Shown: one piece after another, positions 1 to 64,000 of the stretch | How the letters are laid out: every line of letters begins with the position of its first letter | How positions within the stretch are numbered: the first letter of the stretch is position 1 | Assembly: GCA_964594215.1 (NCBI GenBank) | Contig: CAZQLN010000005.1 | Coordinates: 2,475 to 66,474 of the forward strand | Length of the DNA stretch: 64,000 nucleotides | Source: an uncultured Bdellovibrionales bacterium | Lineage (GTDB): Bacteria; Patescibacteriota; Minisyncoccia; Moranbacterales; UBA1568 | Reading direction: 5' to 3' | The notes under the pieces: model-generated | The model's database searches: none | What the model saw: the letters and a program-made list of their open reading frames with translations, nothing else | What the model was told of the DNA's origin: nothing | Translations under genes and position numbers: made by a program

Positions 1-542
1 TTAGCCTGAAGAATATCTCCGGAAAAAACCCTGCCTACGAAAGTTGCTCCCAAAGTCAGTGCAGTCGCAAGAGGGTTGAAGGGTTCGAGGAGTACACCCT
101 CGGTTTGAACTGGAGTCACCATCCCCTCTTGTGATGTTGGTGATGCTTGACCCTTGGTCAATCCATAGACCATGTTGTCATGCACAATGTTGGTGATGTT
201 CGGATTACGACGAATCGTGTGCAAAAAATGATTGCCTCCTTCACCATAGGTATCGCCATCACCAGACTCTGAAATCACTGTCATGAGCGGATTCGTGAGT
301 TTAATAGCCGTAGCTACTGGCAGAGCTCGACCATGAAGACCGTTGAAGTAATTTACTCGCATGTACTGAGGCGCCTTAGCTGCTTGTCCAATACCAGAAC
401 AGAGAACCACTTCTTCTGGTGGCAAATTAAGCTCTGCTAAAGCCATTTTGACAATATTCAAGATAGGAAAATTACCACACCCTGGACACCAAGCAATGTC
501 TGTATGGCCGGGTAAGTCATATTGTTTTTTATCAACAGCCAT
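1..542 (-). CDS. korB: 2-oxoacid:ferredoxin oxidoreductase beta subunit (TPP-binding), 5' portion; C-terminus runs past the window edge
   Basis: Manual reverse-strand translation from ATG at 542..540 gives [28 protein letters not shown]...[13 protein letters not shown]. This is the typical KorB/PorB N-terminus and TPP-binding region. There is no in-frame stop before position 1. It lies directly downstream of korA. Confidence 0.75.
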
Positions 543-549
543 ATATTTT

Positions 550-2250
550 CTACAGAGATTTAATTTTCGCTAGTACATCTTCTACTGCAAAAGGTGCTCC
601 ATCATATTGAAGAATTTTTTCATTTATTTTCACGTCGTATTCCAAACGTAAAAGATTCGCAAACTGCCCTTCTGCGTTATTCTCCAAAACCACTATTTTT
701 TTCTTTGCTAAAAGTTTCTTTGCATCTTTGGGCAAAGGATACACCTGAGCAAAATGAAGTCCTGCTATTTTTTCATCCGCTACTTGATCAAGAGATTCCT
801 CAAGCACTCCTCTGTTCGATCCCCATGCAATTACCAGTGTTTCTGCTTTTTTGATATCCCCTATCGCAGTCGGTGAAAGAGCCCTATTTTTTATTTCTAT
901 GGCTTTTTTAAGCCTTTTATCTTGCATTTGCTTTCGTACTACATGACTTTCGGTAATATGAGCTTCCTCATCATGTTCATCACTGTCTACCGCTACTAGT
1001 CCCTGACCAAAACCAGGAATACCTCGTGGCGAGATCCCATTCTCACTATACTGATAACGCTTGTAATCTGATTGTGTTTCAATAACAAAGTTCTCAATTT
1101 TTTCTATCACTAAATCTTTTTCCACTACTGTACTTGTCGAGTCAAGTAAATATTGATCCGTCAAAATAAAAGCGGGGATCTGAAATTCATCAGCCAACGC
1201 GAATGCTTTTTGTGCTGAACTAAAAAGTTCTTCCAGTGTGCCTGGTGCAAAAATAACTCTCGGAAATTCTCCATGCCCAGCATAAAGAGCCAGATTAAGA
1301 TCTGCCTGTTCTGTTCTTGTCGGTAGCCCCGTAGCTGGTCCTGGTCTCTGGCCAATATGAATGACTATCGGCGTCTCGATAATACCAGCCAAACTCACTC
1401 CTTCTGTCATAAGAGCAAATCCACCTCCAGAAGTAGTCACTATAGCCCGAGCGCCCGCATACCAAGCCCCAAGACCTTGATTAATAGCGGCTATTTCATC
1501 TTCCGCCTGATCTACTACCACTCCAAATTCTCGCTGGTGTTTTGCAAGAAATGTGAGTAATCCGGTTCCTGGAGACATTGGGTAAGAAGAAATATAATTA
1601 CAGCCTCCAGCCAAAACTCCTAAGCCAAGAGCATCTATCCCTTCCATCAGAAGTTCTTCCTTAAGTTTTTCGTCTCGCTTCAGATGAATTTCGATACCGG
1701 CATCATAAGCCAGGTGTTTGCCGTGATCATAGCCCAGTTTAGCAGCAGTTACATTTTTGGTTACCACTTCTTCCCCTTTACGAGCAAAGTGTGTTCTCAA
1801 ATATTGTTCAAACTCTTCAAACGATGCCCCGAGTAATCCAAGCGCCACACCAACTGCAATAGTACTGGTAAATATCGGATTGCCAAGCTCATTGGTAAAA
1901 CGAGTAAATGGAATATCGAAAGCATTAGAGCCTTTATCTAAAGCAATTTTACTCAATTCCCCAAAAATAAGTGTCTTCGGACTTGTCCGTTTCGCTAGAT
2001 GTGGAACCACGTCTTTATCGAGAGCGAAGAGAAAATCAATATGCTTCACATAAGATCTTCTTTTTGTATCAGTAATCCGAATCTCTGTTGAATTACTTCC
2101 GCCACGAATGCGAGACATGTATTCTTTAGATGCAAAAACATGGTACCCCTCCTCTTTGAGTACGGTCATGAGCATAGCCTCTACTGTTTGAATTCCTTGG
2201 CCAGCACTACCACCTAAGACCAAAGAGATGTCCCCCGCATATCGATGCAT
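550..2250 (-). CDS. korA: 2-oxoacid (2-oxoglutarate/pyruvate):ferredoxin oxidoreductase alpha subunit
   Basis: 573-aa [20 protein letters not shown]-terminus with internal [11 protein letters not shown] and [23 protein letters not shown] motifs is typical of KorA/PorA. The probable true start is the second Met (MHRYAGD), preceded by a GAGGAAAAG SD-like sequence. The track's MRKRKRN extension is the translated SD region. Confidence 0.8.
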
Positions 2251-2357
2251 ATTTCTTTTTCTTTTCCTCAAGTATAGCGCAAAGAATTACAGAATGAAAA
2301 TAAAAACCCTTCCATCTTTACTGATTGGAAGGATTTTGCGAATTAACTGAACGTTCT

Positions 2358-2558
2358 TTATTCTTTTTCTAATTCACTCTTTACTACTTCAAATTCATTT
2401 TCTATCTCTCGGAGACGTGTTCGACTTTCTTGAATTAGCTTGGCACCCTCCTTAATTTTTTCAAGTCCCTTTTCGACATCTACCTCCTCTTGGTTTTCAA
2501 ACCAAGCAATAATATTTTGAATACTCTTGAGTGAATCTGTCAGTGTTTTTTTTGGCAT
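2358..2558 (-). CDS. xseB: exodeoxyribonuclease VII small subunit
   Basis: 66-aa helical protein (SLKSIQNIIAWFENQEEVDVEKGLEKIKEGAKLIQESRTRL) matching the XseB family. Immediately downstream of xseA. Terminator hairpin follows at about 2296-2333. Confidence 0.7.
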   Translation of the reverse strand: MPKKTLTDSLKSIQNIIAWFENQEEVDVEKGLEKIKEGAKLIQESRTRLREIENEFEVVKSELEKE

Positions 2559-2572
2559 ACACGTAATATCAG

Positions 2573-4084
2573 TTAGATTACTTTTTTGACTTCTGTCTCA
2601 ATACTCCCTTGAGCAAGCTGTATTGTCAGTATATCACCTTCATGAATAGCAGCTGTGTTTTTAATTAACTTGACTCCTTTACGAATAAGACCGTAGCCCA
2701 ATTTAAGAGCCCTCATAGGATCATACAGTTTAAGAGCTTCCTCTATCCGAGCCAAATGCTGTTCGTATCTTTTTCGCATATAACCAAATCCTTCTAATAT
2801 TTGAGATTTTTCCTCTAATAAAGCCTTATTTTTATATTTAAGCATATCTCCGAAACGATGCACTTGATACCAAAAACTTTGCTCACATGACCCCACTACC
2901 TGACGAATATCTTGTAGAAACTGGATCAACAATCTACCCGCTCTTTCAAACAGTTGTTCTTGTTTTTGTAGTTGTTGTTCGAACATCTGTGGTAGATTTC
3001 TTTTAAGATAACTGACCCTCTGTCTCGCTTCGAGCCAAGGTGCAGAAATAGTTTGAGCTGTCGCTGTTGGAGTAGAGACCATGATATCTGCTGCCAGAGC
3101 ACTCAGTGTAATATCTTTTTCATGCCCCACACCCAAAAGAGTGGGTGTCGGAAAAGAAGCAATCTCACGCACAAGTGTTTCATTATTGAAAGCCTGTAAA
3201 CTTTCCAGACTCCCACCGCCACGAATAATTACTAATACATCAAACTCAATTGCACGCACTCTAAAATACTGAATGGCCTTTAGAATTTCAAAAACTGCTT
3301 TCTTGCCTTCTACAGCTGTTGGATAAAAATCAATCCTGAAACCACAGTTTCCTAAATTTTTTTTGAAGTCATCGATAGCTGCTCCATCAGCTGAAGTAAT
3401 CAGAGCAATTCGTTCAATATATTCTGGTAGTTCTTGTTTTTGATCCAGAGCAAACATCCCTTCAGTTTGCAGCTTAAGAAAAAGCTCATCATAGGCTTTT
3501 TTAAGCGCTCCCTCACCAGCCACCTCTATAGTGCCTACCTTAAAACTCAATCGGCCATTAGGCTTATAAATCTCTGGAGCCCCCTCAACAATAACCTCAT
3601 CACCAATAGCAAGGGCTACTCCAGAAACCTGGTAGGCATAACGAAAAATCAGACATGCCAGCGTACTGCCGTCAACTTTATCTTTAAGAGTAAAGTAAAT
3701 CACCCGCTCTCGTTCATCTACACTCGTGACTTCCCCCTGAATACGAGCCGCCATACCAGAAAGCTCAGTATTGATCCCGTCTAAGAATTGACTAATGCTA
3801 AGTGGTTCATGTAAGACGTCTCTGCTCAGAGTAGAGTCTTGTAATTCCCTCTCATCATTATCATTTGAAGCAACTTCCTCGGCTACAAGAGCAAGAATGG
3901 CTTGCCCATATTTTTGATACTTTTTTTCCTTAATACCCTTTACCTGCAGCAATTCCTCCTTACTCTTTGGCAAAGCTACTACAATAGCATCAAGCGTTGC
4001 TTTAGAAAGCACCTTGAAAGACTCTAGCCCCTCTCTCCTGGCCTGTTCTTCTCTCCACTGCGATAACTTTCTCTGTAGATACAT
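2573..4084 (-). CDS. xseA: exodeoxyribonuclease VII large subunit with N-terminal HRDC-like domain
   Basis: OB-fold segment (ISQFLDGINTELSGMAARIQGEVTSVDERERVIYFTLKD) and the ExoVII_L catalytic region. The first ~90 aa (LSQWREEQARREGLESFKVLSKATLDAIVVALPKSKEELLQVKGIKEKKYQKYGQAILALV) resemble RecQ/RNase D HRDC domains. Confidence 0.8.
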   Translation of the reverse strand: MYLQRKLSQWREEQARREGLESFKVLSKATLDAIVVALPKSKEELLQVKGIKEKKYQKYGQAILALVAEEVASNDNDERELQDSTLSRDVLHEPLSISQFLDGINTELSGMAARIQGEVTSVDERERVIYFTLKDKVDGSTLACLIFRYAYQVSGVALAIGDEVIVEGAPEIYKPNGRLSFKVGTIEVAGEGALKKAYDELFLKLQTEGMFALDQKQELPEYIERIALITSADGAAIDDFKKNLGNCGFRIDFYPTAVEGKKAVFEILKAIQYFRVRAIEFDVLVIIRGGGSLESLQAFNNETLVREIASFPTPTLLGVGHEKDITLSALAADIMVSTPTATAQTISAPWLEARQRVSYLKRNLPQMFEQQLQKQEQLFERAGRLLIQFLQDIRQVVGSCEQSFWYQVHRFGDMLKYKNKALLEEKSQILEGFGYMRKRYEQHLARIEEALKLYDPMRALKLGYGLIRKGVKLIKNTAAIHEGDILTIQLAQGSIETEVKKVI

Positions 4085-4152
4085 AGTTGCTTTGGGTCAA
4101 AAAGCCCGCTTGAGCGGGCTTCTCTTTATTCACTCTATCTTTTAAAAACCCT

Positions 4153-4968
4153 CTATTTAACGTATTTGTTGATCACTTCTTCAAAGCCAGATAGCGGCAA
4201 AGCACCGACTACCAACTCTCCTGTTACTGTACCATCTTCACCAAGTGTTCCAATTAAGAAGCTTGGGGTACCGGTAACACCAGCTTTGGTGCCATCAGCA
4301 ATGTCCTTAGCGATTTCTTGTTTGGTTGCTTCTTGTTCAGAACAGGCCAGTGCCTTAGTAGTATCAACACCAGCCTTTTTCATAAGCTCAAGCATTTTTC
4401 CCTGAGGTAGACCTTTACCATTTGCCAAGGTGTTAGCGTACACTTCCTGTGTAAAAGTGAAATAAGCTGCGTCACCTTTTTGGTCACGCACACACTCTGC
4501 CACTGAAGCCTCTTCAGTGGCTTTTGGATCATGAAAAGAAAGCGGAAAATCTCTTGCAACTAAGATCGCCTTACCGGTCTCTACGTATTCTTTAACTAAC
4601 TGATCGTGAGTTTCTTGGTGAAAACGCTTACAGAAAGGACACTCCAAATCACTAAATTCCACGATAGCTACCTTAGCCTTTGTCTTGTCCCCCATGACAG
4701 CGTCATCATCAAGAGTAGTTGTAGCGGGACCAGTTTCTTCAGTCTGCGTATCATCAGCTACGGCCGCCTTTTTAACATCAGCTGTTTTTCCCATGTTCAT
4801 CTGAGGAAGCCAAAGCGTCAAAGCAATAATCAAAGCTCCGAAAATTACTGATAGCCCTATAAGAAGCGCATCTGTACTTACTGCTTCTTTTTTCAGCCAA
4901 GCACACCTTACTTTTTTCTTTGGGGTTTCTTCGACTACTACCTCCTGTTCGTTCGTTTCCATATACAT
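4153..4968 (-). CDS. membrane-anchored DsbA-family thiol:disulfide oxidoreductase (thioredoxin fold, CPFC active site)
   Basis: N-terminal transmembrane helix, then a thioredoxin-like domain with ECPFCKRF CxxC and TGTPSFLIG cis-Pro region. Terminator hairpin at 4098-4122. Confidence 0.7.
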   Translation of the reverse strand: MYMETNEQEVVVEETPKKKVRCAWLKKEAVSTDALLIGLSVIFGALIIALTLWLPQMNMGKTADVKKAAVADDTQTEETGPATTTLDDDAVMGDKTKAKVAIVEFSDLECPFCKRFHQETHDQLVKEYVETGKAILVARDFPLSFHDPKATEEASVAECVRDQKGDAAYFTFTQEVYANTLANGKGLPQGKMLELMKKAGVDTTKALACSEQEATKQEIAKDIADGTKAGVTGTPSFLIGTLGEDGTVTGELVVGALPLSGFEEVINKYVK

Positions 4969-4998
4969 AACTTAGTCAACTATTTAATCTGTTTCCCA

Positions 4999-5820
4999 TT
5001 ATACCATAGGTACTACTGGAGCCTTTTGGGCTTTATATAAAGCATGTTTCGCCTCTACCCATTCAATACAAAGTTGTAACGGCTTAATAAAATTACGCCA
5101 CGCTAGAATCTTTAAGAGTGCATATGTACCGATAAGTATCCCCGCCTCAACATAGGCAAATCCCACTTGACCATCACCATCAGTCTTAATGAAAAAACGA
5201 TGCAATACCGCAAAAATAAACATGACATACACTACTCTATGTACCAGCTTCCAAGTAGCTCCTCCTAAATGCTTTTGAGCGAGGGTATTGGAAGTCAATA
5301 GTAAGGGCAAAGTGAGCGTGTAGGCAAGGATACCGAAGATGTATCCGTTTTGCCAATCCGCATATTGCGGGAGAATAGCTTCTTGAAACCAGTCTGGATC
5401 AAGCAGATAGCCCACCGCGTGTACGGTAGCTAGGTAGGCCATCAAAATACCAAGTTCTCGACGAATACTCATAATCTGAAGTAAGAAACGTACCCGAAAA
5501 ATCTTAGAAAGAGGGCTAATAAAGAGGATACCTATAAGGAGATTCCCCGCTAATTCACCAAAAGTCTTGCGTAAATCTGGGAAGAAAAAGCCTAATAGAC
5601 TGAGGTGAGCGATAAGAAGAAGGCTAATCTTAATCGTACGGAAATGTTGAGCAAACCAATTTGCTGCCCAATCATGAAAGCTAAAAATCAAAAAAAGGCG
5701 TCTGTCCATAAAAATCTCTTTTAATGTAGAAAATAATACAAGAGCAATGTTAAGAAAAAACATTCCAAGATACCTGCTGTAATGAAAATGCTTTTTCCTT
5801 TCATGTCTCAATAGTAACAT
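4999..5820 (-). CDS. polytopic membrane protein, ferric-reductase-like / MsrQ-YedZ-like (putative bis-heme b)
   Basis: About 6 transmembrane helices carrying conserved His residues (ATVHAVGYL, WKLVHRVVYVMFIFAVLHRFF). Only one Cys, so it is not VKOR or DsbB. Assignment rests on pattern resemblance only. Confidence 0.35.
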   Translation of the reverse strand: MLLLRHERKKHFHYSRYLGMFFLNIALVLFSTLKEIFMDRRLFLIFSFHDWAANWFAQHFRTIKISLLLIAHLSLLGFFFPDLRKTFGELAGNLLIGILFISPLSKIFRVRFLLQIMSIRRELGILMAYLATVHAVGYLLDPDWFQEAILPQYADWQNGYIFGILAYTLTLPLLLTSNTLAQKHLGGATWKLVHRVVYVMFIFAVLHRFFIKTDGDGQVGFAYVEAGILIGTYALLKILAWRNFIKPLQLCIEWVEAKHALYKAQKAPVVPMV

Positions 5821-5865
5821 GAAAACTCCCTGAAATTATGGTATGATTGAGGTACTAAGAAAAAT

Positions 5866-7206
5866 ATGGAGACTGCTCAAAACACCGAACCCATCATCCG
5901 GGTTGATAAATTGCGTATCATCTATAATCAGGGTAAGTCCAATGAGATGCGGGCCCTGGAAGAAACTACTCTTGAGATCTATGATCATGAGTACGTTATT
6001 ATATTTGGCCCATCTGGTTGTGGAAAATCGACTCTTCTCTACTCTATTTCAGGTCTACAAGCCTCTACCTATGGCAGTGTCTCTGTGGGAGGTAAGGAGC
6101 TCGGTAAGATGACCCAAGCCGAACAGGTCTATTTTCACCAGTCTACTATTGGAATGGTTTTTCAGGCTTTTTATCTGATCTCTTCTCTTACCATTCTCGA
6201 TAATGTCGTTTTACCGAAAGTATTTCGTGGAGAAGACCCTACCTCACGAAAGGAAGTAGGTATGTCTCTCATGCGTCGTTTTGGTATTATCGCTCAGGCA
6301 GACAAATTCCCTAATCAGCTCTCTGGTGGACAGAAACAGCGCGTAGCTATTGCTCGATCTTTGGTCAATGATCCTGGTATCATCCTTGCTGACGAACCAG
6401 TGGGTAACCTCGATAGTGAAAGTGCCGAAAACGTGCTCGCTATCTTGAAAGATCTCAATGAAGTTGATAAAAAGACTATTATTATGGTGACTCACAACCC
6501 TGAGCACCTTGCCTACGCTGACCGCGTAATTTTCATGAAAGATGGCCGTGTTGTTAAGGAAGAAATCAACCGCGACAAACGCCCCTCTACAGCAGCCGCC
6601 TCCAAAACGACCGAACCCGAAGAGCGCTTTAGTAAGGACTCTCCTGAAGCTCTTGAACTTCAGATGCTCATGGAGTCATTCAAGAATCTCTTACCAAAAC
6701 AGGTTGATATCCTCCTTATTCCGTTCAAAGCTAAACAGCTTCTTTCTCATATTATTTCTGAAATGAATGATGAGCAGATTTCCATGGCTGAAGCCCTTCT
6801 CAAAGAACGTCTTTTTAATAATATCGACGCAAAGAAACTCGAACGTAGTCTCGATATGAATCTCGAAGAGGGCGGCGGAGGCTGGAACAGCGTACGGGCC
6901 ATCTCATTTACCAAGAAGGTTGAGGCTCTCATCAAAGAAGCTGCCATTATCAAAGAAGACCCTCGTAAAGGACTTCGTTCACTTGCTGAGTACCTCGTAG
7001 AAAACTTCCACTTGAAATTCACCCAAGAATCATGGCCTCGTTTTGTAGAACTTCTCAAACTCCGTATTGAAAATAAAATGGGACAACTTGAGCTCCTCCG
7101 TAACCTCGATGCTCCCGTGAAAAAAGGTGGCGTAGGGCTAAACCGCATCACTGCTGAAAAGTTAGTTCGTGAAATAGAGATAATCCTCCTTCTAAAATAC
7201 AGCTAG
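5866..7206 (+). CDS. ABC transporter ATP-binding protein (MacB/LolD/FtsE-type) with ~220-aa C-terminal extension of unknown function
   Basis: Walker [10 protein letters not shown], signature [15 protein letters not shown], Walker [19 protein letters not shown] lies upstream of the ATG. The C-terminal half has no recognisable domain. Confidence 0.85.
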
Positions 7207-7207
7207 T

Positions 7208-8398
7208 ATGCGTTTGATGGATATTACCAAACTGTCCCTTCGTATGTTCAAAGCACATACCATGCGTACGCTTTTGACTATTTTGGGTATGAGTGTTGGT
7301 ATCTCTGCTATTATGTTCCTCGTTTCCTTTGGATATGGTCTCCAGCGAACTCTTTTGGAGAAAATTACTACTTCCGATGCTTTGGCCAGTGTAGATGTTT
7401 CTGTAGGAAAGGAAGGTGGACAAAAAAAGCTTGATCAAGCGGCAATTGAAATCCTCAAAACCATACCAAATGTGGCTGATGTAGTACCAGTACTCGAAGT
7501 TCCTGGTCAGGGAAAATTTCCTACTCTCAACCTCGATCTTAATGTCGTTAGCTCCCAACAAAGCTTTCTGAAAGGAGAAGGTTTAAAGATTGCTGAGGGT
7601 CGCTTCTTTGATAAAAATGAAAATGATGGCTTAGTAATCTCAGAGGGGGTTGCTAAGATTTTCAACGTTCCATACGATCAACTGATTGGCCAGACAGTCA
7701 CCCTTACTCTCTTTCCGGCTAGTGAGGTTCCGGGTAAAAGCCTCACCTACAGCCCGCCGTCCAGTTACAAGATTGTGGGTGTGGTAGTCGGAGAAAACAA
7801 CTCTGTCTATGCCTCTCTTAGTTCGCTAGATAACTTCCCTCTGGTCAGTTACTCCAAGGTCAAAGTTAAGGGAACAAGCGCAGATATCATCGATCCTATG
7901 CGTGTGGTTATTGAGGAAAAGGGTTTCGTGGCATCCTCTATCTCTGAAACCATTGATCAAGCTAACAAGGTGTTCCGTGCCGTACAGATCATGCTGATGA
8001 TTTTTGGTATGATCGCCTTGGTGGTTTCTGCTATTGGTATGTTTAACACCATGACCATCACCCTGCTCGAACGTACCGAAGAAATTGGTATTATGAAAGC
8101 TATCGGAGCTTCACGAAGCAATATCTCTGTCATGTTCGTCATGGAATCAACACTTATGGGATTCTTGGGAGCGAGTGGTGGTATTCTTCTTGGTTATCTC
8201 GAAGGAGAGATCATCAACTTCCTTATTAATATTATTGCTACCCGTTTCGGTGGTAATGCAGTTGATCTCTTCTACAGTCCGCTCTGGTTCATTGCCATCA
8301 TTGCTGGCTTCGGTGCTTTTGTGGGATTTGCTACGGGAGTGTTCCCTGCTCGTAAGGCCGCTAAGATCGATGCCTTGGATGCCCTTCGCTACAAATAA
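7208..8398 (+). CDS. ABC transporter permease, FtsX/MacB-like
   Basis: N-terminal transmembrane helix, large extracytoplasmic domain, then three C-terminal transmembrane helices (FtsX fold). Translationally coupled to the upstream ATPase. Terminator at 8425-8451. Confidence 0.8.
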   Translation: MRLMDITKLSLRMFKAHTMRTLLTILGMSVGISAIMFLVSFGYGLQRTLLEKITTSDALASVDVSVGKEGGQKKLDQAAIEILKTIPNVADVVPVLEVPGQGKFPTLNLDLNVVSSQQSFLKGEGLKIAEGRFFDKNENDGLVISEGVAKIFNVPYDQLIGQTVTLTLFPASEVPGKSLTYSPPSSYKIVGVVVGENNSVYASLSSLDNFPLVSYSKVKVKGTSADIIDPMRVVIEEKGFVASSISETIDQANKVFRAVQIMLMIFGMIALVVSAIGMFNTMTITLLERTEEIGIMKAIGASRSNISVMFVMESTLMGFLGASGGILLGYLEGEIINFLINIIATRFGGNAVDLFYSPLWFIAIIAGFGAFVGFATGVFPARKAAKIDALDALRYK

Positions 8399-8424
8399 AC
8401 TCTTCCAAAATTATACGCTCTCAT

Positions 8425-8451
8425 CCCAGACATTTTTTGTCTGGTTTTTTA
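8425..8451 (+). terminator. intrinsic terminator after the FtsX-like permease
   Basis: CCCAGACAttttttGTCTGG hairpin followed by TTTTTT. Confidence 0.7.
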
Positions 8452-8527
8452 TAATAATAAAAAGAAGAGTAGCTTGGCATTGGCCGCACTACTCTCTTCA
8501 GGCTGTGAAATTTTTCAATTATCTGTC

Positions 8528-8767
8528 TTACTCTGACAGGATAAATTTATTGTTCCCTCGCTGACGGATCAGTTTACCATGAGTACCCTTTTTAATATCG
8601 GGTAAATCTGTTTGTAACGAATATGATTGCCCACTTTCGGTACGAACAATGATGTCTTGAGGGGTTTCCTGATGAACCACCTCGCAGTTCACCGTCTCTG
8701 CTTCTTTTTGAATCTGAGACATTCTCACCTCCTCTCTCATCCAAATCTCATAGTTACAGCTAACCAA
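8528..8767 (-). CDS. hypothetical small protein
   Basis: ORF only. No recognisable domain. An internal Met (MSQIQ) is an alternative start. Confidence 0.2.
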   Translation of the reverse strand: MVSCNYEIWMREEVRMSQIQKEAETVNCEVVHQETPQDIIVRTESGQSYSLQTDLPDIKKGTHGKLIRQRGNNKFILSE

Positions 8768-8839
8768 ACTCTGCTGACTCTGTCAAATAAAAAAGGCTTA
8801 TATAAGCCTTTAATCTAAAATTTCCTACCGATCAGGAGA

Positions 8840-9286
8840 CTAAAATGGGTTGACATCTACCTTAACAGCTCGAGTCGTATTACCGTAAACTCCTTCTGAT
8901 TGAATACTTTCTGTATCTACTCGCCACGTTGTTGTACTGCAACTATTAAGTGGTGTACCTCCTATTTGAAAAAACTCCACTCGATACGTTCCGTTATTGA
9001 TAGTACCCTCTATTCCTGCTTTGTTATTACGTACAGCACACGTACCTAAACAATCAAGACGTTGCCCATTGCAAGTATTGCTATAGATCTTCTCAAGCAA
9101 GATTTCTGCACCAGAGTCAGCGATTTGAAAAGCTACCGTCGAGCGTTCCAGTGTCACTGATGATTTTGTTTCAGAGACAGTCACTGTCGCTATTGAAAGA
9201 GATGCTATCAATAAAAAAGAAAGTACGATCAATGAAAAAACCAGCACTGAGCCTTTCTGTTTAGAGATTTTTTGCAACATTTTCAT
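8840..9286 (-). CDS. PilX-N-like minor pilin / pseudopilin-like protein
   Basis: N-terminus QKGSVLVFSLIVLSFLLIASLSIATV follows the Q[KR]G-hydrophobic pattern of PilX_N-type minor pilins. Secreted Cys-containing beta-rich C-terminus. Terminator at about 8786-8812. Confidence 0.45.
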   Translation of the reverse strand: MKMLQKISKQKGSVLVFSLIVLSFLLIASLSIATVTVSETKSSVTLERSTVAFQIADSGAEILLEKIYSNTCNGQRLDCLGTCAVRNNKAGIEGTINNGTYRVEFFQIGGTPLNSCSTTTWRVDTESIQSEGVYGNTTRAVKVDVNPF

Positions 9287-9308
9287 ACACCTAAGTATAT
9301 CACAAGGC

Positions 9309-11084
9309 TTAATAGGTAGAACGTAGAGCGTTCATGATGACACAAAAATCAATCAACTCTTGGAGTAAGGCTCCGTGCACCGGATCAATAAAACCAAAAA
9401 AGGCAGCGCTCATGCCAATCGTTGACAAACCAATTCCCAAGAAAAGGCTCTGGTAAGCCACTGTGTAGGATCTTCGTCCAATATGAATGGCCTCTTTGAT
9501 AGACATAATGTCACGTCCGAGAATAGCTACATCAGCAGCATCAAGTGAGGCAGAATTTTCCGTACCAGAAAAAACAATCCCTAAATCAGCCAATGCTAAA
9601 GCTGGCGCATCATTCATACCATCACCTACCATACCCACAAGAGTTTTCTCTCTTTGAAAACGTTCGATCAATTGTGATTTCCTTTCCGGAGTGGCTCCAC
9701 CATAGATAGGTAACTGAAACTGTCCAAGAACGCGGCTGGCATTTTCTTGACTGTCACCAGTAAGAATTCCCATTCGATAACCTCGATCCTTCAGGTAGGT
9801 AAGCACGTGCTCTACTTCTGGCTTCAGGGTGTCCTCAAAGAAGAAGCTGGCTTTACGAATTTTTTCTTCCCACAAATCCACCTGGATCCCATCTCCCTCT
9901 TTACGTTTAGCAGTCTTAAACTGGTAGCTCTTTCCATCGATAGTCCCCGCTATTCCTTCACCGAATACTTCCTTCACTGAATGTGTAATCAGGAAATCTT
10001 CCTTCTTTTTTCCTAATTCGTTGACCAATACTTTAGCCAAAGGATGGATAGAATGACGTTCAAGAGAAGCAGCAAGGGCAAGGGCTCGACTCTCTGTCCA
10101 GGACGTATCATGAAGGTGAATACTCCTCAAAACGGGTGATCCTATTGTAAGCGTACCTGTTTTATCAAAAAAAAGTGTCCTCGTCTTTGTCAGTAGCTCT
10201 AAGATAAAAGGGCTCTTAATAATAATGTTCCTCTTGGCTGCTCGGTTCAGTCCGCCGAGAAAGCTGAGTGGTACAGCAATCAGAAGTGGGCATGGTGTAG
10301 CTATCACCATAACCGCCAAAAAACGGGTCGCCTCCCCAGAAAGCACATACGCAGTAGTAGCAATAGAAAGTGCAAAAAGCGTGAAGACTAAATTATAGCG
10401 TTCCGAAAGTCGTACCAGGGGAGCGCTATGAGTCTTACCCTTCTCAACAATCTCTAATATTTTTCGATAACTGGAGTGCTCAAAATCTGATTCCACTTCT
10501 ACCATGAGAGCTTCACCCATATTCACAAACCCTGCCTTGAGGTGACTTCCTTCTATATGAGTAACCGGTAATGATTCTCCGGTAATATTGGATTCATTAA
10601 ACACTCCCCTATCTGACAAAAGACGTCCTTCTATGGGGAGCATCTCTCCTTTACGAATAATCACTTTATCGCCAGGTACAATAGCATGCAGTGATACTTC
10701 GTGATTTTTGTTTTCACTGTAGAGAAGAATGTTCTTAGGTATCTCATAAAAAAGATTCCGAAGCGTACTCTCTGCTCGATCAGTTCCGTACCGTTCTAGC
10801 GCTTCACTGACAGTCACCATAAGCGCAATAACCGCTCCAGTAAGCCATTCATGCATCACCAGAGTCGTAATCAGAGTCAGCATGGCTAAGTAATCAAGGT
10901 TGGTTTTTTTGAGACGAATTCTTCCCCAAGATTCTCTTGCGAGTATTAATACACCCCCACACTGAACCACTATCCAAAAAAGTGGCATCTCAAGGGCAAA
11001 ACCAATTGCAATTAGCGTCACAAAAAAATACGCCAAACGGAATTCTTTGCGGGCAAGTTCTCGTACAATACTGTTTGTATACAT
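9309..11084 (-). CDS. P1B-type heavy-metal P-type ATPase with TPCP transmembrane motif (P1B-5-like), no N-terminal metal-binding domain
   Basis: TGES, DKTGTLT and GDGMNDAPALA motifs. Transmembrane motif IATPCPLLIA (TPCP, not CPC). Start moved to the Met after the upstream gene's stop; AAGAAGAG SD-like sequence upstream. Confidence 0.85.
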   Translation of the reverse strand: MYTNSIVRELARKEFRLAYFFVTLIAIGFALEMPLFWIVVQCGGVLILARESWGRIRLKKTNLDYLAMLTLITTLVMHEWLTGAVIALMVTVSEALERYGTDRAESTLRNLFYEIPKNILLYSENKNHEVSLHAIVPGDKVIIRKGEMLPIEGRLLSDRGVFNESNITGESLPVTHIEGSHLKAGFVNMGEALMVEVESDFEHSSYRKILEIVEKGKTHSAPLVRLSERYNLVFTLFALSIATTAYVLSGEATRFLAVMVIATPCPLLIAVPLSFLGGLNRAAKRNIIIKSPFILELLTKTRTLFFDKTGTLTIGSPVLRSIHLHDTSWTESRALALAASLERHSIHPLAKVLVNELGKKKEDFLITHSVKEVFGEGIAGTIDGKSYQFKTAKRKEGDGIQVDLWEEKIRKASFFFEDTLKPEVEHVLTYLKDRGYRMGILTGDSQENASRVLGQFQLPIYGGATPERKSQLIERFQREKTLVGMVGDGMNDAPALALADLGIVFSGTENSASLDAADVAILGRDIMSIKEAIHIGRRSYTVAYQSLFLGIGLSTIGMSAAFFGFIDPVHGALLQELIDFCVIMNALRSTY

Positions 11085-11091
11085 GTTCGTA

Positions 11092-12546
11092 TTACTCTTC
11101 TTTTGAGTGTTGGTTCTTCTGGTCGTGTTCCATAAACCACTGTTGCGACATTTTTTGCTGTCGTAGGATTTCATTCTCATCTTGAATCAAGCGCTTTCCC
11201 AATCGAGCAATTTCTTTTTCGTCACGTTCTAATTGTCGAAACAGCCAAAGGATAAGAATAATAATAGCTCCCACGAAAATGGCTGATCCCAAAAAAAGCC
11301 ACCAGAAACTTCCTCGCTCTTTCAAAAAAGTTTCTTGCCATAGAGCAAACGGTGTATCATGAGCCACCCCCTCAGCTTGCCACAAAGAACACTCCTGACG
11401 ATAACCACTAAGTGACTTTTCCGTCCCATAAAATGGGTCTATGCCCTGACCTTCCTGAAATGCTTTCTCCATATCCTGACAACGTCGCTCTATATAGGCC
11501 TGAAATCCCTTACGAAAAGCTGTTACAAACACCCCTTCACCTGGTTCAATACGTGAAGCCAAGGCCATATCAGATACTCCATCAATCGCTTGAGCAAAGG
11601 CAAAGTTGTCACCACTCTTTCTCTGTAAAGCATCGGTTTGAAAGGTGACAATGCCCACCACTTTGCCTTCTTCGTTGAGCACAGGCCCACCACTTGAACC
11701 TTCCGATACCTTGGCATCAGTTTGGTATATTTTTTTACCTTCTGGCGAAATACGTACTGCACTCACTACCCCTCCAGTAAAAGTTACTTCACCAGAAGAA
11801 CGCTGCCCCGTTTCTGCAGTAGCTGGATAACCAGAAATATAGACTCGATCGCCCACCGCCACCTCCTTTGGGGAGAAACCAAGAGCAGGAGCTTTCACTT
11901 TATCTATTTTCAAAATAGCGGCATCTGTACCACCGGAAAGAAAATTTGGACTCTCTACTAATACCTCTGCCGGCTGACCCTCCGTGATCGCTTCAGTAAT
12001 AGTCCTCTCCATTCTTCCTGGATCCAAAACACGTACTTCTCGTTTCAAATCAAAAGTACTTTTTTCGAAAAGTGTCGAAAATATAGTCTGCACAAAGCCC
12101 TCTTTTCCCTCTTTAAGTAACCCATCAAGTTCATCATCACTGAGCGTCAAGGCATTCTCATACAGAGATGCTAGTGCTTTCTCTGATACCAACTTACGTT
12201 TTAGTGTATTAGGTGATACCACGTGTGCATTCGTCACGATGTAGCCATTTTCTTGAAACACAAAACCGCTGCCTGTAAAATACTCATCTATTGCTACTTC
12301 TTTATCACTATCTGGTACTAAAGTGATCGTCTTGGCTCGAGCATCTACCACTACCGAAGGCACTTTCACTGTACCAAAAATATGCGTGCCTATCTGCACG
12401 GTTGCCGGTCTTGAAATATCAGCTATCCCTCGCAGGGAAAGATCTTGAGCCTGCACCGCCAAAGGGCTTCCCAGAAAAAGGAAGCTTGTAAAAAGGAAGC
12501 TTGTAAAAACAGTTCTGAATGCCATTTTTGTTTTGTTTACATTCAT
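11092..12546 (-). CDS. secreted trypsin-like serine protease (HtrA/S1C-like, no PDZ) with C-terminal transmembrane plus coiled-coil tail
   Basis: Signal peptide. Catalytic His (TNAHVV) and Ser (GSSGGPV) motifs. C-terminal hydrophobic helix and charged coiled-coil region. Confidence 0.75.
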   Translation of the reverse strand: MNVNKTKMAFRTVFTSFLFTSFLFLGSPLAVQAQDLSLRGIADISRPATVQIGTHIFGTVKVPSVVVDARAKTITLVPDSDKEVAIDEYFTGSGFVFQENGYIVTNAHVVSPNTLKRKLVSEKALASLYENALTLSDDELDGLLKEGKEGFVQTIFSTLFEKSTFDLKREVRVLDPGRMERTITEAITEGQPAEVLVESPNFLSGGTDAAILKIDKVKAPALGFSPKEVAVGDRVYISGYPATAETGQRSSGEVTFTGGVVSAVRISPEGKKIYQTDAKVSEGSSGGPVLNEEGKVVGIVTFQTDALQRKSGDNFAFAQAIDGVSDMALASRIEPGEGVFVTAFRKGFQAYIERRCQDMEKAFQEGQGIDPFYGTEKSLSGYRQECSLWQAEGVAHDTPFALWQETFLKERGSFWWLFLGSAIFVGAIIILILWLFRQLERDEKEIARLGKRLIQDENEILRQQKMSQQWFMEHDQKNQHSKEE

Positions 12547-12583
12547 TTTAACATGTTTTGAAGAAAAGTTTGGATCAAGATTA

Positions 12584-13822
12584 ATGAGCTCAACCGTCTC
12601 TACTAGGAGAAGGTTTACCCTATTGACGAAAAAGGCTAAATATGCTACTATAGAGGACTATTTAACACCCCTCATTATGCAAATACCTCTCAAAAAATTT
12701 CGTCAAAAAGTTGGTGCTTTTGTAGCCGCTAAGCCCTGGCCAACTTTTGTTATTCTTTTAGTGATACTTTTCGGTATTATCTTCACAAGTTATACCCTCC
12801 GCGCACCAGAGGCACTTCCAGAAAGCACTCCTCTAGCCCCTAAAAAAGTCTCCATCTTATCACCTGATACAGGTTCTTTAGCTATCACCGTACCTGCTCA
12901 AGTCAAAAAAGATTCTATTATACGCATTACTGCCCTTACCCCAGGAATTGTTTCTGGTATCTTTGTACGTCCTGGCCAGATAGTTCCTCAAGGACGCACT
13001 CTTTTCACACTTACTAACGACTACGGCAGCGGTGCTTCTTCAATTGAAAAAGAGATCGCCAAAAATGATGCTGCTCTTGCCGAACAAGTAGCTACTCTCG
13101 ACAAAAAAATTCAAACACTTGATGAGCGTCGTATCAAGCACGACAATACTCTTAGTGGTAGCGCTGAAGATGTAGAATTAGCTACTCTCCGCAAAGACCG
13201 TGAAATAAGACGTTACACTCTTACAAGTAGTCGACTCAATCTTGCTCTTGCTCTCCGTAACGATGCTGTTTTGCAGCCAAAAAGTAGCCTGCCTGGTACT
13301 ATCACCAATATTGCTGTACGTCGCGGTCAGTTTGTAAACCAGGGCGACATCCTAGCTACCCTTAATGCTTCAGGTGCTGAAGCGACTCTTGAAGCCTCTC
13401 TCTCGAGTGATACCGCTTGGTTGCTTGACCCTACCAAAAACGCTGAGCTTATTCTGCCTACTGGCAATATTCCTCTTACTCTTATTTATCTTGCCAACCA
13501 AGAGAGTGAGGATGGTCTTTATAAAGCAATCTTTGGTCTTCCAGCTGAAAGTGCGCAAAAACTGGTAGATGGTCACTATACTGATATTCGTATTGCTCTT
13601 GAAAGTCATGACGGCAGTATTCTTCTTCCCCTTGAAACCATTTCGCAAGATACCAAGTCTGCCTGGGTTATGGTTGAAGAAAATGGTATCGCTCATCCTC
13701 ACACAGTGACCCTTGGTAACATCTTCGGTAACTACATTGAAGTAACCAGTGGTATCACCAAAGATACTCATGTCATTCTTTCTCGCGGCATTATCGAAGG
13801 AGAAGCTGTTACTACCGAATAA
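12584..13822 (+). CDS. RND efflux periplasmic adaptor (membrane fusion protein, HlyD family)
   Basis: N-terminal transmembrane helix, biotin-lipoyl-like segments (ITALTPGIVSGIFVRPGQIV; GTITNIAVRRGQFVNQGDILATL) and a central coiled coil. The track start at 12533 is a TTG overlapping the divergent protease gene, so the first ATG is used here; 12677 is an alternative. Confidence 0.7.
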   Translation: MSSTVSTRRRFTLLTKKAKYATIEDYLTPLIMQIPLKKFRQKVGAFVAAKPWPTFVILLVILFGIIFTSYTLRAPEALPESTPLAPKKVSILSPDTGSLAITVPAQVKKDSIIRITALTPGIVSGIFVRPGQIVPQGRTLFTLTNDYGSGASSIEKEIAKNDAALAEQVATLDKKIQTLDERRIKHDNTLSGSAEDVELATLRKDREIRRYTLTSSRLNLALALRNDAVLQPKSSLPGTITNIAVRRGQFVNQGDILATLNASGAEATLEASLSSDTAWLLDPTKNAELILPTGNIPLTLIYLANQESEDGLYKAIFGLPAESAQKLVDGHYTDIRIALESHDGSILLPLETISQDTKSAWVMVEENGIAHPHTVTLGNIFGNYIEVTSGITKDTHVILSRGIIEGEAVTTE

Positions 13823-13833
13823 ATACACCTCTT

Positions 13834-16800
13834 ATGGAGCATGGACCTTCTTTTTTTGAACGCGTCGTCTTTGATCCTCTTGATCATAAAACGTTAGTTG
13901 GTCGTTACTTTAAGAGTATCCGTACCATCATCCTCATTATCCTGACCCTAGCTGGTGCTGGTTTGGTTACCTATCTTTCTCTTCCTCGAGAGCTCAATCC
14001 AAGTATTAAGATCCCTATTGTTTTCGTAGCCACCTCCTACCAGGGTGCTGGGCCAGATGATATAGAAAGTCTTGTCACTATTCCCCTAGAGGATGCCGTT
14101 AGTGGTCTTTCTGGAGTCTCTAAAGTGACCTCTACTTCCAATGAAGGAAATTCTACTATTGTTGTTGAGTTTGCTTCTGGTACAGATCCTGATCAGGCCA
14201 AACAAGATATCCAAAGCGCCGTTGATACCGTCACTGACCTCCCCGAAGATGCTGACAGCCCAGCTGTTCAGGTACTCGATTTCCAAAATCAGCCCGTGAT
14301 TAACTTCATGGTATCTGGTACTACTGACCCAACTAGCCTTGAGAACTTTTCTGATATTTTGGAAGACCGTATCAAGGATCTTCCTGCTATTGAAAGTGTC
14401 GACCTTAACTATCGCAAGGATCCTGAAATCAGCCTGATTCTCGATCCGGCCAAAATCAACTCGCTTAATCTTGATATCCGCAGCGTAGCTCAAGGTGCCG
14501 CTGCAGCTCTCCAGTCGAGTCCAGCTGGTTCCCTTGATGGTAACAGCACATCATTTGCTCTTTCTCAGGATCAGACTCTCCGTAGTGCAGAGGATATTCT
14601 CGCTCTTCCAATTTTGGTCAATGATAAAGTCATCCCCTTAAGTGAAGTGGCTCGTATCGAGGAACGCCCAACTGTTAATTCGCGTGAAGCCTTTGCTTCT
14701 GTTGGAGGTAAGGAGCCTGCTCGAGCTATTACTTTTTCAGCCTTCAAAACAGATTCTGTCGATGCTACGGTAGCAGTCGAACAAATTCGCCAAGCTTTCG
14801 ACGAACTCAATAAGGTACATGGTTCACAATTCACTTTTGAACCTATTTTTGATGGCGCTCGAGAAATCAAAAAAAGTTTCGACCAACTTTTTCATGATTT
14901 CTTCCTGACTGTCGGTCTCGTTTTCACGGTGCTTATTCTCTTTTTCGGCTTACGTCAGTCTATTGTAGCCTCACTTGCTATCCCACTAACCTTCTTAGTC
15001 ACCTTCATGGTCATGGGAGCCAGTGGTATTAGTATCAACTTTATTGCCCTCTTTGCACTTCTTCTCGCTTTGGGTATTCTAGTGGACAATGCCATTGTGA
15101 TTATCTCAGCCATGGCTAGTTATGAGCGCACCGGTAAATTCTCACCTAGTGAAAGCGCTCTCCTTGTTTGGAAGGATTTTCGTTCGGTTATTTTCATTAC
15201 CACCATCACCACGGTATGGGCCTTCTTACCACTCCTCTTAGCGACTGGTATTATTGGCGATTTTATCCAACCAATCCCTATCGTTGTTTCTTCAGCGCTC
15301 GCTATTTCTGCAGCAGTAGCCCTGTTTATCGTCATTCCGATGATGGCCTTACTTCAGACAGGTAATTTCCCCAAACGAATTATCCTCTTCCTCTATGTTG
15401 TAATCTTTCTGATTGGAGCCGCTCTTCTGTTTGCTCTCATTCCGGCTGGACCCTACAAAATCCTCCTTTACCTCTTAGCACTCATATCATTAGGTCTTCT
15501 GTTTGCTCTATTTCGCTTTATCAGAAGCCAGGGTACCGAAAAAGAGTACTCTCTCATGAAACGCCTCAAGGGTTACGTCCACCAGGTTTCTGATGAAGGC
15601 ATTTTTGATTTTCATCCCCTTGCTCTGCGTTATCAACGCTTTATTCTTGGTACCTTAACCAAGAAAAAGGCTCGTCGTACCACTCTCGCCATGCTTATTC
15701 TTTTCAGTCTTTTCTCATACGCTCTCGTGCCGACTGGTTACGTGGTCAATGAATTCTTCCCTGAAGACGATCAAGATATTGTCTATATTAGTTTGGAACT
15801 CCCTCAAGGCACCCCTCTCAGTGAAAGTCGTAAAGAAGCCGAAAAACTTCTTCCTCTCTTGAAGGATACTCCCGATACTCGCTTTGTACTGGCTGAGGTA
15901 GGAGCAAGCCTCAATGATGATGGTGTATCGAGCGCTGGCGATAGCAATCATGTCCTCCTCACTCTTCTCTTGGTACCCAAAGAAGATCGCAAGCCAACCT
16001 CGAGTCAGGTTGTTGAAGAACTTGGTCGTAAGTATAAAAATTACCCTGCTGGTAAACTGTCAGTTAGTCAGTTAGCTGGTGGGCCACCTGCAGGAAGCGA
16101 TCTTCAGATTAAACTTCTTGGTGCCGATTCTGCTACACTCGATAACTATGCGAACAAAATTGAGGACTATCTTGAAACCCAGGCTGGCGTAAGCAATATC
16201 ACCAAGTCTATCCAAACGGGTTCCAGTAAAATTGTCTTTATCCCCGATCAAGCTGAGATCAAACGCTTAGGTATTCCAGAAAATGATAGCGCCTTCTGGC
16301 TGCGTACTATTGGTAGTGGCTACACCATCAAAAGTGATGCTCGCTTCGGTGAAGAAAAACGAGATATTGTCATCCGTCTTGATAGCAGTGAAACTTTGAG
16401 TACTCCAGATAAGCTTTCTTCTTTACTTATTCCCACTCCAGCGGGTCCACGACCCCTGAGCTCCCTTGGTAAATTCCATCTTGAACCCAATCCAACCAGT
16501 ATTACCCGTGAAGACGGCAAGCGCACTCTCTCAGTATCAGCTTCGGTGGGCGAAGGCTATTCAGCAAGCACACTCTCTAAAGAACTAGAGAAGTTCGCTG
16601 ATGAACTCAAATTGCCCGATGGCTACAGTTGGAAAACTGGTGGCGCTAATGAAGAGAATGAGAAATCCGTTGCCTCTATTCTGCAGGCCATGATTCTCTC
16701 AGCGGCATTGATCTTCGGTACTATGGTTATCCAGTTTAACTCCTTTCGTAAGGCCCTTATCGTACTCCTCGTTATTCCCCTGGCTGTATCTGGAGTATTC

Positions 16801-17154
16801 ATCATTTTTGCTATCACAGGGACCCCTCTTTCATTTCCAGCTTTGATTGGCATCCTCGCTCTATTCGGTATTGTGGTCAACAACTCAATCATCCTAGTAG
16901 ACAAGATCAATCGCAATATGGATGCTGGCCTTGATCTTGATCATGCTATTGCCGAAGGATCCGCTAGTCGCTTGGAGCCTATTCTCCTCACCGCGCTCAC
17001 GACCATTATCGGACTTATCCCAATCACACTTTCTGATCCTATTTGGCAGGGCTTAGGCGGTGCTATCATTGCCGGACTACTCTTCTCTGGAATTGCCAAA
17101 CTCTTCTTCATCCCCGTCATGTACAAGATCTTCTACGGAGAAAAAGAAGCCTAA
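13834..17154 (+). CDS. RND family efflux transporter permease (AcrB/HAE-like)
   Basis: 1106 aa, 12-transmembrane RND architecture with two large periplasmic loops. Follows the membrane fusion protein gene. Terminator at 17157-17190. Confidence 0.9.
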   Translation: MEHGPSFFERVVFDPLDHKTLVGRYFKSIRTIILIILTLAGAGLVTYLSLPRELNPSIKIPIVFVATSYQGAGPDDIESLVTIPLEDAVSGLSGVSKVTSTSNEGNSTIVVEFASGTDPDQAKQDIQSAVDTVTDLPEDADSPAVQVLDFQNQPVINFMVSGTTDPTSLENFSDILEDRIKDLPAIESVDLNYRKDPEISLILDPAKINSLNLDIRSVAQGAAAALQSSPAGSLDGNSTSFALSQDQTLRSAEDILALPILVNDKVIPLSEVARIEERPTVNSREAFASVGGKEPARAITFSAFKTDSVDATVAVEQIRQAFDELNKVHGSQFTFEPIFDGAREIKKSFDQLFHDFFLTVGLVFTVLILFFGLRQSIVASLAIPLTFLVTFMVMGASGISINFIALFALLLALGILVDNAIVIISAMASYERTGKFSPSESALLVWKDFRSVIFITTITTVWAFLPLLLATGIIGDFIQPIPIVVSSALAISAAVALFIVIPMMALLQTGNFPKRIILFLYVVIFLIGAALLFALIPAGPYKILLYLLALISLGLLFALFRFIRSQGTEKEYSLMKRLKGYVHQVSDEGIFDFHPLALRYQRFILGTLTKKKARRTTLAMLILFSLFSYALVPTGYVVNEFFPEDDQDIVYISLELPQGTPLSESRKEAEKLLPLLKDTPDTRFVLAEVGASLNDDGVSSAGDSNHVLLTLLLVPKEDRKPTSSQVVEELGRKYKNYPAGKLSVSQLAGGPPAGSDLQIKLLGADSATLDNYANKIEDYLETQAGVSNITKSIQTGSSKIVFIPDQAEIKRLGIPENDSAFWLRTIGSGYTIKSDARFGEEKRDIVIRLDSSETLSTPDKLSSLLIPTPAGPRPLSSLGKFHLEPNPTSITREDGKRTLSVSASVGEGYSASTLSKELEKFADELKLPDGYSWKTGGANEENEKSVASILQAMILSAALIFGTMVIQFNSFRKALIVLLVIPLAVSGVFIIFAITGTPLSFPALIGILALFGIVVNNSIILVDKINRNMDAGLDLDHAIAEGSASRLEPILLTALTTIIGLIPITLSDPIWQGLGGAIIAGLLFSGIAKLFFIPVMYKIFYGEKEA

Positions 17155-17156
17155 AT

Positions 17157-17190
17157 AAAAACAGTCCGCCAACTAGCGGACTGTTTTTTC
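17157..17190. terminator. bidirectional intrinsic terminator between the RND permease (+) and cyclophilin (-)
   Basis: AAAAACAGTCCGCcaactaGCGGACTGTTTTTTC. Confidence 0.8.
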
Positions 17191-17202
17191 ATCTCTCTTG
17201 TC

Positions 17203-17970
17203 TTAGTTTTTGGTATCCTTTTTGTCCTCTTTGATAGGATCCTCTTTGATAGTTACATTTTGAATATAGACCAAATCCACTGGTGAAGAACCTTCGCCAC
17301 CAGACTTAGTGGGTGCTGTGGCGATAGCATCGACCACTTCCATCCCCTTAGTTACCTTACCGAAAATGACATAGCTTTTTGGAAGAGCGGTGTCTTTATG
17401 CATAATAAAGAACTGACTCCCATTGGTATTCGGGCCACTATTCGCCATAGCTACTGTCCCTCTCGTGTATTCACCGTTAAATGGCTCGTCATTGAACTTA
17501 TAGCCAGGACCTCCAGTCCCTGTCCCAGTTGGGTCACCGCCCTGAATCATGAATCCCTGAATCGTTCGGTGAAATGGGGTATTGTTATAAAAGTTTTTTC
17601 TCGCTAAGAAAACAAAGTTATTGACAGTAATTGGTGTCTCTTTGGCATTAAGCTCAATCGTGATCTCTCCCTTGCCTGTAGCCAAAATAGCTTGATACAT
17701 CTTTGTCTCAGCCTCAATTTCCATTCCTGGAGCTTCTTTATACATAGGTTCAGCTTTTTTAGTTTGTTTAGCGGCTACTGCCTGAGCCTTCTTTTCCTCT
17801 TCGAGTTTTGCGGCCTCTGCTGCTGCTTTGGCTTTTTCGGCTTCTTTTTCAGAATCAAGAACAAGGTCGCTTCCTGCCACCAGCTCCTTTTTTCTTACTT
17901 CATCAGTACTGCAGCCTGTGAGCACTGCCAGGAGAAACACTAAACTCATCCCTTTCACAATATATCGCAT
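17203..17970 (-). CDS. cyclophilin-type peptidyl-prolyl cis-trans isomerase lipoprotein
   Basis: Lipobox LTGCS, Ala/Lys-rich linker, then cyclophilin core (FHRTIQGFMIQGGDPTGTGTGGPGY). Confidence 0.85.
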   Translation of the reverse strand: MRYIVKGMSLVFLLAVLTGCSTDEVRKKELVAGSDLVLDSEKEAEKAKAAAEAAKLEEEKKAQAVAAKQTKKAEPMYKEAPGMEIEAETKMYQAILATGKGEITIELNAKETPITVNNFVFLARKNFYNNTPFHRTIQGFMIQGGDPTGTGTGGPGYKFNDEPFNGEYTRGTVAMANSGPNTNGSQFFIMHKDTALPKSYVIFGKVTKGMEVVDAIATAPTKSGGEGSSPVDLVYIQNVTIKEDPIKEDKKDTKN

Positions 17971-18024
17971 AGCTCTACATCAAATATAGTATATTTGCTA
18001 CCAAGTATAGCAAACTGGCTTTGT

Positions 18025-19782
18025 TTAAGCAAAAGTAAAGGCGTATACTTCTGTATCTCCCTCCTCAATAATAATCTTAATAACCGCTTTCTTGTTTTGA
18101 TCACGGAAATCCACCAGTTCATACAGGCGATCCTCATCAATACGCACCTCTCCATTTTGTACATCCTTACCACTAATCTCTTGTGCTATAGGTACTCCAT
18201 CAAGAAGAATTTTTACCCGACTGGCTACCTTCGAATCTCCTGGTCGCATCACCAAAAACACCTTGCTTCCTTGAAATGAGAGACTCAGGCTGCTTCCATT
18301 TTTCATCACAGCACGCTCAGGTTCCACGGTCACCTGACCATCAAAAGCATACCCGTGAAGAGGCAATACTTGGGGTTGAGTAAATGTTTGGAGAGTGCCT
18401 GTCACTTCCTCGCGAGAAACTAGACGCTCAGCTCGATCACTGCCCAGGTATGTTTCTTTGGTCTTTGGCCCAGAAGATACTGACTCGATCTCTTTGGTCA
18501 CTTCAGTATTTTTGACATCAGCTCCAGCTTCTTTGAGAAGACTCTGAATCGCCATTTCCGTTTCTTCATAACCACCCTCACCAAAATGTGTCTCTCGAAT
18601 ATTTCCTTCTGCATCAATCAGATAGTGAGCTGGCCAGTAGCGGTTGCTATAAGCCTGCCAAGTAGCGTAATCATTATCCTGAGCCACTGGATAGGTAATC
18701 TTGTACTTTTTCAGAGCCTCAGCTACGTTCTCTTTCTTGTGTTCAAAAGCAAATTCTGGTGTGTGCACACCGATAACTACCAGCCCCTGGTCCTTATACT
18801 TCTCATACCAACTGGTCACGTAGGGTAGTGTGCGGATACAGTTGATACAGCTATACGTCCAGAAGTCCAGAAGAACAACTTTGCCGCGCAAACCCTCAAG
18901 TGTCAGTGGATCACTGTTAAGCCAACCATTAATACCTGTTAACTCTGGTGCCGGTCCAAGATTTTGGAGTTTAGACTGAAACATCGAGTCAAGAATATCA
19001 GACTGTATATTAGTAACCCCTTCCTTCCCTGTTCTTAGCGCTTCTAGTTGGCCAGTTTTTTCTGCCTGATTTTCGAAAACATAGAGAAATGATTCATAAC
19101 TTGGAAACTTCGCCAAAATAGTTGTTTGCAATTTTTTATCATAGCCAGTAAATATCATCACAGCGGATAAAATCATCACTACCCCAAAAACTCTCTGGAT
19201 AATACCCGTGTACGCCGAAAGAATTCTCGTACGATTAAGGACTCTCCCGCCGATCAAAGTCAAAATATACAGTGGCACACACACTCCCACTACATAAGTC
19301 ACGATCAACAAAACCGCCTCATACCCAACAGCCTGAGTTGCCGCCACTGTGGCCACTGCTGCAAGAATAGGTCCTGCACAGGGTGTCCAAACCAAGCCAA
19401 GAGCTGCACCAGTGATAAAGCCACCGCCAAAACCATCTCCTCGCCCACTCGTAAAACGTCCACCCACTCCACTGAGCTTACTCACTGCTACCTCTAATTT
19501 ATCTCCAAACCATGGTACCAAGAGGATAAGCCCCAGAAACCCAATGATGAATACTGCTAGATAACGCAAAGCTTCTGGATCAAAAGGAATCACCTTGACT
19601 ATGGCAGCCAGGGTTAGCGTGAAGAAAACAAAACTGACAGCCAAACCAGTTACCAAGCCGAGAGGTTTCTTCTTACCACCAGCCACTCCTGAGGAGAGTA
19701 CAATAGGCAAAATAGGCCAGATACAAGGCGCAAAAATAGTCACTATACCCGATAAAAATGTAAAGAAAAGTAGTACCAACAT
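18025..19782 (-). CDS. DipZ-like protein: CcdA/DsbD transmembrane electron-transfer domain, thioredoxin (CINC) domain, C-terminal beta-sandwich domain
   Basis: CcdA Cys motifs APCIWPILP and TPCAGPIL in the transmembrane segments. TlpA/ResA-like thioredoxin domain WTYSCINCIRTLPY. About 150-aa extra C-terminal domain, as in mycobacterial DipZ. Confidence 0.75.
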   Translation of the reverse strand: MLVLLFFTFLSGIVTIFAPCIWPILPIVLSSGVAGGKKKPLGLVTGLAVSFVFFTLTLAAIVKVIPFDPEALRYLAVFIIGFLGLILLVPWFGDKLEVAVSKLSGVGGRFTSGRGDGFGGGFITGAALGLVWTPCAGPILAAVATVAATQAVGYEAVLLIVTYVVGVCVPLYILTLIGGRVLNRTRILSAYTGIIQRVFGVVMILSAVMIFTGYDKKLQTTILAKFPSYESFLYVFENQAEKTGQLEALRTGKEGVTNIQSDILDSMFQSKLQNLGPAPELTGINGWLNSDPLTLEGLRGKVVLLDFWTYSCINCIRTLPYVTSWYEKYKDQGLVVIGVHTPEFAFEHKKENVAEALKKYKITYPVAQDNDYATWQAYSNRYWPAHYLIDAEGNIRETHFGEGGYEETEMAIQSLLKEAGADVKNTEVTKEIESVSSGPKTKETYLGSDRAERLVSREEVTGTLQTFTQPQVLPLHGYAFDGQVTVEPERAVMKNGSSLSLSFQGSKVFLVMRPGDSKVASRVKILLDGVPIAQEISGKDVQNGEVRIDEDRLYELVDFRDQNKKAVIKIIIEEGDTEVYAFTFA

Positions 19783-19874
19783 ACAATATATTTGGTTTAT
19801 TGATAGAAAAATCCGGAACGATCCTCTGGAAGAACGAGAGCTCTCTCGTCCTCACCAGAAAATCATTCGTTAGT

Positions 19875-20129
19875 TTAATGCTTCATCATCATAGAGCCGT
19901 CCTCATTCATCATCGCATCTGATGGTTGAGCTGGTACTGTTGCTTCCTCCTTCATCTTCAATTCCATTTCTTCACCTTTGGTGATAGCCTCATCTTTCTG
20001 CATCATCATATCTCCATTGGCTTTTTTATCCATTGCCTTGTCATTCTGACTACTGCGAATAGCAAAGTAAACCCCTCCAAACACCACTAAAGCGAGGACT
20101 ATGAGTAATATTTTTTTATTCATGTTCAT
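19875..20129 (-). CDS. membrane-anchored Met-rich small protein (truncated paralog of the next gene)
   Basis: N-terminus MNMNKKILLIVLALVVFGGVYFAIRSS closely parallels MDMDKKIMIGILALVVILGGVYVATRSS of the adjacent gene. Met-rich tail (GDMMMQKDEA...MMNEDGSMMM). Shared 3' flank motif indicates tandem duplication. Confidence 0.5.
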   Translation of the reverse strand: MNMNKKILLIVLALVVFGGVYFAIRSSQNDKAMDKKANGDMMMQKDEAITKGEEMELKMKEEATVPAQPSDAMMNEDGSMMMKH

Positions 20130-20257
20130 TCACCTCCTTTCCTAGATTTATTTTTTATAACATTTCTCAGTATCAATAAAAATTTCTTCTCAAACATACC
20201 TCAACTATCCCTCCGGAAGAACGGGTTCGCGACCCCACTCTTCACAGAGAATACCCT

Positions 20258-20800
20258 CTACTTGATATTTGAGAGAACTTTCTCCAAGGTATCTCCACCG
20301 ATCCACTTATTGAGACTATTGCCGTCTGCATCTACTTGTACAAACGTGTGTTGAGTAGTCACCCCGTACTTGATCTTTAGATCTTTAGAGGAATCGTAGT
20401 CCACACTCATAATGAGAGTGTTGGCTGGAATATCCGAGAGACTAGCCTTAATATCGGCATCAATGGCCTTACAAGTCGGGCACCAAGAAGCGTTGAAGAA
20501 GAGAACCACTTTGCCCTCTTTAGCAAAAGCGAGCTTAGCTGCATCATAAGCGATGTACTGGCCACCCTTCATAATCATAGCATCATCTTTTGCCATCATT
20601 TTGTCATTCTCCATCATGGCACTATCTTTTTTCATAGCCTCATCCTTTTTCATGGCATCTTCTTTCATCATTTTATCTTCTGCCATTTTCTTATCCATCA
20701 TCATTTTGTCATCCTCACTACTGCGTGTAGCTACATACACACCACCCAGTATCACTACTAGAGCAAGGATTCCAATCATTATTTTTTTATCCATATCCAT
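20258..20800 (-). CDS. membrane-anchored thioredoxin-fold protein with Met-rich low-complexity linker (WCPTC active site)
   Basis: Transmembrane anchor, then about 60 aa of repeated MxxDKxM motifs, then a thioredoxin-like domain VVLFFNASWCPTCKAID. Confidence 0.7.
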   Translation of the reverse strand: MDMDKKIMIGILALVVILGGVYVATRSSEDDKMMMDKKMAEDKMMKEDAMKKDEAMKKDSAMMENDKMMAKDDAMIMKGGQYIAYDAAKLAFAKEGKVVLFFNASWCPTCKAIDADIKASLSDIPANTLIMSVDYDSSKDLKIKYGVTTQHTFVQVDADGNSLNKWIGGDTLEKVLSNIK

Positions 20801-20830
20801 TCACCCCCTTTCTGTATTTATCTCAACTAA

Positions 20831-21199
20831 TTAATAGCGCTTCTTGGCGTATATCATACCGACTACTTTCATCAAAATCATTGCTCCCAGAGCATAGACG
20901 AGGGCATCATTATCTTTGGCATGTCGAAACTCTCCTATCACAATCATTATCATGAGAACACTCGCTCCACCTAGGTATCCTAGACGGGCTGCTATATAAC
21001 GGTGAAGTTCTTCCCGCTCGTCGTGCACACTCTCAGCAAACACAAAACCCATAAACAAGAAAAATAAAAGTGCTGCTACACAAACAATGGTCATCACAAA
21101 CATATCCGGCATAAACCAATCTCCTGGATTAATAAGCAAAAGGAGAGCTAAGACTGTGCCTCCGGCTAAGACTGATTCGAGTGTAAAATTACTTTTCAT
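20831..21199 (-). CDS. small integral membrane protein (3-4 transmembrane helices), likely co-transcribed with the XRE regulator
   Basis: Hydrophobic ORF overlapping the end of the upstream HTH gene by 11 nt. Confidence 0.45.
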
Positions 21200-21401
21200 A
21201 ACGTATGGTAAAAATTTTATCTACTTCAACTTTAAAAACTTGAGCAATCTTAAGTGCCAACAAAACAGAAGGAACATAATTCCCCTTCTCAAGAGCAATG
21301 ATAGTTTGTCTAGTGACACCCACCCTATTGGCCAGCTCCTCCTGAGTGAGGCTAGAGTTCTGACGCAACAAACTGACTGTATTTTGAATCGTTTCTGGCA
21401 T
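21189..21401 (-). CDS. XRE-family helix-turn-helix transcriptional regulator
   Basis: [39 protein letters not shown] is a classic Cro/CI-type HTH. Putative TTGACA-N18-TATAGT promoter upstream on the minus strand. Confidence 0.8.
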
Positions 21402-21512
21402 ATATTCTTGTAAAGTTTACTTTACAAATTAACTATACATCTCAGTAGTATTCTATGTCAAACTGACTTTACTTTTAGCAAGTAATCTTGCTTCGCCAAA
21501 GCTCTCCCCTTC

Positions 21513-21541
21513 TTGACTTTTTCCTTTTTTAGGAGTATAAT
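21513..21541 (+). promoter_or_regulatory. near-consensus sigma70-like promoter (TTGACT-17nt-TATAAT)
   Basis: TTGACT at 21513-21518, a 17-nt spacer, TATAAT at 21536-21541. It precedes a about 330-nt unit that ends in a terminator. Confidence 0.5.
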
Positions 21542-21702
21542 AGATGTATAGAGATGAAATAACGGGTGCGAACCAGTCCAAATGGTTCCTCCCGTTTTCT
21601 TTATCCTCTACTTTAATCCGCCCCTTCTTCCTAGTAAGTCTCTTTACGGAGGTTTCCCAGGGTGAAGGTAAAAACTAATAAAAGCATATGCAAGAAGTAA
21701 CG

Positions 21703-21855
21703 ATGGAAACATCAACAGCCGCTCATGGCGACTGCCCACAGTGCCAAATGGCACGACTCGAAGAAGCGCAGAGTAATGAAAGTGGTCTTTCATTCCTCCT
21801 CGCCCTCCTTCCGGTCATCACTCTTACCTTCTTTGGTCAGGTCGGCCTCTTGTAA
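21703..21855 (+). CDS. candidate 50-aa CxxC-containing small membrane protein (below the ORF-track size cutoff)
   Basis: ATG...TAA ORF encoding METSTAAHGDCPQCQMARLEEAQSNESGLSFLLALLPVITLTFFGQVGLL: a CPQC motif and one predicted transmembrane helix. It ends 15 nt before a strong terminator. SD is weak. Confidence 0.3.
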   Translation: METSTAAHGDCPQCQMARLEEAQSNESGLSFLLALLPVITLTFFGQVGLL

Positions 21856-21869
21856 AAGCCCCTACCAAA

Positions 21870-21903
21870 AACAAACACCTCGGACTTCCGAGGTGTTTTT
21901 TTA
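21870..21903. terminator. bidirectional intrinsic terminator
   Basis: CACCTCGGA-ct-TCCGAGGTG hairpin flanked by an A-run upstream and a T-run downstream. It serves the + unit and the converging minus-strand GH gene. Confidence 0.7.
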
Positions 21904-21910
21904 TACAAAT

Positions 21911-23197
21911 CTATCTATCCTTCCAAATGCTCTGGAGAAAATGCTCCCATCCGCCACTTTCCTTTGGTACCAAGACAATGTCTAACTCACGCTGATCTTT
22001 GGAGATATCGGTTATTTCTTCGATTTCATATCCCTTCATACTAAATGTTACTCTTGGCGGTGCTGTTGGAGTAAATACCTTAAAAAATCTACCGTCCTTA
22101 CTAGTTCTTACTGATTCCATATCCGTACCAAAATCAACCAGAACATTCTCCAAAGGCATCCCCTGCTCATCAGTCACCGTGCCATACATAACTTCTGGAT
22201 GGTAATACTTGGTAATAGTTTCTACTGCCTGACGAGGTTCTCCCCCACTATTCCATATCTCCGTAGAACCACCTGTGCCCACCCAATAATTAAGCCCCTC
22301 AATCGAGGAGTTTTTCGCTAACAAGCTCAGCAGCTTCTCTATCCAGTCAGCTTGCTCTTTCTGGTTCATATGACCATGAATATCCGGAATAGGTGCTCCA
22401 AACTCACCTAACACGATCTTTCCACCGCTCTGCTCTGCGAGTAGGTTGATATCCTTCACGAGCTGTTCTGGTGTCTTCACATAATGATCTATTGTTACTA
22501 TTCCGCCCAAAGCCTTTGTAGTAGCCTTATCCATAATAAGTTTCGCCACATCTCCGTTCATAGAAAATAGATCTGTCCGTACATTCTTATGTATTTCTCT
22601 AAAGGAAGCTTGCATACCCTCATACTCTGCAATCAAAAACTGTCTGTGTCCAGAAACATCTCCTGTCCGGCGCGGATCTCCCGGTCCACCATTTTCACAT
22701 TCAGGACAAGCAGAAAAAGCGTCTCCGTCCTGGAAAAGCTCCGGATGTTTCATGATGAATTGTCTGGTCTTTTCAATATGTTCCTCCCTGGTAATAGCTG
22801 GATACTCAAACCAACCCTCCCAGCCTGACCAATTTCCCCGAAACCACACCTTGAGGTTATGTTTCCTAGCGGCCTCTACCCACCGCTTCATGATAGGAAG
22901 AAATTCTTCATCATATGGAGTGGCAATGGCTACATGTGTGGCTCCAGTAGCAGCTATTGCTCCTACTTGTTTTTCAATCACTTGATCAAAACGAGTATCA
23001 TTAAGTTTCTCTCGTGAGGGATCGCGAGAGTACTTCATGGTATCAATCGATTCAAAAGAAAAAGAATTGCGTATTGGCGGAGCAAAATAAGTGTGCTTTT
23101 GTGGTTGAATAGCCGCCTGGTTACTAAAAATCCAAGAAATACCTCCAACCAAAAGTAGCATCGCAAGAAATCCCAAAAAAAAGAGTTTGATTTTCAT
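21911..23197 (-). CDS. secreted clan GH-A TIM-barrel glycoside hydrolase (GH5/GH113-like) with C-terminal beta-sandwich domain
   Basis: Signal peptide. LGEFG motif typical of the GH5 nucleophile region. Additional C-terminal domain (VMYGTVTDEQGMPLENVLVDF) is carboxypeptidase-regulatory-like. Confidence 0.45.
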   Translation of the reverse strand: MKIKLFFLGFLAMLLLVGGISWIFSNQAAIQPQKHTYFAPPIRNSFSFESIDTMKYSRDPSREKLNDTRFDQVIEKQVGAIAATGATHVAIATPYDEEFLPIMKRWVEAARKHNLKVWFRGNWSGWEGWFEYPAITREEHIEKTRQFIMKHPELFQDGDAFSACPECENGGPGDPRRTGDVSGHRQFLIAEYEGMQASFREIHKNVRTDLFSMNGDVAKLIMDKATTKALGGIVTIDHYVKTPEQLVKDINLLAEQSGGKIVLGEFGAPIPDIHGHMNQKEQADWIEKLLSLLAKNSSIEGLNYWVGTGGSTEIWNSGGEPRQAVETITKYYHPEVMYGTVTDEQGMPLENVLVDFGTDMESVRTSKDGRFFKVFTPTAPPRVTFSMKGYEIEEITDISKDQRELDIVLVPKESGGWEHFLQSIWKDR

Positions 23198-23216
23198 AGC
23201 TTAAAAGGAAGCTTCC

Positions 23217-24797
23217 TTACCATTGTTTCGGTAGAATCGGTTCTGTAATTAAGTCTGGCAAATACTCTGCCTTAAGTTCATAGATATCAGCGAATGGATA
23301 ATGATCTACAAGTTGATAATACTGAAATCCCGGATTATCTACCATAGCTCTCCAGGTAGAATCATCATTTGAATAGCTTCGAACCACAATCCATCTTGCC
23401 CAACGATCAGGGTTAGCTAAAGCGGCATCATAGTAGGCGCCAGCTCCTTCATGAATAAACTTTTTCATTGGTAAACCAGATGAGAAGATAACTGAGTCAT
23501 GAGAGGCTGCTGAGATAAGAACGAATCCGGGTTTATCTTTAGTATTTTCTCGTAACCAGCCAGATACCTCAGTTACATTTTTCTGACTCGATCCAACGCG
23601 TGCGTCATCGATAGTCACCGCATCCGCTGATGAAAACTGAAAAAAAGTCACAAAAGCCAACAATCCAATAATAGTTACGCCCAAAGGTCTTTTGACACGC
23701 CCCACGAGATATCCAACAAAAATAGCAATGGACGGCAACATCATGATGCCGTAACGTACATTAAACCAAGTATCTCCTGAAATACCCTGAATATAGAGCA
23801 CTGAGTGACCTAAGTAGAGTGCCAATATATTGAATAGGAAAGGCGCTATAAGAGCGCTACTGGCTATGCGAGCAGGAACGGAAATTTTTTTATCTAACCA
23901 AAGGAAAATGGCTGCCACAAAGCCAAGGAACATGGTGAAAGCTCCTGTATTATAGGCCATTGCATACATATAGACTTTAAGTGAGAAGAGCCAGTTCCCC
24001 TTACTTGGGAGCACTCCAGCTGCATTAAGTTGATCTTGTTGAGCATGGGCTGAGTATGGACCAAAGGCAAAGTATAGTGGATCCTTGAAAATAAGAAGGT
24101 TCCATAGAAGCCATAACACTACTCCTAGTCCAGCCAAAGTACAGAAAAAAATAAATATCCCTTCTGCTCGATGATACCCATATTTCTTAAAAGTATAGAG
24201 AGTAATAATGCTGGCCGCAAAGAAAAGCATAAACCAAGCATCATAGCGTACCAGCGTGGCTAGCATGATAAAAAAGGCTGAATAAATAAGATACAGAGAG
24301 TTTTCAGTCTTAAACCACCTCAAAAGATAATAAGCACCGACTGTCATAGTGCCAAGAAGTGTTAATTCTGTCATAGCTGTTGACTGTAAGTACAGCGTAT
24401 TTATATTCGCTACGAATATTGCTACTCCCACGAAACGACCGAGAAGCCCTATCCCTAATTCTTTCAGAAAAAGAGCAATAACAACTCCCGTCGCCACAAA
24501 GCTGATCATAGACCACAAGGCTCCAGCAAGGCCTGAATGCCACATAAAGTCATTCCAGATAGTCACTCCCATCAGTAAATGAGTGAGTGGCAGCCATACA
24601 GAACCGAGCTGCGCTGCTCCAGGGTTAAGATTTTCCACTACACGACGACCGATATCAAGATGTGATCGAGCATCATTATAGGCTAAACCTAAACCGTTTT
24701 GATAAAAATAGATGAAGGTGCCTATAGAAATTAAAGACAATGAAAAACTTATGATCCAAGAACTGTATTCTTCTATTGTTAGAATGATATTTTTCAT
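23217..24797 (-). CDS. GT-C superfamily membrane glycosyltransferase (PMT/ArnT-like, family 39/83-like)
   Basis: 526 aa, at least 10 transmembrane helices. First extracytoplasmic loop carries the acidic motif (YNDARSHLD). Large C-terminal soluble domain. Part of the glycan cluster. Confidence 0.55.
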   Translation of the reverse strand: MKNIILTIEEYSSWIISFSLSLISIGTFIYFYQNGLGLAYNDARSHLDIGRRVVENLNPGAAQLGSVWLPLTHLLMGVTIWNDFMWHSGLAGALWSMISFVATGVVIALFLKELGIGLLGRFVGVAIFVANINTLYLQSTAMTELTLLGTMTVGAYYLLRWFKTENSLYLIYSAFFIMLATLVRYDAWFMLFFAASIITLYTFKKYGYHRAEGIFIFFCTLAGLGVVLWLLWNLLIFKDPLYFAFGPYSAHAQQDQLNAAGVLPSKGNWLFSLKVYMYAMAYNTGAFTMFLGFVAAIFLWLDKKISVPARIASSALIAPFLFNILALYLGHSVLYIQGISGDTWFNVRYGIMMLPSIAIFVGYLVGRVKRPLGVTIIGLLAFVTFFQFSSADAVTIDDARVGSSQKNVTEVSGWLRENTKDKPGFVLISAASHDSVIFSSGLPMKKFIHEGAGAYYDAALANPDRWARWIVVRSYSNDDSTWRAMVDNPGFQYYQLVDHYPFADIYELKAEYLPDLITEPILPKQW

Positions 24798-24801
24798 ACG
24801 A

Positions 24802-26382
24802 CTAGACCTTATTATTGAAAAAGATCTCTCTAGCAGAAACCAGCCAAATTCCTAATACGAGAATCATGATAAGGGAGAATAAAACCTTATGGTATTCTTG
24901 AGCTGTCATATAATTCTTAGCCCAATTCTGGTACACAAAAGCCTTGGATCCCACACTTTCGTATTTTCCTTGAAGAAACTCCCAGTTACGCAAAAACGTA
25001 TACTTTTCTTCATGACCTGATTGCTCTTCAAGCGCTAATACCTGAACCTTTGGAGGATTGAGACTAGTGGTGACCGCTCCTAAACTATTAACCCAAGCAG
25101 AATAAGCAAAAAGTGGAAGGAGGGCGATGATTAACCACTTTCTCCACTCCCAGTAAGTAAGAGCCATGGCTATAGCTATTCCTAATAAAGCATAGCTTGG
25201 TATAAGATAACGCGACCCAAAAGCCCATCCGCCCCAAGGATCTCCCCACATAGAGTACAAGAGTGTATTTGTCCCAATAATCGCCACAAAAAGAGATGCA
25301 ACCCAAACGCTACGACGATACAGGACAAAAAGACCCAGAATACCAAAAAGGATTATTGGTGTGAAATAAAGAATCCCACGATCAGGACTAATAAAATGAA
25401 TAAAGAAGCCATTATATAGATTGCGTGTCTTAAAAAATCCTGTCGCTGTCTTTTGAGGCTTATCTTGGGATTGGGTACCTATTTGATCATACTTACTATC
25501 TACTATCGCCTCACCATGCTCACCTATATCATCCACTGCTTGTAAGGTTCCGGGTAATTGAAAAGGACTTCCATTGGCCATATTGTTATACCAACCCAAG
25601 AAAAGTATTGGCGGTATAACAACAGCTATCGTCAAAACAGTAAACACTAAACTTTTTAGAACTCGCTTCTGTTCATAACCTTCTATCAGTCTTTCTTTTA
25701 GGCTGAAGAGGGAAAAGATACCTACTGGAAGCATCAAGAAGATATTCGGATTATCTACAACTATCGAGATAGCACAAGAAAACCATACGATAGCCAAAGC
25801 AAAAAAACTTCTTTGGAAGCGCATCATCGCCCAAACAGAGATTAGTAAAAAGAACACTGTCATATGATGCTGATAAAGTTCTGATGCGTAGACAAAAGCC
25901 GGAGTTGCAAAAGAAAATGTCAAAGCACCTAGCAATGCCGCGCTTCTAGATGACTTAAGCTGCATTGAAATGGTATAGATGAGAACCAGATTTAAGATCG
26001 CAAAAAAGGCACTCGTAGCAAAAGCTCCTACTATAGAAACTCCAAACTCCTTCCCTATTAAATAGCCTGGTATAGCTAAAAATGATGGTCCTGGAGAAAA
26101 AAGTGAGACATACTTACCAGAAGAATTAACAGCTAAATCAGGAATCGCCAATCGAGCCACATCGAGGGAGAACTGCAATGAATGATCCTCAACAAAAGAG
26201 TAAAGGAGAGCTATCCTACCTCGCTCTGGTGATAATTCAAGTGGCCCATCCCAAGTCCAGTGCTTAGACTGAAGCGTTTTACTATCTGGATTTCCGTTTA
26301 TCCCTCGGATTGCCAAAGAGAAGATCACCACTATCAAAAATATCGATAGAACAATTAGTATTTTTTCTAATAATGACTTCAT
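24802..26382 (-). CDS. GT-C superfamily membrane glycosyltransferase (second tandem copy)
   Basis: 526 aa polytopic membrane protein with the same overall architecture as the adjacent gene. Confidence 0.55.
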   Translation of the reverse strand: MKSLLEKILIVLSIFLIVVIFSLAIRGINGNPDSKTLQSKHWTWDGPLELSPERGRIALLYSFVEDHSLQFSLDVARLAIPDLAVNSSGKYVSLFSPGPSFLAIPGYLIGKEFGVSIVGAFATSAFFAILNLVLIYTISMQLKSSRSAALLGALTFSFATPAFVYASELYQHHMTVFFLLISVWAMMRFQRSFFALAIVWFSCAISIVVDNPNIFLMLPVGIFSLFSLKERLIEGYEQKRVLKSLVFTVLTIAVVIPPILFLGWYNNMANGSPFQLPGTLQAVDDIGEHGEAIVDSKYDQIGTQSQDKPQKTATGFFKTRNLYNGFFIHFISPDRGILYFTPIILFGILGLFVLYRRSVWVASLFVAIIGTNTLLYSMWGDPWGGWAFGSRYLIPSYALLGIAIAMALTYWEWRKWLIIALLPLFAYSAWVNSLGAVTTSLNPPKVQVLALEEQSGHEEKYTFLRNWEFLQGKYESVGSKAFVYQNWAKNYMTAQEYHKVLFSLIMILVLGIWLVSAREIFFNNKV

Positions 26383-26393
26383 ATATTTAATTC

Positions 26394-27416
26394 TTAATCT
26401 TTTAAGGATGCGCTCGATAATGATTTAACAGTATCACTAAAAGTAGCCATGTACCTCTTAATATTTGAATATGAACCTGTTCCCCTTTTTGATAAAGTCA
26501 GTTCCTGAAGAATATAGTAAGAGGAGAATGCCAAAAACTTTTTTTTCTTCTTATACGAATTAAGTTCTCTATCTAAAAGAAGTTTTAAGAAGTCATTCCC
26601 AATATTTTCTTGATAAGAAACGGCTGCCATAGCCAACTCCATACCATCCTCTGCAAAAACGCAAATTTCTGGATCAATAATAACAACTTCATTTCCTGTG
26701 AAAATAGCATTCTGCAAATGAAAATCTCTATGTGTAAGTATATAGTGAGGGAGAAAAAGTGCTCTATAAGGAAAATTTCCAAAAAAAGTTAACATGGTGA
26801 CGGTAAGACTTTTCCAAAGATTAGTCTCTTTTAAGAGAGCTAGCGAAAAATAAACTGGGAGAGAGGCTATCATAAGCCAGTTAGACCTTGAAGCAATGCT
26901 CTCTTTGTTTTTCTTGGTAAGACTATTTTTTGCAATGGAGAGAAAAGTGAAACAGTTTTTTAGATGATCTAATCTTTCAGCTTCAGAAATTTTATCTAGT
27001 GTACTACCAGATACAAACTCCCTAATCAAATAGACATCTCCATCCTCCTCGTGGAAATCCACAAATTTACAAAAGCGTACCCCATGAGATGCGTTTCCTA
27101 CTACTCTATTCGAGAATAAATGGATTATATTAGCCTCGTTTTTCAGTTGTGCATAAAGTATATTTTTTCGTTTATATTGAAAACGCTTAATGACGACCCT
27201 TTCTGTAGATGCATCTTGATATATTGATACCGTCTTCAGGTAGTCCTTACCTTCCACTCGAGAAAGAATCTTAACAAAAGTATACCCCTGTATATCCGCC
27301 CCCTCATTGAAGTAATTTTCTCCTGAATTCGAAGAAAAGTAACCACCAAATAATGACCAGTATACCTGCCAAAACTTAAAACTATTTTTCCCAAGAGGAT
27401 TAAGAGTATTTCTCAT
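26394..27416 (-). CDS. kinase-fold phosphotransferase (APH/choline-kinase family)
   Basis: HRDFHLQNAIF (Brenner motif) and VVIIDPE (DxE) typical of aminoglycoside/choline/sugar kinase-like phosphotransferases. Confidence 0.5.
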   Translation of the reverse strand: MRNTLNPLGKNSFKFWQVYWSLFGGYFSSNSGENYFNEGADIQGYTFVKILSRVEGKDYLKTVSIYQDASTERVVIKRFQYKRKNILYAQLKNEANIIHLFSNRVVGNASHGVRFCKFVDFHEEDGDVYLIREFVSGSTLDKISEAERLDHLKNCFTFLSIAKNSLTKKNKESIASRSNWLMIASLPVYFSLALLKETNLWKSLTVTMLTFFGNFPYRALFLPHYILTHRDFHLQNAIFTGNEVVIIDPEICVFAEDGMELAMAAVSYQENIGNDFLKLLLDRELNSYKKKKKFLAFSSYYILQELTLSKRGTGSYSNIKRYMATFSDTVKSLSSASLKD

Positions 27417-28204
27417 ACTAATAGTTCTTTTACTGCTTTTCTGAAAAAAATATTAGCTGGCGAAGCAAGTCGTTGAAACTCACTAAAAACATGTGTCCTA
27501 TCCACCCCAATTCTTGGTATAGCAAGAGCCTTTGTAGATTGATCTACACGCCCATCATCCATGGAAAAGGCAAGCTGATAACCAGATCTTTCTACCATTT
27601 TTAGAACCTCTTGGTTATAACGTCCTCGAGGGTAGGCAAAATACTTGATAGCAAAACCAAGGTCTTTTTCGAGATCTTTACGCGAAAGAATGATTTCTGT
27701 GTACAATTGTTGGTTGGATAGATGCCAAAAATCACTATGAGTAGCGCTGTGACTTCCAATAGCCCAACCCTCTTTATGAAGATCCTGAATATCCTCCTTC
27801 ATGAGAAACTCTCTCCTTGTTCCTAATTCATCAATATTAGCTTTCTCTGGAGAAGAAAGAACAAAAAGTAGTGGTTTGATATTATGTGAGGCCAGATATT
27901 CTCTCACAGAAAGAATATCCTTATACCCATCATCAAAACAAATAATAAATGATGGCTTATCTATAAGCTTTTCCCCAGAAATATGTCTCGTCAGATCATC
28001 TACTGTGACTGCCTGACGGGTACTTAAAAGGTAGTCTACTTGTCGAATAAAACTCTGTTTATCTATACCAAATCTCCAATCATCTGCTGCAATACTGTGA
28101 TAGCAAAAAATAACCACTGGAAATGCCTCACTTCCAAAGACTCTGTCGAATACATATAGAGAACTATAGATACATCTTCGTATGAAAAGGGTGAGTGTGT
28201 TCAT
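27413..28204 (-). CDS. polysaccharide deacetylase (CE4, NodB homology domain)
   Basis: CE4 motifs: FDDGY (metal/Asp), GSHSATH (His motif), and AYPRGRYN. Confidence 0.8.
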   Translation of the reverse strand: MNTLTLFIRRCIYSSLYVFDRVFGSEAFPVVIFCYHSIAADDWRFGIDKQSFIRQVDYLLSTRQAVTVDDLTRHISGEKLIDKPSFIICFDDGYKDILSVREYLASHNIKPLLFVLSSPEKANIDELGTRREFLMKEDIQDLHKEGWAIGSHSATHSDFWHLSNQQLYTEIILSRKDLEKDLGFAIKYFAYPRGRYNQEVLKMVERSGYQLAFSMDDGRVDQSTKALAIPRIGVDRTHVFSEFQRLASPANIFFRKAVKELLV

Positions 28205-28210
28205 ATAGAT

Positions 28211-29134
28211 TTATCGTAGTTTTTTAGAGCTTGTGGCTATCTCCCAGGTTTCTGAGACCACTCCACCAAAAAATGACTGTACTCGCAGAAACATCACCAA
28301 ACAAAGGTACGTCGCCGTTGCTATGGGTTTCCATAATATGAGTGGAGTGGCTTTTAAAAAAGCTATGAAATAGACGGTATATGGAATCCTCATAGTTTGA
28401 TAGACTAGCCCTTCACCAAAAATGTCTCCAAAATTATCCCTGCCCTTGAAAAAGCGAGTGCTCTGACTCTTATGGTCATTGAAGCTGTTGGGCAGACGAT
28501 AGTATATTTCTGTATCTTGGATATAGTTATATTTATAGCCATGAAACACGCAGTAAAGATACGAGTAAGCATCCTCACCGACACTCTTCTTAAAAGTCAT
28601 TTCTTTATAGAGCTTTTTACTAAAGGCACGCGCTGAACCGTGGCAAGTATAAGCATTGTTACCATTGTTGTAGGTTTCAAAGAGTATGCTTTTAAGCTCT
28701 ACACTCGTAACCAAAATGCTCTCGAAAAAGTTCCTAGCTGGCAACGGCTTATGTTTCACAGATACTAGATCAGCCTCCTTATTCATAAGTGGCTTGATAA
28801 GTTTTTGAATAAAATCCTTATCCCTTATTTGAATATCAGCGTTCAAAAAAACCAGAGCCTCGCTTAAAGCCTTAGCCATTATCGTATTCTGCCCATGAGA
28901 AGCTCCCATTCTTTCTCGTCCAATAATCAACTCTATTCTTCCATCCAATACATCACGAACAACCCCCTCGGTAGTATCAGTACTACCATCCGAATACACA
29001 TAGATCTTTTCTAGTCTATATCCTTCTTCCTTTTGAGTGAGTAAATCATTCAGGAGATAGCCTATATTAGCTTCCTCGTTATACGCAGGAATACCTATAC
29101 TGACTGTAAATTTTGCTTGGTTACTATTTTGCAT
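28211..29134 (-). CDS. family 2 glycosyltransferase
   Basis: VSIGIPAYNEEANI ... YVYSDGSTDTT, a GT-A fold with DxD-type motifs. Confidence 0.8.
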   Translation of the reverse strand: MQNSNQAKFTVSIGIPAYNEEANIGYLLNDLLTQKEEGYRLEKIYVYSDGSTDTTEGVVRDVLDGRIELIIGRERMGASHGQNTIMAKALSEALVFLNADIQIRDKDFIQKLIKPLMNKEADLVSVKHKPLPARNFFESILVTSVELKSILFETYNNGNNAYTCHGSARAFSKKLYKEMTFKKSVGEDAYSYLYCVFHGYKYNYIQDTEIYYRLPNSFNDHKSQSTRFFKGRDNFGDIFGEGLVYQTMRIPYTVYFIAFLKATPLILWKPIATATYLCLVMFLRVQSFFGGVVSETWEIATSSKKLR

Positions 29135-29139
29135 ACAAT

Positions 29140-32100
29140 TTAGTATTCACTCTTAATAGCCTCCCAAAAAGCCATACTACTTTTCTCCCACGTGAAGTTT
29201 TCTGCCCACTCACGAGCATTATCCCCGAATCGCTTACGAAGATCATGATCCTTAATAACTGAGAGCATCGCCTCACTAAATCGAGCTACATCGCCATAGG
29301 GCACTAGATATCCAGCCTCTCCATCAAGCACTGAATCCCTGAGACCCGGAACATCTGATGCAATCACAGGTGTTCCACACATATTTGCCTCAATAACCAC
29401 TATGCCCCACCCCTCCATGAATGAAGGATTCACCAACATCCAAGAACTTTGTAGAAGTCTAACTTTTTCTTCATGAGATACCGCCCCCAGAAACTGCACC
29501 TGTTTATCATTAAAGCCAAGCTCTGCCGCTAAGCGTTTGAGATACTTCTTGTCATCACCATCACCAGCAATCACTAATATAGCCTCTGGTCGTGAGGATA
29601 GAACCTTATGAAAAGCCTGGATAAGAATGTTCACTGATTTGTAAGCTTTCAATCGACCAAGATAAAGAATCGTTGGATGAGTTGTCTTCTCTACAAATTC
29701 TCGAGTAAACTGAGTGGCATTAATACCCGGATGCACTATAGATATTCCCGCTTGTCCAAGATTTATATCCAACATTTCTTGTTTGCTCGATTCGGAGACA
29801 GTAATAAATTGTACATTTCTATACACTAATGGCATCAAGCCTTTTTCAAGAGTACTCGCCAACCAAGCAAGCGGTTTGGGTAAAGAATGATAGAAAACCT
29901 CTTGATGCACATGATGCATAAGACAGAAAAGTGGCTTACGCACATAGAGAGGTGTGAAGAATGGTATCCCATTCTCACAATCTATAACCACATCATACCT
30001 ATCTCTAAAACGAAGCATGTAGTAGAGAAAAGCCCAGAGATAAACAAGATAAAATCCTCCTCTACGGACAATGTTCACTCCGTCAATCGTCTCGAATCTC
30101 TCTTGTGTACCATCATTGCCGGAAAATACAGTCACATGATGACCTTCGACTACCCATGTTTTAGCAATTTCGTGAACGTACACTTCAGCTCCTCCAGCAA
30201 AACGATGGGTGGTATCCCGCCAATTAAAGATAAGTATTCTCTTGCCAGTAGTCACCAGGGGTTGGGCTTTTAGTAAGCCATTTGTGAACACTCCCAAAAA
30301 ATCCCGTAAACCTCGCCCCAAAAATCCTATTCGTATACCAAAGAAATGCATTGCTGAAAAGATAACTAGGCCAGCCAAACTAGTACCAAAAATAATATCA
30401 ATGATGTCTCTGAATTCATCGTGATCAAACCATATGCTTGTAATCACAACCAAAGAAAGTCCTAGAGAAACAAACGAAAATGAATACTCTCTTTTTGCCA
30501 AATGGTAAGTTACGAGAACACTCGAAAGTGTGAACAGGGCGATACTAAGAGTATAGAGAGGTAACCAACCTACTATCTCTCTTGCCTTCTCTCCAAAAAG
30601 AATTGGGGCTGTAACAAAACCGAAAACACCTAGAATAAGGACCCCTAAAGTAACTAAAATAAGAACGCTAGAGAAAATGGTGGATAAAATCTTCTCAGAA
30701 CCCTGTTTCAAACCATCTTTGAAGCTCACTAGAGTTACCATGAAAACCATCGGCAAAGCTCCAAGAAAATAAATCATCTTACCCGCCAATGAAAGTAAGG
30801 CGTACTGACCAGACTGAGTTTCATTGAAAAAGTGCTTCACCAGAAGAACATCTACACTAAGGAATAGAATAGTCGAAAGACTTACCGCCATTGATGAAAA
30901 GAGAAATGCAAACGGAAAAGAGACTATCTCTTCTGTGTGAACCTTGTCTTGGCTTACTTCAGGAGATATCTTCTTATACATTAACCAGACAACTACACTC
31001 CCTACACAAGCGGCTGTCATCAAAGAGAGCGGGATAGACAAATATACCCATTCAGGATGACTCGAATAGACAAAAAGAATGGCTAACAACAGCTTAGTCA
31101 CAGCCTCTGCTAACATCACTACTGCTGCCCAAAAGAACCGAAGACTCCCCTTGAGAAAACCCTGAAAAGCATAGGAGAGAAAACCAAAGATGATCACTGG
31201 TGTAAAAAATAGCAGCACCGCCATATCTTGCACCTTGAAGAAAGACATCAGGAAGGGAGCTGTAACTATCCAAATGAATGAAACTAGCGAAACTGTATAA
31301 AGTGCATACCGTAAACCCCTTTTGAAGAAAGTCCACATTGCCTCTCTCCCCTTCTGAGCAAGAAGATACGATACTCGATGATTTGTTGTTGAAGCGAAAC
31401 TGTTTACAAAAATAGTTGTTATAAACCAAAGTGTATTTACAAAAATCACCAAATTTAGCTCAGAAAATGAAAGAACTCTACCAAGAAAAGCATTGAAAAT
31501 AAAATTCAAAAAATTACCGACAACCATAGCTCCGACCAAAAACCCTTTATTAGAAAAAATAAAGTGGAGATGCTGCTTTGGTATAAAGTTTGGAGCATAG
31601 CTTATAAGAGCCTGCCTAGCGTGCACCCAACGCTGTTTCGAACTCCAGTATTTCTCCTTATCTTTAGTTTTCTCCTTGACAATATGTAGCCCGTGATTCG
31701 TTTTCTCCCAATAATGTGGCTTTACAAAAAGCTGGTATGCCGCAATAGCTGCTGCAATACTGACCATCAGCCAATACAATGGAACCACGAAAACATACTT
31801 GATAAGCCAAAAATGTCCTCTCCTCGCACAACCAATCATGTAGTAATAAAGGTACAAAAAGTTCCCAAAGATTAGCGAAACAACTGCCATGTAAAATATG
31901 ACCTGGGGGAAAAGAGCATGAATAGCATCCCCTATAAAAGCATAAAAAACAAAGTAGGAAATCGTTGTGATCCAAAGCAATGGATTAATAACCATAAAGG
32001 CAATCTTACCTCCAACCACAAGCTGAAAGACTAATGCATGCAAACCATTTTCACGGGCAAACAGAAATGGATTGCGCATGTGTACTAGATACGTTTGCAT

Positions 32101-33843
32101 ATATCCCTTGATCCAGCGAGAGCGCTGCCGTAACCAATTTTTCCAATCACTATTCGCCTCCTCAAGTGTTACTGAATCAATCACAGCGGTTCGGTATCCT
32201 CTTTTAAAAAGACGTACTCCAAGATCACAGTCCTCTGTTACGTTAAACGGATCCCATCCCTGCAGTTCCAAGAGCTTCTTAGTCCGAAAATGATTACTTG
32301 TTCCACCGAGTGGAATGGAAGTGTTAATCGTCTGAAGACCTGTCAAAATAACATCGAACCATAATGAGTACTCTGCCGTAAAAAGACGAGTCAGCATGTT
32401 CTGATGAGGATTGAAATAATTTAGTTTAGCTTGGAGACACTGGACTTCTGGACCACTTTTTTGAAATGCCAGAAAGGCTTTTTTTAGTTGAAATGGATCT
32501 GGAATATCTTCAGCATCATAAATCACTGTATATTCACCTCGTGAGACCGATAAACCATAGTTACAAGCTTTTGGTTTAGTCTTAGGCATGGAATGAGGCA
32601 CTACTACAATACGCACATACGAAGGTAGTCCCATTTCTTGGGCAGCGATGACTGTTTCTTGATCATTTTCCTCTAAAAGCAAAAGGACATCGAGTTTAGC
32701 CTTAGGCCAATCGAGCTTCTCAATGGCGTCCATAAAATGAGGTAGCATATGAGCCTCCTTATAGAGTGGACAAAGGATTGAGTATAGTGGTAAATCTTTC
32801 TCATTCAAAGCTGCTAACTCTTCTTCTGTACTACATAACTCTGGTGGCGTTTTCAAACTTTGCAATACTAGTCCAAGATTGAAAAATACGTCTATAAAAT
32901 AGAGGGTTGTGATAAAAGCAAAAAAGGCTATCCCCGTGTGGAGTGGTGTTATGATAAGACCAAGAATAAACAGTCCCACTAGACTCAAGAGAAAAACTTT
33001 CTGCCATGGAATGAAGGTCTCAAGAGCAGAAATATCATGATGGAGAGTGGTGTGAGTAACAAAACGTGTCCGATTATGTGCAATACCTGCACCATGCATT
33101 GAATCTTTGGACTCTGGATGAATGAGTAGTGGTGGCCGACCCTGATATTTCAGTTTAAGAGCGCTCCAACCTATCTCAAAAATAGCTTTCAGCGGACTTA
33201 ATTTTGATGATCCAGCTAATCTCTCAGAAAAATTTATATCTACCGTACTAATCACATACCCGTAATTCCTCGCTGAGAGCAAGAACTCCATATCAAATGT
33301 CCAGGGTGTTGGATCGAGAATCACTTCACGTAGAATCTTCTTACGAAATACTTTAAGTCCAGATTGACTATCACAATCAAGATCGTGTAAGAGTCGAGCA
33401 AAAACGAAGCTGAATGACTTACTAAGGAGTGCCCGAATAAACTGAGTATCATGCGTTACCCTGTTAGCAACGACGATATCAGATCCCGCAAACAACTTCT
33501 CTACCATCTCTGGGATAGCTTCCGGTGGATACTGAAGATCTCCATCAATCATCACTATGGATTCATAAACTGCATATGAGAACCCCTCAATTAGTGATTG
33601 GGCTTTACCAGAGTGACCCTTCTTAGAAAAAAAGTGTACCTTGAAATAATCCTTATACTTGAGAGCTGCTTCCTGAATAACCTTTCGAGTATTATCAATG
33701 GAGTGATCATCTATAAAAATAACCTCTCCTTCGTAAGAGGCTTTTACAAAAATTTCCTGAACTCTTTCCAAAAGAGCCAGTATATTCCCCTCTTCATTGA
33801 GGACTGGGACAACAATAGATACTTGCTTCGCTCTCATAACCAA
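29140..33843 (-). CDS. 1567-aa multidomain polysaccharide synthase: GT2 (DPM1-like), transmembrane region, processive GT2 (QxxRW), MOP/Wzx-like polytopic domain, GT4
   Basis: N-terminal IVVPVLNEEGNI...IDDHSIDNT. Second GT2 with YDAEDIPDP and QRSRW motifs. About 450-aa region with at least 12 transmembrane helices resembling Wzx/polysaccharide-biosynthesis flippases. C-terminal GT4 with EGWGIVVIEANMCGTPVIASDVPGLRDSV (E-x7-E). Confidence 0.8.
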   Translation of the reverse strand: MVMRAKQVSIVVPVLNEEGNILALLERVQEIFVKASYEGEVIFIDDHSIDNTRKVIQEAALKYKDYFKVHFFSKKGHSGKAQSLIEGFSYAVYESIVMIDGDLQYPPEAIPEMVEKLFAGSDIVVANRVTHDTQFIRALLSKSFSFVFARLLHDLDCDSQSGLKVFRKKILREVILDPTPWTFDMEFLLSARNYGYVISTVDINFSERLAGSSKLSPLKAIFEIGWSALKLKYQGRPPLLIHPESKDSMHGAGIAHNRTRFVTHTTLHHDISALETFIPWQKVFLLSLVGLFILGLIITPLHTGIAFFAFITTLYFIDVFFNLGLVLQSLKTPPELCSTEEELAALNEKDLPLYSILCPLYKEAHMLPHFMDAIEKLDWPKAKLDVLLLLEENDQETVIAAQEMGLPSYVRIVVVPHSMPKTKPKACNYGLSVSRGEYTVIYDAEDIPDPFQLKKAFLAFQKSGPEVQCLQAKLNYFNPHQNMLTRLFTAEYSLWFDVILTGLQTINTSIPLGGTSNHFRTKKLLELQGWDPFNVTEDCDLGVRLFKRGYRTAVIDSVTLEEANSDWKNWLRQRSRWIKGYMQTYLVHMRNPFLFARENGLHALVFQLVVGGKIAFMVINPLLWITTISYFVFYAFIGDAIHALFPQVIFYMAVVSLIFGNFLYLYYYMIGCARRGHFWLIKYVFVVPLYWLMVSIAAAIAAYQLFVKPHYWEKTNHGLHIVKEKTKDKEKYWSSKQRWVHARQALISYAPNFIPKQHLHFIFSNKGFLVGAMVVGNFLNFIFNAFLGRVLSFSELNLVIFVNTLWFITTIFVNSFASTTNHRVSYLLAQKGREAMWTFFKRGLRYALYTVSLVSFIWIVTAPFLMSFFKVQDMAVLLFFTPVIIFGFLSYAFQGFLKGSLRFFWAAVVMLAEAVTKLLLAILFVYSSHPEWVYLSIPLSLMTAACVGSVVVWLMYKKISPEVSQDKVHTEEIVSFPFAFLFSSMAVSLSTILFLSVDVLLVKHFFNETQSGQYALLSLAGKMIYFLGALPMVFMVTLVSFKDGLKQGSEKILSTIFSSVLILVTLGVLILGVFGFVTAPILFGEKAREIVGWLPLYTLSIALFTLSSVLVTYHLAKREYSFSFVSLGLSLVVITSIWFDHDEFRDIIDIIFGTSLAGLVIFSAMHFFGIRIGFLGRGLRDFLGVFTNGLLKAQPLVTTGKRILIFNWRDTTHRFAGGAEVYVHEIAKTWVVEGHHVTVFSGNDGTQERFETIDGVNIVRRGGFYLVYLWAFLYYMLRFRDRYDVVIDCENGIPFFTPLYVRKPLFCLMHHVHQEVFYHSLPKPLAWLASTLEKGLMPLVYRNVQFITVSESSKQEMLDINLGQAGISIVHPGINATQFTREFVEKTTHPTILYLGRLKAYKSVNILIQAFHKVLSSRPEAILVIAGDGDDKKYLKRLAAELGFNDKQVQFLGAVSHEEKVRLLQSSWMLVNPSFMEGWGIVVIEANMCGTPVIASDVPGLRDSVLDGEAGYLVPYGDVARFSEAMLSVIKDHDLRKRFGDNAREWAENFTWEKSSMAFWEAIKSEY

Positions 33844-33985
33844 GTGGCTTGTATTTTACCTAACTAAATTAAATCCCTTAGATAAGGGAAAATCCAATAA
33901 AAAACCGTCTATTTTATTCGAAAAGATGACTGCTTAGTATACCGTTAATACGTTTCTTTGTCAATCTTGATAGTGACTTCTTATA

Positions 33986-34014
33986 TTGACTATTAAGCCT
34001 TTTCTCTGTATGAT
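33986..34014 (+). promoter_or_regulatory. sigma70-like promoter for the PBP gene (TTGACT-17-TATGAT)
   Basis: TTGACT at 33986-33991, a 17-nt spacer, TATGAT at 34009-34014, 24 nt upstream of the ATG at 34038. Confidence 0.5.
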
Positions 34015-34037
34015 GAGATATTTCATAGATACTTCTT

Positions 34038-36155
34038 ATGCGGTTTAAAACTCTTCTTCTTTCTATCCTTTTCCTCATTCCTCTTGTTTTGGGAGTGCTC
34101 TTCGTTGGCTTTTTCCTCTTCTATGTTCCTTCTGTTAATGACTTCACCGATGTCGTCCGCGGTGAGACCTCAGTACTCTATGATCGTACCGGTGAACATG
34201 TACTCTATCAGATTCATGGCGAAGAAAACCGTAAACCCCTTAAACATGATGATATCCCCAATGCTATTCGCCTCTCTACTATCGCCATCGAAGATGAGAA
34301 CTTTTACAACCACCATGGTGTTGATCCGCGAGCCATCTTTCGAGCCCTGCGAGTCAATATAGAAGAAGGTGGTTTCGAACAAGGTGCCTCTACTATCACT
34401 CAACAATTAGCTCGTAGCGTCGTTTTGAGTCGAGAAAAAACTATAGAACGCAAAGTGATAGAAGCTCTCCTGGCTCTCAAGCTTGATTTTTTCTTAAGCA
34501 AAGAGGATATCCTTGATCGCTACCTCAACCAAGTTCCTTACGGATCCAATGCCTATGGCGTAGAAGCGGCTTCAGAAACCTTTTTCGACAAGCCGGCTCG
34601 TGATCTTACTTTGGGTGAGTCCACTCTCTTAGCAGCTCTTCCTAATGCTCCGACACTCTATTCTCCTTATGGCAATAATCAAAACGCGCTCGTGAAACGC
34701 CAACAGCTCATCATCGAAAAACTTCTTACCAATGGTTGGATTACCAAAGACGAAGCTCGAGCGGCTATTAATGAAAATGCTCTCCAAAAAATAGTTCCTC
34801 TTAAAAGAGCTATCACTGCTCCTCATTTTGTATTTGCAGTACTTGAAGAACTAGAACAAGAATATGGTCGCGATACTCTCGAACAGGAAGGTTTGCATAT
34901 CTATACCACGCTTGATCTAGAGGCTCAACAAAAGGCTGAAGCTGCGGTCCAAAAGGGAGCTACTCGCAACCTCGCCTGGAATGCTAGCAATGCTGCCCTA
35001 GTAGCACTTGATGCGGAAAAGGGTGAGATTTTAGCTATGGTAGGCTCCAAAGACTACTTCAGCAAGGACATCGATGGCAAGGTTAATGTCGCCATGTCAC
35101 CGAGACAACCAGGTTCTTCTTTCAAGCCACTCGTCTATGCCACCGCCTTTGAAAAGGGCTACCAGCCCGAAACCATGCTCTTCGATCTCCCCATGAGCTT
35201 CGGTCCTGATGGTCAGGGCAAGGAATATGAGCCTCAGAACTACGATGGTAAAACCCATGGTCTCATCTCTATGCGCCAGGCTCTCTCAAACTCTCTCAAT
35301 ATTCCAGCTGTTCAGACCCAATACCTAGCTGGTGTTGATAATACCCTAAACCAGGTCACTCGCATGGGTCTTACTTCTCTGGGTGACAAGAATCGCTATG
35401 GTCTTTCCCTTGTCCTTGGAAGTGGTGAAGCAAGCCTTTATCAAATGGCCAATGCTTACAGTGTTTTTAGTCAGGAAGGCCTCTATCAAAAAGCCTCTGG
35501 GGTGCTCCGTGTTGAAGACCGTGACCATAAGGTCGTCCAGGAGCATACTATCCGTCCAGAGCGTGTTTTAAGCACAGAAACAGCTCGTAAGATTAGCTCT
35601 ATCCTCTCTGATAACAAGGCACGTTCTATGGTTTTTGGTAGCAACACTCCCCTCGCCTTCAAGGATGGCAGTGTCGCTGCTAAAACGGGCACTACTCAGG
35701 AGTTTCATGATGCCTGGACGCTCGGCTTTACCCGTCGCGTCGCAGTAGGTGTCTGGGTAGGCAATAATGATAATACCGCTATGAAAAGTGGTGCTGATGG
35801 CGTCTTCGTGGCTGCCCCTATTTGGCGAGACTACATGGATTACCTCCTCACCCGCTTTCCAGCTACTAGTTTTACAGAATACCAAAAAGTCGAAAGTGAT
35901 AAACCCCTTCTTACGGGTAACACCCTCTTTAAGACAGAAATCTTTGAATCAGCTCCCCAAAACAGCAAAGAGCGAAGAGCTCGTAAAAAAGAACTTCGCC
36001 GTGCAGCTCAAGAGCTACATAGTATTTTGTATTACGTAAACCGTGATGATCCGTTGGGTCCAACCGAGCCCGACAGGAGCGACCCTATGCTTGCTCGTTT
36101 TGAAGCCGCTCTTGGTCAGAACCAAGATAACCTCTTCAATCAACCAAAAAACTAG
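34038..36155 (+). CDS. class A penicillin-binding protein (bifunctional GT51 transglycosylase/transpeptidase, PBP1A-type)
   Basis: GT51 motifs EDENFYNHHGVDP, GASTITQQ. Transpeptidase SSFKP (SxxK), SNS, KTGT. N-terminal transmembrane anchor. Confidence 0.9.
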   Translation: MRFKTLLLSILFLIPLVLGVLFVGFFLFYVPSVNDFTDVVRGETSVLYDRTGEHVLYQIHGEENRKPLKHDDIPNAIRLSTIAIEDENFYNHHGVDPRAIFRALRVNIEEGGFEQGASTITQQLARSVVLSREKTIERKVIEALLALKLDFFLSKEDILDRYLNQVPYGSNAYGVEAASETFFDKPARDLTLGESTLLAALPNAPTLYSPYGNNQNALVKRQQLIIEKLLTNGWITKDEARAAINENALQKIVPLKRAITAPHFVFAVLEELEQEYGRDTLEQEGLHIYTTLDLEAQQKAEAAVQKGATRNLAWNASNAALVALDAEKGEILAMVGSKDYFSKDIDGKVNVAMSPRQPGSSFKPLVYATAFEKGYQPETMLFDLPMSFGPDGQGKEYEPQNYDGKTHGLISMRQALSNSLNIPAVQTQYLAGVDNTLNQVTRMGLTSLGDKNRYGLSLVLGSGEASLYQMANAYSVFSQEGLYQKASGVLRVEDRDHKVVQEHTIRPERVLSTETARKISSILSDNKARSMVFGSNTPLAFKDGSVAAKTGTTQEFHDAWTLGFTRRVAVGVWVGNNDNTAMKSGADGVFVAAPIWRDYMDYLLTRFPATSFTEYQKVESDKPLLTGNTLFKTEIFESAPQNSKERRARKKELRRAAQELHSILYYVNRDDPLGPTEPDRSDPMLARFEAALGQNQDNLFNQPKN

Positions 36156-36682
36156 TTGGTATCTACTTGATCTTCTTTCGCTAGCTTAAGAGAGTTCTGA
36201 TAAAGACCTTTGATTTCAAAAATGAGGAAAAGGATGAGGCCAATTTTTAGGAGTGTCAGTGGAAACCAAACCTGCTCCCGGCAAGTATCAAACACTAGCC
36301 ACTCAAGGAGGAAGAAGGCTGTAATCAAAGCTTCAAAACGCCAATAACGGATACTTCTGTACAGACGATACTGCTCTCTTAGGTTAAAAACCATGAGCAA
36401 AACGTAGATAAAAATAAGCAATACCCAAACATCTTTAGGGAGCGCTTTGCAGAGAGATATCTCATGCACCACATCACCAGTAGCGACTACCATAACCGCT
36501 CTCCCATCGATAGAGCCAGATTTTGGTTGCTCAGAAAGGGTGGGCACTGAAGTTACTTCTCGGGTAGGATCTGCTATTGGTGAAGCATTTAAAAGTGGTA
36601 CTAACTCAAGAAAAAGCAGAGCTCCCAAGGGAATCAGAAAGGTAGCTATTGTTTTGCGTGAAAAAGTGGTTGTTATCATCAT
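36152..36682 (-). CDS. hypothetical membrane protein (last gene of the sortase operon)
   Basis: Signal/transmembrane N-terminus plus 3 C-terminal transmembrane helices. No recognisable domain. Confidence 0.4.
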   Translation of the reverse strand: MMITTTFSRKTIATFLIPLGALLFLELVPLLNASPIADPTREVTSVPTLSEQPKSGSIDGRAVMVVATGDVVHEISLCKALPKDVWVLLIFIYVLLMVFNLREQYRLYRSIRYWRFEALITAFFLLEWLVFDTCREQVWFPLTLLKIGLILFLIFEIKGLYQNSLKLAKEDQVDTN

Positions 36683-37356
36683 AGTGTTTCTGGTGAAGTA
36701 ACCTGATCAGCGATAACTAGGAGTCTCTTATACGTGGTACCCGCTGGCCAACAAGTCATAAGGGTAAGGGTTTTTTCTTTGACCTTCTTATTGATATACT
36801 CTACCTCACTCTGGTCCACAATCTTTGTCTCTCGAACCGTGTAGAGGTATTTCTGACCCTTATAGAAGATGTCTATCTCATCTCCCGCTTCGAGCTTACC
36901 TAAAAGATAGAACTCGGCATTGTAGCGAACCGCCTCATAGAAGTCAACTCCTGAGTGAGAAAAGAGAAACATGTTACCAACCATGTTAGGCGTGCTCGTT
37001 CCTTTGGCATGAGCCACACCCGTCTGAAGAGCCTTCTGGTAGAGAGGTTCATTCTGCCAGTCTATATCAGCATGGATTAAGCTGTTGGCTCGAATCTTAG
37101 GGATAACAATCCCAAACTCCTTATCTTTCGGTATCAATACCTCTTCAGCTGATATACCCTGGTTTTGTGACAAAGCCTCAGCTTGTGTTTGTACTTTTGG
37201 TAGACCACTACGCTCGGTGTAATAGCCAATTTCTTGTACCAAAAGAGGAAAGAAGGTAGCGATAATGATGAGTAGACCTACCGCTACCAAACTCCCTCCG
37301 AGGAAAGTACGCCAATCCTTAATCATTCTTTGTAAGAATGCTCTTTGGTCGTACAT
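36679..37356 (-). CDS. sortase (transpeptidase, TLxTC active site)
   Basis: N-terminal transmembrane anchor. Catalytic TLTLMTCWP (TLxTC Cys) and upstream His (FLFSHSGV). Immediately downstream of the LPATG substrate gene. Confidence 0.8.
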   Translation of the reverse strand: MYDQRAFLQRMIKDWRTFLGGSLVAVGLLIIIATFFPLLVQEIGYYTERSGLPKVQTQAEALSQNQGISAEEVLIPKDKEFGIVIPKIRANSLIHADIDWQNEPLYQKALQTGVAHAKGTSTPNMVGNMFLFSHSGVDFYEAVRYNAEFYLLGKLEAGDEIDIFYKGQKYLYTVRETKIVDQSEVEYINKKVKEKTLTLMTCWPAGTTYKRLLVIADQVTSPETL

Positions 37357-38299
37357 AGAAGAAATAATAGAGAATACCGCCGATAATCAGAAGGATGAGG
37401 AATATTGAACCCTTATTGTTTTGGGCCCAGTTGGAAATGCCTGCCTGATCTTGAGATTCATCTTTGGTCATTTCACCAAGAACTCCTTGATCTCCAGCTC
37501 CTTCAGTAGTCGCACCTTCAACAGTACCGCCCTGACCTTCTCCAGTACCTCCACCAGCTACTGGAATAGCTCCGCTTCCACCGCCATTACCTGACTGTCC
37601 ACTTACAGTAGTTGTTTTAGTCTTAGTCTTATGGATGGTATCAGTATTTACTGCTCGATCAGCGACAAAACCGGAAGCATTCCCATTGGCATCAAGAGCT
37701 CGAAGAGCGTACCAATAATCTTCATTACAGTCTGGCGGTGTGGTACTAATATAGCCATTCTGATTTGGTCCTATATCAAGAGTGGTGATAGGTGTATCAG
37801 CTACGAAGTCCTTGGCTGTTGAACGATAAAGTTCTACCTTTACTGTTTGACCGTCATTGGCGGTAGTAAACGTAATCTTATCATCACAAGTAGCCTCATC
37901 ACGATCGTAATTATACGGTGTACCTGGGAAAGTTCCATCAAAAGCTACATTGACGGTTTCGCTCTGGATAGGTAAATCCCCTTCTGCTTCAGCTGTCACA
38001 TAGAAAGAGTAATTACCGTCAGTTGGCATAACACCTGAGTTCACCTGACAATCTCCTGAGCTTCCTCCATCAATAAGCGGGATTGTCTGGAAAAGTCCGC
38101 CGGTTGTTTCGTAGCAACGAACAGTCACTGCTCGTCCTTCAGTATCAAGAGCTACAAAGCCGATCTTGAAGTTCGGAGTAGTAACAAATGCATCTGGCTT
38201 TTCTATTTCCAGCGCTAATCCTGGACCAGCCGCCATTACCTGATGACTACCAAGAAAAGTAGCTCCCGCTAATAACGCTCCAAGAAAAAGCATTTTCAT
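37319..38299 (-). CDS. possible separate secreted protein (signal peptide MKMLFLGALLAGATFLGS, Ig-like region, Gly-rich linker, C-terminal transmembrane anchor) in frame behind the LPXTG signal
   Basis: ATG-AAA-ATG at 38299. Signal-peptide-like N-terminus directly after the sorting-signal tail. C-terminal transmembrane GSIFLILLIIGGILYYFFYV. A GGAG lies about 16 nt upstream. Confidence 0.4.
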   Translation of the reverse strand: MKMLFLGALLAGATFLGSHQVMAAGPGLALEIEKPDAFVTTPNFKIGFVALDTEGRAVTVRCYETTGGLFQTIPLIDGGSSGDCQVNSGVMPTDGNYSFYVTAEAEGDLPIQSETVNVAFDGTFPGTPYNYDRDEATCDDKITFTTANDGQTVKVELYRSTAKDFVADTPITTLDIGPNQNGYISTTPPDCNEDYWYALRALDANGNASGFVADRAVNTDTIHKTKTKTTTVSGQSGNGGGSGAIPVAGGGTGEGQGGTVEGATTEGAGDQGVLGEMTKDESQDQAGISNWAQNNKGSIFLILLIIGGILYYFFYVRPKSILTKND

Positions 38300-41200
38300 A
38301 GATGTTCGTCTGCTCCACAGAAGACTCATGCCAGCACCAAGAAGGACAAGAGCTAAGAGGAGAATCCAACTATTCGCTCCAGTAGCTGGAAGACCTGTGG
38401 AGGCTCCTAAGACCCTGGTTTTACGCTCAGTATCGCGGTCTATCTCTTTCTTATTATCTGTATCGATGTTAGCGATTGGATCAACTACTGGCGTAGCTAC
38501 AGCTACCTGAGTTCCCACGAAACCAGTTGGATCATTAGCTAGAACATCACCACCACCCTGTGCATTACCTCGAGCATAGGCAAGATCTTCATAGAGCCCA
38601 TCGTCCTGAGAATCAGATATTCTAGCCTGATACTTGAGAGTTACCGTTTCACCTGGAACAAGGTTACCGACACTCCACACACCTGGTGAAGCATACTCAT
38701 GAGAAAGCTCAAGAGGTCCATCATGAGATCCTCCAAGGCTAGAGGTGGCTTCTGCACTGCCTGGCACATACTCAAAGCCCTTTGGTGGAAGATCGGTTAC
38801 CTCTGTATCAAGAACTGTATTTTCTTCTGCTTCCACGGTAAGCGTATAGATTACAAAGTCACCTGGAGCTTGAGTATCAATAACGTCAACACTCTTAGTC
38901 AGTCTTAGTACTGGAGTAATATTATGATTACCGAAAGTACAATTAAGTTCTTCGCCTGGCTCAAGGGTTGTACCTGGAACATCTACTGCAATTAATCGAT
39001 TTAATTGAAGTTCATTATTATCCGTAAGAATCTCTTCAATTTGCGTTCCACAAGTATTGAGAGTTTGTTCCCAACCCTCTTGGAGAACCTCTCGAACTAC
39101 ATAGTTACCAGGAATAAGATCCGTGAAGGTATAGGTGCCGTCCTCACCCGTAACTCCTGATGGCTCACCTTCGTCTAGACTGCCGTTATTGTTCAGATCA
39201 AGATATAAAGTCCAGCCAGCAAGCCCTGGTTCACCCTCATCTTGTTTGCCATTACCATCAGCATCAGAGAATTTATAGCCAGTAATGGTTCCTGTTTTTG
39301 CCACGTTCCAAGCAACACAGTAATAGGTATTACCGTTTTGTGGATTACCTACCCAATCCCAGTTGTCATAATTGACTACATCATTGTGACAATAAATTTC
39401 AGCACTCACCGGATTGGCATTGTTCTCTCCACCAGGAAGATTAAAGGTAAATGGAATGAAGCTATCCTTGTAGACTTCACGGAACCAAAGTTTTGGTGAG
39501 TTATCAGAATTTGGAATATCCATAGTCACCTGACCGCTGCCATTAGTGAAGTCTGAAGTGGTCCAACCAGCTCCCCCTAAAGCAACATTGTCTCCCTGAT
39601 GTGGCGTGCCATCATAACTCCACTGGAACTGCCAATCTGGTGCTAGACTACAACTTTTGTGGGTTTCTACCCAGTCAGCTGCTGTAGTGGCTGTAATATC
39701 TGGTCCTCCCTCTCCATAATTAGGAAGGTCAGCTTCGTTGGTACAGACGATTTTGGTAGCTACTACATGGACTGGTGGCTTATCATTATTAGTGATGGTA
39801 CAGGTGCCTACTCCTCCAGATGGAACAACCACTTCGCTACAATTATTAGACTCACCAGACTGATAAGTCGTATCATAGAGTGAATCAGCTACTTCGGTCA
39901 CGTTATACGTACCAGGAGTGACTTCTATCTCATTGACACCATCTTCATTAAAGGCAACTGCTTCAGCACCATCAATTTGGAAAGAAAAATCCTGAACTCC
40001 CTTTTGTTGGCCACTATCATTAACAAGATTCTTTACAATTCTTAGTGTGCCTTTCTTAGGGGCGTTCCAAGCAACACAATAATATGTCAAATTATCGTCA
40101 CTTGCATCAATAAAATCATAGTTATCGTAGTTCACTACGTCATTATGACAATACATTTCAGCACTCACGTCATTGCTATTTGGGTTTTCACTATCCTGTC
40201 CATACGTGAAAGGAATATAATTGTCATTCCATACTTCACGTACCCACACTAAAGAAGAGCTTTTCAGATCAACCTCAGCACTTGTCTCTCCATTGATACC
40301 TGTTGGTCCAAAAGTGTGCCAATCGCTGCTTGCCGACTCTCCCGTATTGTCACCGGGATTATTCGTACTATAGTAAGACCATTGGAATTGCCAATCTGAT
40401 TTGAAACTACAACTCTCATGAGTGTTTACCCAATCAATAGCAGTGGTCTTTGTAATGTCTGGCCCTCCGATTTCTCCGTAATTTGGAAGATCAGCCTCAT
40501 CGGTACATACAATTTTCGTGGCAACAATTTTAGCTACTTCTTGATTTTTAAATACACATCTCACTGTCTTACCTGACTCTACTTTAATAGCATTAGGTGA
40601 ACTCTCACCATCACAAACTACGCTCTCCAAGCGCCAGTCTGCTTGAGGCAACTCTTCTACTGAGTAGGTTCCCGGTGCCAAATCAAAACTAAGAGAATCA
40701 TTATCTGCTAATGAGAAATTCTCTCCCCAACTCGGACTAAAAGAAAACTCGTCTTGACTACCGTCTGGATCCGTCTGCTTTTCGATAGTGATCTTGCCCT
40801 TCTCTGGAGCGTTCCAAGCAACACAGTAATAGGTATTACCGTTTTGTGGATTACCTACCCAATCCCAGTTGTCATAATTGACTACATCATTGTGACAATA
40901 AATTTCAGCACTCACCGGATTGGCATTGTTCTCTCCACCAGGAAGATTAAAGGTAAATGGAATGAAGCTATCCTTGTAGACTTCACGGAACCAAAGTTTT
41001 GGTGAGTTATCAGAATTTGGAATATCCATAGTCACCTGACCGCTGCCATTAGTGAAGTCTGAAGTGGTCCAACCAGCTCCCCCTAAAGCAACATTGTCTC
41101 CCTGATGTGGCGTGCCATCATAACTCCACTGGAACTGCCAATCTGGTGCTAGACTACAACTTTTGTGGGTTTCTACCCAGTCAGCTGCTGTAGTGGCTGT

Positions 41201-43288
41201 AATATCTGGTCCTCCCTCTCCATAATTAGGAAGGTCAGCTTCGTTGGTACAGACGATTTTGGTAGCTACTACATGGACTGGATTGATTCGATTAGTGATA
41301 GTACAAGTCTCTTCTTCAAGAGCAGGTATAGTCAAATTGGTACAATTATCATAACTTGTTTCGTAGCCAGGAGCAGCAACTTCCGTAACAGTGTAAGTAC
41401 CGCCCGCTGGTACCTCTATATCGTTCTGGCCATCGACTGCGTCAAAGGCGGTCGTCTCTCCATCATTTACTTGGAAAGAAAAATCCTGAAATTGTTTAGA
41501 ACCAAGATTACCATTCTCAATAACCTTTTTGACATGGAGAATTCCGGGTTTTTGGACATTGGTAAAAGTACATGTAATATGTTCTCCCGAGTGGAGATTG
41601 AAGGATACCGTATTTCCTTCTTTTAGACCCAGAGAGGCTTCTCCGTTATCACAACTTAGTGTCTCTAATTGCCAAGATGCCACTTCTTCCTCAGAAATTG
41701 AATACTCTCCAGGAAAAAGATTCTGAAAACTCTTAGTGTTAGAAAGTTGATTTTGATTATCTCCATCATCATCAAGCGTAAATACTCCTTGCTCGTGACC
41801 AGTTATCGTAAAATTAAAATCTTGCGTACTATCAGGCTGTGCATCTTTAATAACGGTTATAGAACCCTTACTTACAGCATTACTAAAGGTGCAGACTGTG
41901 GTACTACCAGCAGAAACCGTAGCTACTGCACTCAGTGTATTTTCTACTTGGGTACAATTAGTTACCTGTGAAAGGTTGTATCCATTTGGACCACTTTCTG
42001 TCACTGTATGTTGACCTAAGCTCACTTGGCCAAAATCTACTTCACCACTACTGTTAGCTTGAATAGGGACTCCATTATCAAGCTGGAAACTCCACTGAGT
42101 CAAGAGCGATTGATCATCCACTATCTTTATTGCCTTTAAGCCGCCCTGAGCCACACACTTATTCTTCAAGATAGCCTCACCTTCTGTGGTCCAGTTTTTA
42201 CCAGGAAAACTTCCCCCGTAATAATTAAATGGTGGAATAATATCAGCATCATGCTGATCATTGTGTCCATTTAAGGCACCGTCATCATCAGTGGTAATCT
42301 CATTATAACCATTGGCTGCAGTGTCAGGAGGCGTAGCATGACAAAGTGTCACTGGAACATGCTCTACTTCATCCTTTTTAAATGAAACAAATACTGTGAA
42401 ATGGTCTAAATTTGAAGCTTCTACACTATCTTTGTCGTTAGAAATATCTTTCTTTTCAACACTTTTAAGATCCCCTCTCTCTAAATTTTTTCCCTTTATC
42501 TCATCTACTTCTTTTTCTATGTATGCAATACCAACATTTTTACCATCTTCTTTTGGAAGAGAAAGGTTGTACTTGAAATCACCATTTTTCATCCCATCTG
42601 TAGTAATGTCATAGGCATAAGGAGAAGCGCTCACCATACCTTGGGGCAACTTGATATCTTCCACATTAATTTGCTCTATCTTCAGATGAGCAAGCCTGCT
42701 TTCATCAGCTGGAAGACACTTAAAAGTGACTGTCACGTCTTTGTTATCTGGGAAAGTATATTCTACTCCAAGTTTCACATTTTCCTTTGTTTCAGCCTTT
42801 TTCCCATCATCACTGATATTCCAATCAGCATCCGTGGTCTTGGTGACTTGTTCAGTACTGGCACAAATTTCTCCATCAAGAGAATCCTGAGAAGAGCCTT
42901 CTTCGACAGCCTTCTTATCTTCTTCAGCGGTAGCTTGCTCACTATCATTAGGAGGGGTGACTTCTTCAGATGGTTCAGAGATAGCTGGGGTCTCCTCTGG
43001 GGTGACAGGGGCAACCTCCGCAGCTGGAGACACTTCTTCAGATGGAGTTTCTTCTGGTACTACTTCTTCTTCTTTAGGTGTAGCTTCTTCCTCTGGAGCC
43101 GGCGCTGGTTCTTCAGTCGGTTCAGTCTCTTGTGCTACTACCTTGGTTGGTACAGAAAAAGCAAACGCCCCAAGTAAAATTGGAGCAGCCATCGGTTGCA
43201 TGATTAAAGAGAGAACAACGCTGAATGAAAAAGTTTTTTGGAGACAAGGCAGCACACCCTTCCTTATCACCCTTCGGAATGAGTTCAT
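37319..43288 (-). CDS. giant repetitive LPXTG cell-surface adhesin, continuous in frame with a downstream secreted protein (1989-aa ORF)
   Basis: Signal peptide, acidic Pro/Glu-rich stalk. Multiple prealbumin/CnaB-like and SdrD-B-like (DADGNGKQDEGE) domains. Three copies of an about 157-aa domain. A DUF11-like domain. LPATG sorting signal at 38378-38392, then hydrophobic segment and RRTS. The ORF does not stop there. Confidence 0.8.
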   Translation of the reverse strand: MNSFRRVIRKGVLPCLQKTFSFSVVLSLIMQPMAAPILLGAFAFSVPTKVVAQETEPTEEPAPAPEEEATPKEEEVVPEETPSEEVSPAAEVAPVTPEETPAISEPSEEVTPPNDSEQATAEEDKKAVEEGSSQDSLDGEICASTEQVTKTTDADWNISDDGKKAETKENVKLGVEYTFPDNKDVTVTFKCLPADESRLAHLKIEQINVEDIKLPQGMVSASPYAYDITTDGMKNGDFKYNLSLPKEDGKNVGIAYIEKEVDEIKGKNLERGDLKSVEKKDISNDKDSVEASNLDHFTVFVSFKKDEVEHVPVTLCHATPPDTAANGYNEITTDDDGALNGHNDQHDADIIPPFNYYGGSFPGKNWTTEGEAILKNKCVAQGGLKAIKIVDDQSLLTQWSFQLDNGVPIQANSSGEVDFGQVSLGQHTVTESGPNGYNLSQVTNCTQVENTLSAVATVSAGSTTVCTFSNAVSKGSITVIKDAQPDSTQDFNFTITGHEQGVFTLDDDGDNQNQLSNTKSFQNLFPGEYSISEEEVASWQLETLSCDNGEASLGLKEGNTVSFNLHSGEHITCTFTNVQKPGILHVKKVIENGNLGSKQFQDFSFQVNDGETTAFDAVDGQNDIEVPAGGTYTVTEVAAPGYETSYDNCTNLTIPALEEETCTITNRINPVHVVATKIVCTNEADLPNYGEGGPDITATTAADWVETHKSCSLAPDWQFQWSYDGTPHQGDNVALGGAGWTTSDFTNGSGQVTMDIPNSDNSPKLWFREVYKDSFIPFTFNLPGGENNANPVSAEIYCHNDVVNYDNWDWVGNPQNGNTYYCVAWNAPEKGKITIEKQTDPDGSQDEFSFSPSWGENFSLADNDSLSFDLAPGTYSVEELPQADWRLESVVCDGESSPNAIKVESGKTVRCVFKNQEVAKIVATKIVCTDEADLPNYGEIGGPDITKTTAIDWVNTHESCSFKSDWQFQWSYYSTNNPGDNTGESASSDWHTFGPTGINGETSAEVDLKSSSLVWVREVWNDNYIPFTYGQDSENPNSNDVSAEMYCHNDVVNYDNYDFIDASDDNLTYYCVAWNAPKKGTLRIVKNLVNDSGQQKGVQDFSFQIDGAEAVAFNEDGVNEIEVTPGTYNVTEVADSLYDTTYQSGESNNCSEVVVPSGGVGTCTITNNDKPPVHVVATKIVCTNEADLPNYGEGGPDITATTAADWVETHKSCSLAPDWQFQWSYDGTPHQGDNVALGGAGWTTSDFTNGSGQVTMDIPNSDNSPKLWFREVYKDSFIPFTFNLPGGENNANPVSAEIYCHNDVVNYDNWDWVGNPQNGNTYYCVAWNVAKTGTITGYKFSDADGNGKQDEGEPGLAGWTLYLDLNNNGSLDEGEPSGVTGEDGTYTFTDLIPGNYVVREVLQEGWEQTLNTCGTQIEEILTDNNELQLNRLIAVDVPGTTLEPGEELNCTFGNHNITPVLRLTKSVDVIDTQAPGDFVIYTLTVEAEENTVLDTEVTDLPPKGFEYVPGSAEATSSLGGSHDGPLELSHEYASPGVWSVGNLVPGETVTLKYQARISDSQDDGLYEDLAYARGNAQGGGDVLANDPTGFVGTQVAVATPVVDPIANIDTDNKKEIDRDTERKTRVLGASTGLPATGANSWILLLALVLLGAGMSLLWSRRTSMKMLFLGALLAGATFLGSHQVMAAGPGLALEIEKPDAFVTTPNFKIGFVALDTEGRAVTVRCYETTGGLFQTIPLIDGGSSGDCQVNSGVMPTDGNYSFYVTAEAEGDLPIQSETVNVAFDGTFPGTPYNYDRDEATCDDKITFTTANDGQTVKVELYRSTAKDFVADTPITTLDIGPNQNGYISTTPPDCNEDYWYALRALDANGNASGFVADRAVNTDTIHKTKTKTTTVSGQSGNGGGSGAIPVAGGGTGEGQGGTVEGATTEGAGDQGVLGEMTKDESQDQAGISNWAQNNKGSIFLILLIIGGILYYFFYVRPKSILTKND
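39304..39775. repeat. 472-bp perfect intragenic direct repeat, copy B, inside the adhesin gene
   Basis: Identical at nucleotide level to 40810-41281 (offset 1506 bp). Encodes an about 157-aa domain (VHVVATKIVCTNEADLPNYGEGGPDITATTAADW...YYCVAWN). A diverged third copy lies between them. Confidence 0.85.
40810..41281. repeat. 472-bp perfect intragenic direct repeat, copy A
   Basis: Identical to 39304-39775. Confirmed both by duplicated antisense ORF peptides in the track and by direct nucleotide comparison of the junctions. Confidence 0.85.
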
Positions 43289-43516
43289 ACGAGACGTATT
43301 AAAAAAATAAACTTATAAATGGTAACTTATAATAAATGTGATCGATACTCCTATAATCTGCTACTCTGAATTCTTTATCTAAATACCTTCCTTTTGTTAT
43401 TTTTTTGTCTTCACCCTGCCGTATGACAAAAGCCTAGAGACTTTCCCCATTGATATCTAAAGCCTATTCCTGTGTCAATCAGCTGTCAAGAGCCAAAAAG
43501 ATTCGGCTTCATACTG

Positions 43517-43546
43517 AAAAACCCGCCTTTTAAGCGGGTTTTTATC
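43517..43546. terminator. bidirectional intrinsic terminator
   Basis: AAAAACCCGCcttttaaGCGGGTTTTTA hairpin with flanking A- and T-runs, downstream of the CAP-domain gene. Confidence 0.7.
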
Positions 43547-43567
43547 ATCTCTTTTTTTATTGTGGCT

Positions 43568-44488
43568 TTATAGAGCCTTCGGATGATGAATATCGAAAGC
43601 ATGAATACCTACAAAGGTATCTTCAAAGATAAAAATGGGTTCAATTTTAGTCTTTACCCTTCCAGAAATAGTCCATAGTTTCTGTGTGGCTCGGTAAAGA
43701 AATGGCATAGCTGCGGCAAAGATGATTATTTGAAGTATAATCAGGGTTAACACTATATAGAGATCCAGCTTATTCTGGGTTTTCGGTGAGGTTTTTTCAC
43801 TAACCACTACTGGTTCGAGGCGAGGACTTGGTGAATCTACAATAGCCACTTGAACTTCTTTTGGTTCCCCTACTACCACTTGCTTCAGTTCTTGTTCTAC
43901 TCCCTTTACATCAGCTACCAACACTTCCTTACTTGGAAGATACTCTCTTGGTTTACTTACGACTGGAGCAACCTTGGGGCTAGCGAAGACCTGTACTGTC
44001 ACCAGCGCTTCTTTACCATCAATTTCACCAGACACTACTGCTACTCCTATTTCTTGATACTTATCACTTAGGATATTCGCTCGATGAGTAGCGCTTTTCA
44101 TCCAAGCCTTGTGTTGACTCTCAGCACTCTCATAATTGATCGCCAGATTCTCACCAGCAAAACCATACTGATAACCCGTTTGCTTAATCCAGTGCCACGG
44201 AGTTACTCCTTTGGGTGAAGTATGGGCAAAGTAATTGTTCTTAAACATGTCTTTCGCCTTGGCTTCTGCTGCCTGCGTTAGTTGGTCGTTTTGCTTCAGT
44301 GCAGATAGACCAGCTTGTTTACGAGATTCGTTGGTAAGACGGAGTACTGATCCAGAGCTGACACCAGCTGCCTGAACTAGAGAAGTTGCTCCACCAGATA
44401 CCAACAACGCCAAAAACAAAACCATAAAAGCCTTCTGTAAAAGAGCTTTTTGAATAGTTTTTGTATTTTTTTGGCTTACTTGAAGCAT
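43568..44488 (-). CDS. secreted CAP/SCP/PR-1 (YkwD-like) domain protein with C-terminal transmembrane anchor
   Basis: Signal peptide. CAP core (LRLTNESRKQAGLSALKQND...YFAHTSPKG...GENLA...KAWMKSATHRANIL). C-terminal hydrophobic helix. Confidence 0.75.
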   Translation of the reverse strand: MLQVSQKNTKTIQKALLQKAFMVLFLALLVSGGATSLVQAAGVSSGSVLRLTNESRKQAGLSALKQNDQLTQAAEAKAKDMFKNNYFAHTSPKGVTPWHWIKQTGYQYGFAGENLAINYESAESQHKAWMKSATHRANILSDKYQEIGVAVVSGEIDGKEALVTVQVFASPKVAPVVSKPREYLPSKEVLVADVKGVEQELKQVVVGEPKEVQVAIVDSPSPRLEPVVVSEKTSPKTQNKLDLYIVLTLIILQIIIFAAAMPFLYRATQKLWTISGRVKTKIEPIFIFEDTFVGIHAFDIHHPKAL

Positions 44489-44603
44489 ATTTTTGGATAA
44501 AAAAACAAAACGGGGTTCACCCGTTTTGCCCTTTCTGGACGCTTTTTGAGTCCATTACCTATCCATTATAGCACCTTTTTTTGCTTTTGTAAAGGGAAAT
44601 TGC

Positions 44604-45248
44604 CTAGTTTTTGACCTGATCAGCATAGTAGCCTACATCACTGATCCATTTATCGACACTCTCTGGATTCTGGGCATCACAACTGTACCCACATTTCCAT
44701 ACCACCATCTCTTCTGCGGTATCCCGATTGTATTCCTTCATCAAAGTATCGATGCGTTTAGAGATTACTCGCACTGCCTCTTTTTTACTACCAAAACAAC
44801 CATGACCCATAGCAATACCCCGACTTCCCTCACCACGATATCCCCAATAGTTATAACAATCCTCACCATTTTCGGTGACCGGAACATGCTTACCCCAATT
44901 GCTTTCTTTTTTGGCTATCCCGATAATGAAAGCAGCTGTATTGCGATCATGTTTCACAATATACGGCAACATATCTTCGATTGGATAACCGGCAACCATT
45001 TTGGCTACATCATGCTCTAAACGCATTTCAGAAAGAGGTATAGTCTCAACCGGAAGAGTGATAGCCTCTACCCGATTAGCACTAGCCATTAATAATCCTG
45101 AGACGAGAAGAGCTACTCCAAGAAAAGCACCATAAAAAATATCTCCCGAAAGACGTACCTGGGTTAAATCGGGTAATCTCCCTAACAGAGAGGGGCTATC
45201 TTGAGTAGATAAGTTTTGAGTATTGGTGTTGGTATTTTTGACTGACAT
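44604..45248 (-). CDS. membrane-anchored protein, possibly GH73-like N-acetylglucosaminidase / cell-wall hydrolase
   Basis: N-terminal transmembrane helix. IGIAKKESNWGKHVP...NYWGYRG resembles the GH73 motif (ESGWGKS...NNLFGIK). Weak similarity only. Terminator at about 44499-44531. Confidence 0.3.
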   Translation of the reverse strand: MSVKNTNTNTQNLSTQDSPSLLGRLPDLTQVRLSGDIFYGAFLGVALLVSGLLMASANRVEAITLPVETIPLSEMRLEHDVAKMVAGYPIEDMLPYIVKHDRNTAAFIIGIAKKESNWGKHVPVTENGEDCYNYWGYRGEGSRGIAMGHGCFGSKKEAVRVISKRIDTLMKEYNRDTAEEMVVWKCGYSCDAQNPESVDKWISDVGYYADQVKN

Positions 45249-45362
45249 AGCAAGCTTATGGGCTTAAACAAAGAAAAAACGGGAGTCTGGGACACCCGTT
45301 TTTATCTCTTGTACTTCTATTATAGCATGTTTTTTGGCTTATTGCAAGGATTCTTGGACTCT

Positions 45363-46064
45363 TTAGCTAACGGGCAGGCCCAGTTCACGAAGAAATCCTT
45401 TTCGTGCTGGCCCTTTGAGTTCGCGTGATTCACCTTCCTTAAGTGAACCAAGATGGATACTCATAATACGTACTCGAACCAAACGAGTGACATGCACTCC
45501 AACACTTTCAAGCATACGACGCACCTGATGTTTCTTACCTTCAGTTAAAACAATCGACAGGGTCGCAGGATCAAGTACCGTAAGCTTCTTCAGTGTCAGG
45601 CGCTCACCTTCACTTACAATCCCTCGCAACAAAGTATCTTTCATCTGGCCACTCAGAGGCGTGTTGATAGAAACTACATACTCTTTTTCATGAGAAAAAC
45701 GTGGGTGAAGCAGTCGCTCAGTCACTCGACCGTCGTTCGTCAGTACGATGAGACCCTCTGAATCTTTATCTAGTCGCCCCAAAGGGAAAAGGTCTGGATG
45801 ACCAGAGACTGAAGCAATATCTTGCTCTTTCTTTTGTGGTGTATGAGTGATGATACCTCGCGGCTTATAGTAGGCCACATAAACAAAAGCCTTCTTCTCA
45901 CGAAAACCAGCCTCGTGGATTTCAATATCCTCATCAGCATGATTGACTTTATCCCCTACAGAAGCCTTTTTACCATTCAGATAGACGCTTCCGGCCTGGA
46001 TCATCTCATCAGCGGCTCGTCTGGTAGCAATGCCACGCAAAGCCAAAAAACGATTGAGACGCAT
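45363..46064 (-). CDS. rluB: S4-domain pseudouridine synthase, RsuA/RluB family
   Basis: S4 motif MRLNRFLALRGIATRRAADEMI and catalytic GRLDKDSEGLIVLTNDG. Start set at MRLNRF. The track's 64-aa basic N-terminal extension overlaps the upstream SET gene. Terminator at 45274-45304. Confidence 0.8.
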   Translation of the reverse strand: MRLNRFLALRGIATRRAADEMIQAGSVYLNGKKASVGDKVNHADEDIEIHEAGFREKKAFVYVAYYKPRGIITHTPQKKEQDIASVSGHPDLFPLGRLDKDSEGLIVLTNDGRVTERLLHPRFSHEKEYVVSINTPLSGQMKDTLLRGIVSEGERLTLKKLTVLDPATLSIVLTEGKKHQVRRMLESVGVHVTRLVRVRIMSIHLGSLKEGESRELKGPARKGFLRELGLPVS

Positions 46065-46146
46065 CGGGTACTCTTCTTTGGTATTGTTCGTCTTAGCGGG
46101 TTTACCTTGATAATGCCGCGTGTAATTTGGGTTTGGTCCCGAGGCT

Positions 46147-46614
46147 TTAGGCTTTGGTGTTGCTACGCTTCTTTTTGGTTGGCTTGCCCTCTTGGCACTT
46201 GGCACAAAGGCACCCGCCTTTTTGGATGTACTCGCTCTTGAAGTAGTTTTTGCCATAATTGTAAGTCAATTCTTCATCTGGTTTAATGTTCCGCTTAGCA
46301 ACAAGAAAGATTCTTCCCCGTCGATTGATAGCCTCACAGTTTGGTCGACAGCTATGATTGGCGTAGCGCATGGTGTTCCAACGTGGGCTGCCATCGATAT
46401 CAACTCTAGCGCTAACGTTAAAGATATATTTGTTGGTGGCATCGGTCTCTGCTGGAATACGGTGACCGATGTATTCGATAATAGTGGTGTCTCGTTTGAT
46501 GGGAAGGCTGGTGTAGAGGCCAAGACCAGCGCTGCTACGTTTTACTCGAAGTCCAAGAATAGACTGTGGTACGGGATGTTCTCCTTGTTTCATGAAATAT
46601 TTACTACTTAACAA
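46147..46614 (-). CDS. SET-domain protein (putative protein-lysine methyltransferase)
   Basis: RYANHSCRPNCEA (NHSC), ELTYNYG (post-SET Tyr) and C-terminal CLCAKC Cys cluster. Confidence 0.75.
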   Translation of the reverse strand: MLSSKYFMKQGEHPVPQSILGLRVKRSSAGLGLYTSLPIKRDTTIIEYIGHRIPAETDATNKYIFNVSARVDIDGSPRWNTMRYANHSCRPNCEAINRRGRIFLVAKRNIKPDEELTYNYGKNYFKSEYIQKGGCLCAKCQEGKPTKKKRSNTKA

Positions 46615-47320
46615 TTAATTTGCGATCACGCTCGGTAATAGACTGGTTACGATGTACCAACTCATCATTTCTGATAGAGAGAAAAAGTTCATACTCATTT
46701 TTGGCGTGTCTCCCATAGAATTCAAGAAAGGCTGACTGAACCGGAGCTACCTTAAGACGTTCTCCTTCCTTATCGAGGAAATACTGATACTGATCAAAGG
46801 CATGGCTTTCGAAAAGATAATTAAGTTCGTAAGCACTGCGTCGATGAAGCATAAACAGAAGGAAAATGGCCAGTGAATATATCAGGGAAAAAACTACTGG
46901 TATCGCTGTGTAACGCCAAAAACCACCCTCTTGATATTTTTTGGCGAGACCGGCCATCAAGACTACGTGCATAGTTTCATTATCCTGTGCAACCCTGGTG
47001 AAATATGAGGCTTCTGAAAGTCTCAAAGCTTTTTGTTCGTCAGCAAAGAAAAAAGTGAGCAACATGTAGGTGGCCAACTCCCAAGACTGGTAGGGTATGC
47101 GAGCTACAATCTCAAGAGCTTTGAACTTCCCATATGATGGTTTACTGCCGTACAAGATGTTGCCCGTAGTCACCAAAATGGTACCCAGAAAACGCGGCAA
47201 AACTCCCACCGCAACATGTGAACCATTGCTGCGGTAGGTTTCAAAGGTTTCTGTTTCAAAAAGAGCTTGTACAAGCTCTTCGTGCTTCTGTTGGTAGGTC
47301 ATCTGTGTATCAAATATCAA
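46604..47320 (-). CDS. alternative-oxidase-like diiron carboxylate protein (AOX/PTOX family)
   Basis: The four AOX iron-ligand motifs are present in order: LEIVA, NETMHV (NERMH-like), FLEFYG, RNDELVHR (RADExHHR-like). Hydrophobic membrane-association helix between them. Confidence 0.55.
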   Translation of the reverse strand: MIFDTQMTYQQKHEELVQALFETETFETYRSNGSHVAVGVLPRFLGTILVTTGNILYGSKPSYGKFKALEIVARIPYQSWELATYMLLTFFFADEQKALRLSEASYFTRVAQDNETMHVVLMAGLAKKYQEGGFWRYTAIPVVFSLIYSLAIFLLFMLHRRSAYELNYLFESHAFDQYQYFLDKEGERLKVAPVQSAFLEFYGRHAKNEYELFLSIRNDELVHRNQSITERDRKLIVK

Positions 47321-47826
47321 TCAAATAATTCCTCGGCTATGCGAGCCTCGCAGGCCTTGCGAAGCGAGTTCTCACCTATCCTAGCACAAGTTTCTGGATT
47401 ACGCTCTCGAATAGCTTGCTCCTTGAAACAAGCATCTTTGTCAGTGCCACTAAGCATCGTACAATCTTTTCCTTGATAGCCCTCCTGATTGAGTCCACAA
47501 AAAGAAAAACAATAAGCCTGTTCGGCCGGAAGAGTGGAAAAACTCTCACACCCCTGTTCACAATCCTCGGGAGTCACCTTTTTATTCGGATCACTCGGAC
47601 TGCTTGGCGGCACTGTGAGTGGTACCTCTGTTGGAAATACTTCTTCGGTGGATGAACTTGAATTTTGTATTGCTGTCTCTGTTGTCGCTTCTGTTTCCTC
47701 TTGTTTAACTTGAATCGGTACTACCGCCTCACCCTTTTTATTTTGTTGCCAGAAAAAAGTGGCTCCGCCAGCCAGAATGACTACGAAGCCTAAACCAATA
47801 ACTACGATTTTAGAAAACCGACCCAT
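47317..47826 (-). CDS. hypothetical membrane-anchored Cys-rich secreted protein
   Basis: N-terminal transmembrane helix, Ser/Thr/Pro linker, then eight Cys in a 90-aa C-terminal module. No known domain. Confidence 0.4.
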   Translation of the reverse strand: MGRFSKIVVIGLGFVVILAGGATFFWQQNKKGEAVVPIQVKQEETEATTETAIQNSSSSTEEVFPTEVPLTVPPSSPSDPNKKVTPEDCEQGCESFSTLPAEQAYCFSFCGLNQEGYQGKDCTMLSGTDKDACFKEQAIRERNPETCARIGENSLRKACEARIAEELFD

Positions 47827-47832
47827 AAAATA

Positions 47833-49569
47833 CTAGTAGTGTTTATCGAGAGTAATACCTGTATAGAAGTGCTTAAGAATACTCTGGTAGTCATACCCTC
47901 CATCACGAGCCATTTTGACCGCTCCATTGGCCGATAGCCCCACCATATGATTGCCCCGGCTAGCAAGCTCACAAGTCCCCAAATCCGGATTCTTACCATA
48001 ACTGTCATCCACCGAAGAAAGCCATGGATAAGTCGATGAGGTTTTCTTACGGTAGTCTACACAATTATGTCCCCAGTGGCCGTCTTCATAGCGCCTCGTC
48101 TTACCATCAGTCCAAGAACTATATGGCGTCAGAGCCACCTCATCATCATAGAAAACCAGTGTCCCTCGACTAATCAGAGCGGCGGTGCGGATACGATCAT
48201 GGGCTATTTCCCAATCATAACCGTAGTAAATCTGACTACCTGAGGTAGCGTCTACCTTGAATCCCTGTGCAGCATATTTGGTACTCCATTGGATTTTCCA
48301 AAAACCATAAGTACGAAAAATGGTCGTCATGACGCGATTGTACTCCTCTGGTCCAGTTCCAGTAATCTCCCCCATTCCCCAAACATAGTGTTCAAGCGGA
48401 AGCTTGTTAATAACCCAGATGCGATCACCATCAGCCTCTGGTGAATCATAGTGACGCAGACGAATAGAACCTCGATAGTGATCAAAAGAAGAGTTGGGAC
48501 GGCTGACATCGAAAACTACTGAATCCTTGTATTCTGGAGCAGCTGAGAAACGTACTTCACGTGAGAGGGTTACAATAGCTGCATCAGAACCAGAGTAGTA
48601 GACCAGAAATTTTTTATCACCGAGATACTTCACACGAATCTTAGTATCAGCCGCTATGCTTGCCTGGACTTTACCATCACGATCAAGAACTCGAAAAGGA
48701 ACATTGGCTTTGATACTAAAAGAGCTCACTTTGAGGTCATTGGGTACGTAATTAAAGATGCCCACAGTGATTTCTGGTCCAAGAACAGAAAGGTCTTCAT
48801 CCTCGTCTTCTTCAGGTGCTACTACCCTACCTTCCTCGATAGCCTTTTGATAACGCTCAAAACCTAGTCGATTTTCTTCGGTTCCATAATCTTTGTAACT
48901 GCTGTAGCTGTCTTTATCAAAAAGAATGTTGTTAGCATAACCAGCAAATGGTTTCACAGCAAAGTACTCGGCTTTGAGGTTTCCGTAATTAGCATACTCT
49001 GAGGCACGCGTCTTGAGGTAACTATAACGACTCGGGTTTTTTTGATACTTTTTGTAGTCTTTCTTGAGACTCTTAAGAGCTTTTTTTTCAGCTTTACGAT
49101 TCTCCCATGGATATTTACCAACTAGTTCACGATACCGGATATACTTGCGGTATTGTTCGCGCTTCTCATACTTCTGATAGAGTCGATAGTTGGTATAGCG
49201 AACAAGATCAGCACTTACGTCTACCTCATCAGTACCTATAACCTCTTCTGCGGCAGGTTCTGGAGTAGGTGTTGGATCTGGTTCAGTTATGGGATCTGGA
49301 GTGGGTTCAGTTGGCGGCTCTATAACAGCAGGCTCTGGAGTTGTCGGATCAGATTCTGCTGGTGGAATCAGGGTCTCATCTGCTACTGGTGCTGGATCTG
49401 GAGTCGGTTCTGGAAGAACTTCTTGAGCCCACACCGGACTGCTGATCATTGAAAACAAGAAAAACAAGGTGAATGCCATGGGCAGAGAGAGTGCCCTGGG
49501 GTACAGCGAAAAAATCACGTTTTTCGCTGTAAGAGAGTTTTCTGGGTTGGTAAAGTGTACTTGAGACAT
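47833..49569 (-). CDS. SpoIID/LytB-domain protein with Pro/Thr/Glu-rich linker
   Basis: Signal peptide, PEPTPDPAP... linker, Lys/Tyr-rich region. C-terminal SpoIID/LytB signature (ASRGNHMVGLSANGAVKMARDGGYDYQSILKHFYTG). Confidence 0.7.
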   Translation of the reverse strand: MSQVHFTNPENSLTAKNVIFSLYPRALSLPMAFTLFFLFSMISSPVWAQEVLPEPTPDPAPVADETLIPPAESDPTTPEPAVIEPPTEPTPDPITEPDPTPTPEPAAEEVIGTDEVDVSADLVRYTNYRLYQKYEKREQYRKYIRYRELVGKYPWENRKAEKKALKSLKKDYKKYQKNPSRYSYLKTRASEYANYGNLKAEYFAVKPFAGYANNILFDKDSYSSYKDYGTEENRLGFERYQKAIEEGRVVAPEEDEDEDLSVLGPEITVGIFNYVPNDLKVSSFSIKANVPFRVLDRDGKVQASIAADTKIRVKYLGDKKFLVYYSGSDAAIVTLSREVRFSAAPEYKDSVVFDVSRPNSSFDHYRGSIRLRHYDSPEADGDRIWVINKLPLEHYVWGMGEITGTGPEEYNRVMTTIFRTYGFWKIQWSTKYAAQGFKVDATSGSQIYYGYDWEIAHDRIRTAALISRGTLVFYDDEVALTPYSSWTDGKTRRYEDGHWGHNCVDYRKKTSSTYPWLSSVDDSYGKNPDLGTCELASRGNHMVGLSANGAVKMARDGGYDYQSILKHFYTGITLDKHY

Positions 49570-49624
49570 CCAAATTTTTATTTTGTATGTCTATTATAGC
49601 ACTATTTAAGCCAAAAGTAAAGGC

Positions 49625-50071
49625 TTAGTAGCTATGTATGATTACTCCTTCGTTCATCATTTTTGGCATCATCATACCGAATCCCCATTCGCGATACCAA
49701 CTTTTCATATCTTTGATCTCTTTGTTTTGAGCTTCAATGATAGCTCCGGCCAAATCCTTAATTTCTTGGTGACCCGCCTGCTTCAAGGCAAGCTCCGCCA
49801 TTGAAACAGCTCCTTGGTGATGCTCAATCATTAATTCTACAAAAGCCTTATCAAAATCATCTCCTGTTTTCTCTTCAAGTGCTGTGGTCATAGCATCCAT
49901 ACTCATGTGACCAGCTGCTTTATCTTCTTGTTCGGTTCGTTGTCCTTTTTCATGAATGCCTAGTTCATGAGCTCGTTTAGATGTTTCTGGTATTCGCAAA
50001 AAAAGAATACTTGTCAGGATAACACCTAGGGCTAATCCGAGTAACAGGTACAGGATTTCTTGTCTTTCCAT
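49625..50071 (-). CDS. DUF305-family four-helix-bundle protein (metal, possibly copper, homeostasis-associated), membrane-anchored
   Basis: FDKAFVELMIEHHQGAVSMA...AIIEAQNKEIKDMKSWY matches the DUF305 HH-containing repeats. Confidence 0.65.
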   Translation of the reverse strand: MERQEILYLLLGLALGVILTSILFLRIPETSKRAHELGIHEKGQRTEQEDKAAGHMSMDAMTTALEEKTGDDFDKAFVELMIEHHQGAVSMAELALKQAGHQEIKDLAGAIIEAQNKEIKDMKSWYREWGFGMMMPKMMNEGVIIHSY

Positions 50072-50119
50072 ACTCTTATTTTAAATGGTTATACCCGTTA
50101 CCAGTATACCACTTCGGCT

Positions 50120-51571
50120 CTATAGAAGGTTTTCTAGGTCAAGAACCTCATCTATCCGTACTTGAGCCACAAAGTCCATCACATGAGAAACCAAAATGAG
50201 TGTCCCCTTGTATTCATCAAGAGCCTCCGCGATTACTGGGATATGACGAAAGTTAATATGATTAGTCGGTTCATCAAAAATAAGGACGCTCGGTTCTTCA
50301 GCGTAAAGTTTAGCGAACATAAGTAGTCCTTTTTGTCCCTCCGAAAGACTCCTGACTTTGTTTTGAACCAAGTTAGCCGGAAAAAGAAATTTAGCTGCTA
50401 GCCGATACACTAACTCTTTGTTTTTCTCTTTGACTGACTCCATCAAGGTATCGAATACGGTCGCCTCAAAATCAAGAGTTGAAAAATCCTGACGATAATA
50501 GCCAACCGTGACATCTGGCGAAATCTCTACCAGTTTTGGATCGGCCTTAGCTAGTGATTCTAAAAAGGTTGTTTTACCAATACCATTAGGCCCCGTGATC
50601 AAGAGATGGGTATTTCGTTTGAGAGTGAGATCCACTGGTTTAAGGATAGACTCTTCTTTATCAAGGAGTGATACGGCTTTGATATGCACGATTGGACCAG
50701 TCACATCAGGGCAAGTAATAGAAAACTTAGGTAAAGTCCGATCTTCACGGCGCACATCAATCTTGTTCTCCTCGAGCTCCTCTGCTAAATCACGCATTCG
50801 CTTAGCAACGGCACGTAGCTTCCCCCCCTTGTTAGCGAAGGTATTGGCCTGATCTTTCTTCTCCTTGATAGTGCGCTCCAAACGGACGTTTTCACGCTCA
50901 GCCTTCTCGATACGGACTTTGATCTCCTCAACTACATCGTAATAGTTACCAGTAAACTGTTCTATCTGATGAGTGAAGATATCTAGATAGAGAACTCCTT
51001 CTGTAAATGAATTTAAAAAATCAGCATCATGAGAAATAACAATGCAGGTTTTCTCTGAATGAATAAGAAAATCTTTGAGGTGTTCAATGCCAAGATAGTC
51101 GAGGTTGTTGGTAGGTTCATCAAGTAGCAAGATATCTGGTTCCTGGATCAAAGCATACGCAAGAAGGAGGCGCGCTTGTTGACCGCCAGAAAAAGCTCGA
51201 ATGGTTTTCTCAAAAGGAGCATCTAGATGCACTATCTCCAATACATCTTTGATACGTGCTCGTAAGTCATAGCGCTGTTCACTAAAGGCTTCAGCGAAAA
51301 ATTGCTCAATCGTATAGTCGAGTTTTTCACGATCCATCACCTGGCGGGCAATGGCAACGGTAGCCCCACTATCAAGAGAGATTCTCCCCGCTTCTGGCTT
51401 CATCTCCCGCATAATCAACTTGAAGAGAGAGCTCTTACCAGCTCCATTCTGACCCATAAGAGTGATCTTTGCTCCTCGACGAACAGAAAAGCTCGCCTCA
51501 TCTAGAATGGGCTTCCCATGATCATATTCATATGAGACGCGGTCAAAGCGCAAAACGACATTATCAGCCAT
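50120..51571 (-). CDS. ABC-F family ATPase (tandem ABC domains, no transmembrane region; translation/antibiotic-resistance-factor type)
   Basis: Two nucleotide-binding domains with signatures FSGGQQARLLLA and LSEGQKGLLMFA. Charged inter-domain linker. Confidence 0.85.
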   Translation of the reverse strand: MADNVVLRFDRVSYEYDHGKPILDEASFSVRRGAKITLMGQNGAGKSSLFKLIMREMKPEAGRISLDSGATVAIARQVMDREKLDYTIEQFFAEAFSEQRYDLRARIKDVLEIVHLDAPFEKTIRAFSGGQQARLLLAYALIQEPDILLLDEPTNNLDYLGIEHLKDFLIHSEKTCIVISHDADFLNSFTEGVLYLDIFTHQIEQFTGNYYDVVEEIKVRIEKAERENVRLERTIKEKKDQANTFANKGGKLRAVAKRMRDLAEELEENKIDVRREDRTLPKFSITCPDVTGPIVHIKAVSLLDKEESILKPVDLTLKRNTHLLITGPNGIGKTTFLESLAKADPKLVEISPDVTVGYYRQDFSTLDFEATVFDTLMESVKEKNKELVYRLAAKFLFPANLVQNKVRSLSEGQKGLLMFAKLYAEEPSVLIFDEPTNHINFRHIPVIAEALDEYKGTLILVSHVMDFVAQVRIDEVLDLENLL

Positions 51572-51650
51572 GTTTTTGTTCTAAAAAAGCTCTCTAAAGA
51601 GAGCACAAGGTACCAGCTAGTATGACAGAAAAAAGACTCTTCGGCAACCC

Positions 51651-52478
51651 TTAAACTAAGCGTTTGAGATACGCTGTAATAATACGGCTATCAGAGATGT
51701 ATCTCCCCCGCACCAGAGCATCGGTAGCAAATAGTTTGATATCAGTAATCGCTCGAGCCTGAAGCAACGAATCAATGATGTATTCGCGTTCTTTATCTAC
51801 CTGTTCGTCTACTTGATGGGTAAGCTGATAGGTAAATTTCGCCAAGCCAAATCCAACATCTTTGGAAGCGGCTCCTACCCACATCAGCGGTTTGCTCATA
51901 TCCACCTCTTTTCTTTTGAGCCAATATAGAGGGCTCTCAAGATCTATCTCTGGCTCGATATTAGCCGCCCAAAAACGTACGTGGTGACGCATGCGTGGGC
52001 TCTTACCAATCGGTTTCTGAAAACCATAGTCTTGGACCCGACCAAAAAGAAAAAGTGGGCTAAACGGTGCTCGCGGATAGGACTTATTAAAGAAAAAGGC
52101 TCGGAACATCCTCCAGGCAGTTTTGGGACTAATGGGATCCGCTTGTTTCCAGCCGGCCGCCTCAAAAGCCCGCCAAAGATCTTCCTCGCAACCAAAGAGA
52201 ATGATATTGACTGGATCAGCCAACACTCCGTCTGGAGCATGTGTGTAGCGTGGAATACGAGAACGCCGCAAGATCAGAATTAAGACATAGATAATACGTG
52301 GCAAGAAAAGATACGCCAACAAGAAATAGATGGCAAAAAAGGTAAGGAGAAAGAAGAACTGGGTTCGAAAACCGATAAAATAGTATGAGACCGCTCCCCA
52401 CACCAAAAACAGCGAGGTGCTAGCGAGTACCAAACGAATCAGTCCAGGACGCTTCATTTCATGCAATGGTTTTTTCAT
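51651..52478 (-). CDS. LssY-C-like domain membrane protein
   Basis: Two N-terminal transmembrane helices. PVNIILFGCEEDLWRAFEAAGWKQAD matches the LssY_C core motif. Confidence 0.45.
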   Translation of the reverse strand: MKKPLHEMKRPGLIRLVLASTSLFLVWGAVSYYFIGFRTQFFFLLTFFAIYFLLAYLFLPRIIYVLILILRRSRIPRYTHAPDGVLADPVNIILFGCEEDLWRAFEAAGWKQADPISPKTAWRMFRAFFFNKSYPRAPFSPLFLFGRVQDYGFQKPIGKSPRMRHHVRFWAANIEPEIDLESPLYWLKRKEVDMSKPLMWVGAASKDVGFGLAKFTYQLTHQVDEQVDKEREYIIDSLLQARAITDIKLFATDALVRGRYISDSRIITAYLKRLV

Positions 52479-52520
52479 CTTTGTTTTTCTCTATTGTAGC
52501 AAAACTTGAGTTTTTGTACG

Positions 52521-53954
52521 CTATGATGTTAATTTCTTGAGAAAAATAAATTCTTCATCTCGTTCTGGATGAAAAATAATTTCTGTAGAACCGCGCTGTA
52601 GATAGTTTTCAATTTCTTCTTGCGGTTTTTTCCGTGAAGCTACCCAATCCCAACTCAGCAGATATTGGGTTGTCTGTAAACCAGATTTCCGAAAAATACC
52701 TTGATTCCATAAGCGCAAGAAGTTGAGCACAAAAGCCACTAGCGTGTAATGAGAGCTATACTGAGAGCCAAAACGAATACGCTTTACCCCCAGCTCCCGA
52801 GCGATAGCCACAAATTCTCGGAAATAGCCTGAAAAAAAGTGTACGTGCTCATGAGTGGTGAGCCTTTCTGGATACTTACCAAAAACTGCATGAAACTCTT
52901 GGAGCTGTTGTCGCCAGATAGCGCCTACGTCTTGTGATTGTTTCTTGGACTGAAGAAAACGAATTACCCTCTTGGCGAATGACATTTTTGGTAGAAGCAT
53001 CAGTGTTGTCTCACGATCAAGGTGAATATCTAGTGCTGCCTGAGATGCAATGAGCTGGTCTTTTTCAGCTTGACTGAACCTCCCATTCATCATGACAGCT
53101 ACTCGTATTTTAGGCAGAAGAGCCGTAAGGGTAAGAATATGTTCATTGGCTTTTGGGCTGATCCCAAAATCATCAAAGGTGATCTCGCAGTTTAGATTCT
53201 GCCACCAAGCCTCCTCCATCAACACCCTCGTATAATACCCTCGGATAGCAAACCAACGAATTCGAAAAAGATCGCGAAGCATAAGAAGGGAGTCTCTCAA
53301 AATACGCACACTACTTGAGGTTGGATTCTGTAGGGTGATGGGAATTTCTTCGATACGATATTGTTTTTGATGAGCGAGAAATATGAACTCTGCATCAAAA
53401 GAAAAGCGATTGATCCTCATAAGTGGGAAAATCTCCTCTGCTACTTTTTTGGTAAAAAACTTACAGCCACACTGAGTGTCTCGCACTCGAGCCACTCCTA
53501 TAATTAGAATGCGTAAATAACGAAAAGCTTTTTCTAGAAGCAACCGATGATGAAGGACCGGTATAAGTACCTTGCCGCCCGGGCGCAGACGTGAGGCGAT
53601 AGCGACATCATAACCATTTTCGATACTTTTGATGAAAGCTAAAAGCTCTTCCATTGGAATAATCAGATCTGCGTCCAAAAAGCCCACTATTTCACACTCA
53701 GCTCGAGCTACGCCTTGTCTTACGGCATAACCCTTGCCTTGATTTTGTGCGTAATTCACTACCGTAATACCAAAATCTCGCACAGCTTTCTCTAGCTCAA
53801 TACTGGTCTTATCTCGACTCCCGTCATTAACCGCAATAATTTGATATTGTTCGAAATGACTCTGTAAGTATCCATGCACCACCCGGATATTCTGATAGAT
53901 GGTTTTTTCTAAATTGTAACAAGGCAAAACCAGAGAAAGGCTTCGATATTTCAT
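52521..53954 (-). CDS. GT2 glycosyltransferase fused to YdjC/ChbG-like carbohydrate deacetylase domain
   Basis: N-terminal LSLVLPCYNLE...AVNDGSRDKT...FLDADL (GT-A). C-terminal ITFDDFGISPKANEHILTLTA...MMNG resembles the YdjC DDFG motif. Confidence 0.65.
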   Translation of the reverse strand: MKYRSLSLVLPCYNLEKTIYQNIRVVHGYLQSHFEQYQIIAVNDGSRDKTSIELEKAVRDFGITVVNYAQNQGKGYAVRQGVARAECEIVGFLDADLIIPMEELLAFIKSIENGYDVAIASRLRPGGKVLIPVLHHRLLLEKAFRYLRILIIGVARVRDTQCGCKFFTKKVAEEIFPLMRINRFSFDAEFIFLAHQKQYRIEEIPITLQNPTSSSVRILRDSLLMLRDLFRIRWFAIRGYYTRVLMEEAWWQNLNCEITFDDFGISPKANEHILTLTALLPKIRVAVMMNGRFSQAEKDQLIASQAALDIHLDRETTLMLLPKMSFAKRVIRFLQSKKQSQDVGAIWRQQLQEFHAVFGKYPERLTTHEHVHFFSGYFREFVAIARELGVKRIRFGSQYSSHYTLVAFVLNFLRLWNQGIFRKSGLQTTQYLLSWDWVASRKKPQEEIENYLQRGSTEIIFHPERDEEFIFLKKLTS

Positions 53955-54041
53955 ATGCTTCTTGATAGACTGATGTCTTTAGTATATATGCTCTTCTCCC
54001 GATAAGGAAAACCCACCGACACAGGATATTCTGTGGGTGGG

Positions 54042-54611
54042 CTAGTTGGTAACATTGATTCTACTCCAGTTGAGATTCCATGGATCATTTCGCCTTTGTG
54101 GCGCTATTTGTCCATGGCCAACGATGTTCTTGATTGGATGACGTGTCTTGAGAAAAACAATGAGTTTTTGGAGTGACTCATACTGAGCCTCGGTATACTG
54201 GTCTTGTCGAGTATTCATAAGCTCAATACCGATAGAGAAACGATTGACACTTTTTCGCCCATCCGGCATCTGACTAACCCCCGCATGATAGCTCATGTCA
54301 TTATCATGTACGAGCTGATAGACACTCCCTTCTCGATCGATAACATAATGAGAGCTCACTCCGTAATGACGAAAGATGGTAATCAAATCTTCGAGTTCAT
54401 ACACGTTTCCTCCCAATGAATTATAGGAGGAATGAAGAACGATCGTATCCACTATCCGGCCTGAATGGCGGGCAAAGCCCGTCTTGACGAAACGGGGCAT
54501 GATGTTAACTACTGGTTGCGTTGAAAAAGTTAATGACTCTGAGAGTTCTGCAGACGCGCTGGTCATACTGCTTACTCCTACGAACAATAGAGTCGTAAGA
54601 ATGATTCTCAT
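54042..54611 (-). CDS. secreted N-acetylmuramoyl-L-alanine amidase (amidase_2/PGRP fold)
   Basis: Signal peptide. IVLHSS...SSHYVIDREGSVYQLV...SYHAG...NRFSIGIEL...HGQIAPQRRNDP are amidase_2 Zn-ligand motifs. Confidence 0.8.
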   Translation of the reverse strand: MRIILTTLLFVGVSSMTSASAELSESLTFSTQPVVNIMPRFVKTGFARHSGRIVDTIVLHSSYNSLGGNVYELEDLITIFRHYGVSSHYVIDREGSVYQLVHDNDMSYHAGVSQMPDGRKSVNRFSIGIELMNTRQDQYTEAQYESLQKLIVFLKTRHPIKNIVGHGQIAPQRRNDPWNLNWSRINVTN

Positions 54612-54767
54612 GACTTTTCACCTTTTGTTAAAATAACTTACCTCAAAAGTAGCCTTTTCTTTTTCAGAGGTCAATCGGTGGTTTTCAAACAAAAAGAAAA
54701 GCGGGTATTGGCTGTTAGCCGCACCGCTTCTTTTTCTTTGTAGTCTACCTTTTTGCTAAGCAGCCCT

Positions 54768-54956
54768 TCAGTCTATGAGTAACTCTGCTTCAGCCAAACA
54801 CTTTTTGCAATCTACAAACTGCTTTTGGTCAATATGGTACCAAATGTGTCCTGGTGGCCATCGGCTCGGCACTTCATCAGAAAAACCGCAGAGAACTTTT
54901 TTGATCCCTCCAACCTTATGATAAATATGAGAAATCTTTTCAGGAGAATCTTCCAT
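54768..54956 (-). CDS. hypothetical small protein
   Basis: ORF only. Confidence 0.2.
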   Translation of the reverse strand: MEDSPEKISHIYHKVGGIKKVLCGFSDEVPSRWPPGHIWYHIDQKQFVDCKKCLAEAELLID

Positions 54957-54968
54957 CTCTTTCTTCCT

Positions 54969-55421
54969 TTAGATAAACTGGAGTCTTTTGGATTTGTGCA
55001 GCACCTCTAAAATATTTGGATGAACTTGGACGACTCTAACCGGTACTACTTCTTCGAAGGCTAGACATACTAGTCCTGGCTCCACAATTTGAGTAAAATC
55101 ACTTCGTTTGAGGATATGAATATAGCCCATGCCAATAGATAGAAATTCTGGACCCTGAACAAAAAGGTGTGGCTTTTTCTCTGGATCAAATTTCCAGCCC
55201 CATTCAGTCTTCGGGGAACGAATCACCGCATGAACCAGGGCGATATCTGTAAACAAGGTTCCGTACACAGCACGCTGATTGTACTCTGGTATCAGATGCG
55301 CTTGATTTGGCACGGCTGGTTTGAGTATTTTATGGTCTTTTTGGGCCCCATGAAGGACCAGCTTATCAGCCGGAAGTCGGTCAAGATAAGCAATGATTTG
55401 TTCATTGGTCATCCCTGACAC
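54969..55421 (-). CDS. hypothetical protein
   Basis: 150-aa ORF with no recognisable motif. Confidence 0.35.
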   Translation of the reverse strand: MSGMTNEQIIAYLDRLPADKLVLHGAQKDHKILKPAVPNQAHLIPEYNQRAVYGTLFTDIALVHAVIRSPKTEWGWKFDPEKKPHLFVQGPEFLSIGMGYIHILKRSDFTQIVEPGLVCLAFEEVVPVRVVQVHPNILEVLHKSKRLQFI

Positions 55422-55518
55422 TCCCTATGTTAAACAACTATTAAAACGTAGTTAATCAGAGTCAAAGCTGACTGTCAATTGAGAGGAAATACTCTACCAA
55501 ATGAAGTTGCGACTACTC

Positions 55519-56544
55519 CTAATTCAACATCTTCGATTTTGGAAGAATGACCTCATTATGATGTCCTCCTTCTATAAAGACTTGGATATTCTCTATGGTC
55601 ATAGTGAGGATACGTTCTAGGGCTTCCTCTGAGAAAAAGGCAATGTGTGGAGTATAAACCACTTCATCACGACTAAGCAGCATATGATCCTTGACCAGCT
55701 CTGTCATTTTTTCGATGCTCATCGAGTTCGTATAGAGAAGTTCTTTCTCTTCTCTAACCAACTCTTCGCCCTCGATCACATCGAGACCACAACCACGAAG
55801 TATTTTCTGATCTAAGGCCCACAGGAGAGCTTCGTTGTCGACCAACTCTCCTCGTGAAGTATTGATAAGCATAGCCCCAGGCTTCACTAATTTAATATTC
55901 TCTTTATTAATGAGGTGGTAGGTCTCCTTTACATACGGGGCATGAAGAGAAATGATGTCTGATTGAGTCAACACTTCGTTAAGAGATAAGTATTCGTAAC
56001 CATACTTAATGGCCAACTCTTCATTAGGAAAGACATCAAAAGCCACCACCTTCATCTCAAAGGCTCTGGCAATCTGAATAACATGCACCCCGATTTTACC
56101 AGTTCCAACAACACCAAGGGTTTTTCCTTGTAAATCAAAGCCCTTTAGACCCTCAATGGTAAAGTTATTACGCAACCGCCTTACATGCGATTTGTGGATG
56201 TTGCGAGAAAGAGCTAATATCAAGGCAAAAGTATGCTCAGCCACCGTATGCTCACCATAGGTAGGCACGTTTGAAACCAAAACTTCTCTTTCATTCGCAG
56301 CCTCAAGATCAATATGATTATAACCAGTCGACCGTGTAGCAATCAGTTTTAGTTGCGGCATACTAGCTATGACCTCTCGGGTAATCTGGCTATGAATAAA
56401 AACTGAGAGGACATCACACTTATTTAAGGCTGCTAGATTTTCTGGCTTGAGGGTATCACGAAAAAATTGCAGGTCGTGCTCATGGAGTTTTTCTCTTAGT
56501 ATCTTCTCCTCCCACTCTTCTATCTCAAAAAAAGTAATGTGCAT
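55519..56544 (-). CDS. D-isomer-specific 2-hydroxyacid dehydrogenase (D-lactate / phosphoglycerate dehydrogenase family)
   Basis: NAD-binding GVVGTGKIGVHVIQIARAF. Catalytic His near HIAF. Start set at MHITFFEIEE. Confidence 0.8.
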   Translation of the reverse strand: MHITFFEIEEWEEKILREKLHEHDLQFFRDTLKPENLAALNKCDVLSVFIHSQITREVIASMPQLKLIATRSTGYNHIDLEAANEREVLVSNVPTYGEHTVAEHTFALILALSRNIHKSHVRRLRNNFTIEGLKGFDLQGKTLGVVGTGKIGVHVIQIARAFEMKVVAFDVFPNEELAIKYGYEYLSLNEVLTQSDIISLHAPYVKETYHLINKENIKLVKPGAMLINTSRGELVDNEALLWALDQKILRGCGLDVIEGEELVREEKELLYTNSMSIEKMTELVKDHMLLSRDEVVYTPHIAFFSEEALERILTMTIENIQVFIEGGHHNEVILPKSKMLN

Positions 56545-56599
56545 GTTATTGATATTTAATAAAGTATCTCTCCACTGAAAACTCCCAACCACTACCCCT

Positions 56600-57016
56600 T
56601 TATGCCTCTACGTATTTTTTGAAATTATTGAGTATCGCTTGCCAACCATTTTGCTGCATCTCAAGCGGGTTGGTATCTTCAGGATCAAAGCTTTCAATCA
56701 CCCTGCATCCACCATTTTCCTCTTTGAATTCAACACTTACCTTTCTTTCACCATCTCCAATCAAGGTATACTCTATCTTCTTATTCTCTTCAACCGCAGT
56801 ATAGCTACCTTCGAGGTCAAATCCGACACTACCATCTTTAGCTTCCATCCTCGTCTTGAAGTTTCCTCCTGTACGAACATCGTTCTCAGCTTTTGGTACA
56901 CACCAGTCATCTGAGGCAAAACACCATTTCACGATATGCTCTGGAAGAATCCAATATTGCCAGACTTTTTCTATGGGAGCATCTATCAAAACTTCTACAG
57001 TTACTTGAGGTTTCAT
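56600..57016 (-). CDS. SRPBCC-superfamily protein (AHSA1/START-like)
   Basis: 138 aa. IDAPIEKVWQYWILPEHIVKW...SYTAVEENKKIEYTL pattern of AHSA1-like SRPBCC proteins. Confidence 0.65.
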   Translation of the reverse strand: MKPQVTVEVLIDAPIEKVWQYWILPEHIVKWCFASDDWCVPKAENDVRTGGNFKTRMEAKDGSVGFDLEGSYTAVEENKKIEYTLIGDGERKVSVEFKEENGGCRVIESFDPEDTNPLEMQQNGWQAILNNFKKYVEA

Positions 57017-57149
57017 ATATTTTATCTAATATTCTCTAGCTTAAATATACCATGTTCAAAAGTTGGTGTTTATTGACAAATTACCAGTTCCCCCTAGGCA
57101 AATATCAAAAGCCGTATACAATAGTCTTATAACCCCTAATGTAAAAAAC

Positions 57150-57401
57150 ATGGCAGCAAACAGTGCATTCATGAAGCCGATGAAAATCAGTCCAGAACTG
57201 GCGGCTGTAGTTGGTGACGGGCCAATGCCCCGCTCAGAGGTAGTTAAGCAGCTTTGGGTCTATATAAAAGGCAAAAACCTTCAGGATCCATCCAACAAGC
57301 GCAACATCAATGCCGATGAAGCTTTGAAAAAAGTGTTTGGCGGTAAAGAGACAGTGAATATGTTTGAAATGACTAAACTGGTCTCAAAGCACCTCTCATA
57401 A
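57150..57401 (+). CDS. stand-alone SWIB/MDM2-domain protein
   Basis: ISPELAAVVGDGPMPRSEVVKQLWVYIKGKNLQDPSNKRNINADEALKKVFGG...VNMFEMTKLVSKHL is near-consensus SWIB. The track start is a TTG further upstream; the first ATG is used here. Terminator at 57427-57460. Confidence 0.8.
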   Translation: MAANSAFMKPMKISPELAAVVGDGPMPRSEVVKQLWVYIKGKNLQDPSNKRNINADEALKKVFGGKETVNMFEMTKLVSKHLS

Positions 57402-57426
57402 TCTTGAGCCCTACAGAAGAATAATC

Positions 57427-57460
57427 AAAAAACGTCTCCTCTTGGAGACGTTTTTGTTTT
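57427..57460 (+). terminator. intrinsic terminator after the SWIB gene
   Basis: AAAAAACGTCTCCtcttGGAGACGTTTTTGTTTT. Confidence 0.75.
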
Positions 57461-57700
57461 ACGTAGAACGATGGATAAACCAGCCAAACAACAAAACCTG
57501 TGCGAGCCACTGCTTAACAATGAAAAAGAATGAAAAAGGACGGGTGTAGAATTATTAGTTCTTCACTCGCCCTGTATTGATTGTAATCAATTCACAACCA
57601 TTCTTCAATGGAATAATCGTAAATTGGGCTTAGCTCAAATAGACCAAGGCCTACTGATGAATAGACTTACAAAGGGAGTAACGAAAACAATATCTTGTCT

Positions 57701-57871
57701 CTACCTTTGTTTGTAGCCGTTACGCTGACCTTTTCTGTAAGACTCATTGTCAGACATCATCTGACGCTCCTTCTTACCAGACGAGAAAAAGACTTCTGAT
57801 CGACTATGGGGAGCATCATAGATGTTCTTACCACCATCTCTTTGGCCCTTCTCATAATAACGCTTACTCAT
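57701..57871 (-). CDS. hypothetical small basic protein with repeated KGQR(D/N)G motif
   Basis: MSKRYYEKGQRDGGKN...YRKGQRNGYKQR. ORF only. Confidence 0.25.
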   Translation of the reverse strand: MSKRYYEKGQRDGGKNIYDAPHSRSEVFFSSGKKERQMMSDNESYRKGQRNGYKQR

Positions 57872-57966
57872 AACTACCGCCTTTCTGTCAGGACTTTCAT
57901 ACCATAATGATAATGGTATCTCCAATAATCACTGACACCCGTAATCTAGCAAATCTATATATATTG

Positions 57967-58311
57967 TCAACGAAAACGTGTATAAGATAGTAGATAATCA
58001 CTAATTAAAGCCAAGATAGACCAGTAGATAAGAAGATAAATACCAATAAATGGTGGTGGTGGATCTTCTTGCAAAAAATGAATCTGCGGTAGAGCTATGG
58101 GTCCTATCAAAATAATCTTGATAGGTAGTAGTATTGTGGACAGAGTACTCTTCCAGACTATAGGCGAGTCACTACCAGTTCTGAGGACAGAGTCGGGAGA
58201 TTTAGGGAAGCCTCGAAGACCTGTTGATCCCAAAAGTGAGGTGGTGATAAAAAGAAAGGTAAATCCAAAAACAATGAAGAGGCTAAGGAATTTCATTCTT
58301 GAAACATTCAT
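57967..58311 (-). CDS. hypothetical membrane protein
   Basis: ORF with 3 predicted transmembrane helices. Confidence 0.3.
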   Translation of the reverse strand: MNVSRMKFLSLFIVFGFTFLFITTSLLGSTGLRGFPKSPDSVLRTGSDSPIVWKSTLSTILLPIKIILIGPIALPQIHFLQEDPPPPFIGIYLLIYWSILALISDYLLSYTRFR

Positions 58312-58476
58312 AAAATCAGTATATCAAGTTTGAACTTTGTACAACACACTCTGCCCAATTTAGAAAACAGCGTTCGAGGTTGCTTATCTTATATCGAAAC
58401 CCCTAGATACGCTTCTATATGTTTTCCTGACACAGGAAGATTTGATATAATGACACTACACATAAGATACATAGGT

Positions 58477-58953
58477 ATGACCCCAAAGAATACAATTTGC
58501 CTCTGGTTCGAAAAGGATGCAGAGGCCGCAGCTAACTTTTACGCTGCCACTTTCCCAGAAAGCTCTGTAACAGCTATTTTTCACGCACCGAGCGATTTTC
58601 CAGACGGTAAGCAAGGTGACGTGCTTACAGTATTGTTTACTGTCTGTGGAATTCCTTGTATCGGTCTGAATGGCGGTCCTGTATTTAAGCAAAGTGAAGC
58701 ATTTTCCTTTCAGATTGCGACTGAGGACCAAGAAGAAACGGATCGTTATTGGGATGCAATCGTCGGAAATGGCGGTGAGGAAAGTGAGTGCGGTTGGTGC
58801 AAAGACCGCTGGGGAGTATCATGGCAAATCACACCTCGCACACTAACAGAAGCCCTTGCAACCGGAGGCGCTGAAGCAAAGCGCGCTTTTGACGCTATGA
58901 TGACCATGAAAAAAATTGATGTCGCCGCTATTGATGCGGCGCGGCGCGGCTAA
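58477..58953 (+). CDS. VOC-superfamily protein (PhnB / 3-demethylubiquinone-9 3-methyltransferase-domain family)
   Basis: ICLWFEKDAEAAANFYAATFP...VLTVLFTVCG...WCKDRWGVSWQI matches the PhnB-like family. Local GC is higher than the surroundings. Start set at MTPKNT. Confidence 0.7.
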   Translation: MTPKNTICLWFEKDAEAAANFYAATFPESSVTAIFHAPSDFPDGKQGDVLTVLFTVCGIPCIGLNGGPVFKQSEAFSFQIATEDQEETDRYWDAIVGNGGEESECGWCKDRWGVSWQITPRTLTEALATGGAEAKRAFDAMMTMKKIDVAAIDAARRG

Positions 58954-58986
58954 GACCACCCACCAACTCAAGCTTTATCAGAATCT

Positions 58987-59017
58987 AAAAAAGAGGCCTC
59001 TATAGAGGCCTCTTTTT
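58987..59017. terminator. bidirectional intrinsic terminator
   Basis: AAAAAAGAGGCCTCtataGAGGCCTCTTTTT between convergent VOC (+) and DUF1428 (-) genes. Confidence 0.75.
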
Positions 59018-59080
59018 CAATGTTCCGCTTATTGAAAAAGGCTAGAATACTCTAACATCTTACGTACACCCTTATCACTC

Positions 59081-59455
59081 TTACATACCTACCTCTACAG
59101 TAAAACCTGCAGACGTAAAGCGCTTCATATCAAAAGGCATCTTCATATCTTTATCGCTGTATTTTTTTCCAAAATAATCCATCACTTTTTTATTCACTTC
59201 GTCTCGATGTTTTTTAGACTTATAGGTAATGAAGGAAAACCAGACCGTTTCTCCCGGCTTTGCCTGAATCATTTTTGGAAAAGTTAAACTTACAAATTCA
59301 TTTGGCTTTTCAACATCTAAGACGCACTCTTTGTAATCCAGGGCGCCAAATTTTTTCCAAGCAGCCCTGCCTTCTTTAGCCATTTTTATATAGGCCTGCT
59401 TGTTCTTCTTAGGAATAGCAATGACAAAACCATCAACATAGTTTCCTTTAGGCAT
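59081..59455 (-). CDS. DUF1428-family protein
   Basis: MPKGNYVDGFVIAIPKKNKQAYIKMA... matches the DUF1428 N-terminus. Confidence 0.7.
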   Translation of the reverse strand: MPKGNYVDGFVIAIPKKNKQAYIKMAKEGRAAWKKFGALDYKECVLDVEKPNEFVSLTFPKMIQAKPGETVWFSFITYKSKKHRDEVNKKVMDYFGKKYSDKDMKMPFDMKRFTSAGFTVEVGM

Positions 59456-59540
59456 ACATTTATAGGTTTAATAATTACACAACTATTATAGCATTCCTAA
59501 AATCAAAAACACCTCCACTAAGAAGGTGTTTTTAGTTTAT

Positions 59541-59732
59541 GCTCCCGAATTAAAACCTTCGCAAACTTTTGAAATCATTTTGCCAAATCTGATACACAAA
59601 TCCAAAAAGCGAAATCTGACATAACCGCCTCGCTTCGCTCGGCGGAACGCTCGGGCGTGGCGGAATTCCTCCCCCCAACCCCCTCCTTCCGCCACGCCCT
59701 CGCTTGGGCTTCGCAAAAATTTTTCGGCGGCT
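59541..59732. repeat. 192-bp GC-rich inverted repeat A, copy 1 (contains 13-bp stem hairpin GGGCGTGGCGGAA/TTCCGCCACGCCC)
   Basis: Perfect reverse-complement match to 62303-62494. GC-rich in an AT-rich context. Abuts the stop codon of the SGNH hydrolase gene. Confidence 0.9.
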
Positions 59733-60322
59733 TATAATACTGATTCAATTTCGGACTTTATCTTTTCAAAAATCTTAAAATGTCCTTGTGTGTTTGGATG
59801 AAGTCCGTCAATAAGATCGTCGTTTCCAGTGACGCTTTCCATTGGGATAAATTTCAGCTTTTCTTTCTCGCAAAACTTCTTTATGGCACTATCAAGTCGT
59901 TTGATGTTTTCGTTGAAATAAGACTTATCGGGTTTCCACGGGCAAGGAGTAGTTTTTGATTCGTCTACTTTTGTTAAGCCAACGAATACAACCTTATCTG
60001 TAAATTTTCTGGCAATAGAGAGAAGTTTTGCGAGATTTTGCTGAAATTCATCAAGCGAAACGCGCAAGCCATTTGTAGAGTGAATAAATTGAGCGTCATT
60101 GATTCCAATAGCAAAAATTATCAAATTTGGCTCGCGCGATTTCGCTTCCACCTCAATTCGTTCGAGCAAGTCGGCTGTGATGTCTCCGGAAACTCCAAGA
60201 TTGTAAACGTCAATATCATTATCTTGTTTTTCAAAATAATTTCGCAAGCGCGTTGCCCAGCCGCCTTGCTCTGGATCGTATGCGCCCCAAGTTATACTGT
60301 CGCCAAAAATTAAGATATTCAT
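59732..60322 (-). CDS. SGNH/GDSL-family hydrolase (cytoplasmic)
   Basis: MNILIFGDSITWG (GDS block I), GINDA (block III), DGLHPN (block V with catalytic His/Asp). Confidence 0.8.
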   Translation of the reverse strand: MNILIFGDSITWGAYDPEQGGWATRLRNYFEKQDNDIDVYNLGVSGDITADLLERIEVEAKSREPNLIIFAIGINDAQFIHSTNGLRVSLDEFQQNLAKLLSIARKFTDKVVFVGLTKVDESKTTPCPWKPDKSYFNENIKRLDSAIKKFCEKEKLKFIPMESVTGNDDLIDGLHPNTQGHFKIFEKIKSEIESVL

Positions 60323-60325
60323 AAT

Positions 60326-60943
60326 TTATTTTATCTTTCCCCTTAAATAATCAGCTATTGTATCAATATATTTAGAAACTTCAGTAGAAAAAGCATCTTG
60401 TTCAGTTTCAGAACTTTGATCATAGATAATGTCATGTATAGCCATTAAATCTTTTGTGCGCATTTCTGGCGCGCTAAAATTTTGATTCAGATTGATATTT
60501 AACTCACGAACTTTTTTGTTTAAAGGTTTTGTTAAGTCTACAATTTCATGCCCCCATAGTGCTTCTGCTGTAAGCAAGTATGATTCTGCTTCGGTATATG
60601 CATCAGTAATTTTTTGCCAACGCATTTCGTAAACATAAGCATGTTCGTTTTTCTTCACTTCCTCGTCAGACTTTTCTGGATTTCTTTCTTTAATGAATTT
60701 TACTGCTCGTTGGCTTTCAGATGGCCAAATAGCTGGATTGCGAACATGCTTTATTGCCTCTCGTAATTTGAGCATTGCAAAGTGTAAATTATGAGCCGCT
60801 TCAAACTCTTTCGACCCCTTAATTTGTTTTTTCCAAGTAGCCAAACCAAACCCAGCAATTATCAAGCCCGCAAGCGTAAATAAAGCCGTGAGTACATCTT
60901 TCGTTATTAAATACCAATCTTGATTTGTTAAAGTAATTTCCAT
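60326..60943 (-). CDS. hypothetical membrane-anchored helical protein (island cargo)
   Basis: N-terminal transmembrane helix, then helical soluble domain. No known motif. Confidence 0.45.
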   Translation of the reverse strand: MEITLTNQDWYLITKDVLTALFTLAGLIIAGFGLATWKKQIKGSKEFEAAHNLHFAMLKLREAIKHVRNPAIWPSESQRAVKFIKERNPEKSDEEVKKNEHAYVYEMRWQKITDAYTEAESYLLTAEALWGHEIVDLTKPLNKKVRELNINLNQNFSAPEMRTKDLMAIHDIIYDQSSETEQDAFSTEVSKYIDTIADYLRGKIK

Positions 60944-60950
60944 TTTTGAA

Positions 60951-61331
60951 TTATTTTAATAAATCATCCATTGATTTACCTTTTTCTTTTAGCGTTTCTT
61001 CAAGCTGCTTTCCAGCGGCTTCTATTTCCTCGTCATTAGCTTTTCTTACAACTTTTTCTATACCAAAGAGTTTGATAAAAATTTTGTCAAAAATATATGT
61101 GATTACAAACCAAGTAATTATTCCGTAGACAAATGAAAGAAAAAAGTTTATTTCAAAAAATTTCCAATATACAAAGATACTTACAATGGCAACTAAGAAA
61201 TAAATTATTGTAGTCGCTTTACCTACGGACGATTTATTAAAAAGTTCGCGTGTCGTTCGCTTCAACTCCATTTCACGAAGCATTTTTGCTTCTGGAAATT
61301 TTTTATCAAATTTTTCTTTCATTGATTCCAT
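60951..61331 (-). CDS. hypothetical 2-transmembrane protein (island cargo)
   Basis: Charged helical N-terminus, two adjacent transmembrane helices, charged coiled C-terminus. This is an architecture similar to 2-transmembrane effector modules, from pattern only. Confidence 0.45.
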   Translation of the reverse strand: MESMKEKFDKKFPEAKMLREMELKRTTRELFNKSSVGKATTIIYFLVAIVSIFVYWKFFEINFFLSFVYGIITWFVITYIFDKIFIKLFGIEKVVRKANDEEIEAAGKQLEETLKEKGKSMDDLLK

Positions 61332-61336
61332 AATTT

Positions 61337-61999
61337 TTAGAGCCCAAGATCGCTCATTTTTTTATCAATAATAGCCGACCCTTTCGATTCCCGCGGAAAC
61401 GAACCGTCTGCGTTAAAGAAAGTAACTTCTTTGGTTGGATGATTTGCTTTTTTAGGAAACAATGAAGCAATTTTCTCAATATTTGTGAATGGTTCGGTTT
61501 CTATCTCTTTTCCTTCGAGTTCAGCGGTGTGAGCATCTGTCGAAGATAACGACTTTGTGTTTGGTTTTTTCTTTAAAAGATCTCCTACTTCTGTAGCGGC
61601 AATTTGCCAATAAGTACAAAGTGCTATTTCGTGTTCAGCCGTTGTTCCTTCGTGATATTTTTCAAGGTGTTCCAATAATTCTTTAGAGCAATCCCATAGA
61701 TTGTCATATTTCAAGGAACCTTCCGAGTAATCAATCTTCGTTGATTCGCCCAACATAAGATAGAACATCAGTTTTAAAAGGTGTCCAGGATTCTTGGCAT
61801 GCAAGGCAAAAACTTCAAGCCAGTTTCCCTCAAGTTTTCCATATAAGTGAGGGTAATCCTTGCATTCCTCTTTTTTCTTTGCTTCCCATTCAGCATCAAA
61901 TTTATCAGAAGCTTCTTGATCTATTACATTTTGCTTTTGGCGGTAAATTTTATAAAGAATGAAAGCGATTATTATAAGAATGATGTAAAGAAAAGTCAT
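61337..61999 (-). CDS. hypothetical N-terminally anchored protein (island cargo)
   Basis: One transmembrane helix, then a 190-aa soluble domain with several Cys/His. No known motif. Confidence 0.45.
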   Translation of the reverse strand: MTFLYIILIIIAFILYKIYRQKQNVIDQEASDKFDAEWEAKKKEECKDYPHLYGKLEGNWLEVFALHAKNPGHLLKLMFYLMLGESTKIDYSEGSLKYDNLWDCSKELLEHLEKYHEGTTAEHEIALCTYWQIAATEVGDLLKKKPNTKSLSSTDAHTAELEGKEIETEPFTNIEKIASLFPKKANHPTKEVTFFNADGSFPRESKGSAIIDKKMSDLGL

Positions 62000-62012
62000 A
62001 TTTTTATAAAAA

Positions 62013-62210
62013 TTATTTTAATAATTCCTCTATAGAAACGCCTAACGACTTGGCAATTTTTTGGATTGTCTGAACGCTTGGTTTGGTAACGACACCACCC
62101 TCAATTTTGGTAAAGGTAGAGTATTTTATATTGGCTTTTTTCGCCAAGTCATCCTGCGTCAATCCTTGTTTTGTTCGTATTCGTTTTATATTTTGTGATA
62201 TTGTTGCCAT
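62013..62210 (-). CDS. XRE-family HTH transcriptional regulator (first gene of the island operon)
   Basis: MATISQNIKRIRTKQGLTQDDLAKKANIKYSTFTKIEGG...IQKIAKSLGVSIEELL is a Cro/CI HTH. Start set at the ATG at 62210. Confidence 0.75.
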   Translation of the reverse strand: MATISQNIKRIRTKQGLTQDDLAKKANIKYSTFTKIEGGVVTKPSVQTIQKIAKSLGVSIEELLK

Positions 62211-62302
62211 AGTATCCAAAGTTTGATAGTATAGAGTTATGAGACAATTCTTTCTTTGCTCACAAATTAAGGATAGCACTATTTTGGGATTTTTTCAATT
62301 CG

Positions 62303-62494
62303 TAGCCGCCGAAAAATTTTTGCGAAGCCCAAGCGAGGGCGTGGCGGAAGGAGGGGGTTGGGGGGAGGAATTCCGCCACGCCCGAGCGTTCCGCCGAGCG
62401 AAGCGAGGCGGTTATGTCAGATTTCGCTTTTTGGATTTGTGTATCAGATTTGGCAAAATGATTTCAAAAGTTTGCGAAGGTTTTAATTCGGGAG
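62303..62494. repeat. 192-bp inverted repeat A, copy 2
   Basis: Exact reverse complement of 59541-59732. Confidence 0.9.
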
Positions 62495-62556
62495 CCATAA
62501 AATTAGATACGAACTCATTTTTTGAAGATGAGAGTGTTCGCTCGCCCAGCCCCGCC

Positions 62557-62641
62557 ATAAGCGGGGCTGGGCTTCGCTCCGCGAGGGCAACGCCCTCGCT
62601 TTGGCGGGAAATCAAGCGGATTTTAATGCTTTCGGGGGAAT
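62557..62641. repeat. GC-rich inverted repeat B, copy 1 (two hairpins, CCCAGCCCCGC-cataa-GCGGGGCTGGG and CGAGGGC-aac-GCCCTCG)
   Basis: Reverse-complement match (1 mismatch in about 85 bp) to 63917-64000. Shares a CGCCCTCGCTT(G/T)GGC core with repeat A, in the same orientation as A copy 1. Confidence 0.8.
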
Positions 62642-62678
62642 TCAATTTTTTCTTTTTAACAATTAACAATGCAAAACT

Positions 62679-64000
62679 ATGAATATGAAAAATTGCGCCA
62701 TTTATACAAGAGTTTCAACTGATAACCAAGCAGAAAAAGAATTTTCATCTTGTGAAGCGCAAGAACAGAAAATCCGGTCGTTTATCGCTAGTCAAAATGA
62801 TTGGTTAGTTTTCAAAGTTTATAACGACGCGGGATTTTCGGGCGCAATTTTACAACGCCCCGCTTTGCAGGATTTACTTGCCGATTTGAAAAAAGAAAAA
62901 ATTGATGTGGTTTTGGTCTACAAAATTGATCGGCTCACTCGTTCGCCGAAGGATTTTTACCAACTGATTGAATTTTTTGAGCAAGCAAAAATTGATTTTA
63001 TTTCCATTACGGAAAGATTTGACACCTCAACGCCCGCCGGCCGTTTGCTTCGCAATATCATGCTTACTTTTTCACAATTTGAGCGAGAACTAACAAGCGA
63101 AAGGACAAAAGATAAAATGTTGGAACGCGCAAAAAAGGGGCTTGCAAACGGCGGGCTAACACCTTACGGCTATATGCGCCAAGATAAGAAACTTATCCCA
63201 CACCCGAAGGAATCGGAGGAAATAAAATCAATTTTTGAAACTTATATTGAAACTGGCTCAACCGCTAAAACCTATCAAATGTTGAAAGATAAAGGAGTCA
63301 AAAATAAGTTAGGCAAAAATTTCTCCAAAACAAATATCAGCCATATTTTGCGAAATGTTATCTACATAGGCAAGGTTTTGCACAACGGCGAAATTTATCA
63401 GGGAATCCATGAGCCGATAATTTCGGAAGAAATTTTTGCCCTTGCTCAAAAAATCCATAAGGAAAAGCAGAAAAATTTTAGAGTGTACAAAAATTTTCTT
63501 TTTGGCGGACTTATAAAATGTGAAGAGTGCGGTTCAAATATGACTTCTTGTTTTACCAATAAATATATTGGTGGAAAATTAAACCGCTATTATTACTATC
63601 GTTGCACCGCCACGATGAAGCAAGATTGGCAGGCGTGTTCGGTAAAACAAGTGTCCGCCGAACGAATAGAAAATTTTTGTTTGGAAAATTTAGAGCGAAT
63701 TTCTGTTGATAAAAACTATATTGAAAATCTTGTTTTTCGTTTGAATAATGACGAACAAGCAGGGCACCGCGCTGGATACGAACTAACAGACCGATGCTCT
63801 AAATTTTCCGCCGAAAACCTTTCGGACACTCTAAAATTTTTCCTCAATGGACTCAAAACCACCAAAGGAATTGAAAGAAATCTTTTTGCCAAAAAGTTTC
63901 TTTCAAACATTTTTTATTCCCCCGAAAGCATTAAAATCCGCTTCATTTCCCGCCAAAGCGAGGGCGTTGCCCTCGCGGAGCGAAGCCCAGCCCCGCTTAT
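62679..64000 (+). CDS. large serine recombinase (resolvase-type catalytic domain, recombinase domain, zinc ribbon), 3' end beyond the window
   Basis: Manual translation from ATG at 62679: MNMKNCAIYTRVSTDNQ (catalytic Ser), DAGFSG, VYKIDRLTRS, FERELTSERTK, GGLTPYGY, zinc ribbon CEECG...YYYRC. There is no stop before 64000, which is why it is absent from the ORF track. Confidence 0.9.
   Translation, partial: MNMKNCAIYTRVSTDNQAEKEFSSCEAQEQKIRSFIASQNDWLVFKVYNDAGFSGAILQRPALQDLLADLKKEKIDVVLVYKIDRLTRSPKDFYQLIEFFEQAKIDFISITERFDTSTPAGRLLRNIMLTFSQFERELTSERTKDKMLERAKKGLANGGLTPYGYMRQDKKLIPHPKESEEIKSIFETYIETGSTAKTYQMLKDKGVKNKLGKNFSKTNISHILRNVIYIGKVLHNGEIYQGIHEPIISEEIFALAQKIHKEKQKNFRVYKNFLFGGLIKCEECGSNMTSCFTNKYIGGKLNRYYYYRCTATMKQDWQACSVKQVSAERIENFCLENLERISVDKNYIENLVFRLNNDEQAGHRAGYELTDRCSKFSAENLSDTLKFFLNGLKTTKGIERNLFAKKFLSNIFYSPESIKIRFISRQSEGVALAERSPAPL
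63917..64000. repeat. inverted repeat B, copy 2 (inside the 3' region of the recombinase gene; continues past the window)
   Basis: Reverse complement of 62557-62641. Encodes recombinase residues ...IKIRFISRQSEGVALAERSPAPL. Confidence 0.8.

What the first reader, a model, noticed from the sequence alone, without database searches (positions are those of the whole stretch)
29140..33843. All-in-one 1567-aa polysaccharide synthase: GT2, processive QxxRW GT2, Wzx-like polytopic domain and GT4 in a single polypeptide
Functions that are normally four separate genes appear fused: an initiating or DPM1-like GT2, a cellulose/hyaluronan-synthase-like processive GT2 with YDAEDIPDP and QRSRW motifs, a flippase-like domain with at least 12 transmembrane helices, and a retaining GT4 with the E-x7-E motif. 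The gene heads a 12-kb cluster with a further GT2, a CE4 deacetylase, an APH-like kinase, two GT-C transferases and a GH5-like hydrolase. The cluster is divergently arranged from the PBP1A gene. Together this looks like a compact, possibly N-deacetylated and phosphorylated surface-glycan or protein-glycosylation pathway.
Basis: partly seen in the sequence, partly recalled or inferred. Interest (0 to 1): 0.6.

Follow-up and report, generated by a model that had tools for sequence, protein, structure and literature searches.

The report
Conserved four-domain envelope-glycan enzyme of Patescibacteria
This 1565-residue protein really does join two different GT2 sugar transferases, a lipid-flippase-type membrane domain and a GT4 transferase. 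The fusion is conserved across many ultra-small (CPR/Patescibacteria) bacteria and heads a seven-gene operon that probably builds an uncharacterised cell-surface sugar polymer.

Summary
One uninterrupted ORF (29140-33837, minus strand; 1565 aa from ATG) carries four domains:
- A: a GtrB/DPM1/ArnC-type GT2 with a two-helix membrane hairpin.
- B: a BcsA/PgaC/NfrB-type synthase GT2 with intact DxD, TED and QRSRW motifs.
- C: a 12-helix MOP-fold domain (AF2 pLDDT 91; all top 50 PDB fold matches are MATE, MurJ or WzxE).
- D: a GT4 with E-x7-E.

The fusion is not an artefact. At least 116 full-length fused homologues (50-97% identity) come from independent assemblies, and all catalytic motifs are at least 95% conserved. 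Relatives also carry natural splits (AB|CD, A|BCD, ABD+C, CD alone), so this is evolutionary module shuffling.

The gene heads a seven-gene operon. Its two 526-aa proteins with no Pfam match are GT-C transferases: one by fold, one by weak PMT_2 hits.

B plus the second GT-C is the conserved core. It extends to Chloroflexota, where the two are fused, and B alone extends to Actinomycetota and Bacillota, where it carries c-di-GMP-binding MshEN domains. D co-occurs with the first GT-C.

Best reading: B is a polymer synthase, coupled to lipid-carrier-dependent extracytoplasmic glycosylation. There A makes the donor, C flips it and the GT-Cs transfer it. The product and acceptor are unknown. I found no published description.

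The parts
29140..33837 (-). Four-domain protein A-B-C-D.
   Evidence: The identical protein is on an independent Logan assembly. At least 116 full-length fused homologues.
32833..33837 (-). Domain A (aa 1-335): GtrB/DPM1/ArnC-type GT2 (polyprenyl-phosphate sugar synthase type). It has DDxSxD (aa 43-48), DxD (aa 98-100) and a C-terminal two-helix membrane hairpin (aa ~279-323, window 32869-33003).
   Evidence: Pfam GT2 at 7-171. Best NCBIfam hits are PgfS, ArnC and AglJ, all below the curated cut-offs. Best PDB sequence hits are Pyrococcus DPMS 5mlz (1.7e-22), ArnC and GtrB 5ekp. Hydropathy. Motif conservation.
31687..32832 (-). Domain B (aa 336-717): membrane-embedded processive-type GT2 synthase. 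Motifs are TKPKACNYG, YDAEDIP (440-446), TEDCDLG (534-540) and RQRSRW (570-575). It has 2-4 hydrophobic helices (598-703) and the terminal invariant motif W-E-K-T-x-H-G-L (710-717).
   Evidence: CelA 4.5e-19, PgaC 1.5e-16; BcsA 9e-13; best-conserved part, 0.77-0.87 mean column identity; distant match to E. coli NfrB with the same motif order.
31552..31686 (-). Basic linker (aa 718-762) between B and C. It is poorly conserved, variable in length and rich in Lys/Arg, and is predicted to be cytoplasmic.
   Evidence: 24% gaps. (mean K+R 14.7 over residues 704-762). (one amphipathic helix).
30283..31551 (-). Domain C (aa 763-1185): 12-helix MOP-superfamily (MATE/MurJ/Wzx) fold, N-in/C-in.
   Evidence: AF2 pLDDT 91.1, pTM 0.88. 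In Foldseek against the PDB all top 50 hits are MOP transporters: VcmN 4.8e-7, MurJ, and WzxE 9g95 with TM-score 0.75 on the target. MatE 25.0 bits against a gathering score of 24.9. Positive-inside pattern.
29143..30240 (-). Domain D (aa 1200-1565): GT4 (GT-B fold, retaining type) with E1475-x7-E1483.
   Evidence: Glycos_transf_1 4.9e-45 and Glyco_transf_4 4.3e-15. Best NCBIfam hits are MshA, Agl16 and BshA, all below cut-offs; PelF scores 44 bits against a cut-off of 100. PDB hits include MshA, BshA, PimA and PimB. Invariant residues.
28211..29134 (-). GT2b: 307-aa GT2 with one C-terminal hydrophobic helix. It co-occurs with D and is fused to C-D in L041.
27413..28204 (-). CE4 de-N-acetylase, 263 aa, with no signal peptide or membrane helix. 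The DD and HSxxH motifs are present. It is replaced by a PIG-L-family deacetylase in L004, and is fused to GT2b and APH in L005 and to APH and M526a in L038.
26394..27416 (-). APH/protein-kinase-like phosphotransferase, 340 aa, with an HRDxxxxN motif.
   Evidence: Pfam APH 4.3e-7, 30.4 bits against a gathering score of 23.2. Sequence. APH or Pkinase at the same position in L002, L004 and L005.
24802..26382 (-). M526a: polytopic 526-aa protein, a probable GT-C (PMT_2-like) glycosyltransferase. It co-occurs with domain D.
   Evidence: No Pfam hit in the window protein. PMT_2 in 5 of 32 orthologues, best 5.3e-6. NCBIfam LA_3751/2 2.5e-9. D~M526a 34/37 against 2/21.
23217..24797 (-). M526b: polytopic 526-aa GT-C-fold glycosyltransferase with the invariant first-loop motif YNDARSHLDIGRR (aa 40-52) and a C-terminal extracytoplasmic domain. 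It is the most constant partner of domain B.
   Evidence: AF2 pLDDT 81, pTM 0.81. In Foldseek the top 38 hits are all GT-C: STT3, ALG12, ArnT, PglB, DPY19, AftD, Pmt4, Emb. Found in 62 of 85 loci; fused to B in L065 and L066. Fused to an A-like GT2 in L076.
21911..23197 (-). Last gene: 428-aa secreted or anchored protein with an N-terminal hydrophobic helix, a conserved ~300-aa domain (weak GH clan-A 'Glyco_hydro_cc' signal) and a CarboxypepD_reg domain.
   Evidence: Conserved at this position in 30 loci.
33936..33964 (-). Promoter-like site TTGACA-17-TATACT (11 of 12 matches), ~100 nt upstream of the start codon.
   Evidence: a consensus match only.
21873..21898 (.). Bidirectional intrinsic-terminator-like hairpin (11-bp stem, 6 G-C pairs) 13 nt after the last gene. 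It marks the end of the seven-gene operon.

Best explanation
The protein is a conserved hub enzyme of a cell-envelope glycoconjugate pathway in Patescibacteria. It places three cytoplasm-facing glycosyltransferase domains and one lipid-flippase-type domain in the membrane as a single polypeptide.

Proposed mechanism:
1. Domain B acts like a synthase-dependent polymerase of the BcsA/PgaC/NfrB type. It polymerises a sugar from a nucleotide sugar and threads the chain through its own membrane helices.
2. Domain A acts like GtrB, ArnC or DPM1. It loads a sugar onto polyprenyl phosphate at the inner face.
3. The lipid-linked sugar is brought to the outer face, by domain C where C is present.
4. The GT-C enzyme M526b uses that donor outside the membrane to glycosylate the B polymer or its acceptor.
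5. Domain D (GT4), the neighbouring GT2b, a cytoplasmic de-N-acetylase (CE4, or PIG-L in some relatives) and an APH-like kinase form a second sub-module. They build and modify another lipid-linked intermediate, probably containing HexNAc converted to HexN. C flips it and the second GT-C, M526a, transfers it.
6. The last gene, a secreted hydrolase-like protein, trims the product.

Shown here: domain identities, intact active sites, the MOP and GT-C folds, conservation of the fusion, operon structure, and the co-occurrence and fusion network.

Inferred: every substrate, the direction of flow, which intermediate C flips, and the nature of the final product and acceptor.
For: Domain identities and active sites:
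- Catalytic motifs of A, B and D are at least 95% conserved over 121 fused sequences, so all three are under selection (confirmed).
- C has a MOP fold and an N-in/C-in charge pattern.

Topology places A, B and D in the cytoplasm:
- There is a two-helix hairpin between A and B.
- The linker after B is basic.
- B's C-terminus is fused in different lineages to a MOP domain, to a GT4 (ABD forms) or to a GT-C. Each of these requires a cytoplasmic junction.

B as a polymer synthase:
- It carries the D, DxD, TED and QxxRW motifs.
- Homologues at 51-57% identity in Chloroflexota, Actinomycetota and Bacillota carry 1-5 N-terminal MshEN c-di-GMP receptor domains. E. coli NfrB, a c-di-GMP-activated EPS synthase, has the same kind of domain (PMC8669469).
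- B aligns distantly with NfrB through the final W-[DE]-K-T-x-H motif.

A to GT-C link:
- In Dormibacterota locus L076 the gene after B encodes an A-like GT2 (E 1e-16 to A) fused to an M526b-like GT-C and a GH5 domain.
- M526b has the GT-C fold.
- M526b follows B in 47 of 58 loci with enough flank, including loci that hold only AB, and is fused to B in L065 and L066.

Precedent for the combination GT-A polyprenyl-P-sugar synthase + flippase + GT-C, including a Wzx-type flippase (GacI/GacK/GacL): PMC8035078 and bioRxiv 10.1101/180810.

Second module:
- D~M526a 34/37 against 2/21, D~GT2b 28/37 against 2/21, C~D 30/32 against 7/26.
- Fusions link the parts: C-D-GT2b (L041), GT2b-CE4-APH (L005), CE4-APH-M526a (L038).
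- C-D is the commonest architecture holding this MOP subfamily.
- CE4 is swapped for PIG-L in L004, and the CE4 lacks an export signal.

Operon: 4-19 nt gaps or overlaps, one promoter-like site and one terminator.
Against: - No biochemical or genetic data exist for any member. None of the domains reaches a curated equivalog cut-off, so no substrate can be named.
- AB-only loci have M526b but no C. C is therefore not obligatory for the A to M526b route, and another flippase, or B itself, must serve there.
- MshEN-B loci outside CPR mostly lack an A-like gene in the flank examined. The B-M526b link could therefore mean something other than decoration, for example transfer or anchoring of the polymer.
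- The co-occurrence statistics are not corrected for phylogeny. They depend on BLAST thresholds and on 10-kb flanks.
- The number of membrane passes after B's catalytic domain (2 or 4) is not resolved by hydropathy or charge.
- The hydrolase assignment of the last gene is weak, and it shows no detectable homology to the GH5 of L076.
Confidence: 0.5

Rival explanations
1. Lipoglycan or glycolipid-anchor pathway (PIM/LM/LAM- or GPI-like logic). D (GT4, like PimA or PIG-A) glycosylates a membrane glycerolipid with HexNAc. The cytoplasmic deacetylase (CE4 or PIG-L) converts it to HexN-lipid. GT2b and the kinase elaborate it and C flips the glycolipid. The two GT-Cs then extend it outside from polyprenyl-P-sugar made by A. 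B supplies or extends a polymer on the same anchor.
For: - D's PDB hits include PimA, PimB and MshA, and its NCBIfam list includes weak hits to GlcNAc-phosphatidylglycerol synthase and monoglucosyl-diacylglycerol synthase.
- PIG-L replaces CE4 in L004, and the deacetylase is cytoplasmic.
- D is strongly linked to M526a.
- A's best solved relative is a dolichyl-P-mannose synthase.
- GPI mannosyltransferase I appears among the M526b fold hits, at low rank.
Against: - GT4 hits are generic, and none reaches a family cut-off.
- No lipid-specific feature was tested.
- It does not by itself explain why B and M526b are the universal core, or why B homologues are c-di-GMP regulated.
- It overlaps with the best explanation and differs only in the acceptor of D.
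Confidence: 0.2
2. Protein glycosylation pathway of the euryarchaeal Agl type. A starts an oligosaccharide on polyprenyl monophosphate. GT2b and D extend it, the deacetylase and kinase modify it, and C flips it (as the flippase AglR is thought to do). A GT-C acts as an oligosaccharyltransferase onto surface proteins such as the nearby sortase-dependent adhesin.
For: - A hits AglJ (8.7e-21) and D hits Agl16 (8.7e-30).
- The best fold matches of M526b are STT3 and PglB oligosaccharyltransferases.
- In this window a 1989-aa SpaA-type surface protein and a sortase lie 3 kb away.
- Knowledge of the Haloferax Agl pathway is my own and was not checked in a paper here.
Against: - The adhesin and sortase neighbourhood is not conserved in L001, L002, L004 or L005.
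- Fold similarity to STT3 is at the GT-C superfamily level (TM-score 0.57). ALG12 and ArnT score as well or better on TM-score.
- M526b lacks the large STT3-type C-terminal domain; only ~130 aa follow its last membrane helix.
- It gives no role to B, the best-conserved domain.
Confidence: 0.1
3. Two independent polymer synthases in one protein. B makes one polymer. C-D works like PelG-PelF (a MOP-type exporter plus a GT4 polymerase) and makes a second, partly de-N-acetylated HexNAc polymer.
For: - C-D is the commonest stand-alone architecture for this MOP subfamily.
- A deacetylase is conserved in the operon.
- PelF appears among D's NCBIfam hits.
Against: - PelF scores 44 bits against a cut-off of 100 and covers only the C-terminal half.
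- No PelG Pfam hit even at E <= 10.
- No PelD or PelE equivalents in the operon.
- The deacetylase lacks an export signal, whereas Pel is deacetylated outside the cytoplasm (the Pel point is my own knowledge).
- The tight D-M526a (GT-C) association argues that D's product is lipid-linked.
Confidence: 0.1
4. One reading: a single linear 'all-in-one' Wzx-type pathway (initiation, polymerisation, flipping and side-chain addition of one repeat-unit polymer) collapsed into one polypeptide.
For: All four domain types are present and conserved together.
Against: - No phosphoglycosyl transferase, Wzy or chain-length regulator in the operon.
- A synthase-type GT2 with its own channel does not need a Wzx.
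- The modules occur separately and recombine in relatives.
- Two GT-Cs are conserved partners, which a cytoplasm-to-Wzx route does not explain.
Confidence: 0.07
5. Artefact: the long ORF arises from an assembly chimera or from lost stop codons or frameshifts between separate genes.
For: Some orthologous loci are split at the domain boundaries (L012, L017, L018, L041, L044, L050).
Against: - The identical protein is present in an independent assembly.
- At least 116 full-length fused clusters at 50-97% identity come from NCBI, JGI, ENA and Logan.
- At least 14 GTDB species genomes carry ABCD in one ORF, including Woesebacteria, Dojkabacteria and Saccharibacteria.
- Active sites are conserved.
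- Composition across the gene is uniform.
Confidence: 0.01

Closest known systems
Multi-component transmembrane glycosylation systems (GtrA/GtrB/GtrC; CsbB-GtcA-YfhO; GacI/J-GacK-GacL of the group A carbohydrate)
   Same: They combine a membrane-linked GT-A enzyme that makes polyprenyl-P-sugar, a flippase (Wzx-type in the Gac case) and a GT-C that transfers the sugar to a wall polymer outside the membrane (PMC8035078; 10.1101/180810). Here domain A, domain C and two GT-C proteins are present. In L076 an A-like GT2 is fused to an M526b-like GT-C.
   Different: Here the GT-A and the flippase are fused to each other and to two further transferases. The GT-Cs belong to families with no Pfam model. 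The acceptor polymer seems to come from a synthase-type GT2 in the same polypeptide, not from an ABC-transporter or Wzy route. A cytoplasmic deacetylase and a kinase are part of the set.
Synthase-dependent exopolysaccharide systems (BcsA cellulose synthase, PgaC/IcaA, E. coli NfrB)
   Same: Domain B has the D, DxD, TED and QxxRW signature and flanking membrane helices. Its non-CPR homologues carry MshEN c-di-GMP receptor domains, as NfrB does. A secreted hydrolase-like protein is encoded in the operon, as in most such systems.
   Different: Only 21-22% identity to NfrB, and scores far below the CelA and PgaC equivalog cut-offs. The CPR proteins have no c-di-GMP domain, no BcsB/PgaD/NfrA-type partner and no outer-membrane porin. 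The constant partner is instead a GT-C glycosyltransferase, which no characterised synthase system is known to me to require.
ArnC-ArnD-ArnE/F-ArnT and related lipid A aminosugar pathways (own knowledge, not checked in a paper here)
   Same: A GT2 loads an N-acylated aminosugar on undecaprenyl phosphate. A cytoplasmic CE4-type enzyme removes the acyl group from the lipid-linked sugar. A flippase moves it and a GT-C transfers it. A hits ArnC (1.9e-21 NCBIfam; PDB 9hwj 5.7e-17), ArnT 5f15 is the fifth-ranked fold match of M526b, and the operon CE4 lacks an export signal.
   Different: The flippase is MOP-type, not the small ArnE/F. There is no lipid A in this monoderm-type organism. Scores are far below the ArnC cut-off (76 against 529). 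The deacetylase co-varies with D and M526a rather than demonstrably with A.
Pel system (PelF GT4 + PelG MOP-like + PelA deacetylase)
   Same: It pairs a GT4 with a 12-helix MOP-type protein and includes a deacetylase.
   Different: The PelF model cut-off is not met, there is no PelG hit and no PelD or PelE. The deacetylase is cytoplasmic, and there is a strong link to a GT-C.

Membership tests
GT2 polyprenyl-phosphate glycosyltransferases (GtrB/DPMS/ArnC type): domain A | GT-A catalytic domain with a DxD motif, homologous over its whole length to solved members | tested here: met
   Pfam GT2 at 7-171. DPMS 5mlz 1.7e-22 over residues 3-224, plus ArnC and GtrB. D98-x-D100 is invariant.
GT2 polyprenyl-phosphate glycosyltransferases (GtrB/DPMS/ArnC type): domain A | C-terminal membrane helices after the catalytic domain | tested here: met
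   Two hydrophobic helices at ~279-299 and 303-323.
GT2 polyprenyl-phosphate glycosyltransferases (GtrB/DPMS/ArnC type): domain A | Reaches a curated equivalog score (PgfS, ArnC, AglJ), which would name the sugar | tested here: not met
   85.7 against 500, 76.4 against 529, 74.6 against 325 bits.
GT2 polyprenyl-phosphate glycosyltransferases (GtrB/DPMS/ArnC type): domain A | Transfers a sugar to polyprenyl phosphate | not testable with these tools
   Needs an enzyme assay.
Processive membrane-embedded GT2 synthases (BcsA/PgaC/HAS/NfrB): domain B | D, DxD, TED and QxxRW motifs in order | tested here: met
   YDAED 440-444, TED 534-536 and QRSRW 571-575, all at least 95% conserved.
Processive membrane-embedded GT2 synthases (BcsA/PgaC/HAS/NfrB): domain B | Membrane helices on both sides of the catalytic domain that could form a channel | tested here: inconclusive
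   Two helices lie before the domain and four hydrophobic segments lie after it (598-703). The number that cross the membrane (2 or 4) is not settled. No structure was predicted for this part.
Processive membrane-embedded GT2 synthases (BcsA/PgaC/HAS/NfrB): domain B | Reaches the curated score for cellulose or PNAG synthase | tested here: not met
   CelA 67.9 against 699; PgaC 60-101 against 422.
Processive membrane-embedded GT2 synthases (BcsA/PgaC/HAS/NfrB): domain B | c-di-GMP receptor domain (PilZ or MshEN) | tested here: not met
   None in the window protein. MshEN is present in the non-CPR homologues L069, L070, L075, L077 and L080.
MOP superfamily, Wzx subfamily: domain C | 12-helix MOP fold with both termini in the cytoplasm | tested here: met
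   AF2 pLDDT 91. The top 50 Foldseek hits are all MOP. Charge distribution.
MOP superfamily, Wzx subfamily: domain C | Specific assignment to Wzx/PST rather than MATE or MurJ | tested here: inconclusive
   MATE, MurJ and WzxE hits are interleaved. Pfam gives only MatE at the gathering threshold. Polysacc_synt (PF01943) is recorded for only a minority of the listed homologues, and not for the window's closest homologue P0001. No NCBIfam hit.
GT4 retaining glycosyltransferases: domain D | GT-B two-domain architecture with E-x7-E | tested here: met
   Glyco_transf_4 plus Glycos_transf_1. E1475 and E1483 are invariant.
Pel system | PelF and PelG family scores; PelD and PelE present | tested here: not met
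   PelF 44 against 100 bits. No PelG hit. No other Pel components in the operon.
Wzx/Wzy-dependent pathway | Initiating phosphoglycosyl transferase, Wzy polymerase and chain-length regulator in the locus | tested here: not met
   None among the seven operon genes or their immediate neighbours.
GT-C glycosyltransferases: M526b | GT-C fold with an acidic motif in the first extracytoplasmic loop | tested here: met
   The top 38 Foldseek hits are all GT-C. YNDARSH is invariant at 40-46.
GT-C glycosyltransferases: M526a | Sequence or fold match to a GT-C family | tested here: inconclusive
   PMT_2 in 5 of 32 orthologues. LA_3751/2 scores 36.5 bits against a cut-off of 200. The profile search against PDB sequences found nothing. 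No structure was predicted.

The most novel reading that the evidence does not exclude
The conserved core is a synthase-type GT2 (B) with an obligatory, previously unclassified GT-C partner (M526b). The pair occurs in Chloroflexota and Dormibacterota, and B alone extends to Actinomycetota and Bacillota, where it carries c-di-GMP-binding MshEN domains. This would define a new kind of synthase-dependent system for single-membrane bacteria. In it the nascent polymer is handed directly to a GT-C, which primes, branches or anchors it. In Patescibacteria the system has absorbed a second lipid-linked aminosugar module (C, D, GT2b, deacetylase, kinase, M526a). The result would be the major, so far unknown, secondary cell-wall polymer or lipoglycan of these bacteria.
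Probability: 0.3. Interest if true: 0.8.

Novelty: new variant of a known kind. Interest (0 to 1): 0.6.

Why it matters
Patescibacteria (CPR) make up a large share of bacterial diversity, live attached to host cells and have tiny genomes, yet the sugar polymers of their envelope are essentially unknown.

A 12-kb operon kept across Microgenomates, Parcubacteria, Dojkabacteria and Saccharibacteria in such reduced genomes is likely to make a major surface component. That component may matter for attachment to hosts, phage recognition or envelope integrity.

The fusion and split patterns give a ready-made interaction map: which transferase goes with which GT-C. They also identify two GT-C families that no Pfam model covers.

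The link between a synthase-type GT2 and a GT-C, shared with Chloroflexota (including the cultivated Thermoflexus), and the c-di-GMP-regulated B homologues in cultivated Actinomycetota (Paraconexibacter), make the question testable in organisms that can be grown.

Tried and rejected
- Assembly or frameshift artefact: rejected.
- Wzx/Wzy pathway: rejected because the operon has no initiating phosphoglycosyl transferase, Wzy or chain-length regulator.
- Pel membership: the PelF cut-off is not met and there is no PelG hit.
- Functional link to PBP1A, sortase or the adhesin: the adjacency is not conserved in four other genomes.
- BLAST of the two 526-aa proteins against each other: no significant similarity, so they are not recent paralogues.
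- Profile search of M526a orthologues against PDB sequences: no hit.
- Profile search of the last gene against PDB sequences: only the CarboxypepD_reg part matched.
- hhalign of the last gene's family against the GH5 domain of L076: no homology, probability 0.6%. 'GH5-like' stays a weak guess.
- B against E. coli NfrB: only distant, 21-22% identity, so B is not an NfrB orthologue.
- Hydropathy and charge analysis could not fix the number of membrane passes after B's catalytic domain.
- Six literature searches were run. Three looked for a description of this fusion or of a GT2-synthase/GT-C pair in Patescibacteria and found none. The other three looked for mechanistic precedents.
- An Rfam scan of the whole window found nothing.
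- ORF lists for the non-CPR loci L069 and L066 were made. Only the ORFs directly downstream of B were then scanned; the wider neighbourhoods were not annotated.

Full report

The window holds one uninterrupted minus-strand ORF from 33843 to 29140. An ATG two codons later gives 1565 aa, which is the length used by independent gene calls. The identical 1565-aa protein sits on a contig of a separate public assembly, and the closest database cluster is also 1565 aa.

Pfam finds a GT2 domain at residues 7-171 and a second GT2 of the Glyco_tranf_2_3/Glyco_trans_2_3 type at 352-634. It finds a GT4 (Glyco_transf_4 plus Glycos_transf_1) at 1215-1544. A borderline MatE match lies at 770-919.

The quoted motifs are all there: YDAEDIPDP (440-448), QRSRW (571-575) and E1475-x7-E1483.

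**2. What each domain is.**

- Domain A (1-335). Its best solved relatives are all polyprenyl-phosphate sugar synthases: Pyrococcus dolichyl-P-mannose synthase (1.7e-22), ArnC and GtrB. Its best NCBIfam models are PgfS, ArnC and AglJ, all far below the curated cut-offs. Two hydrophobic helices (about 279-323) follow the catalytic part, as in GtrB.
- Domain B (336-717). It matches cellulose and PNAG synthase models and BcsA structures, again below the cut-offs. It carries the full D, DxD, TED, QxxRW signature.
- Domain C (763-1185). I predicted its structure from a 66-sequence alignment (pLDDT 91, pTM 0.88). All 50 best PDB fold matches are MOP-superfamily transporters, with MATE, MurJ and the lipid III flippase WzxE interleaved. 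The fold is certain. The subfamily (Wzx or other) is not.
- Domain D (1200-1565). It is an ordinary GT4. Its best hits are MshA, BshA, PimA and PimB. PelF scores 44 bits against a cut-off of 100.

**3. Is the fusion genuine?**

Yes.
- A search of 5.8 billion proteins returned 120 listed homologues. About 116 of them are full length (1530-1730 aa), at 50-97% identity, from NCBI, JGI, ENA and Logan. Where a source names them, the names are mostly Patescibacteria groups such as Moranbacteria, Parcubacteria, Niyogibacteria and Falkowbacteria.
- In an alignment of 121 sequences the catalytic motifs of A, B and D are at least 95% conserved. B is the best-conserved part and C the least.
- A scan of one genome per GTDB species found at least 597 genomes with a relative of B.

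I mapped the four domains onto stop-to-stop ORFs of the 80 loci kept from that scan.
- ABCD lies in one ORF in at least 14 species genomes, including Woesebacteria, Dojkabacteria, Saccharibacteria and unclassified Patescibacteria.
- Other lineages have natural variants:
  - AB|CD as adjacent genes (L012, L041, L044, L050);
  - A|BCD (L017, L018);
  - BCD (L014, L016, L054);
  - ABD with a separate C (L034, L036);
  - AB alone (L039, L040, L042, L048, L064);
  - B|CD, B|C and BD.
- One locus (L024) has a frameshift inside C.

A search with C alone against 1.84 billion cluster representatives gave 125 clusters at E <= 1e-30. Among the best 150, stand-alone C (about 400-470 aa) and C-D (about 720-840 aa) are the commonest forms. 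The ABCD and BCD forms are fewer.

They reflect evolutionary reshuffling of modules that work together, not an error in this window.

**4. The operon.**

Seven genes follow one another with gaps of 4-19 nt or a 4-nt overlap. A near-consensus promoter-like site lies at 33964-33936. An 11-bp-stem terminator at 21873-21898 lies just after the last gene.

After the big gene come the following.
- A 307-aa GT2 (GT2b).
- A CE4 deacetylase with intact DD and HSxxH motifs but no signal peptide or membrane helix.
- An APH-type kinase with HRDxxxxN.
- Two 526-aa polytopic proteins with no Pfam match (M526a and M526b).
- A 428-aa protein with an N-terminal hydrophobic helix and a CarboxypepD_reg domain.

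M526b was modelled from 61 homologues (pLDDT 81, pTM 0.81). Its 38 best PDB matches are all GT-C glycosyltransferases: STT3, ALG12, ArnT, PglB, DPY19, AftD, Pmt4 and Emb. Its first external loop carries the invariant motif YNDARSHLDIGRR.

M526a has weaker support. PMT_2 matches 5 of 32 orthologues and an NCBIfam putative-glycosyltransferase model hits at 2.5e-9.

The last gene's catalytic domain matches the clan-A 'Glyco_hydro_cc' model in 6 of 19 orthologues. That is a weak indication of a glycoside hydrolase.

**5. Which parts belong together?**

The same downstream genes recur in Moraniibacteriota (a complete 1.1-Mb genome), Niyogibacteria and others. The variants are informative.
- PIG-L replaces CE4 in L004.
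- GT2b-CE4-APH is one protein in L005.
- CE4-APH-M526a is one protein in L038.
- C-D-GT2b is one protein in L041.

M526b is the most constant partner of B. It was found in 62 of 85 loci. It lies directly downstream even in AB-only loci. In Chloroflexota (L065, L066) it is fused to the C-terminus of B.

In 58 loci with at least 9 kb of downstream sequence:
- D goes with M526a in 34 of 37 loci with D, against 2 of 21 without D;
- D goes with GT2b in 28 of 37, against 2 of 21;
- C goes with D in 30 of 32, against 7 of 26;
- M526b is present in 47 of 58.

These counts are not corrected for phylogeny.

In the Dormibacterota locus L076, the gene after B encodes three parts in one protein: an A-like GT2 (E 1e-16 to domain A), an M526b-like GT-C, and a GH5 cellulase-family domain.

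Together this suggests two modules:
- (A)B + M526b, plus a hydrolase;
- D + GT2b + deacetylase + kinase + M526a, usually with C.

**6. Relatives of B outside Patescibacteria.**

B alone occurs at 51-57% identity in Chloroflexota, Actinomycetota (including the cultivated Paraconexibacter), Bacillota, Brocadiia and Dormibacterota.

In five of the six such proteins I scanned, from Chloroflexota, Actinomycetota and Bacillota, B is preceded by one to five MshEN domains. MshEN is a high-affinity c-di-GMP receptor. In E. coli NfrB it activates a GT2 exopolysaccharide synthase (PMC8669469).

B aligns with NfrB only distantly (21-22% identity). The motif order is the same, down to a W-[DE]-K-T-x-H motif after the last hydrophobic helix.

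This supports B as a polymer synthase. It suggests that Patescibacteria replaced the c-di-GMP sensor with domain A.

**7. Topology.**

- The A-B junction is a tight two-helix hairpin, which puts both domains on the same side.
- In C, the loops predicted to be cytoplasmic are rich in Lys/Arg and the external loops are nearly free of them. The 704-762 linker averages 14.7 Lys/Arg. C is therefore N-in/C-in and D is cytoplasmic.
- B's C-terminus is joined in different lineages to a MOP domain, a GT4 or a GT-C. Each needs a cytoplasmic junction.
- Hydropathy and charge did not resolve whether two or four of the hydrophobic segments after B's catalytic domain cross the membrane.

**8. Most likely mechanism.**

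B polymerises and exports a chain.

A makes a polyprenyl-P-sugar. This reaches the outer face and is used by the GT-C M526b on that chain or on its acceptor. This is the logic of the multi-component transmembrane glycosylation systems of Gram-positive bacteria. In one of them (GacI/GacK/GacL) a Wzx-type flippase is proposed (PMC8035078; 10.1101/180810).

D, GT2b, the cytoplasmic deacetylase and the kinase make a second lipid-linked intermediate, probably an aminosugar. C flips it and M526a transfers it. The CE4/PIG-L swap and the lack of an export signal recall ArnD-type processing of a lipid-linked sugar before flipping. That comparison rests on my own knowledge.

I put 0.5 on this scheme. 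I put about 0.9 on the broader statement that this is a conserved envelope-glycan biosynthesis hub.

Rivals differ mainly in the acceptor:
- a glycerolipid anchor (PIM/GPI-like), 0.2;
- a protein (Agl-like), 0.1;
- a second Pel-like polymer, 0.1;

**9. Comparison with the known, and novelty.**

Every domain belongs to a well-known superfamily, but none reaches a curated family cut-off. Database names are only 'glycosyltransferase' or 'hypothetical protein'. Of six literature searches, the three aimed at a prior description of this fusion or pairing found none.

What is new:
- the conserved architecture;
- the two GT-C families with no Pfam model;
- the constant pairing of a synthase-type GT2 with a GT-C.

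I class it as a new variant of a known kind and score interest at 0.6.

Noticed in passing
L076:11287-14604 (Dormibacterota, 'Candidatus Nephthysia bennettiae'): One 1106-aa ORF directly after a B-type synthase gene combines three parts: an A-like GT2, an M526b-like GT-C (loop motif AYGDAEAHLNISKRVV) and a GH5 cellulase-family domain.
   Followed up: partly
L065:4238-7240 and L066:9779-12784 (Chloroflexota): About 1000-aa proteins in which the B-type synthase GT2 is fused at its C-terminus to an M526b-like GT-C. L066 has no MshEN domain.
   Followed up: partly
L069, L070, L075, L077, L080 (Actinomycetota, Chloroflexota, Bacillota): B-type synthases at 51-57% identity carry one to five N-terminal MshEN (c-di-GMP receptor) domains. 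The arrangement is the reverse of E. coli NfrB, where MshEN is C-terminal.
   Followed up: partly
L034 (Saccharimonadales), 1844-19286: Three paralogous copies lie within about 18 kb: two AB genes and one ABD gene, plus a separate C gene, a further weak B-like ORF and a GT-C. This is local amplification of the system.
   Followed up: no
L024:338-5003 (Roizmanbacteria): The ABCD gene is broken by a frameshift inside domain C (overlapping ORFs of 1109 and 591 aa). It is either a sequencing error or a pseudogene.
   Followed up: no
window 36152-43288 (-): A 1989-aa surface protein with SpaA-type prealbumin-fold, SdrD_B and DUF11 repeats is followed by a sortase (36679-37356) and a 176-aa three-helix membrane protein. 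Together these look like a Gram-positive-style sortase-dependent adhesin or pilin set.
   Followed up: partly
window 12533-17154 (+): A 1106-aa AcrB/RND-family transporter (ACR_tran 3.7e-162) is preceded by a 429-aa ORF. The rest of this genome segment looks like a single-membrane, sortase-using bacterium.
   Followed up: no
window 18025-19782 (-) and 20258-20800 (-): A DsbD-type membrane domain is fused to AhpC/redoxin and Thioredoxin_10 domains, with a separate thioredoxin next to it. This is an extracytoplasmic thiol-redox set just downstream of the glycan operon.
   Followed up: no
Record titles of L006, L007, L009, L015, L025-L029 and others: Many 'MAG TPA_asm' records that carry this Patescibacteria-type gene set are titled 'uncultured Gammaproteobacteria' or 'Bdellovibrionales'. 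The titles look unreliable and were not used for taxonomy.
   Followed up: no
window 1-64000: No Rfam family reaches its gathering score anywhere in the 64 kb, so no tRNA, rRNA or riboswitch was found.
   Followed up: no

Follow-up and report, generated by a model that had tools for sequence, protein, structure and literature searches.

Sortase substrates are defined, and are detected by software, through a sorting signal at the C-terminus. In the canonical Gram-positive pathway (the Schneewind model), the substrate carries an N-terminal signal peptide together with an LPXTG motif, a hydrophobic helix of about 20 residues and a basic tail, and sortase-dependent pilus and adhesin clusters, such as those of the Corynebacterium SpaA type, comprise a tip adhesin, a small base pilin of the Ig fold, and a dedicated sortase. 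Enveloped RNA viruses such as the Flaviviridae have polyproteins in which an internal signal sequence comes after a stop-transfer helix and is cut by the host signal peptidase, and the resolution of a polyprotein through a membrane hairpin is otherwise familiar from viral polyproteins. One other relevant protein is PamR of the CPR Pam pilus, a surface-filament accessory protein with predicted tandem FnIII (RbmA-like) domains and a C-terminal membrane helix, which was proposed to tether the surface structure to the membrane (bioRxiv 10.64898/2026.03.03.709456). No description of an internal LPXTG signal, of a sortase polyprotein or of CPR sortase substrates was found in the literature.

In the 64-kb stretch of DNA analysed here (the window), one ORF of 1989 aa (37319..43288, on the minus strand, as are all the features given below) comprises an adhesin, an internal sorting signal, an internal signal peptide and a tandem-FN3 membrane protein. 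The precursor opens with a putative secretion signal (residues 1-52, 43133..43288), which was read by eye from the translation, without a predictor, as a basic n-region and a hydrophobic stretch with a possible cleavage site between KVVA and QE. This is followed by the adhesin passenger (residues 53-1632, 38393..43132), in which the Pfam domains SpaA_4 (477-578), SpaA_2 (three copies), SpaA/SdrD_B (1335-1417) and DUF11 (1461-1561) were recognized, and which also includes two near-identical repeats, each of at least 300 nt, located 1506 nt apart. Given that an exact-sequence look-up of the 1989-aa product returned no identical record, and thus no independent copy, its relatives were compared instead.

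The sorting signal of the adhesin is the only LPXTG motif with a hydrophobic segment in the window, and all of its parts are present, that is, the LPATG motif (residues 1633-1637, 38378..38392), preceded by a VLGAST motif that is conserved in the relatives, a hydrophobic helix of 22 aa (ANSWILLLALVLLGAGMSLLWS, TM1, residues 1638-1659, 38312..38377), which is also a helix in the AF2 model, and the positively charged tail RRTS. This signal is not found at the extreme C-terminus, as RRTS is followed by 326 in-frame codons, and the same is true in 28 of 46 related genomes. The RRTS codons run without a stop into ATG-AAA-ATG (38299-38291), which opens MKMLFLGALLAGATFLGSHQVMAAGP, and the entire junction thus reads LPATG, the 22-aa helix, RRTS and MKMLFLGALLAGATFLGSHQVMA, with AGP beyond the predicted cut, all in frame. 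The second signal peptide begins at residue 1664 of the ORF, rather than at the N-terminus of the translated protein, and shows the three expected parts, with RRTSMK as the basic n-region, MLFLGALLAGATFLGS as the hydrophobic h-region and HQVMA, followed by A, as the small-x-small c-region. The helix and c-region (TM2) occupy 38231..38293, with a predicted signal peptidase I site between VMA and AGP. The RRTSMK loop (38294..38311, net charge +3), which contains the ATG at 38299, is predicted to be cytoplasmic, and it has two roles at once, ending the sorting signal as its charged tail and opening the second signal peptide as its n-region.

In the 326-aa part, two beta-sandwich domains are followed by a disordered linker rich in Gly, Thr and Glu, and a hydrophobic helix with a basic tail forms the C-terminus. 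In the AF2 model, the two domains form a tandem FN3 (pLDDT about 88-97), the first at module residues 28-120 (37940..38218), with the conserved pair Cys62/Cys84, and the second at residues 129-213 (37661..37915), with the conserved pair Cys138/Cys191 and a YYYAIRA.D..GN.S motif. The best Foldseek matches in the PDB are FN3 pairs (neogenin FN5-6, integrin beta4 and gp130, E about 2e-7), and RbmA is found among the fold matches at ranks 36 and 48, while no Pfam or NCBIfam family matches this module. The linker (37412..37660) bears the conserved motifs GAIPV.G and G.VLGE.T, and the module closes with the membrane helix GSIFLILLIIGGILYYFFYV, the basic tail RPKSILTKND and the stop codon (37319..37411), a plain helix and tail without an LPXTG signal of its own. 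The GAIPV.G motif, found 40-70 aa from the C-terminal helix and absent in a Dojkabacteria-like clade, was considered as a second sortase site and was rejected, as its Thr-equivalent position varies freely (S/T/N/I/A/G).

The family consensus before the mature module is A/V-x-A followed, after the cut, by A..LSVRLEQP, with the cleavage site 8-10 residues ahead of LSVRLEQP, and the stand-alone homologues of the module begin with Met at its signal peptide. The mature N-terminus also presents a QPK motif, although its Lys is shifted or absent in the clade of the window (EKPD, EDPD). A universal pilin-type acceptor Lys was rejected, given that no Lys is invariant and that of the QPK motif is found in only 71% of 129 members.

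The sortase gene (225 aa, 36679..37356; PF04203, E 8e-22) encodes an N-terminal membrane helix, and its catalytic residues could be read as the His in FLFSHS, the Cys in TLMTCWP and the conserved Arg in YKRLLV. While class C, D and E sortases of the PDB match this protein (E 3e-7 and weaker), it scores below the cut-off of every named NCBIfam class (62.6 vs 160 for class C, 52.5 vs 165 for class D and 41 vs 160 for class E), and is thus an unclassified enzyme. A membrane protein of 176 aa (36152..36682), for which neither Pfam nor NCBIfam provides a family, overlaps the sortase stop, and its membership in the system is uncertain, given that its conservation is limited to the closest relatives. 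The window also encodes PBP1A, an amidase and SpoIID, and no signal peptidase gene was identified in its 64 kb.

The translation and the coordinates confirm the original prediction in its basic outline, which had an LPATG in the middle of the 1989-aa ORF running without a stop into a second signal peptide. The second protein, expected to have about 325 aa with an Ig-like region, a linker and its own anchor, has 326 aa and is made up of the FN3 pair, the disordered linker and the terminal helix, and the supposed overlap of the sortase gene with the end of the ORF amounts to 38 nt.

Of 46 species-representative genomes, 28 have the two parts joined in frame without a stop, and the window adds a 29th case. 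The join is also seen in at least 80 of the roughly 139 cluster representatives (50% identity) that could be classified, drawn from a family with 499 matches at E<=1e-30. The closest relatives are all fused, including the closest independent assembly (L003, 77% aa identity), whose frame is likewise open and whose junction reads NRRTSAKMLFLG. All 28 junctions with a recognizable motif combine LPXTG with a helix of 20-26 aa, a second hydrophobic segment and, between the two, a basic loop of 4-17 aa (net charge +3 to +7). Across the junction, the DNA of four relatives shares no more than 68% identity, but its gaps measure 3 or 6 nt. With hundreds of distantly related Patescibacteria sharing this join, it is a real, and apparently undescribed, two-in-one precursor, and not a sequencing error. 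The idea of a sortase-processed polyprotein or stop-less fusion is supported by this comparison, in which the join, the LPXTG, the basic loop and the AXA-type site are conserved, with the processing itself being inferred.

In a subset of other, more distant lineages, the adhesin and the FN3 protein are separate genes, each with its own stop and start, and the mature products of these lineages are thus two proteins. In 10 of 17 of these split loci, the adhesin stop overlaps the next ATG by 8 nt, with a GGAGG embedded in the codons of the RRK tail, and the fused and split states are consequently a single frameshift apart at the junction, and interconvertible. The result that was to have refuted the fusion, a stop codon separating the tail from the signal peptide in orthologues, does therefore occur, but only in this subset, and it indicates that the two parts are separable products rather than that the ORF of the window is an error. 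It is proposed that both states persist because they yield the same mature products. In a midpoint-rooted NJ tree, the fused forms are found on all the deep branches, although the tree is too crude to decide the ancestral state.

A side observation refers to SD-like motifs, which were found upstream of 13% of the ORFs in the fused loci (background 12%) and of 24% of those in the split loci (background 11%). This count is crude, with approximated start sites, no phylogenetic correction and clear exceptions (L038, L042, L002 and L016), and the possibility that fusion replaces SD-based translational coupling is no more than a weak observation.

Overall, the Patescibacteria have a conserved cassette of three parts, formed by an LPXTG adhesin of the SpaA/SdrD/DUF11 type, a membrane-anchored protein of tandem FN3 domains and a dedicated sortase, in which the FN3 protein adjoins the adhesin in 46 of 46 loci and is directly followed by the sortase gene in 43 of 46. 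In the lineage of the window, the adhesin and the FN3 protein are translated as one polypeptide. The reading that is preferred here, as reasonably probable though far from settled, is that of a single Sec-translocated precursor which forms a membrane hairpin and is resolved by sortase and signal peptidase into the adhesin and the FN3 protein, a processing inferred from sequence comparison, with no cleavage having been observed.

In this mechanism, the N-terminal signal would export the adhesin by the Sec route, the LPXTG helix would act as a stop-transfer segment that leaves RRTS-MK in the cytoplasm, and the second hydrophobic segment would re-insert as a signal peptide (N-in/C-out), completing a hairpin of two helices. 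The FN3 domains would be exported next, and anchored by the last helix. The precursor may then be resolved on the outer face by two enzymes, the sortase encoded downstream, which would cut between LPAT and G, and signal peptidase I, which would cut after VMA. The sortase would transfer the adhesin to an acceptor, most likely a peptidoglycan precursor, given that PBP1A and other wall enzymes are encoded alongside. The end products would be a sortase-anchored adhesin, a tandem-FN3 protein that is free apart from its own C-terminal anchor helix, and a hairpin remnant of roughly 50 aa. The release of the FN3 product would thus require signal peptidase in addition to sortase, a point that the original prediction had missed.

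The AF2 model of the junction has a helix, a 5-residue turn, a second helix and then the FN3 domain, with only moderate confidence in the hairpin (pLDDT 55-70). Few natural examples are known in bacteria of an internal signal peptide that is cut by signal peptidase I, which counts against the polyprotein reading, as does the lack of an identified signal peptidase gene in the window.

The alternative that survives best, although it remains rather unlikely, is that the second protein is produced mainly from its own ATG (38299 or 38293), the read-through polypeptide being merely a by-product, tolerated after the stop was lost. Two in-frame ATGs are located exactly at the n-region in the window, the second gene has its own start in the split lineages, and the loop of the fused relatives is enriched in Met (present in 17 of 28 loci and in 49 of 81 representatives, in comparison with roughly 25% expected from a rough estimate of the typical Met frequency). 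This excess suggests that an internal start has been retained or used in many lineages, possibly including that of the window. However, 9 of the 28 fused junctions lack ATG, GTG or TTG in the loop and 32 of the 81 representatives lack Met, and in these lineages the second module can only come from the long protein, while the first ATG has already been lost (GCC) in the closest relative, L003. The absence of a stop also rules out termination-reinitiation coupling, and even with an internal start the long polypeptide remains, and still has to be handled by the membrane.

The genome is, in addition, essentially without SD use, and the sequence upstream of the internal ATG is GC-richer than the real start regions. 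The GGAG that had been noted before this ATG is present, but at a spacing of 13 nt, and was rejected as a ribosome-binding site, given that only a handful of the 37 window genes have an SD-like motif. As most of these genes lack a Shine-Dalgarno motif, the GGAG carries no weight as evidence for an internal start.

It is also conceivable, albeit doubtful, that the tandem-FN3 membrane protein is itself the sortase acceptor, with the LPAT carboxyl of the adhesin joined to its N-terminus or to the QPK lysine. In this case, signal peptidase would expose a new N-terminus (A-G-P-G-L... in the window, mostly Ala in the family), and the N-terminal QPK lysine would be an alternative nucleophile where it is present. 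Such an arrangement would account for the constant position of the FN3 protein between the LPXTG adhesin and the sortase. If true, the processing of the fused form would amount to enzymatic cut-and-paste, in which a membrane hairpin is removed from the interior of a protein and the adhesin ends up covalently attached to an FN3 stalk anchored in the membrane. These bacteria, with their minimal cell envelopes, would then have a fibre of two proteins that is built by sortase and tethered to the membrane.

Less plausible still is a membrane protein with three helices that is never cut, in which adhesin and FN3 module remain connected by the hairpin, both the LPXTG and the AXA site being relics. 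No cleavage data exist that would exclude this possibility, and the motif is degenerate in a few of the fused relatives (GAATG or GAITG, with GAATG in L007), which indicates that the architecture can survive without a canonical LPXTG and that sortase cleavage may not be universal among the fused forms. Nonetheless, the motif of the 81 fused representatives is LPxTG in 76 cases, MPxTG in three and LAxTG in two, despite an overall identity of 30-40%, the sortase gene is kept immediately downstream in nearly all the loci, the small-x-small consensus before the mature N-terminus is maintained, and the split orthologues make two proteins. Finally, it is scarcely credible that an assembly or sequencing error hid a stop, as had been raised as a possibility, through a 1-nt insertion in ACA-TCT-ATG-A, since, even though the deletion of one base there yields ...RRTL and a TGA in a classic ATGA overlap, and split orthologues exist, the frame is open with different junction sequences in L003, L001, L004, L005, L006 and more than 20 other independent assemblies, the differences in junction length are multiples of 3, and about two thirds of the top-scoring classifiable cluster representatives are fused.

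With regard to its meaning, a family that spans the Patescibacteria in hundreds of 50%-identity clusters, with an internal sorting signal and signal peptide breaks the C-terminal rule, and annotation pipelines will mis-describe proteins of this type. If the processing is as inferred, the preferred reading provides a natural bacterial polyprotein resolved by sortase and signal peptidase via a membrane hairpin. The family is also a clear example of gene fusion or fission by a single frameshift at an overlapping stop and start, and it gives the unclassified CPR sortases a concrete substrate that can be tested. The cassette of adhesin, FN3 anchor and sortase is a strong candidate for the means by which ultrasmall episymbionts attach to their hosts.

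In comparison with known systems, the locus resembles canonical LPXTG sorting in its apparent N-terminal signal peptide, its three-part sorting signal, and a sortase with His, TLxTC and Arg residues encoded beside the substrate. It differs in that the signal is internal and is followed in frame by a signal peptide and an exported module of 300 aa with its own membrane anchor, and in that its sortase falls outside all the named classes. The SpaA-type pilus clusters share with it the gene order of large adhesin, small two-domain protein of the Ig/FN3 fold and sortase and, in the adhesin, the SpaA-type prealbumin-fold domains, and the N-terminal ...V.LEQPK... of the small protein recalls the YPK pilin motif; unlike in these clusters, however, the small protein lacks an LPXTG, ends in a plain membrane helix and does not always have the Lys, there is no shaft pilin, and the adhesin and small protein are fused.

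The module following the junction is similar to PamR, being a tandem FN3 with a C-terminal membrane helix and RbmA among its fold matches, whereas the Pam pilus uses donor-strand exchange and chaperones, without sortase or LPXTG (bioRxiv 10.64898/2026.03.03.709456), and no relationship at the sequence level was tested or seen. The topology, in turn, is that of the Flaviviridae polyproteins, with a helix running out-to-in, a short basic cytoplasmic loop, a helix running in-to-out and a small-x-small site outside, by which two exported proteins are obtained from one translation product. The difference is that this is a cellular, bacterial protein with no homology to the viral ones, in which the first cut is predicted to come from a sortase transpeptidase that would also attach the product.

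The long ORF of the window (37319..43288, minus strand, 1989 codons) carries an LPATG motif at nt 38378-38392 (residues 1633-1637), which is followed by 22 hydrophobic residues (ANSWILLLALVLLGAGMSLLWS), the tail RRTS and, directly after this tail, the in-frame codons ATG AAA ATG (38299-38291). All of these elements had been named and correctly placed in the original prediction. The frame continues as MKMLFLGALLAGATFLGSHQVMA|AGP... for 326 further residues (the second module), and no second LPXTG-plus-helix signal was found, the LPATG of the long ORF being the only one in the window. Given the SpaA_4, SpaA_2, SpaA/SdrD_B and DUF11 domains found in residues 1-1663, the N-terminal part is a typical Gram-positive-type adhesin. 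Two near-identical DNA repeats in the adhesin (39253-39552 and 40759-41058, minus strand, 1506 nt apart; 92-100% identity across at least 300 nt) code for an identical Cys-containing domain of ~155 aa (VHVVATKIVCTNEADLPNYGEGGPDIT...YYCVAWN), and a third, diverged copy (~79% identical) lies near 40114-40180 (minus strand). The near-identical pair points to a recent internal duplication, and the repeats are also where assembly collapse or expansion could occur.

The 326-aa second module matches no Pfam or NCBIfam family. A sequence search did recover homologues, and in five of the seven closest, LPXTG, helix and basic tail are fused in frame before the signal peptide, with a different junction sequence in each of the five. 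Related loci were collected by scanning alignment A1 against one genome per GTDB species (45 loci), and two loci from an exact look-up were added, for an informative total of 46. In 28 of these loci the frame runs from the sorting signal into the second module without a stop, which supports the original reading of a stop-less fusion or sortase polyprotein; the comparison of orthologues, proposed there as a check, did turn up stops, but only in a subset of more distant lineages, the other 18 loci, which hold two genes. The closest relative, L003, is 77% identical and fused, with the junction NRRTSAKMLFLG and an open frame that runs to 1911 aa in total. When 1.84 billion cluster representatives were searched with a profile, 1293 members were recovered at E<=1e-3, of which 499 also passed E<=1e-30. 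Among ~139 classifiable sequences, taken from the 150 matches listed and the earlier homologues, the module ends a protein of 400-3000 aa behind a recognisable LPXTG-helix in 80 cases, and a likewise long protein with a slightly atypical helix or degenerate motif in 12, with 47 stand-alone modules. The fused form therefore predominates in this large family, whose source names place it in Patescibacteria alone. On this sequence evidence, the join observed in the window ORF is real and not an error.

The anatomy of the junction was compared in 28 cases with a recognisable motif (27 related loci and the window), in all of which LPXTG is followed by a helix (20-26 uncharged residues), a loop (4-17 residues, net charge +3 to +7) and a second uncharged segment (13-24 residues). 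Across 81 fused representatives the motif is LPxTG in 76, MPxTG in three and LAxTG in two, and the loop has 3-23 residues (median 10) and a net charge of +2 to +8. Alignment on the Pro that is invariant in the mature module gives the consensus (A/V)-x-A|A-x-N-L-S-V-R-L-E-Q-P-K-S-P-T-N, in which (A/V)-x-A|A is a standard signal peptidase I site, with cleavage inferred, 8-10 residues ahead of the first strand. As a helical hairpin the junction obeys the positive-inside rule: the sorting-signal helix would run out-to-in, the basic loop would be cytoplasmic, and the signal-peptide-like helix would run in-to-out. The AF2 model of the junction has helices at 44-61 and 67-85, separated by a turn (62-66) and followed by a beta-sandwich, with only moderate confidence (pLDDT 55-70).

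The fused locus L007, which lacks a canonical LPXTG and lies outside the 28 junctions, belongs (about 6850-7000), together with the proteins P0052, P0092, P0140, P0152 and P0153, to a sub-clade in which LPXTG is replaced by VLGAATGT..W, VLGAITGT or LAATG. L007 still has a sortase gene downstream; the sortase of this sub-clade may tolerate Ala at the Pro position (cf. class E-like LAXTG), or cleavage may have been lost. VLGA(S/A)T is also seen immediately N-terminal to LPXTG in adhesins.

The two-gene arrangement occurs mostly in genomes labelled Gottesman-, Levy- and Collierbacteria. In 17 of the 18 split loci the LPXTG adhesin terminates just where the second gene begins; in the other, L014, the adhesin frame is disrupted exactly where ELPATG would be expected (about 6890-7005), with an open frame that starts, with NSHRGADEAW, 36 codons ahead of the stop, and this break marks either a pseudogene with a frameshift or an error in the assembly of that genome. 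In 10 of the 17, the adhesin stop falls 8 nt past the A of the following ATG, and the tail codons CGG-AGG-AAA (Arg-Arg-Lys) of many of them double as the GGAGG Shine-Dalgarno (SD) of the next gene, such that membrane-retention charges and ribosome-binding site share nucleotides; the tail was seen in L010, L015, L018, L021, L022, L027 and L032, ~20 nt before the second ATG. Given this overlap, the split and fused states are one frameshift apart at a translationally coupled junction, and in the window the loss of one base from ACA-TCT-ATG-A would produce ...RRTL-TGA, with a stop that overlaps the ATG, bearing out the earlier suggestion that a single base change restores a stop. In a midpoint-rooted NJ tree all deep branches hold fused forms and the split forms are one nested group, a placement that is only suggestive as to polarity. 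A crude count of SD use (13% in fused loci, equal to background; 24% in split loci, twice background) suggests lower use in the fused state, with exceptions. In the window, which has a GC content of 42%, an SD-like motif is nearly absent among the 37 gene starts and upstream regions are AT-rich, as expected for an SD-independent Patescibacteria lineage.

As had been predicted, the sortase gene (36679..37356; PF04203, E 8e-22) overlaps the long ORF at its end; it shares 38 nt with it. Its product has an N-terminal membrane helix and the catalytic His, TLMTC and Arg; it falls under the cut-off of every named class model and resembles class C/D/E structures in weak matches. The second module lies directly 5' of the sortase gene in 43 of the 46 loci; in two of the other three the contig ends soon after the module, and in the last, L008, 3.6 kb lie between the module and the sortase. 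An LPXTG-type (or LAXTG-like or degenerate) protein is fused or immediately upstream in all 46. In its model, the second module folds with high confidence (pLDDT ~90) into two beta-sandwiches (residues 28-120 and 129-213), each with a conserved Cys pair; beyond them lie a linker that is disordered (residues 221-286) and the terminal helix. Foldseek matches the module to tandem FN3 pairs (E ~2e-7), and RbmA also appears among its matches. The otherwise low-complexity linker (window 37412-37660, minus strand, and equivalents in L003-L046) has the conserved short motifs GAIPV.G and G.VLGE.T, the former of which was rejected as a sortase site, given its unlike behaviour.

A predicted membrane protein of 176 aa (36152-36682, minus strand), of no known family, overlaps the sortase stop and is kept only in the closest relatives (L001, L003, L004, L006 and L007), and may be a lineage-specific accessory of the adhesin/FN3/sortase cassette. 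PBP1A is encoded divergently beside the cassette in the window and in L001, and the window also codes for an N-acetylmuramoyl-L-alanine amidase, SpoIID, a DsbD-thioredoxin protein and a CAP-domain protein, a set that fits a peptidoglycan wall and the formation of disulfides outside the cytoplasm. Elsewhere, a 1567-aa ORF (29140-33843, minus strand; listed with a TTG start) codes for another very large fusion protein, in which a pair of GT2 glycosyltransferase domains is joined to a MatE-like membrane region and a GT4/GT1 domain. It belongs to what looks like a surface-polysaccharide operon, where it is followed by a further GT2, a polysaccharide deacetylase and an APH-like kinase. Two adjacent ORFs of exactly 526 aa each (23217-24797 and 24802-26382, minus strand), without a Pfam match, may be tandem paralogues inside the glycosyltransferase cluster.

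The analysis establishes the architecture and its conservation, the lack of start codons in many lineages, the linkage to a sortase, the split orthologues and the fold, and the processing route is inferred from them. By this inference, the adhesin would be translocated through Sec until the LPXTG helix acts as a stop-transfer, after which the signal-peptide-like helix would re-insert, the FN3 pair would be exported and the last helix would anchor the FN3 protein. The cassette sortase would then cleave LPAT|G and transfer the adhesin, and signal peptidase I would cleave after VMA, releasing a hairpin remnant of ~50 residues. This scheme, taken from Sec translocation through dual cleavage to hairpin release, is regarded as moderately probable.

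On the other hand, the second protein may arise mainly by internal initiation, given that Met occurs in ~60% of loop junctions, clearly over-represented against the roughly 25% expected by our own rough estimate, and that the window junction has two ATGs. The GGAG and ATGs invoked in the original prediction of an internal start are indeed present, but the GGAG lies 13 nt before the internal ATG and most window genes have no SD-like motif, while the first internal ATG is GCC in L003. When the loop and the first three codons of the second helix were checked, ATG, GTG and TTG were all absent from nine of the 28 junctions, and Met from 32 of the 81 fused representatives; in those lineages the second module can be made only within the long protein, and the fused polypeptide must therefore be functional. 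Internal initiation is thus unlikely as the main source, but, given the excess of Met, it cannot be excluded as an extra route. It is also conceivable, if doubtful, that the sortase uses the FN3 protein as its acceptor, in which case the fused precursor would lose its membrane hairpin by enzymatic excision. The split orthologues show the mature products to be two proteins, one a sortase substrate, the other secreted and held in the membrane by a C-terminal anchor; a precursor that remains unprocessed is improbable. An assembly error behind the missing stop can practically be discarded, given the number of fused loci with differing junctions and given that the window, L003, L001 and L004 share only 68% identity in their junction DNA, yet with gaps of 3 or 6 nt.

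Méheust et al. (PMC6744442) noted an enrichment of sortases in CPR, with near-ubiquity in Microgenomates, and did not describe substrates. Full-text literature searches turned up no account of an LPXTG that is internal and precedes a signal peptide, apparently an unreported but widespread variation on the sortase system, and the fused LPXTG/FN3 precursor is easy to test. In the Pam pilus, a tandem-FnIII protein with a C-terminal helix is described as a membrane tether in CPR (bioRxiv 10.64898/2026.03.03.709456), in a system that is sortase-free and unrelated to the cassette. The gene order of the cassette is similar to that of Gram-positive pilus clusters (tip-adhesin / base-pilin / sortase), although the small FN3 protein, unlike a base pilin, has no LPXTG of its own and no conserved Lys. 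The cassette would work like canonical LPXTG sorting, but the fused protein does not meet the C-terminal signal position that defines sortase substrates. In flavivirus-type polyproteins, a stop-transfer helix is followed by a basic loop and an internal signal that is cut by signal peptidase, which is the same topological logic as that of the fused junction.

What the first reader, a model, noticed from the sequence alone, without database searches (positions are those of the whole stretch)
59732..62210. Island cargo is a five-gene operon of unknown function: XRE regulator, three transmembrane proteins, cytoplasmic SGNH hydrolase; possible defence or abortive-infection-like module
The operon is XRE, a 220-aa N-anchored protein, a 126-aa 2-transmembrane protein, a 205-aa N-anchored helical protein, and a GDSL/SGNH hydrolase with no signal peptide. 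It is strongly AT-rich relative to its neighbours, tightly packed with gaps of 4-14 nt, and sits inside a recombinase-associated repeat structure. A small 2-transmembrane protein plus an esterase/lipase-type effector under an XRE switch fits architectures seen in phage-defence and conflict islands. None of the three membrane proteins matches a family I recognise.
Basis: inference. Interest (0 to 1): 0.55.

Follow-up and report, generated by a model that had tools for sequence, protein, structure and literature searches.

The report
Payload of a small integrative element
The five genes are real, but they are not a dedicated five-gene system: the regulator belongs to a tiny serine-recombinase mobile element that spreads among ultra-small (CPR) bacteria, and the other four genes are one of many interchangeable payloads, about three in ten of which are recognisable anti-phage genes elsewhere.

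Summary
Observation confirmed. Five tightly packed minus-strand genes lie at 59732-62210: XRE, a 220-aa N-anchored protein, a 126-aa 2-TM protein, a 205-aa N-anchored protein and a cytoplasmic SGNH esterase. GC is 0.35 against 0.42 for the rest of the window. A perfect 192-nt inverted repeat encloses them, next to a large serine recombinase (LSR).

Interpretation partly supported. The segment is the payload bay of a ~4.5-kb LSR element. In sister copies this element is integrated at the 3' end of tRNA-Asn, and it is found across CPR/Patescibacteria classes with recombinases 88-97% identical. The XRE and its promoter are element backbone: the closest sister (L170) is 93% identical through XRE, S2 and the recombinase. 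Homology stops exactly at the start of the 220-aa gene.

In 83 sister loci the bay holds 163 different protein clusters. Restriction-modification is the commonest theme; TIR, OLD-like ATPase, NUDIX, hydrolases and many small membrane proteins also occur. This window's payload is found in no other copy.

The three membrane proteins are CPR-wide, highly conserved families that recombine freely. They have no Pfam, PADLOC, PDB or Foldseek match. A defence or exclusion role is plausible by context (~0.4) but unproven.

The parts
59541..59732 (+). S1: left arm of the inverted repeat (attL-like). It consists of the core GCTCC, an 85-nt conserved module and a GC-rich hairpin module, and ends at ...CGGCGGCT.
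   Evidence: 192-nt perfect IR. The same arm was found in 32 species genomes and at least 120 metagenome stretches. The outer boundary is sharp at (G)GCTCC.
59653..59699 (.). Hairpin inside S1: 13-bp stem GGGCGTGGCGGAA/TTCCGCCACGCCC around a conserved 21-nt C-rich loop. The mirror copy in S2 is at 62337-62383.
   Evidence: 12 of 13 stem pairs show changes on both sides across 22 distinct arms; 0 of 500 shuffles reach the observed score. The loop motif occurs only in the two arms of the window.
59732..60322 (-). Payload gene 4: cytoplasmic SGNH/GDSL esterase, 196 aa. Its stop codon overlaps the inner end of S1.
   Evidence: Pfam Lipase_GDSL_2 2.7e-25. All four catalytic blocks present, no TM or signal peptide.
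60326..60943 (-). Payload gene 3: p205, one N-terminal TM plus an all-helical bundle.
   Evidence: 113 homologue clusters. AF2 pLDDT 93.7. No PDB or BFVD match. About 30% identical relatives in phage moron positions and on plasmids.
60951..61331 (-). Payload gene 2: p126, a 2-TM protein with charged cytoplasmic tails.
   Evidence: 111 homologue clusters, 55-100% identical, in sources named Adlerbacteria, Parcubacteria and WWE3. Hydropathy.
61337..61999 (-). Payload gene 1: p220, an N-terminal TM plus a helical/mixed domain with invariant His/Glu residues.
   Evidence: 398 homologues at E<=0.001. AF2 pLDDT 91.2. No PDB match. Homology to the closest sister element ends at its start codon.
62013..62210 (-). 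XRE-family regulator, 65 aa. It is element backbone, not payload.
   Evidence: HTH_3 8e-15. PADLOC Control_protein 1.7e-10. 91-97% identical in L170, L071, L103 and L069 ahead of other genes.
62270..62298 (-). Promoter-like site TTGAAA-17-TATCCT with an extended -10 TG, abutting the inner end of S2.
   Evidence: Consensus scan. The equivalent -35/-10 sequence is retained in sisters L037 and L015. This is a prediction, not a measurement.
62304..62660 (-). S2: right arm (62304-62495) joined through the core to an inverted copy of the last ~165 nt of the recombinase gene (62496-62660). It is an inverted attP-like site between the XRE and recombinase promoters.
   Evidence: The same arrangement occurs in L017, L026, L037, L041, L045 and many metagenome loci.
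62682..64000 (+). Large serine recombinase gene, cut by the window end.
   Evidence: TP901-1 integrase catalytic domain 1.5e-31; A118 integrase recombinase/zinc-ribbon region 4e-12. 88-97% identical to sister elements.
63916..64000 (+). S3: start of the recombinase 3'-end segment that is repeated, inverted, in S2. By analogy with sisters, the core and tRNA-Asn should lie about 60-140 nt beyond the window.
   Evidence: 85 nt, 99% complementary to 62557-62641. In sisters this segment joins antisense tRNA-Asn.

Best explanation
SHOWN. Window 59541 to about 64066 is a ~4.5-kb integrative element driven by a large serine recombinase. Its layout is S1 arm | payload | XRE + promoter | S2 (inverted arm + inverted copy of the recombinase 3' end) | recombinase | S3.

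In sister copies S3 joins the antisense 3' end of tRNA-Asn, so S1 and S3 behave as attL and attR. The XRE and its promoter are part of the backbone. They sit just inside S2 and read through whatever lies between the XRE stop codon and the inner end of S1. The four genes p220, p126, p205 and SGNH are therefore one interchangeable payload expressed from a built-in, probably autoregulated promoter.

INFERRED.
- The XRE works like a restriction-modification C-protein: it sets the level or timing of payload expression after the element arrives in a new cell.
- The GC-rich arm hairpin ends the transcript.
- p220, p205 and a small 2-TM partner (here p126) form a membrane-anchored, cytoplasm-facing complex. 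It acts in conflict with phages or rival elements, by exclusion of incoming DNA or by abortive membrane damage.
- The SGNH esterase is an independently acquired accessory enzyme, not the effector of that complex.

My confidence in the structural part is about 0.9. My confidence in the defence or exclusion role is about 0.4.
For: Element and att sites:
- The recombinase is an LSR.
- Its 3' motif plus core is joined to the arm in 31 cases and to antisense tRNA in 11 of 12 others, with differing tRNA sequences. Those tested with ARAGORN are tRNA-Asn(GTT).
- S2 and S3 occur together in at least 9 loci.

XRE is backbone:
- Window and L170 are collinear at 92.8% over 61996-63998 and 98% in the arms, and unrelated in between.
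- XRE is 91-97% identical in four sisters with other payloads.
- XRE lies at the S2 side in every sister locus inspected.
- A promoter-like site abuts S2.

Payload bay:
- 83 loci hold 259 ORFs in 163 clusters.
- DNA methyltransferases and restriction enzymes are the top Pfam and PADLOC hits.
- TIR, AAA_15, DUF4238, TaqI and Eco57I also occur.
- At least 24 of 83 loci carry a recognisable R-M, TIR or EndoVII gene by a crude motif screen.

Membrane module:
- XRE-p218-p205-98aa(2TM) recurs in at least 8 contigs. p216-p204 occurs in L003. XRE-p126-p203 occurs in L046.
- A p220 relative sits a few genes from CBASS and beside an MBL protein with LmuA/PDC hits.
- p205 relatives occupy a moron slot in a P2-like tail module, lie beside a phage C5-methyltransferase, and lie beside IS elements on plasmids.
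- Topology is cytoplasm-facing.
- Identity is very high across CPR orders, and GC is low.
Against: - No payload protein matches any PADLOC, Pfam, NCBIfam or PHROG defence family. There are no Foldseek hits with E<=0.001.
- The bay also carries plainly non-defence enzymes such as NUDIX, Ser_hydrolase, SDR, HAD and deaminase. The contextual prior for defence is therefore only about 0.3-0.5.
- There is no NTPase, nuclease or other usual sensor or effector domain.
- Physical interaction of the three membrane proteins is untested.
- The promoter and terminator are consensus or structure predictions only.
- S3 and the tRNA are outside the window, so integration at tRNA-Asn is inferred from sisters.
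- The payload orientation in a short-read assembly cannot be verified across a 192-nt inverted repeat.
Confidence: 0.45

Rival explanations
1. Lifestyle or envelope accessory module. The SGNH esterase acts as a lysophospholipase or acyl-esterase, and the membrane proteins help these lipid-auxotrophic episymbionts process host-derived lipids or remodel their envelope. The element spreads a metabolic trait, not immunity.
For: The best NCBIfam hit of the esterase is TesA/lysophospholipase L1, but only 5e-9 and 36 bits against a cut-off of 270. Many sister payloads are small hydrolases or nucleotide-housekeeping enzymes: Ser_hydrolase in 3 clusters, NUDIX in 4, alpha/beta hydrolases, HAD and SDR.
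Against: SGNH is not linked to p220, p126 or p205 in any other locus fetched. The esterase is cytoplasmic with no membrane anchor. The membrane proteins have no transporter-like or enzyme-like match.
Confidence: 0.2
2. No joint function. The four payload genes are an accidental mosaic of independently mobile genes that merely share the bay's promoter.
For: Each gene appears in different combinations elsewhere. Against the same Zambryskibacteria-type cluster, p205 is 93% identical but p220 only 45%. This exact payload is absent from the other ~150 arm-bearing loci.
Against: p220-like plus p205 plus a small 2-TM protein recur together behind an XRE in several backgrounds. All ORFs are intact, tightly packed and highly conserved.
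Confidence: 0.2
3. Phase-variable inverton. The recombinase flips the 2.57-kb segment between the 192-nt arms to switch the operon on and off.
For: A perfect inverted repeat lies beside a serine recombinase. The neighbouring recombinase segment is indeed found in both orientations in different loci: L015 and L068 against the majority.
Against: XRE lies next to S2 in every sister locus inspected. The predicted promoter lies inside the segment and would move with it. The enzyme is a large integrase-type recombinase, not a small invertase. The arms are 192 nt, not about 26-bp crossover sites.
Confidence: 0.07
4. Remnant lysis cassette of a defective prophage: a holin-like 2-TM protein, anchored partners and a wall or lipid esterase.
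For: p126 has a holin-like size and topology. SGNH domains occur in phage tail and lysis proteins (PHROG hits).
Against: There are no phage structural or replication genes in the element. p126 occurs between an SDR and a DUF4145 protein in L010. p220 has no relatives on viral contigs. The esterase lacks any export signal.
Confidence: 0.03

Closest known systems
Genomic islands and prophage-like elements integrated by large serine recombinases (TP901-1, A118/LI, SPbeta SprA, SCCmec Ccr type)
   Same: An LSR gene lies at one end. The att sites share a short core. Integration is into a conserved chromosomal target, and cargo lies between attL and attR.
   Different: The element is only ~4.5 kb and has no other mobility, replication or packaging genes. 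It carries an internal inverted attP-like copy (S2), so the payload lies between 192-nt inverted arms and the recombinase gene lies between ~150-nt inverted repeats. The target is a tRNA 3' end, which from my own knowledge is more typical of tyrosine integrases.
Defence hotspots of mobile elements (P2/P4 hotspots, integron cassettes carrying defence genes, serine-recombinase-linked defence loci; PMC13552941)
   Same: A conserved backbone carries one sharply bounded variable slot. Restriction-modification and other defence genes are over-represented there.
   Different: The slot is bounded by inverted arms that carry hairpins and is served by a built-in XRE and promoter. The hosts are CPR bacteria. 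PMC13552941 concerns small serine recombinases, not LSRs.
Controller (C) proteins of restriction-modification systems and CapH-type regulators of CBASS
   Same: A small XRE-family HTH is the first gene of the operon it controls. PADLOC gives Control_protein 1.7e-10 and capH 1e-8.
   Different: Here the regulator is tied to the element rather than to a particular effector set. No operator has been demonstrated.
Serine-invertase switches (Hin, Gin, Pin) and invertons
   Same: An inverted repeat flanks a DNA segment next to a serine recombinase gene.
   Different: See the membership test. The payload orientation is constant, the enzyme is an LSR, and the repeats are ten times longer.
SGNH/GDSL hydrolases (TesA/lysophospholipase L1, acetyl-esterases)
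   Same: All four catalytic blocks are present and the Pfam scores exceed the gathering cut-off.
   Different: It is far below the equivalog cut-offs. It has no signal peptide, and its substrate is unknown.
Small membrane effectors of abortive infection and superinfection exclusion (CBASS 2-TM effectors, RexB, holin-like toxins)
   Same: Small 1-2-TM proteins with cytoplasmic tails, encoded on mobile DNA under an HTH regulator.
   Different: There is no sequence or fold similarity. The resemblance is architectural only.

Membership tests
SGNH/GDSL hydrolase | Conserved blocks I (GDS), II (G), III (GxND) and V (DxxH), with a Pfam score above gathering | tested here: met
   GDS 7-9, G 43-46, GIND 73-76, DGLH 172-175. 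PF13472 scores 90.3 bits against a cut-off of 32.9.
XRE / HTH_3 transcription regulators | Cro/C1-type helix-turn-helix domain | tested here: met
   PF01381 scores 55 bits against a cut-off of 23.
Large serine recombinase integrative element | Resolvase-type catalytic domain followed by recombinase and zinc-ribbon domains | tested here: met
   TP901-1 integrase 1.5e-31 over residues 2-136; A118 integrase 4e-12 over residues 159-343.
Large serine recombinase integrative element | attL/attR junctions sharing a core with a conserved chromosomal target | tested here: met
   In sister loci the recombinase 3' end plus GGCTCC joins tRNA-Asn in 11 host backgrounds and joins the arm in 31. In this window S3 is cut off, so this rests on analogy.
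Large serine recombinase integrative element | Excision and integration activity | not testable with these tools
   Needs read-level junction detection or an attP x attB assay.
Known anti-phage defence systems (PADLOC-DB 2.0) | Payload proteins match models of a known or candidate system | tested here: not met
   0 families for SGNH, p205, p126 and p220 at E<=0.1. Only the generic HTH matches.
Inverton / serine-invertase switch | Segment found in both orientations | tested here: not met
   XRE lies next to S2 in every sister locus inspected. Within-population flipping was not testable.
Inverton / serine-invertase switch | Small (~190 aa) invertase and short crossover sites, with the promoter fixed outside or the gene fixed outside | tested here: not met
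   The recombinase runs for more than 439 aa within the window and sisters are 472-499 aa. The arms are 192 nt. The promoter-like site is inside the segment.
Integron | Tyrosine IntI integrase, attI, and cassettes in direct orientation each ending in attC | tested here: not met
   The recombinase is serine-type. The arms are inverted, and there are no repeats between payload genes, whose gaps are 3-13 nt. The hairpin with conserved structure resembles attC only loosely.
Type II toxin-antitoxin pair with an XRE antitoxin | Regulator/antitoxin co-inherited with its specific toxin | tested here: not met
   The same XRE (91-97% identical) precedes unrelated genes in L170, L071 and L103. In L069 the contig ends just after the XRE.

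The most novel reading that the evidence does not exclude
The inverted hairpin-bearing arms, the built-in XRE/promoter and the serine recombinase together form a gene-capture and expression platform. It would be functionally analogous to an integron but built on a large serine recombinase. It swaps multi-gene payloads at precise boundaries and shuttles them between CPR classes. In this copy the payload p220-p126-p205 is a previously unknown membrane-complex immunity system of ultra-small bacteria.
Probability: 0.15. Interest if true: 0.8.

Novelty: new variant of a known kind. Interest (0 to 1): 0.55.

Why it matters
- CPR/Patescibacteria have tiny genomes and few recognised defence systems, and they are hard to manipulate genetically.
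- A ~4.5-kb element with 88-97% identical recombinases in genome records named Saccharibacteria and Paceibacterota points to recent gene flow across very deep lineages.
- Its single payload bay gives a ready-made list of candidate accessory and defence genes. The three conserved, structurally confident but unmatched membrane protein families seen here are on that list.
- The recombinase has a defined natural target, the tRNA-Asn 3' end. It could be tried as an integration tool for these organisms.
- For the finding as written, the practical message is narrower. The XRE is not a dedicated switch, the esterase is not a conserved partner, and a defence role is a hypothesis to test, not an annotation.

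Tried and rejected
1. Direct annotation. Pfam, NCBIfam, PADLOC and PHROGs on the five proteins, and Pfam on 82 and 57 family members. Only SGNH and HTH are real hits. The remaining hits are driven by TM helices (FeoB_associated, Chordopox_A13L, YqhR).

2. Structure. The AF2 models of p205 and p220 are confident (pLDDT 93.7 and 91.2). Foldseek against PDB and BFVD gave nothing with E<=0.001, only generic helical bundles. Profile searches against PDB sequences were empty.

3. Phage origin. p220 is absent from IMG/VR. p205 has three ~30% identical relatives there. Nothing was found in GenBank phages.

4. Known RNA. An Rfam scan of 59000-64000 gave only noise, and there is no tRNA in 50000-64000.

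5. Transposon with terminal inverted repeats. Rejected because there is no transposase in the payload. The outer boundaries behave as att-type junctions sharing a core with tRNA-Asn.

6. Inverton, integron, toxin-antitoxin pair and lysis cassette. See the membership tests and rival explanations.

7. p126 and the 98-aa 2-TM protein of the Zambryskibacteria-type cluster are not detectably homologous.

8. Literature. Four full-text searches found no description of this element. None of the 12 listed hits of a fifth search connects an SGNH hydrolase with a defence system.

9. One look-up failed for lack of capacity.
Full report
1. THE OBSERVATION

The minus strand of 59732-62210 carries five ORFs separated by 13, 5, 7 and 3 nt. 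They are XRE (65 aa from the ATG at 62210), p220, p126, p205 and a 196-aa SGNH hydrolase. Pfam confirms HTH_3 (8e-15) and Lipase_GDSL_2 (2.7e-25), and gives nothing credible for the three middle proteins.

Hydropathy gives one N-terminal TM in p220, one in p205 and two in p126. Lys/Arg clusters lie on the side that puts the soluble parts in the cytoplasm. The esterase has blocks I, II, III and V, its catalytic Ser at residue 9, and no hydrophobic segment.

The segment has 34.9% GC. The rest of the window averages 42.3%, and no same-size window elsewhere falls below 36.4%. A 192-nt, 100% identical inverted repeat encloses the genes: 59541-59732 and 62304-62495.

2. THE ORGANISM AND THE THREE UNKNOWN FAMILIES

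Homologues are confined to CPR/Patescibacteria. Source names include Zambryskibacteria, Nomurabacteria, Adlerbacteria, Paceibacterota and WWE3. Each protein forms its own family:
- p205: 113 clusters.
- p220: 398 proteins at E<=0.001.
- p126: 111 clusters.

Identities are unusually high, mostly 50-93%.

The genes occur in different combinations:
- tRNA-Ala | XRE remnant | p216 | p204 | 107 aa | MBL in a Nomurabacteria contig.
- p204 alone beside tRNA-Gln, GIY-YIG genes, an IS and a resolvase.
- A p220 relative in arrays of other small proteins, once a few genes downstream of a CBASS pair (SAVED + SMODS) and beside an MBL protein with LmuA/PDC-M48B-type hits.
- XRE | SDR | p126 | DUF4145 | Ser_hydrolase in Adlerbacteria.
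- XRE | p126 | p203.
- XRE | p218 | p205 | 98-aa 2-TM protein in at least eight contigs.

A p220-like protein, p205 and a small 2-TM protein behind an XRE form a recurrent core. The SGNH gene accompanies them nowhere else.

AlphaFold models are confident, at pLDDT 93.7 and 91.2. They match nothing in PDB or BFVD at E<=0.001. Profile searches against PDB sequences and member-wise Pfam scans give only TM-helix noise.

p205 has ~30% identical relatives in three settings:
- A P2-like phage, between the baseplate-spike gene and the tail-completion genes, on the opposite strand. This is a classic moron position.
- Beside a phage C5-methyltransferase.
- Beside IS elements on Leptospira and Burkholderiaceae plasmids.

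3. WHAT THE REPEATS ARE

The arms start sharply at (G)GCTCC. Outside the right arm, S2 continues into an inverted copy of the last ~165 nt of the recombinase gene. That gene starts at 62682 and runs off the window. It encodes a large serine recombinase: the TP901-1 catalytic domain scores 1.5e-31 and the A118 recombinase/zinc-ribbon region 4e-12.

An exact 24-mer of the arm was found in 32 species-representative genomes. Their record titles name Saccharibacteria, many Paceibacteria orders, Levybacteria and Magasanikbacteria; three MAGs are labelled Gammaproteobacteria. Many matches lie at contig ends.

Across these loci, the recombinase 3' motif plus core is joined to the arm in 31 cases. In 11 of 12 others it is joined to the antisense 3' end of a tRNA with differing sequences, that is, in different hosts. 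The junction tRNAs tested with ARAGORN are tRNA-Asn(GTT).

The element is therefore integrated at tRNA-Asn. S1 is attL-like, S3 is attR, and S2 is an extra inverted attP-like site between the recombinase and the XRE. The same layout occurs in genome-derived loci with recombinases 91-96% identical at protein level. It also occurs in metagenome loci whose recombinases are 88-97% identical.

Two loci, L015 and L068, show the recombinase reading straight into the arm and then the XRE promoter. The recombinase segment therefore exists in both orientations.

In this window S3 is cut at 64000. By register with the sisters, the core should lie near 64066.

4. BACKBONE VERSUS PAYLOAD

The closest sister, L170, is collinear with the window at 92.8% over 61996-63998, which covers the XRE, its promoter, S2 and the recombinase. 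It is 98% identical in the arms and unrelated in between. The break falls at the p220 start codon.

XRE homologues 91-97% identical precede different genes:
- L170: three other small N-anchored membrane proteins.
- L071: a membrane protein and two further proteins I did not annotate.
- L103: two membrane proteins.

XRE lies on the S2 side in every sister locus inspected. A promoter-like TTGAAA-17-TATCCT with an extended -10 abuts the inner end of S2.

So the XRE is part of the element, and the payload proper is 59733-61996.

5. WHAT THE BAY CARRIES ELSEWHERE

In 83 loci with at least 600 nt of interior there are 259 ORFs in 163 clusters. Complete bays are 1.5-3.4 kb.

Pfam on 143 representatives finds 122 families:
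- DNA methyltransferases lead (N6_N4, N6, Eco57I, D12, EcoRI).
- Restriction enzymes also occur (Tsp45I, GmrSD).
- Then come NUDIX, Ser_hydrolase, HAD, alpha/beta hydrolases and radical SAM.

PADLOC agrees. Individual sisters carry LexA-fused methyltransferase with EndoVII or TaqI nucleases, DUF4238, a SEFIR/TIR protein, and an AAA_15/AAA_21 ATPase with a deaminase.

By a crude motif count, at least 24 of 83 loci hold a recognisable R-M, TIR or EndoVII gene, and 26 hold a membrane protein.

None of the other arm-bearing loci carries p220, p126, p205 or this SGNH gene.

6. MECHANISM

Shown:
- An LSR element at tRNA-Asn.
- A sharply bounded payload bay.
- A backbone XRE with a promoter-like site that reads into the payload.

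Inferred:
- The XRE acts as a C-protein-like controller. PADLOC gives Control_protein 1.7e-10 and capH 1e-8.
- The transcript ends in the arm hairpin.
- p220, p205 and p126 act together at the inner face of the membrane in conflict with phages or rival elements.
- The esterase is an add-on.

I put the structural account at about 0.9 and the defence or exclusion role at about 0.4. No payload protein resembles a validated defence protein, and the bay also carries ordinary enzymes.

The rivals are a lipid or envelope accessory role, an unrelated mosaic, an inverton and a lysis remnant. They are weighed in their own entries.

7. COMPARISON AND NOVELTY

The element works like a genomic island with a defence hotspot. 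It qualifies as an LSR integrative element on the sequence features that could be tested.

It differs from described LSR elements in four ways:
- Its minimal size.
- The internal inverted attP-like site, so that payload and recombinase each sit between inverted repeats.
- The built-in regulator.
- Its spread across CPR classes.

Four full-text searches found no description of it. A 2026 paper links small serine recombinases to defence loci in general. I rate it a new variant of a known kind. The payload consists of three uncharacterised families whose role is open.

8. UNEXPLAINED

(a) Each arm holds a 13-bp-stem hairpin. Its stem sequence differs between elements with full compensation: 12 of 13 pairs change on both sides, and 0 of 500 shuffles reach the score. 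Its C-rich loop is nearly invariant. The loop occurs in both orientations relative to the arm.

(b) In seven of the eleven distal junctions I read by hand, the stop codon of the last payload gene overlaps or abuts the inner end of the arm (T|AGCCGCCG).

(c) How new payloads enter between such precise boundaries is unknown.

Noticed in passing
window 62557-62641 and 63916-64000; loci L015, L068 versus L017, L026, L037, L041, L045, L085, L121: The recombinase gene itself lies between ~150-nt inverted repeats (a copy of its own 3' end). It is found in both orientations in different loci. In one state the ORF ends in the arm (…APELKPSQTFEIILPNLIHKSKKRNL[TK]*). In the other it ends in antisense tRNA-Asn (…APAPGFEPGT…), so the enzyme has two alternative C-termini.
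   Followed up: partly
window 59653-59699 and 62337-62383; arms of about 84 loci: A conserved hairpin sits in each arm. The stems differ between elements with full compensation (12 of 13 pairs; 0 of 500 shuffles reach the score). The C-rich loop TTCCTCCCC..ACCCCTCC is nearly invariant. The loop occurs in either orientation (28 'type I', 56 'type II'), and one stem family occurs in both. There is no Rfam match.
   Followed up: partly
window 59732-59734; L010 7787, L014, L021, L035, L037, L043: The stop codon of the last payload gene overlaps or directly abuts the inner end of the arm (…T|AGCCGCCG). The inner ends of the arms are identical to the base across unrelated payloads, which hints at a precise insertion or exchange mechanism.
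   Followed up: partly
L170 2302-3885; L032 86-1633: A second, distantly related large serine recombinase (23-29% identity) reads directly into the same arm and ends with the same 27 residues. The arm is therefore shared by different recombinase lineages. In L170 the bay is flanked by two recombinase genes.
   Followed up: no
L014, L022, L030: The arm occurs in three MAGs labelled Gammaproteobacteria, one with a SEFIR/TIR payload next to a PEP-utilising enzyme gene. This could be mis-binning of CPR contigs or transfer into hosts of episymbionts.
   Followed up: no
L045 1603-3021, L021 4838-6268, L044 500-2020, L087 863-2383 (cluster present in 12 loci): The commonest payload protein is a fusion of the LexA DNA-binding domain, an S24 self-cleaving peptidase and an N6/N4 DNA methyltransferase. 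It is paired with EndoVII-type or TaqI-type nucleases. This is an unusual architecture for a restriction-modification methylase.
   Followed up: partly
L048 3151-3801: A ~30% identical relative of p205 sits in a P2-like phage between the baseplate-spike gene and the tail-completion genes, on the opposite strand. This is a moron position.
   Followed up: partly
L055-L057, first ~200 nt: The GC-rich hairpin module with the same loop and inner end (…GTCGGCTA) precedes the XRE of the p218-p205 cluster, without the 85-nt outer module. The two halves of the arm can therefore occur separately.
   Followed up: no
L001 (2843 nt) and other arm-bearing contigs: Short-read assemblies break inside the arms: the L001 contig ends inside both arms and many other matches lie at contig ends. 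Payload orientation in assembled contigs, including this window, is therefore not independently established.
   Followed up: no
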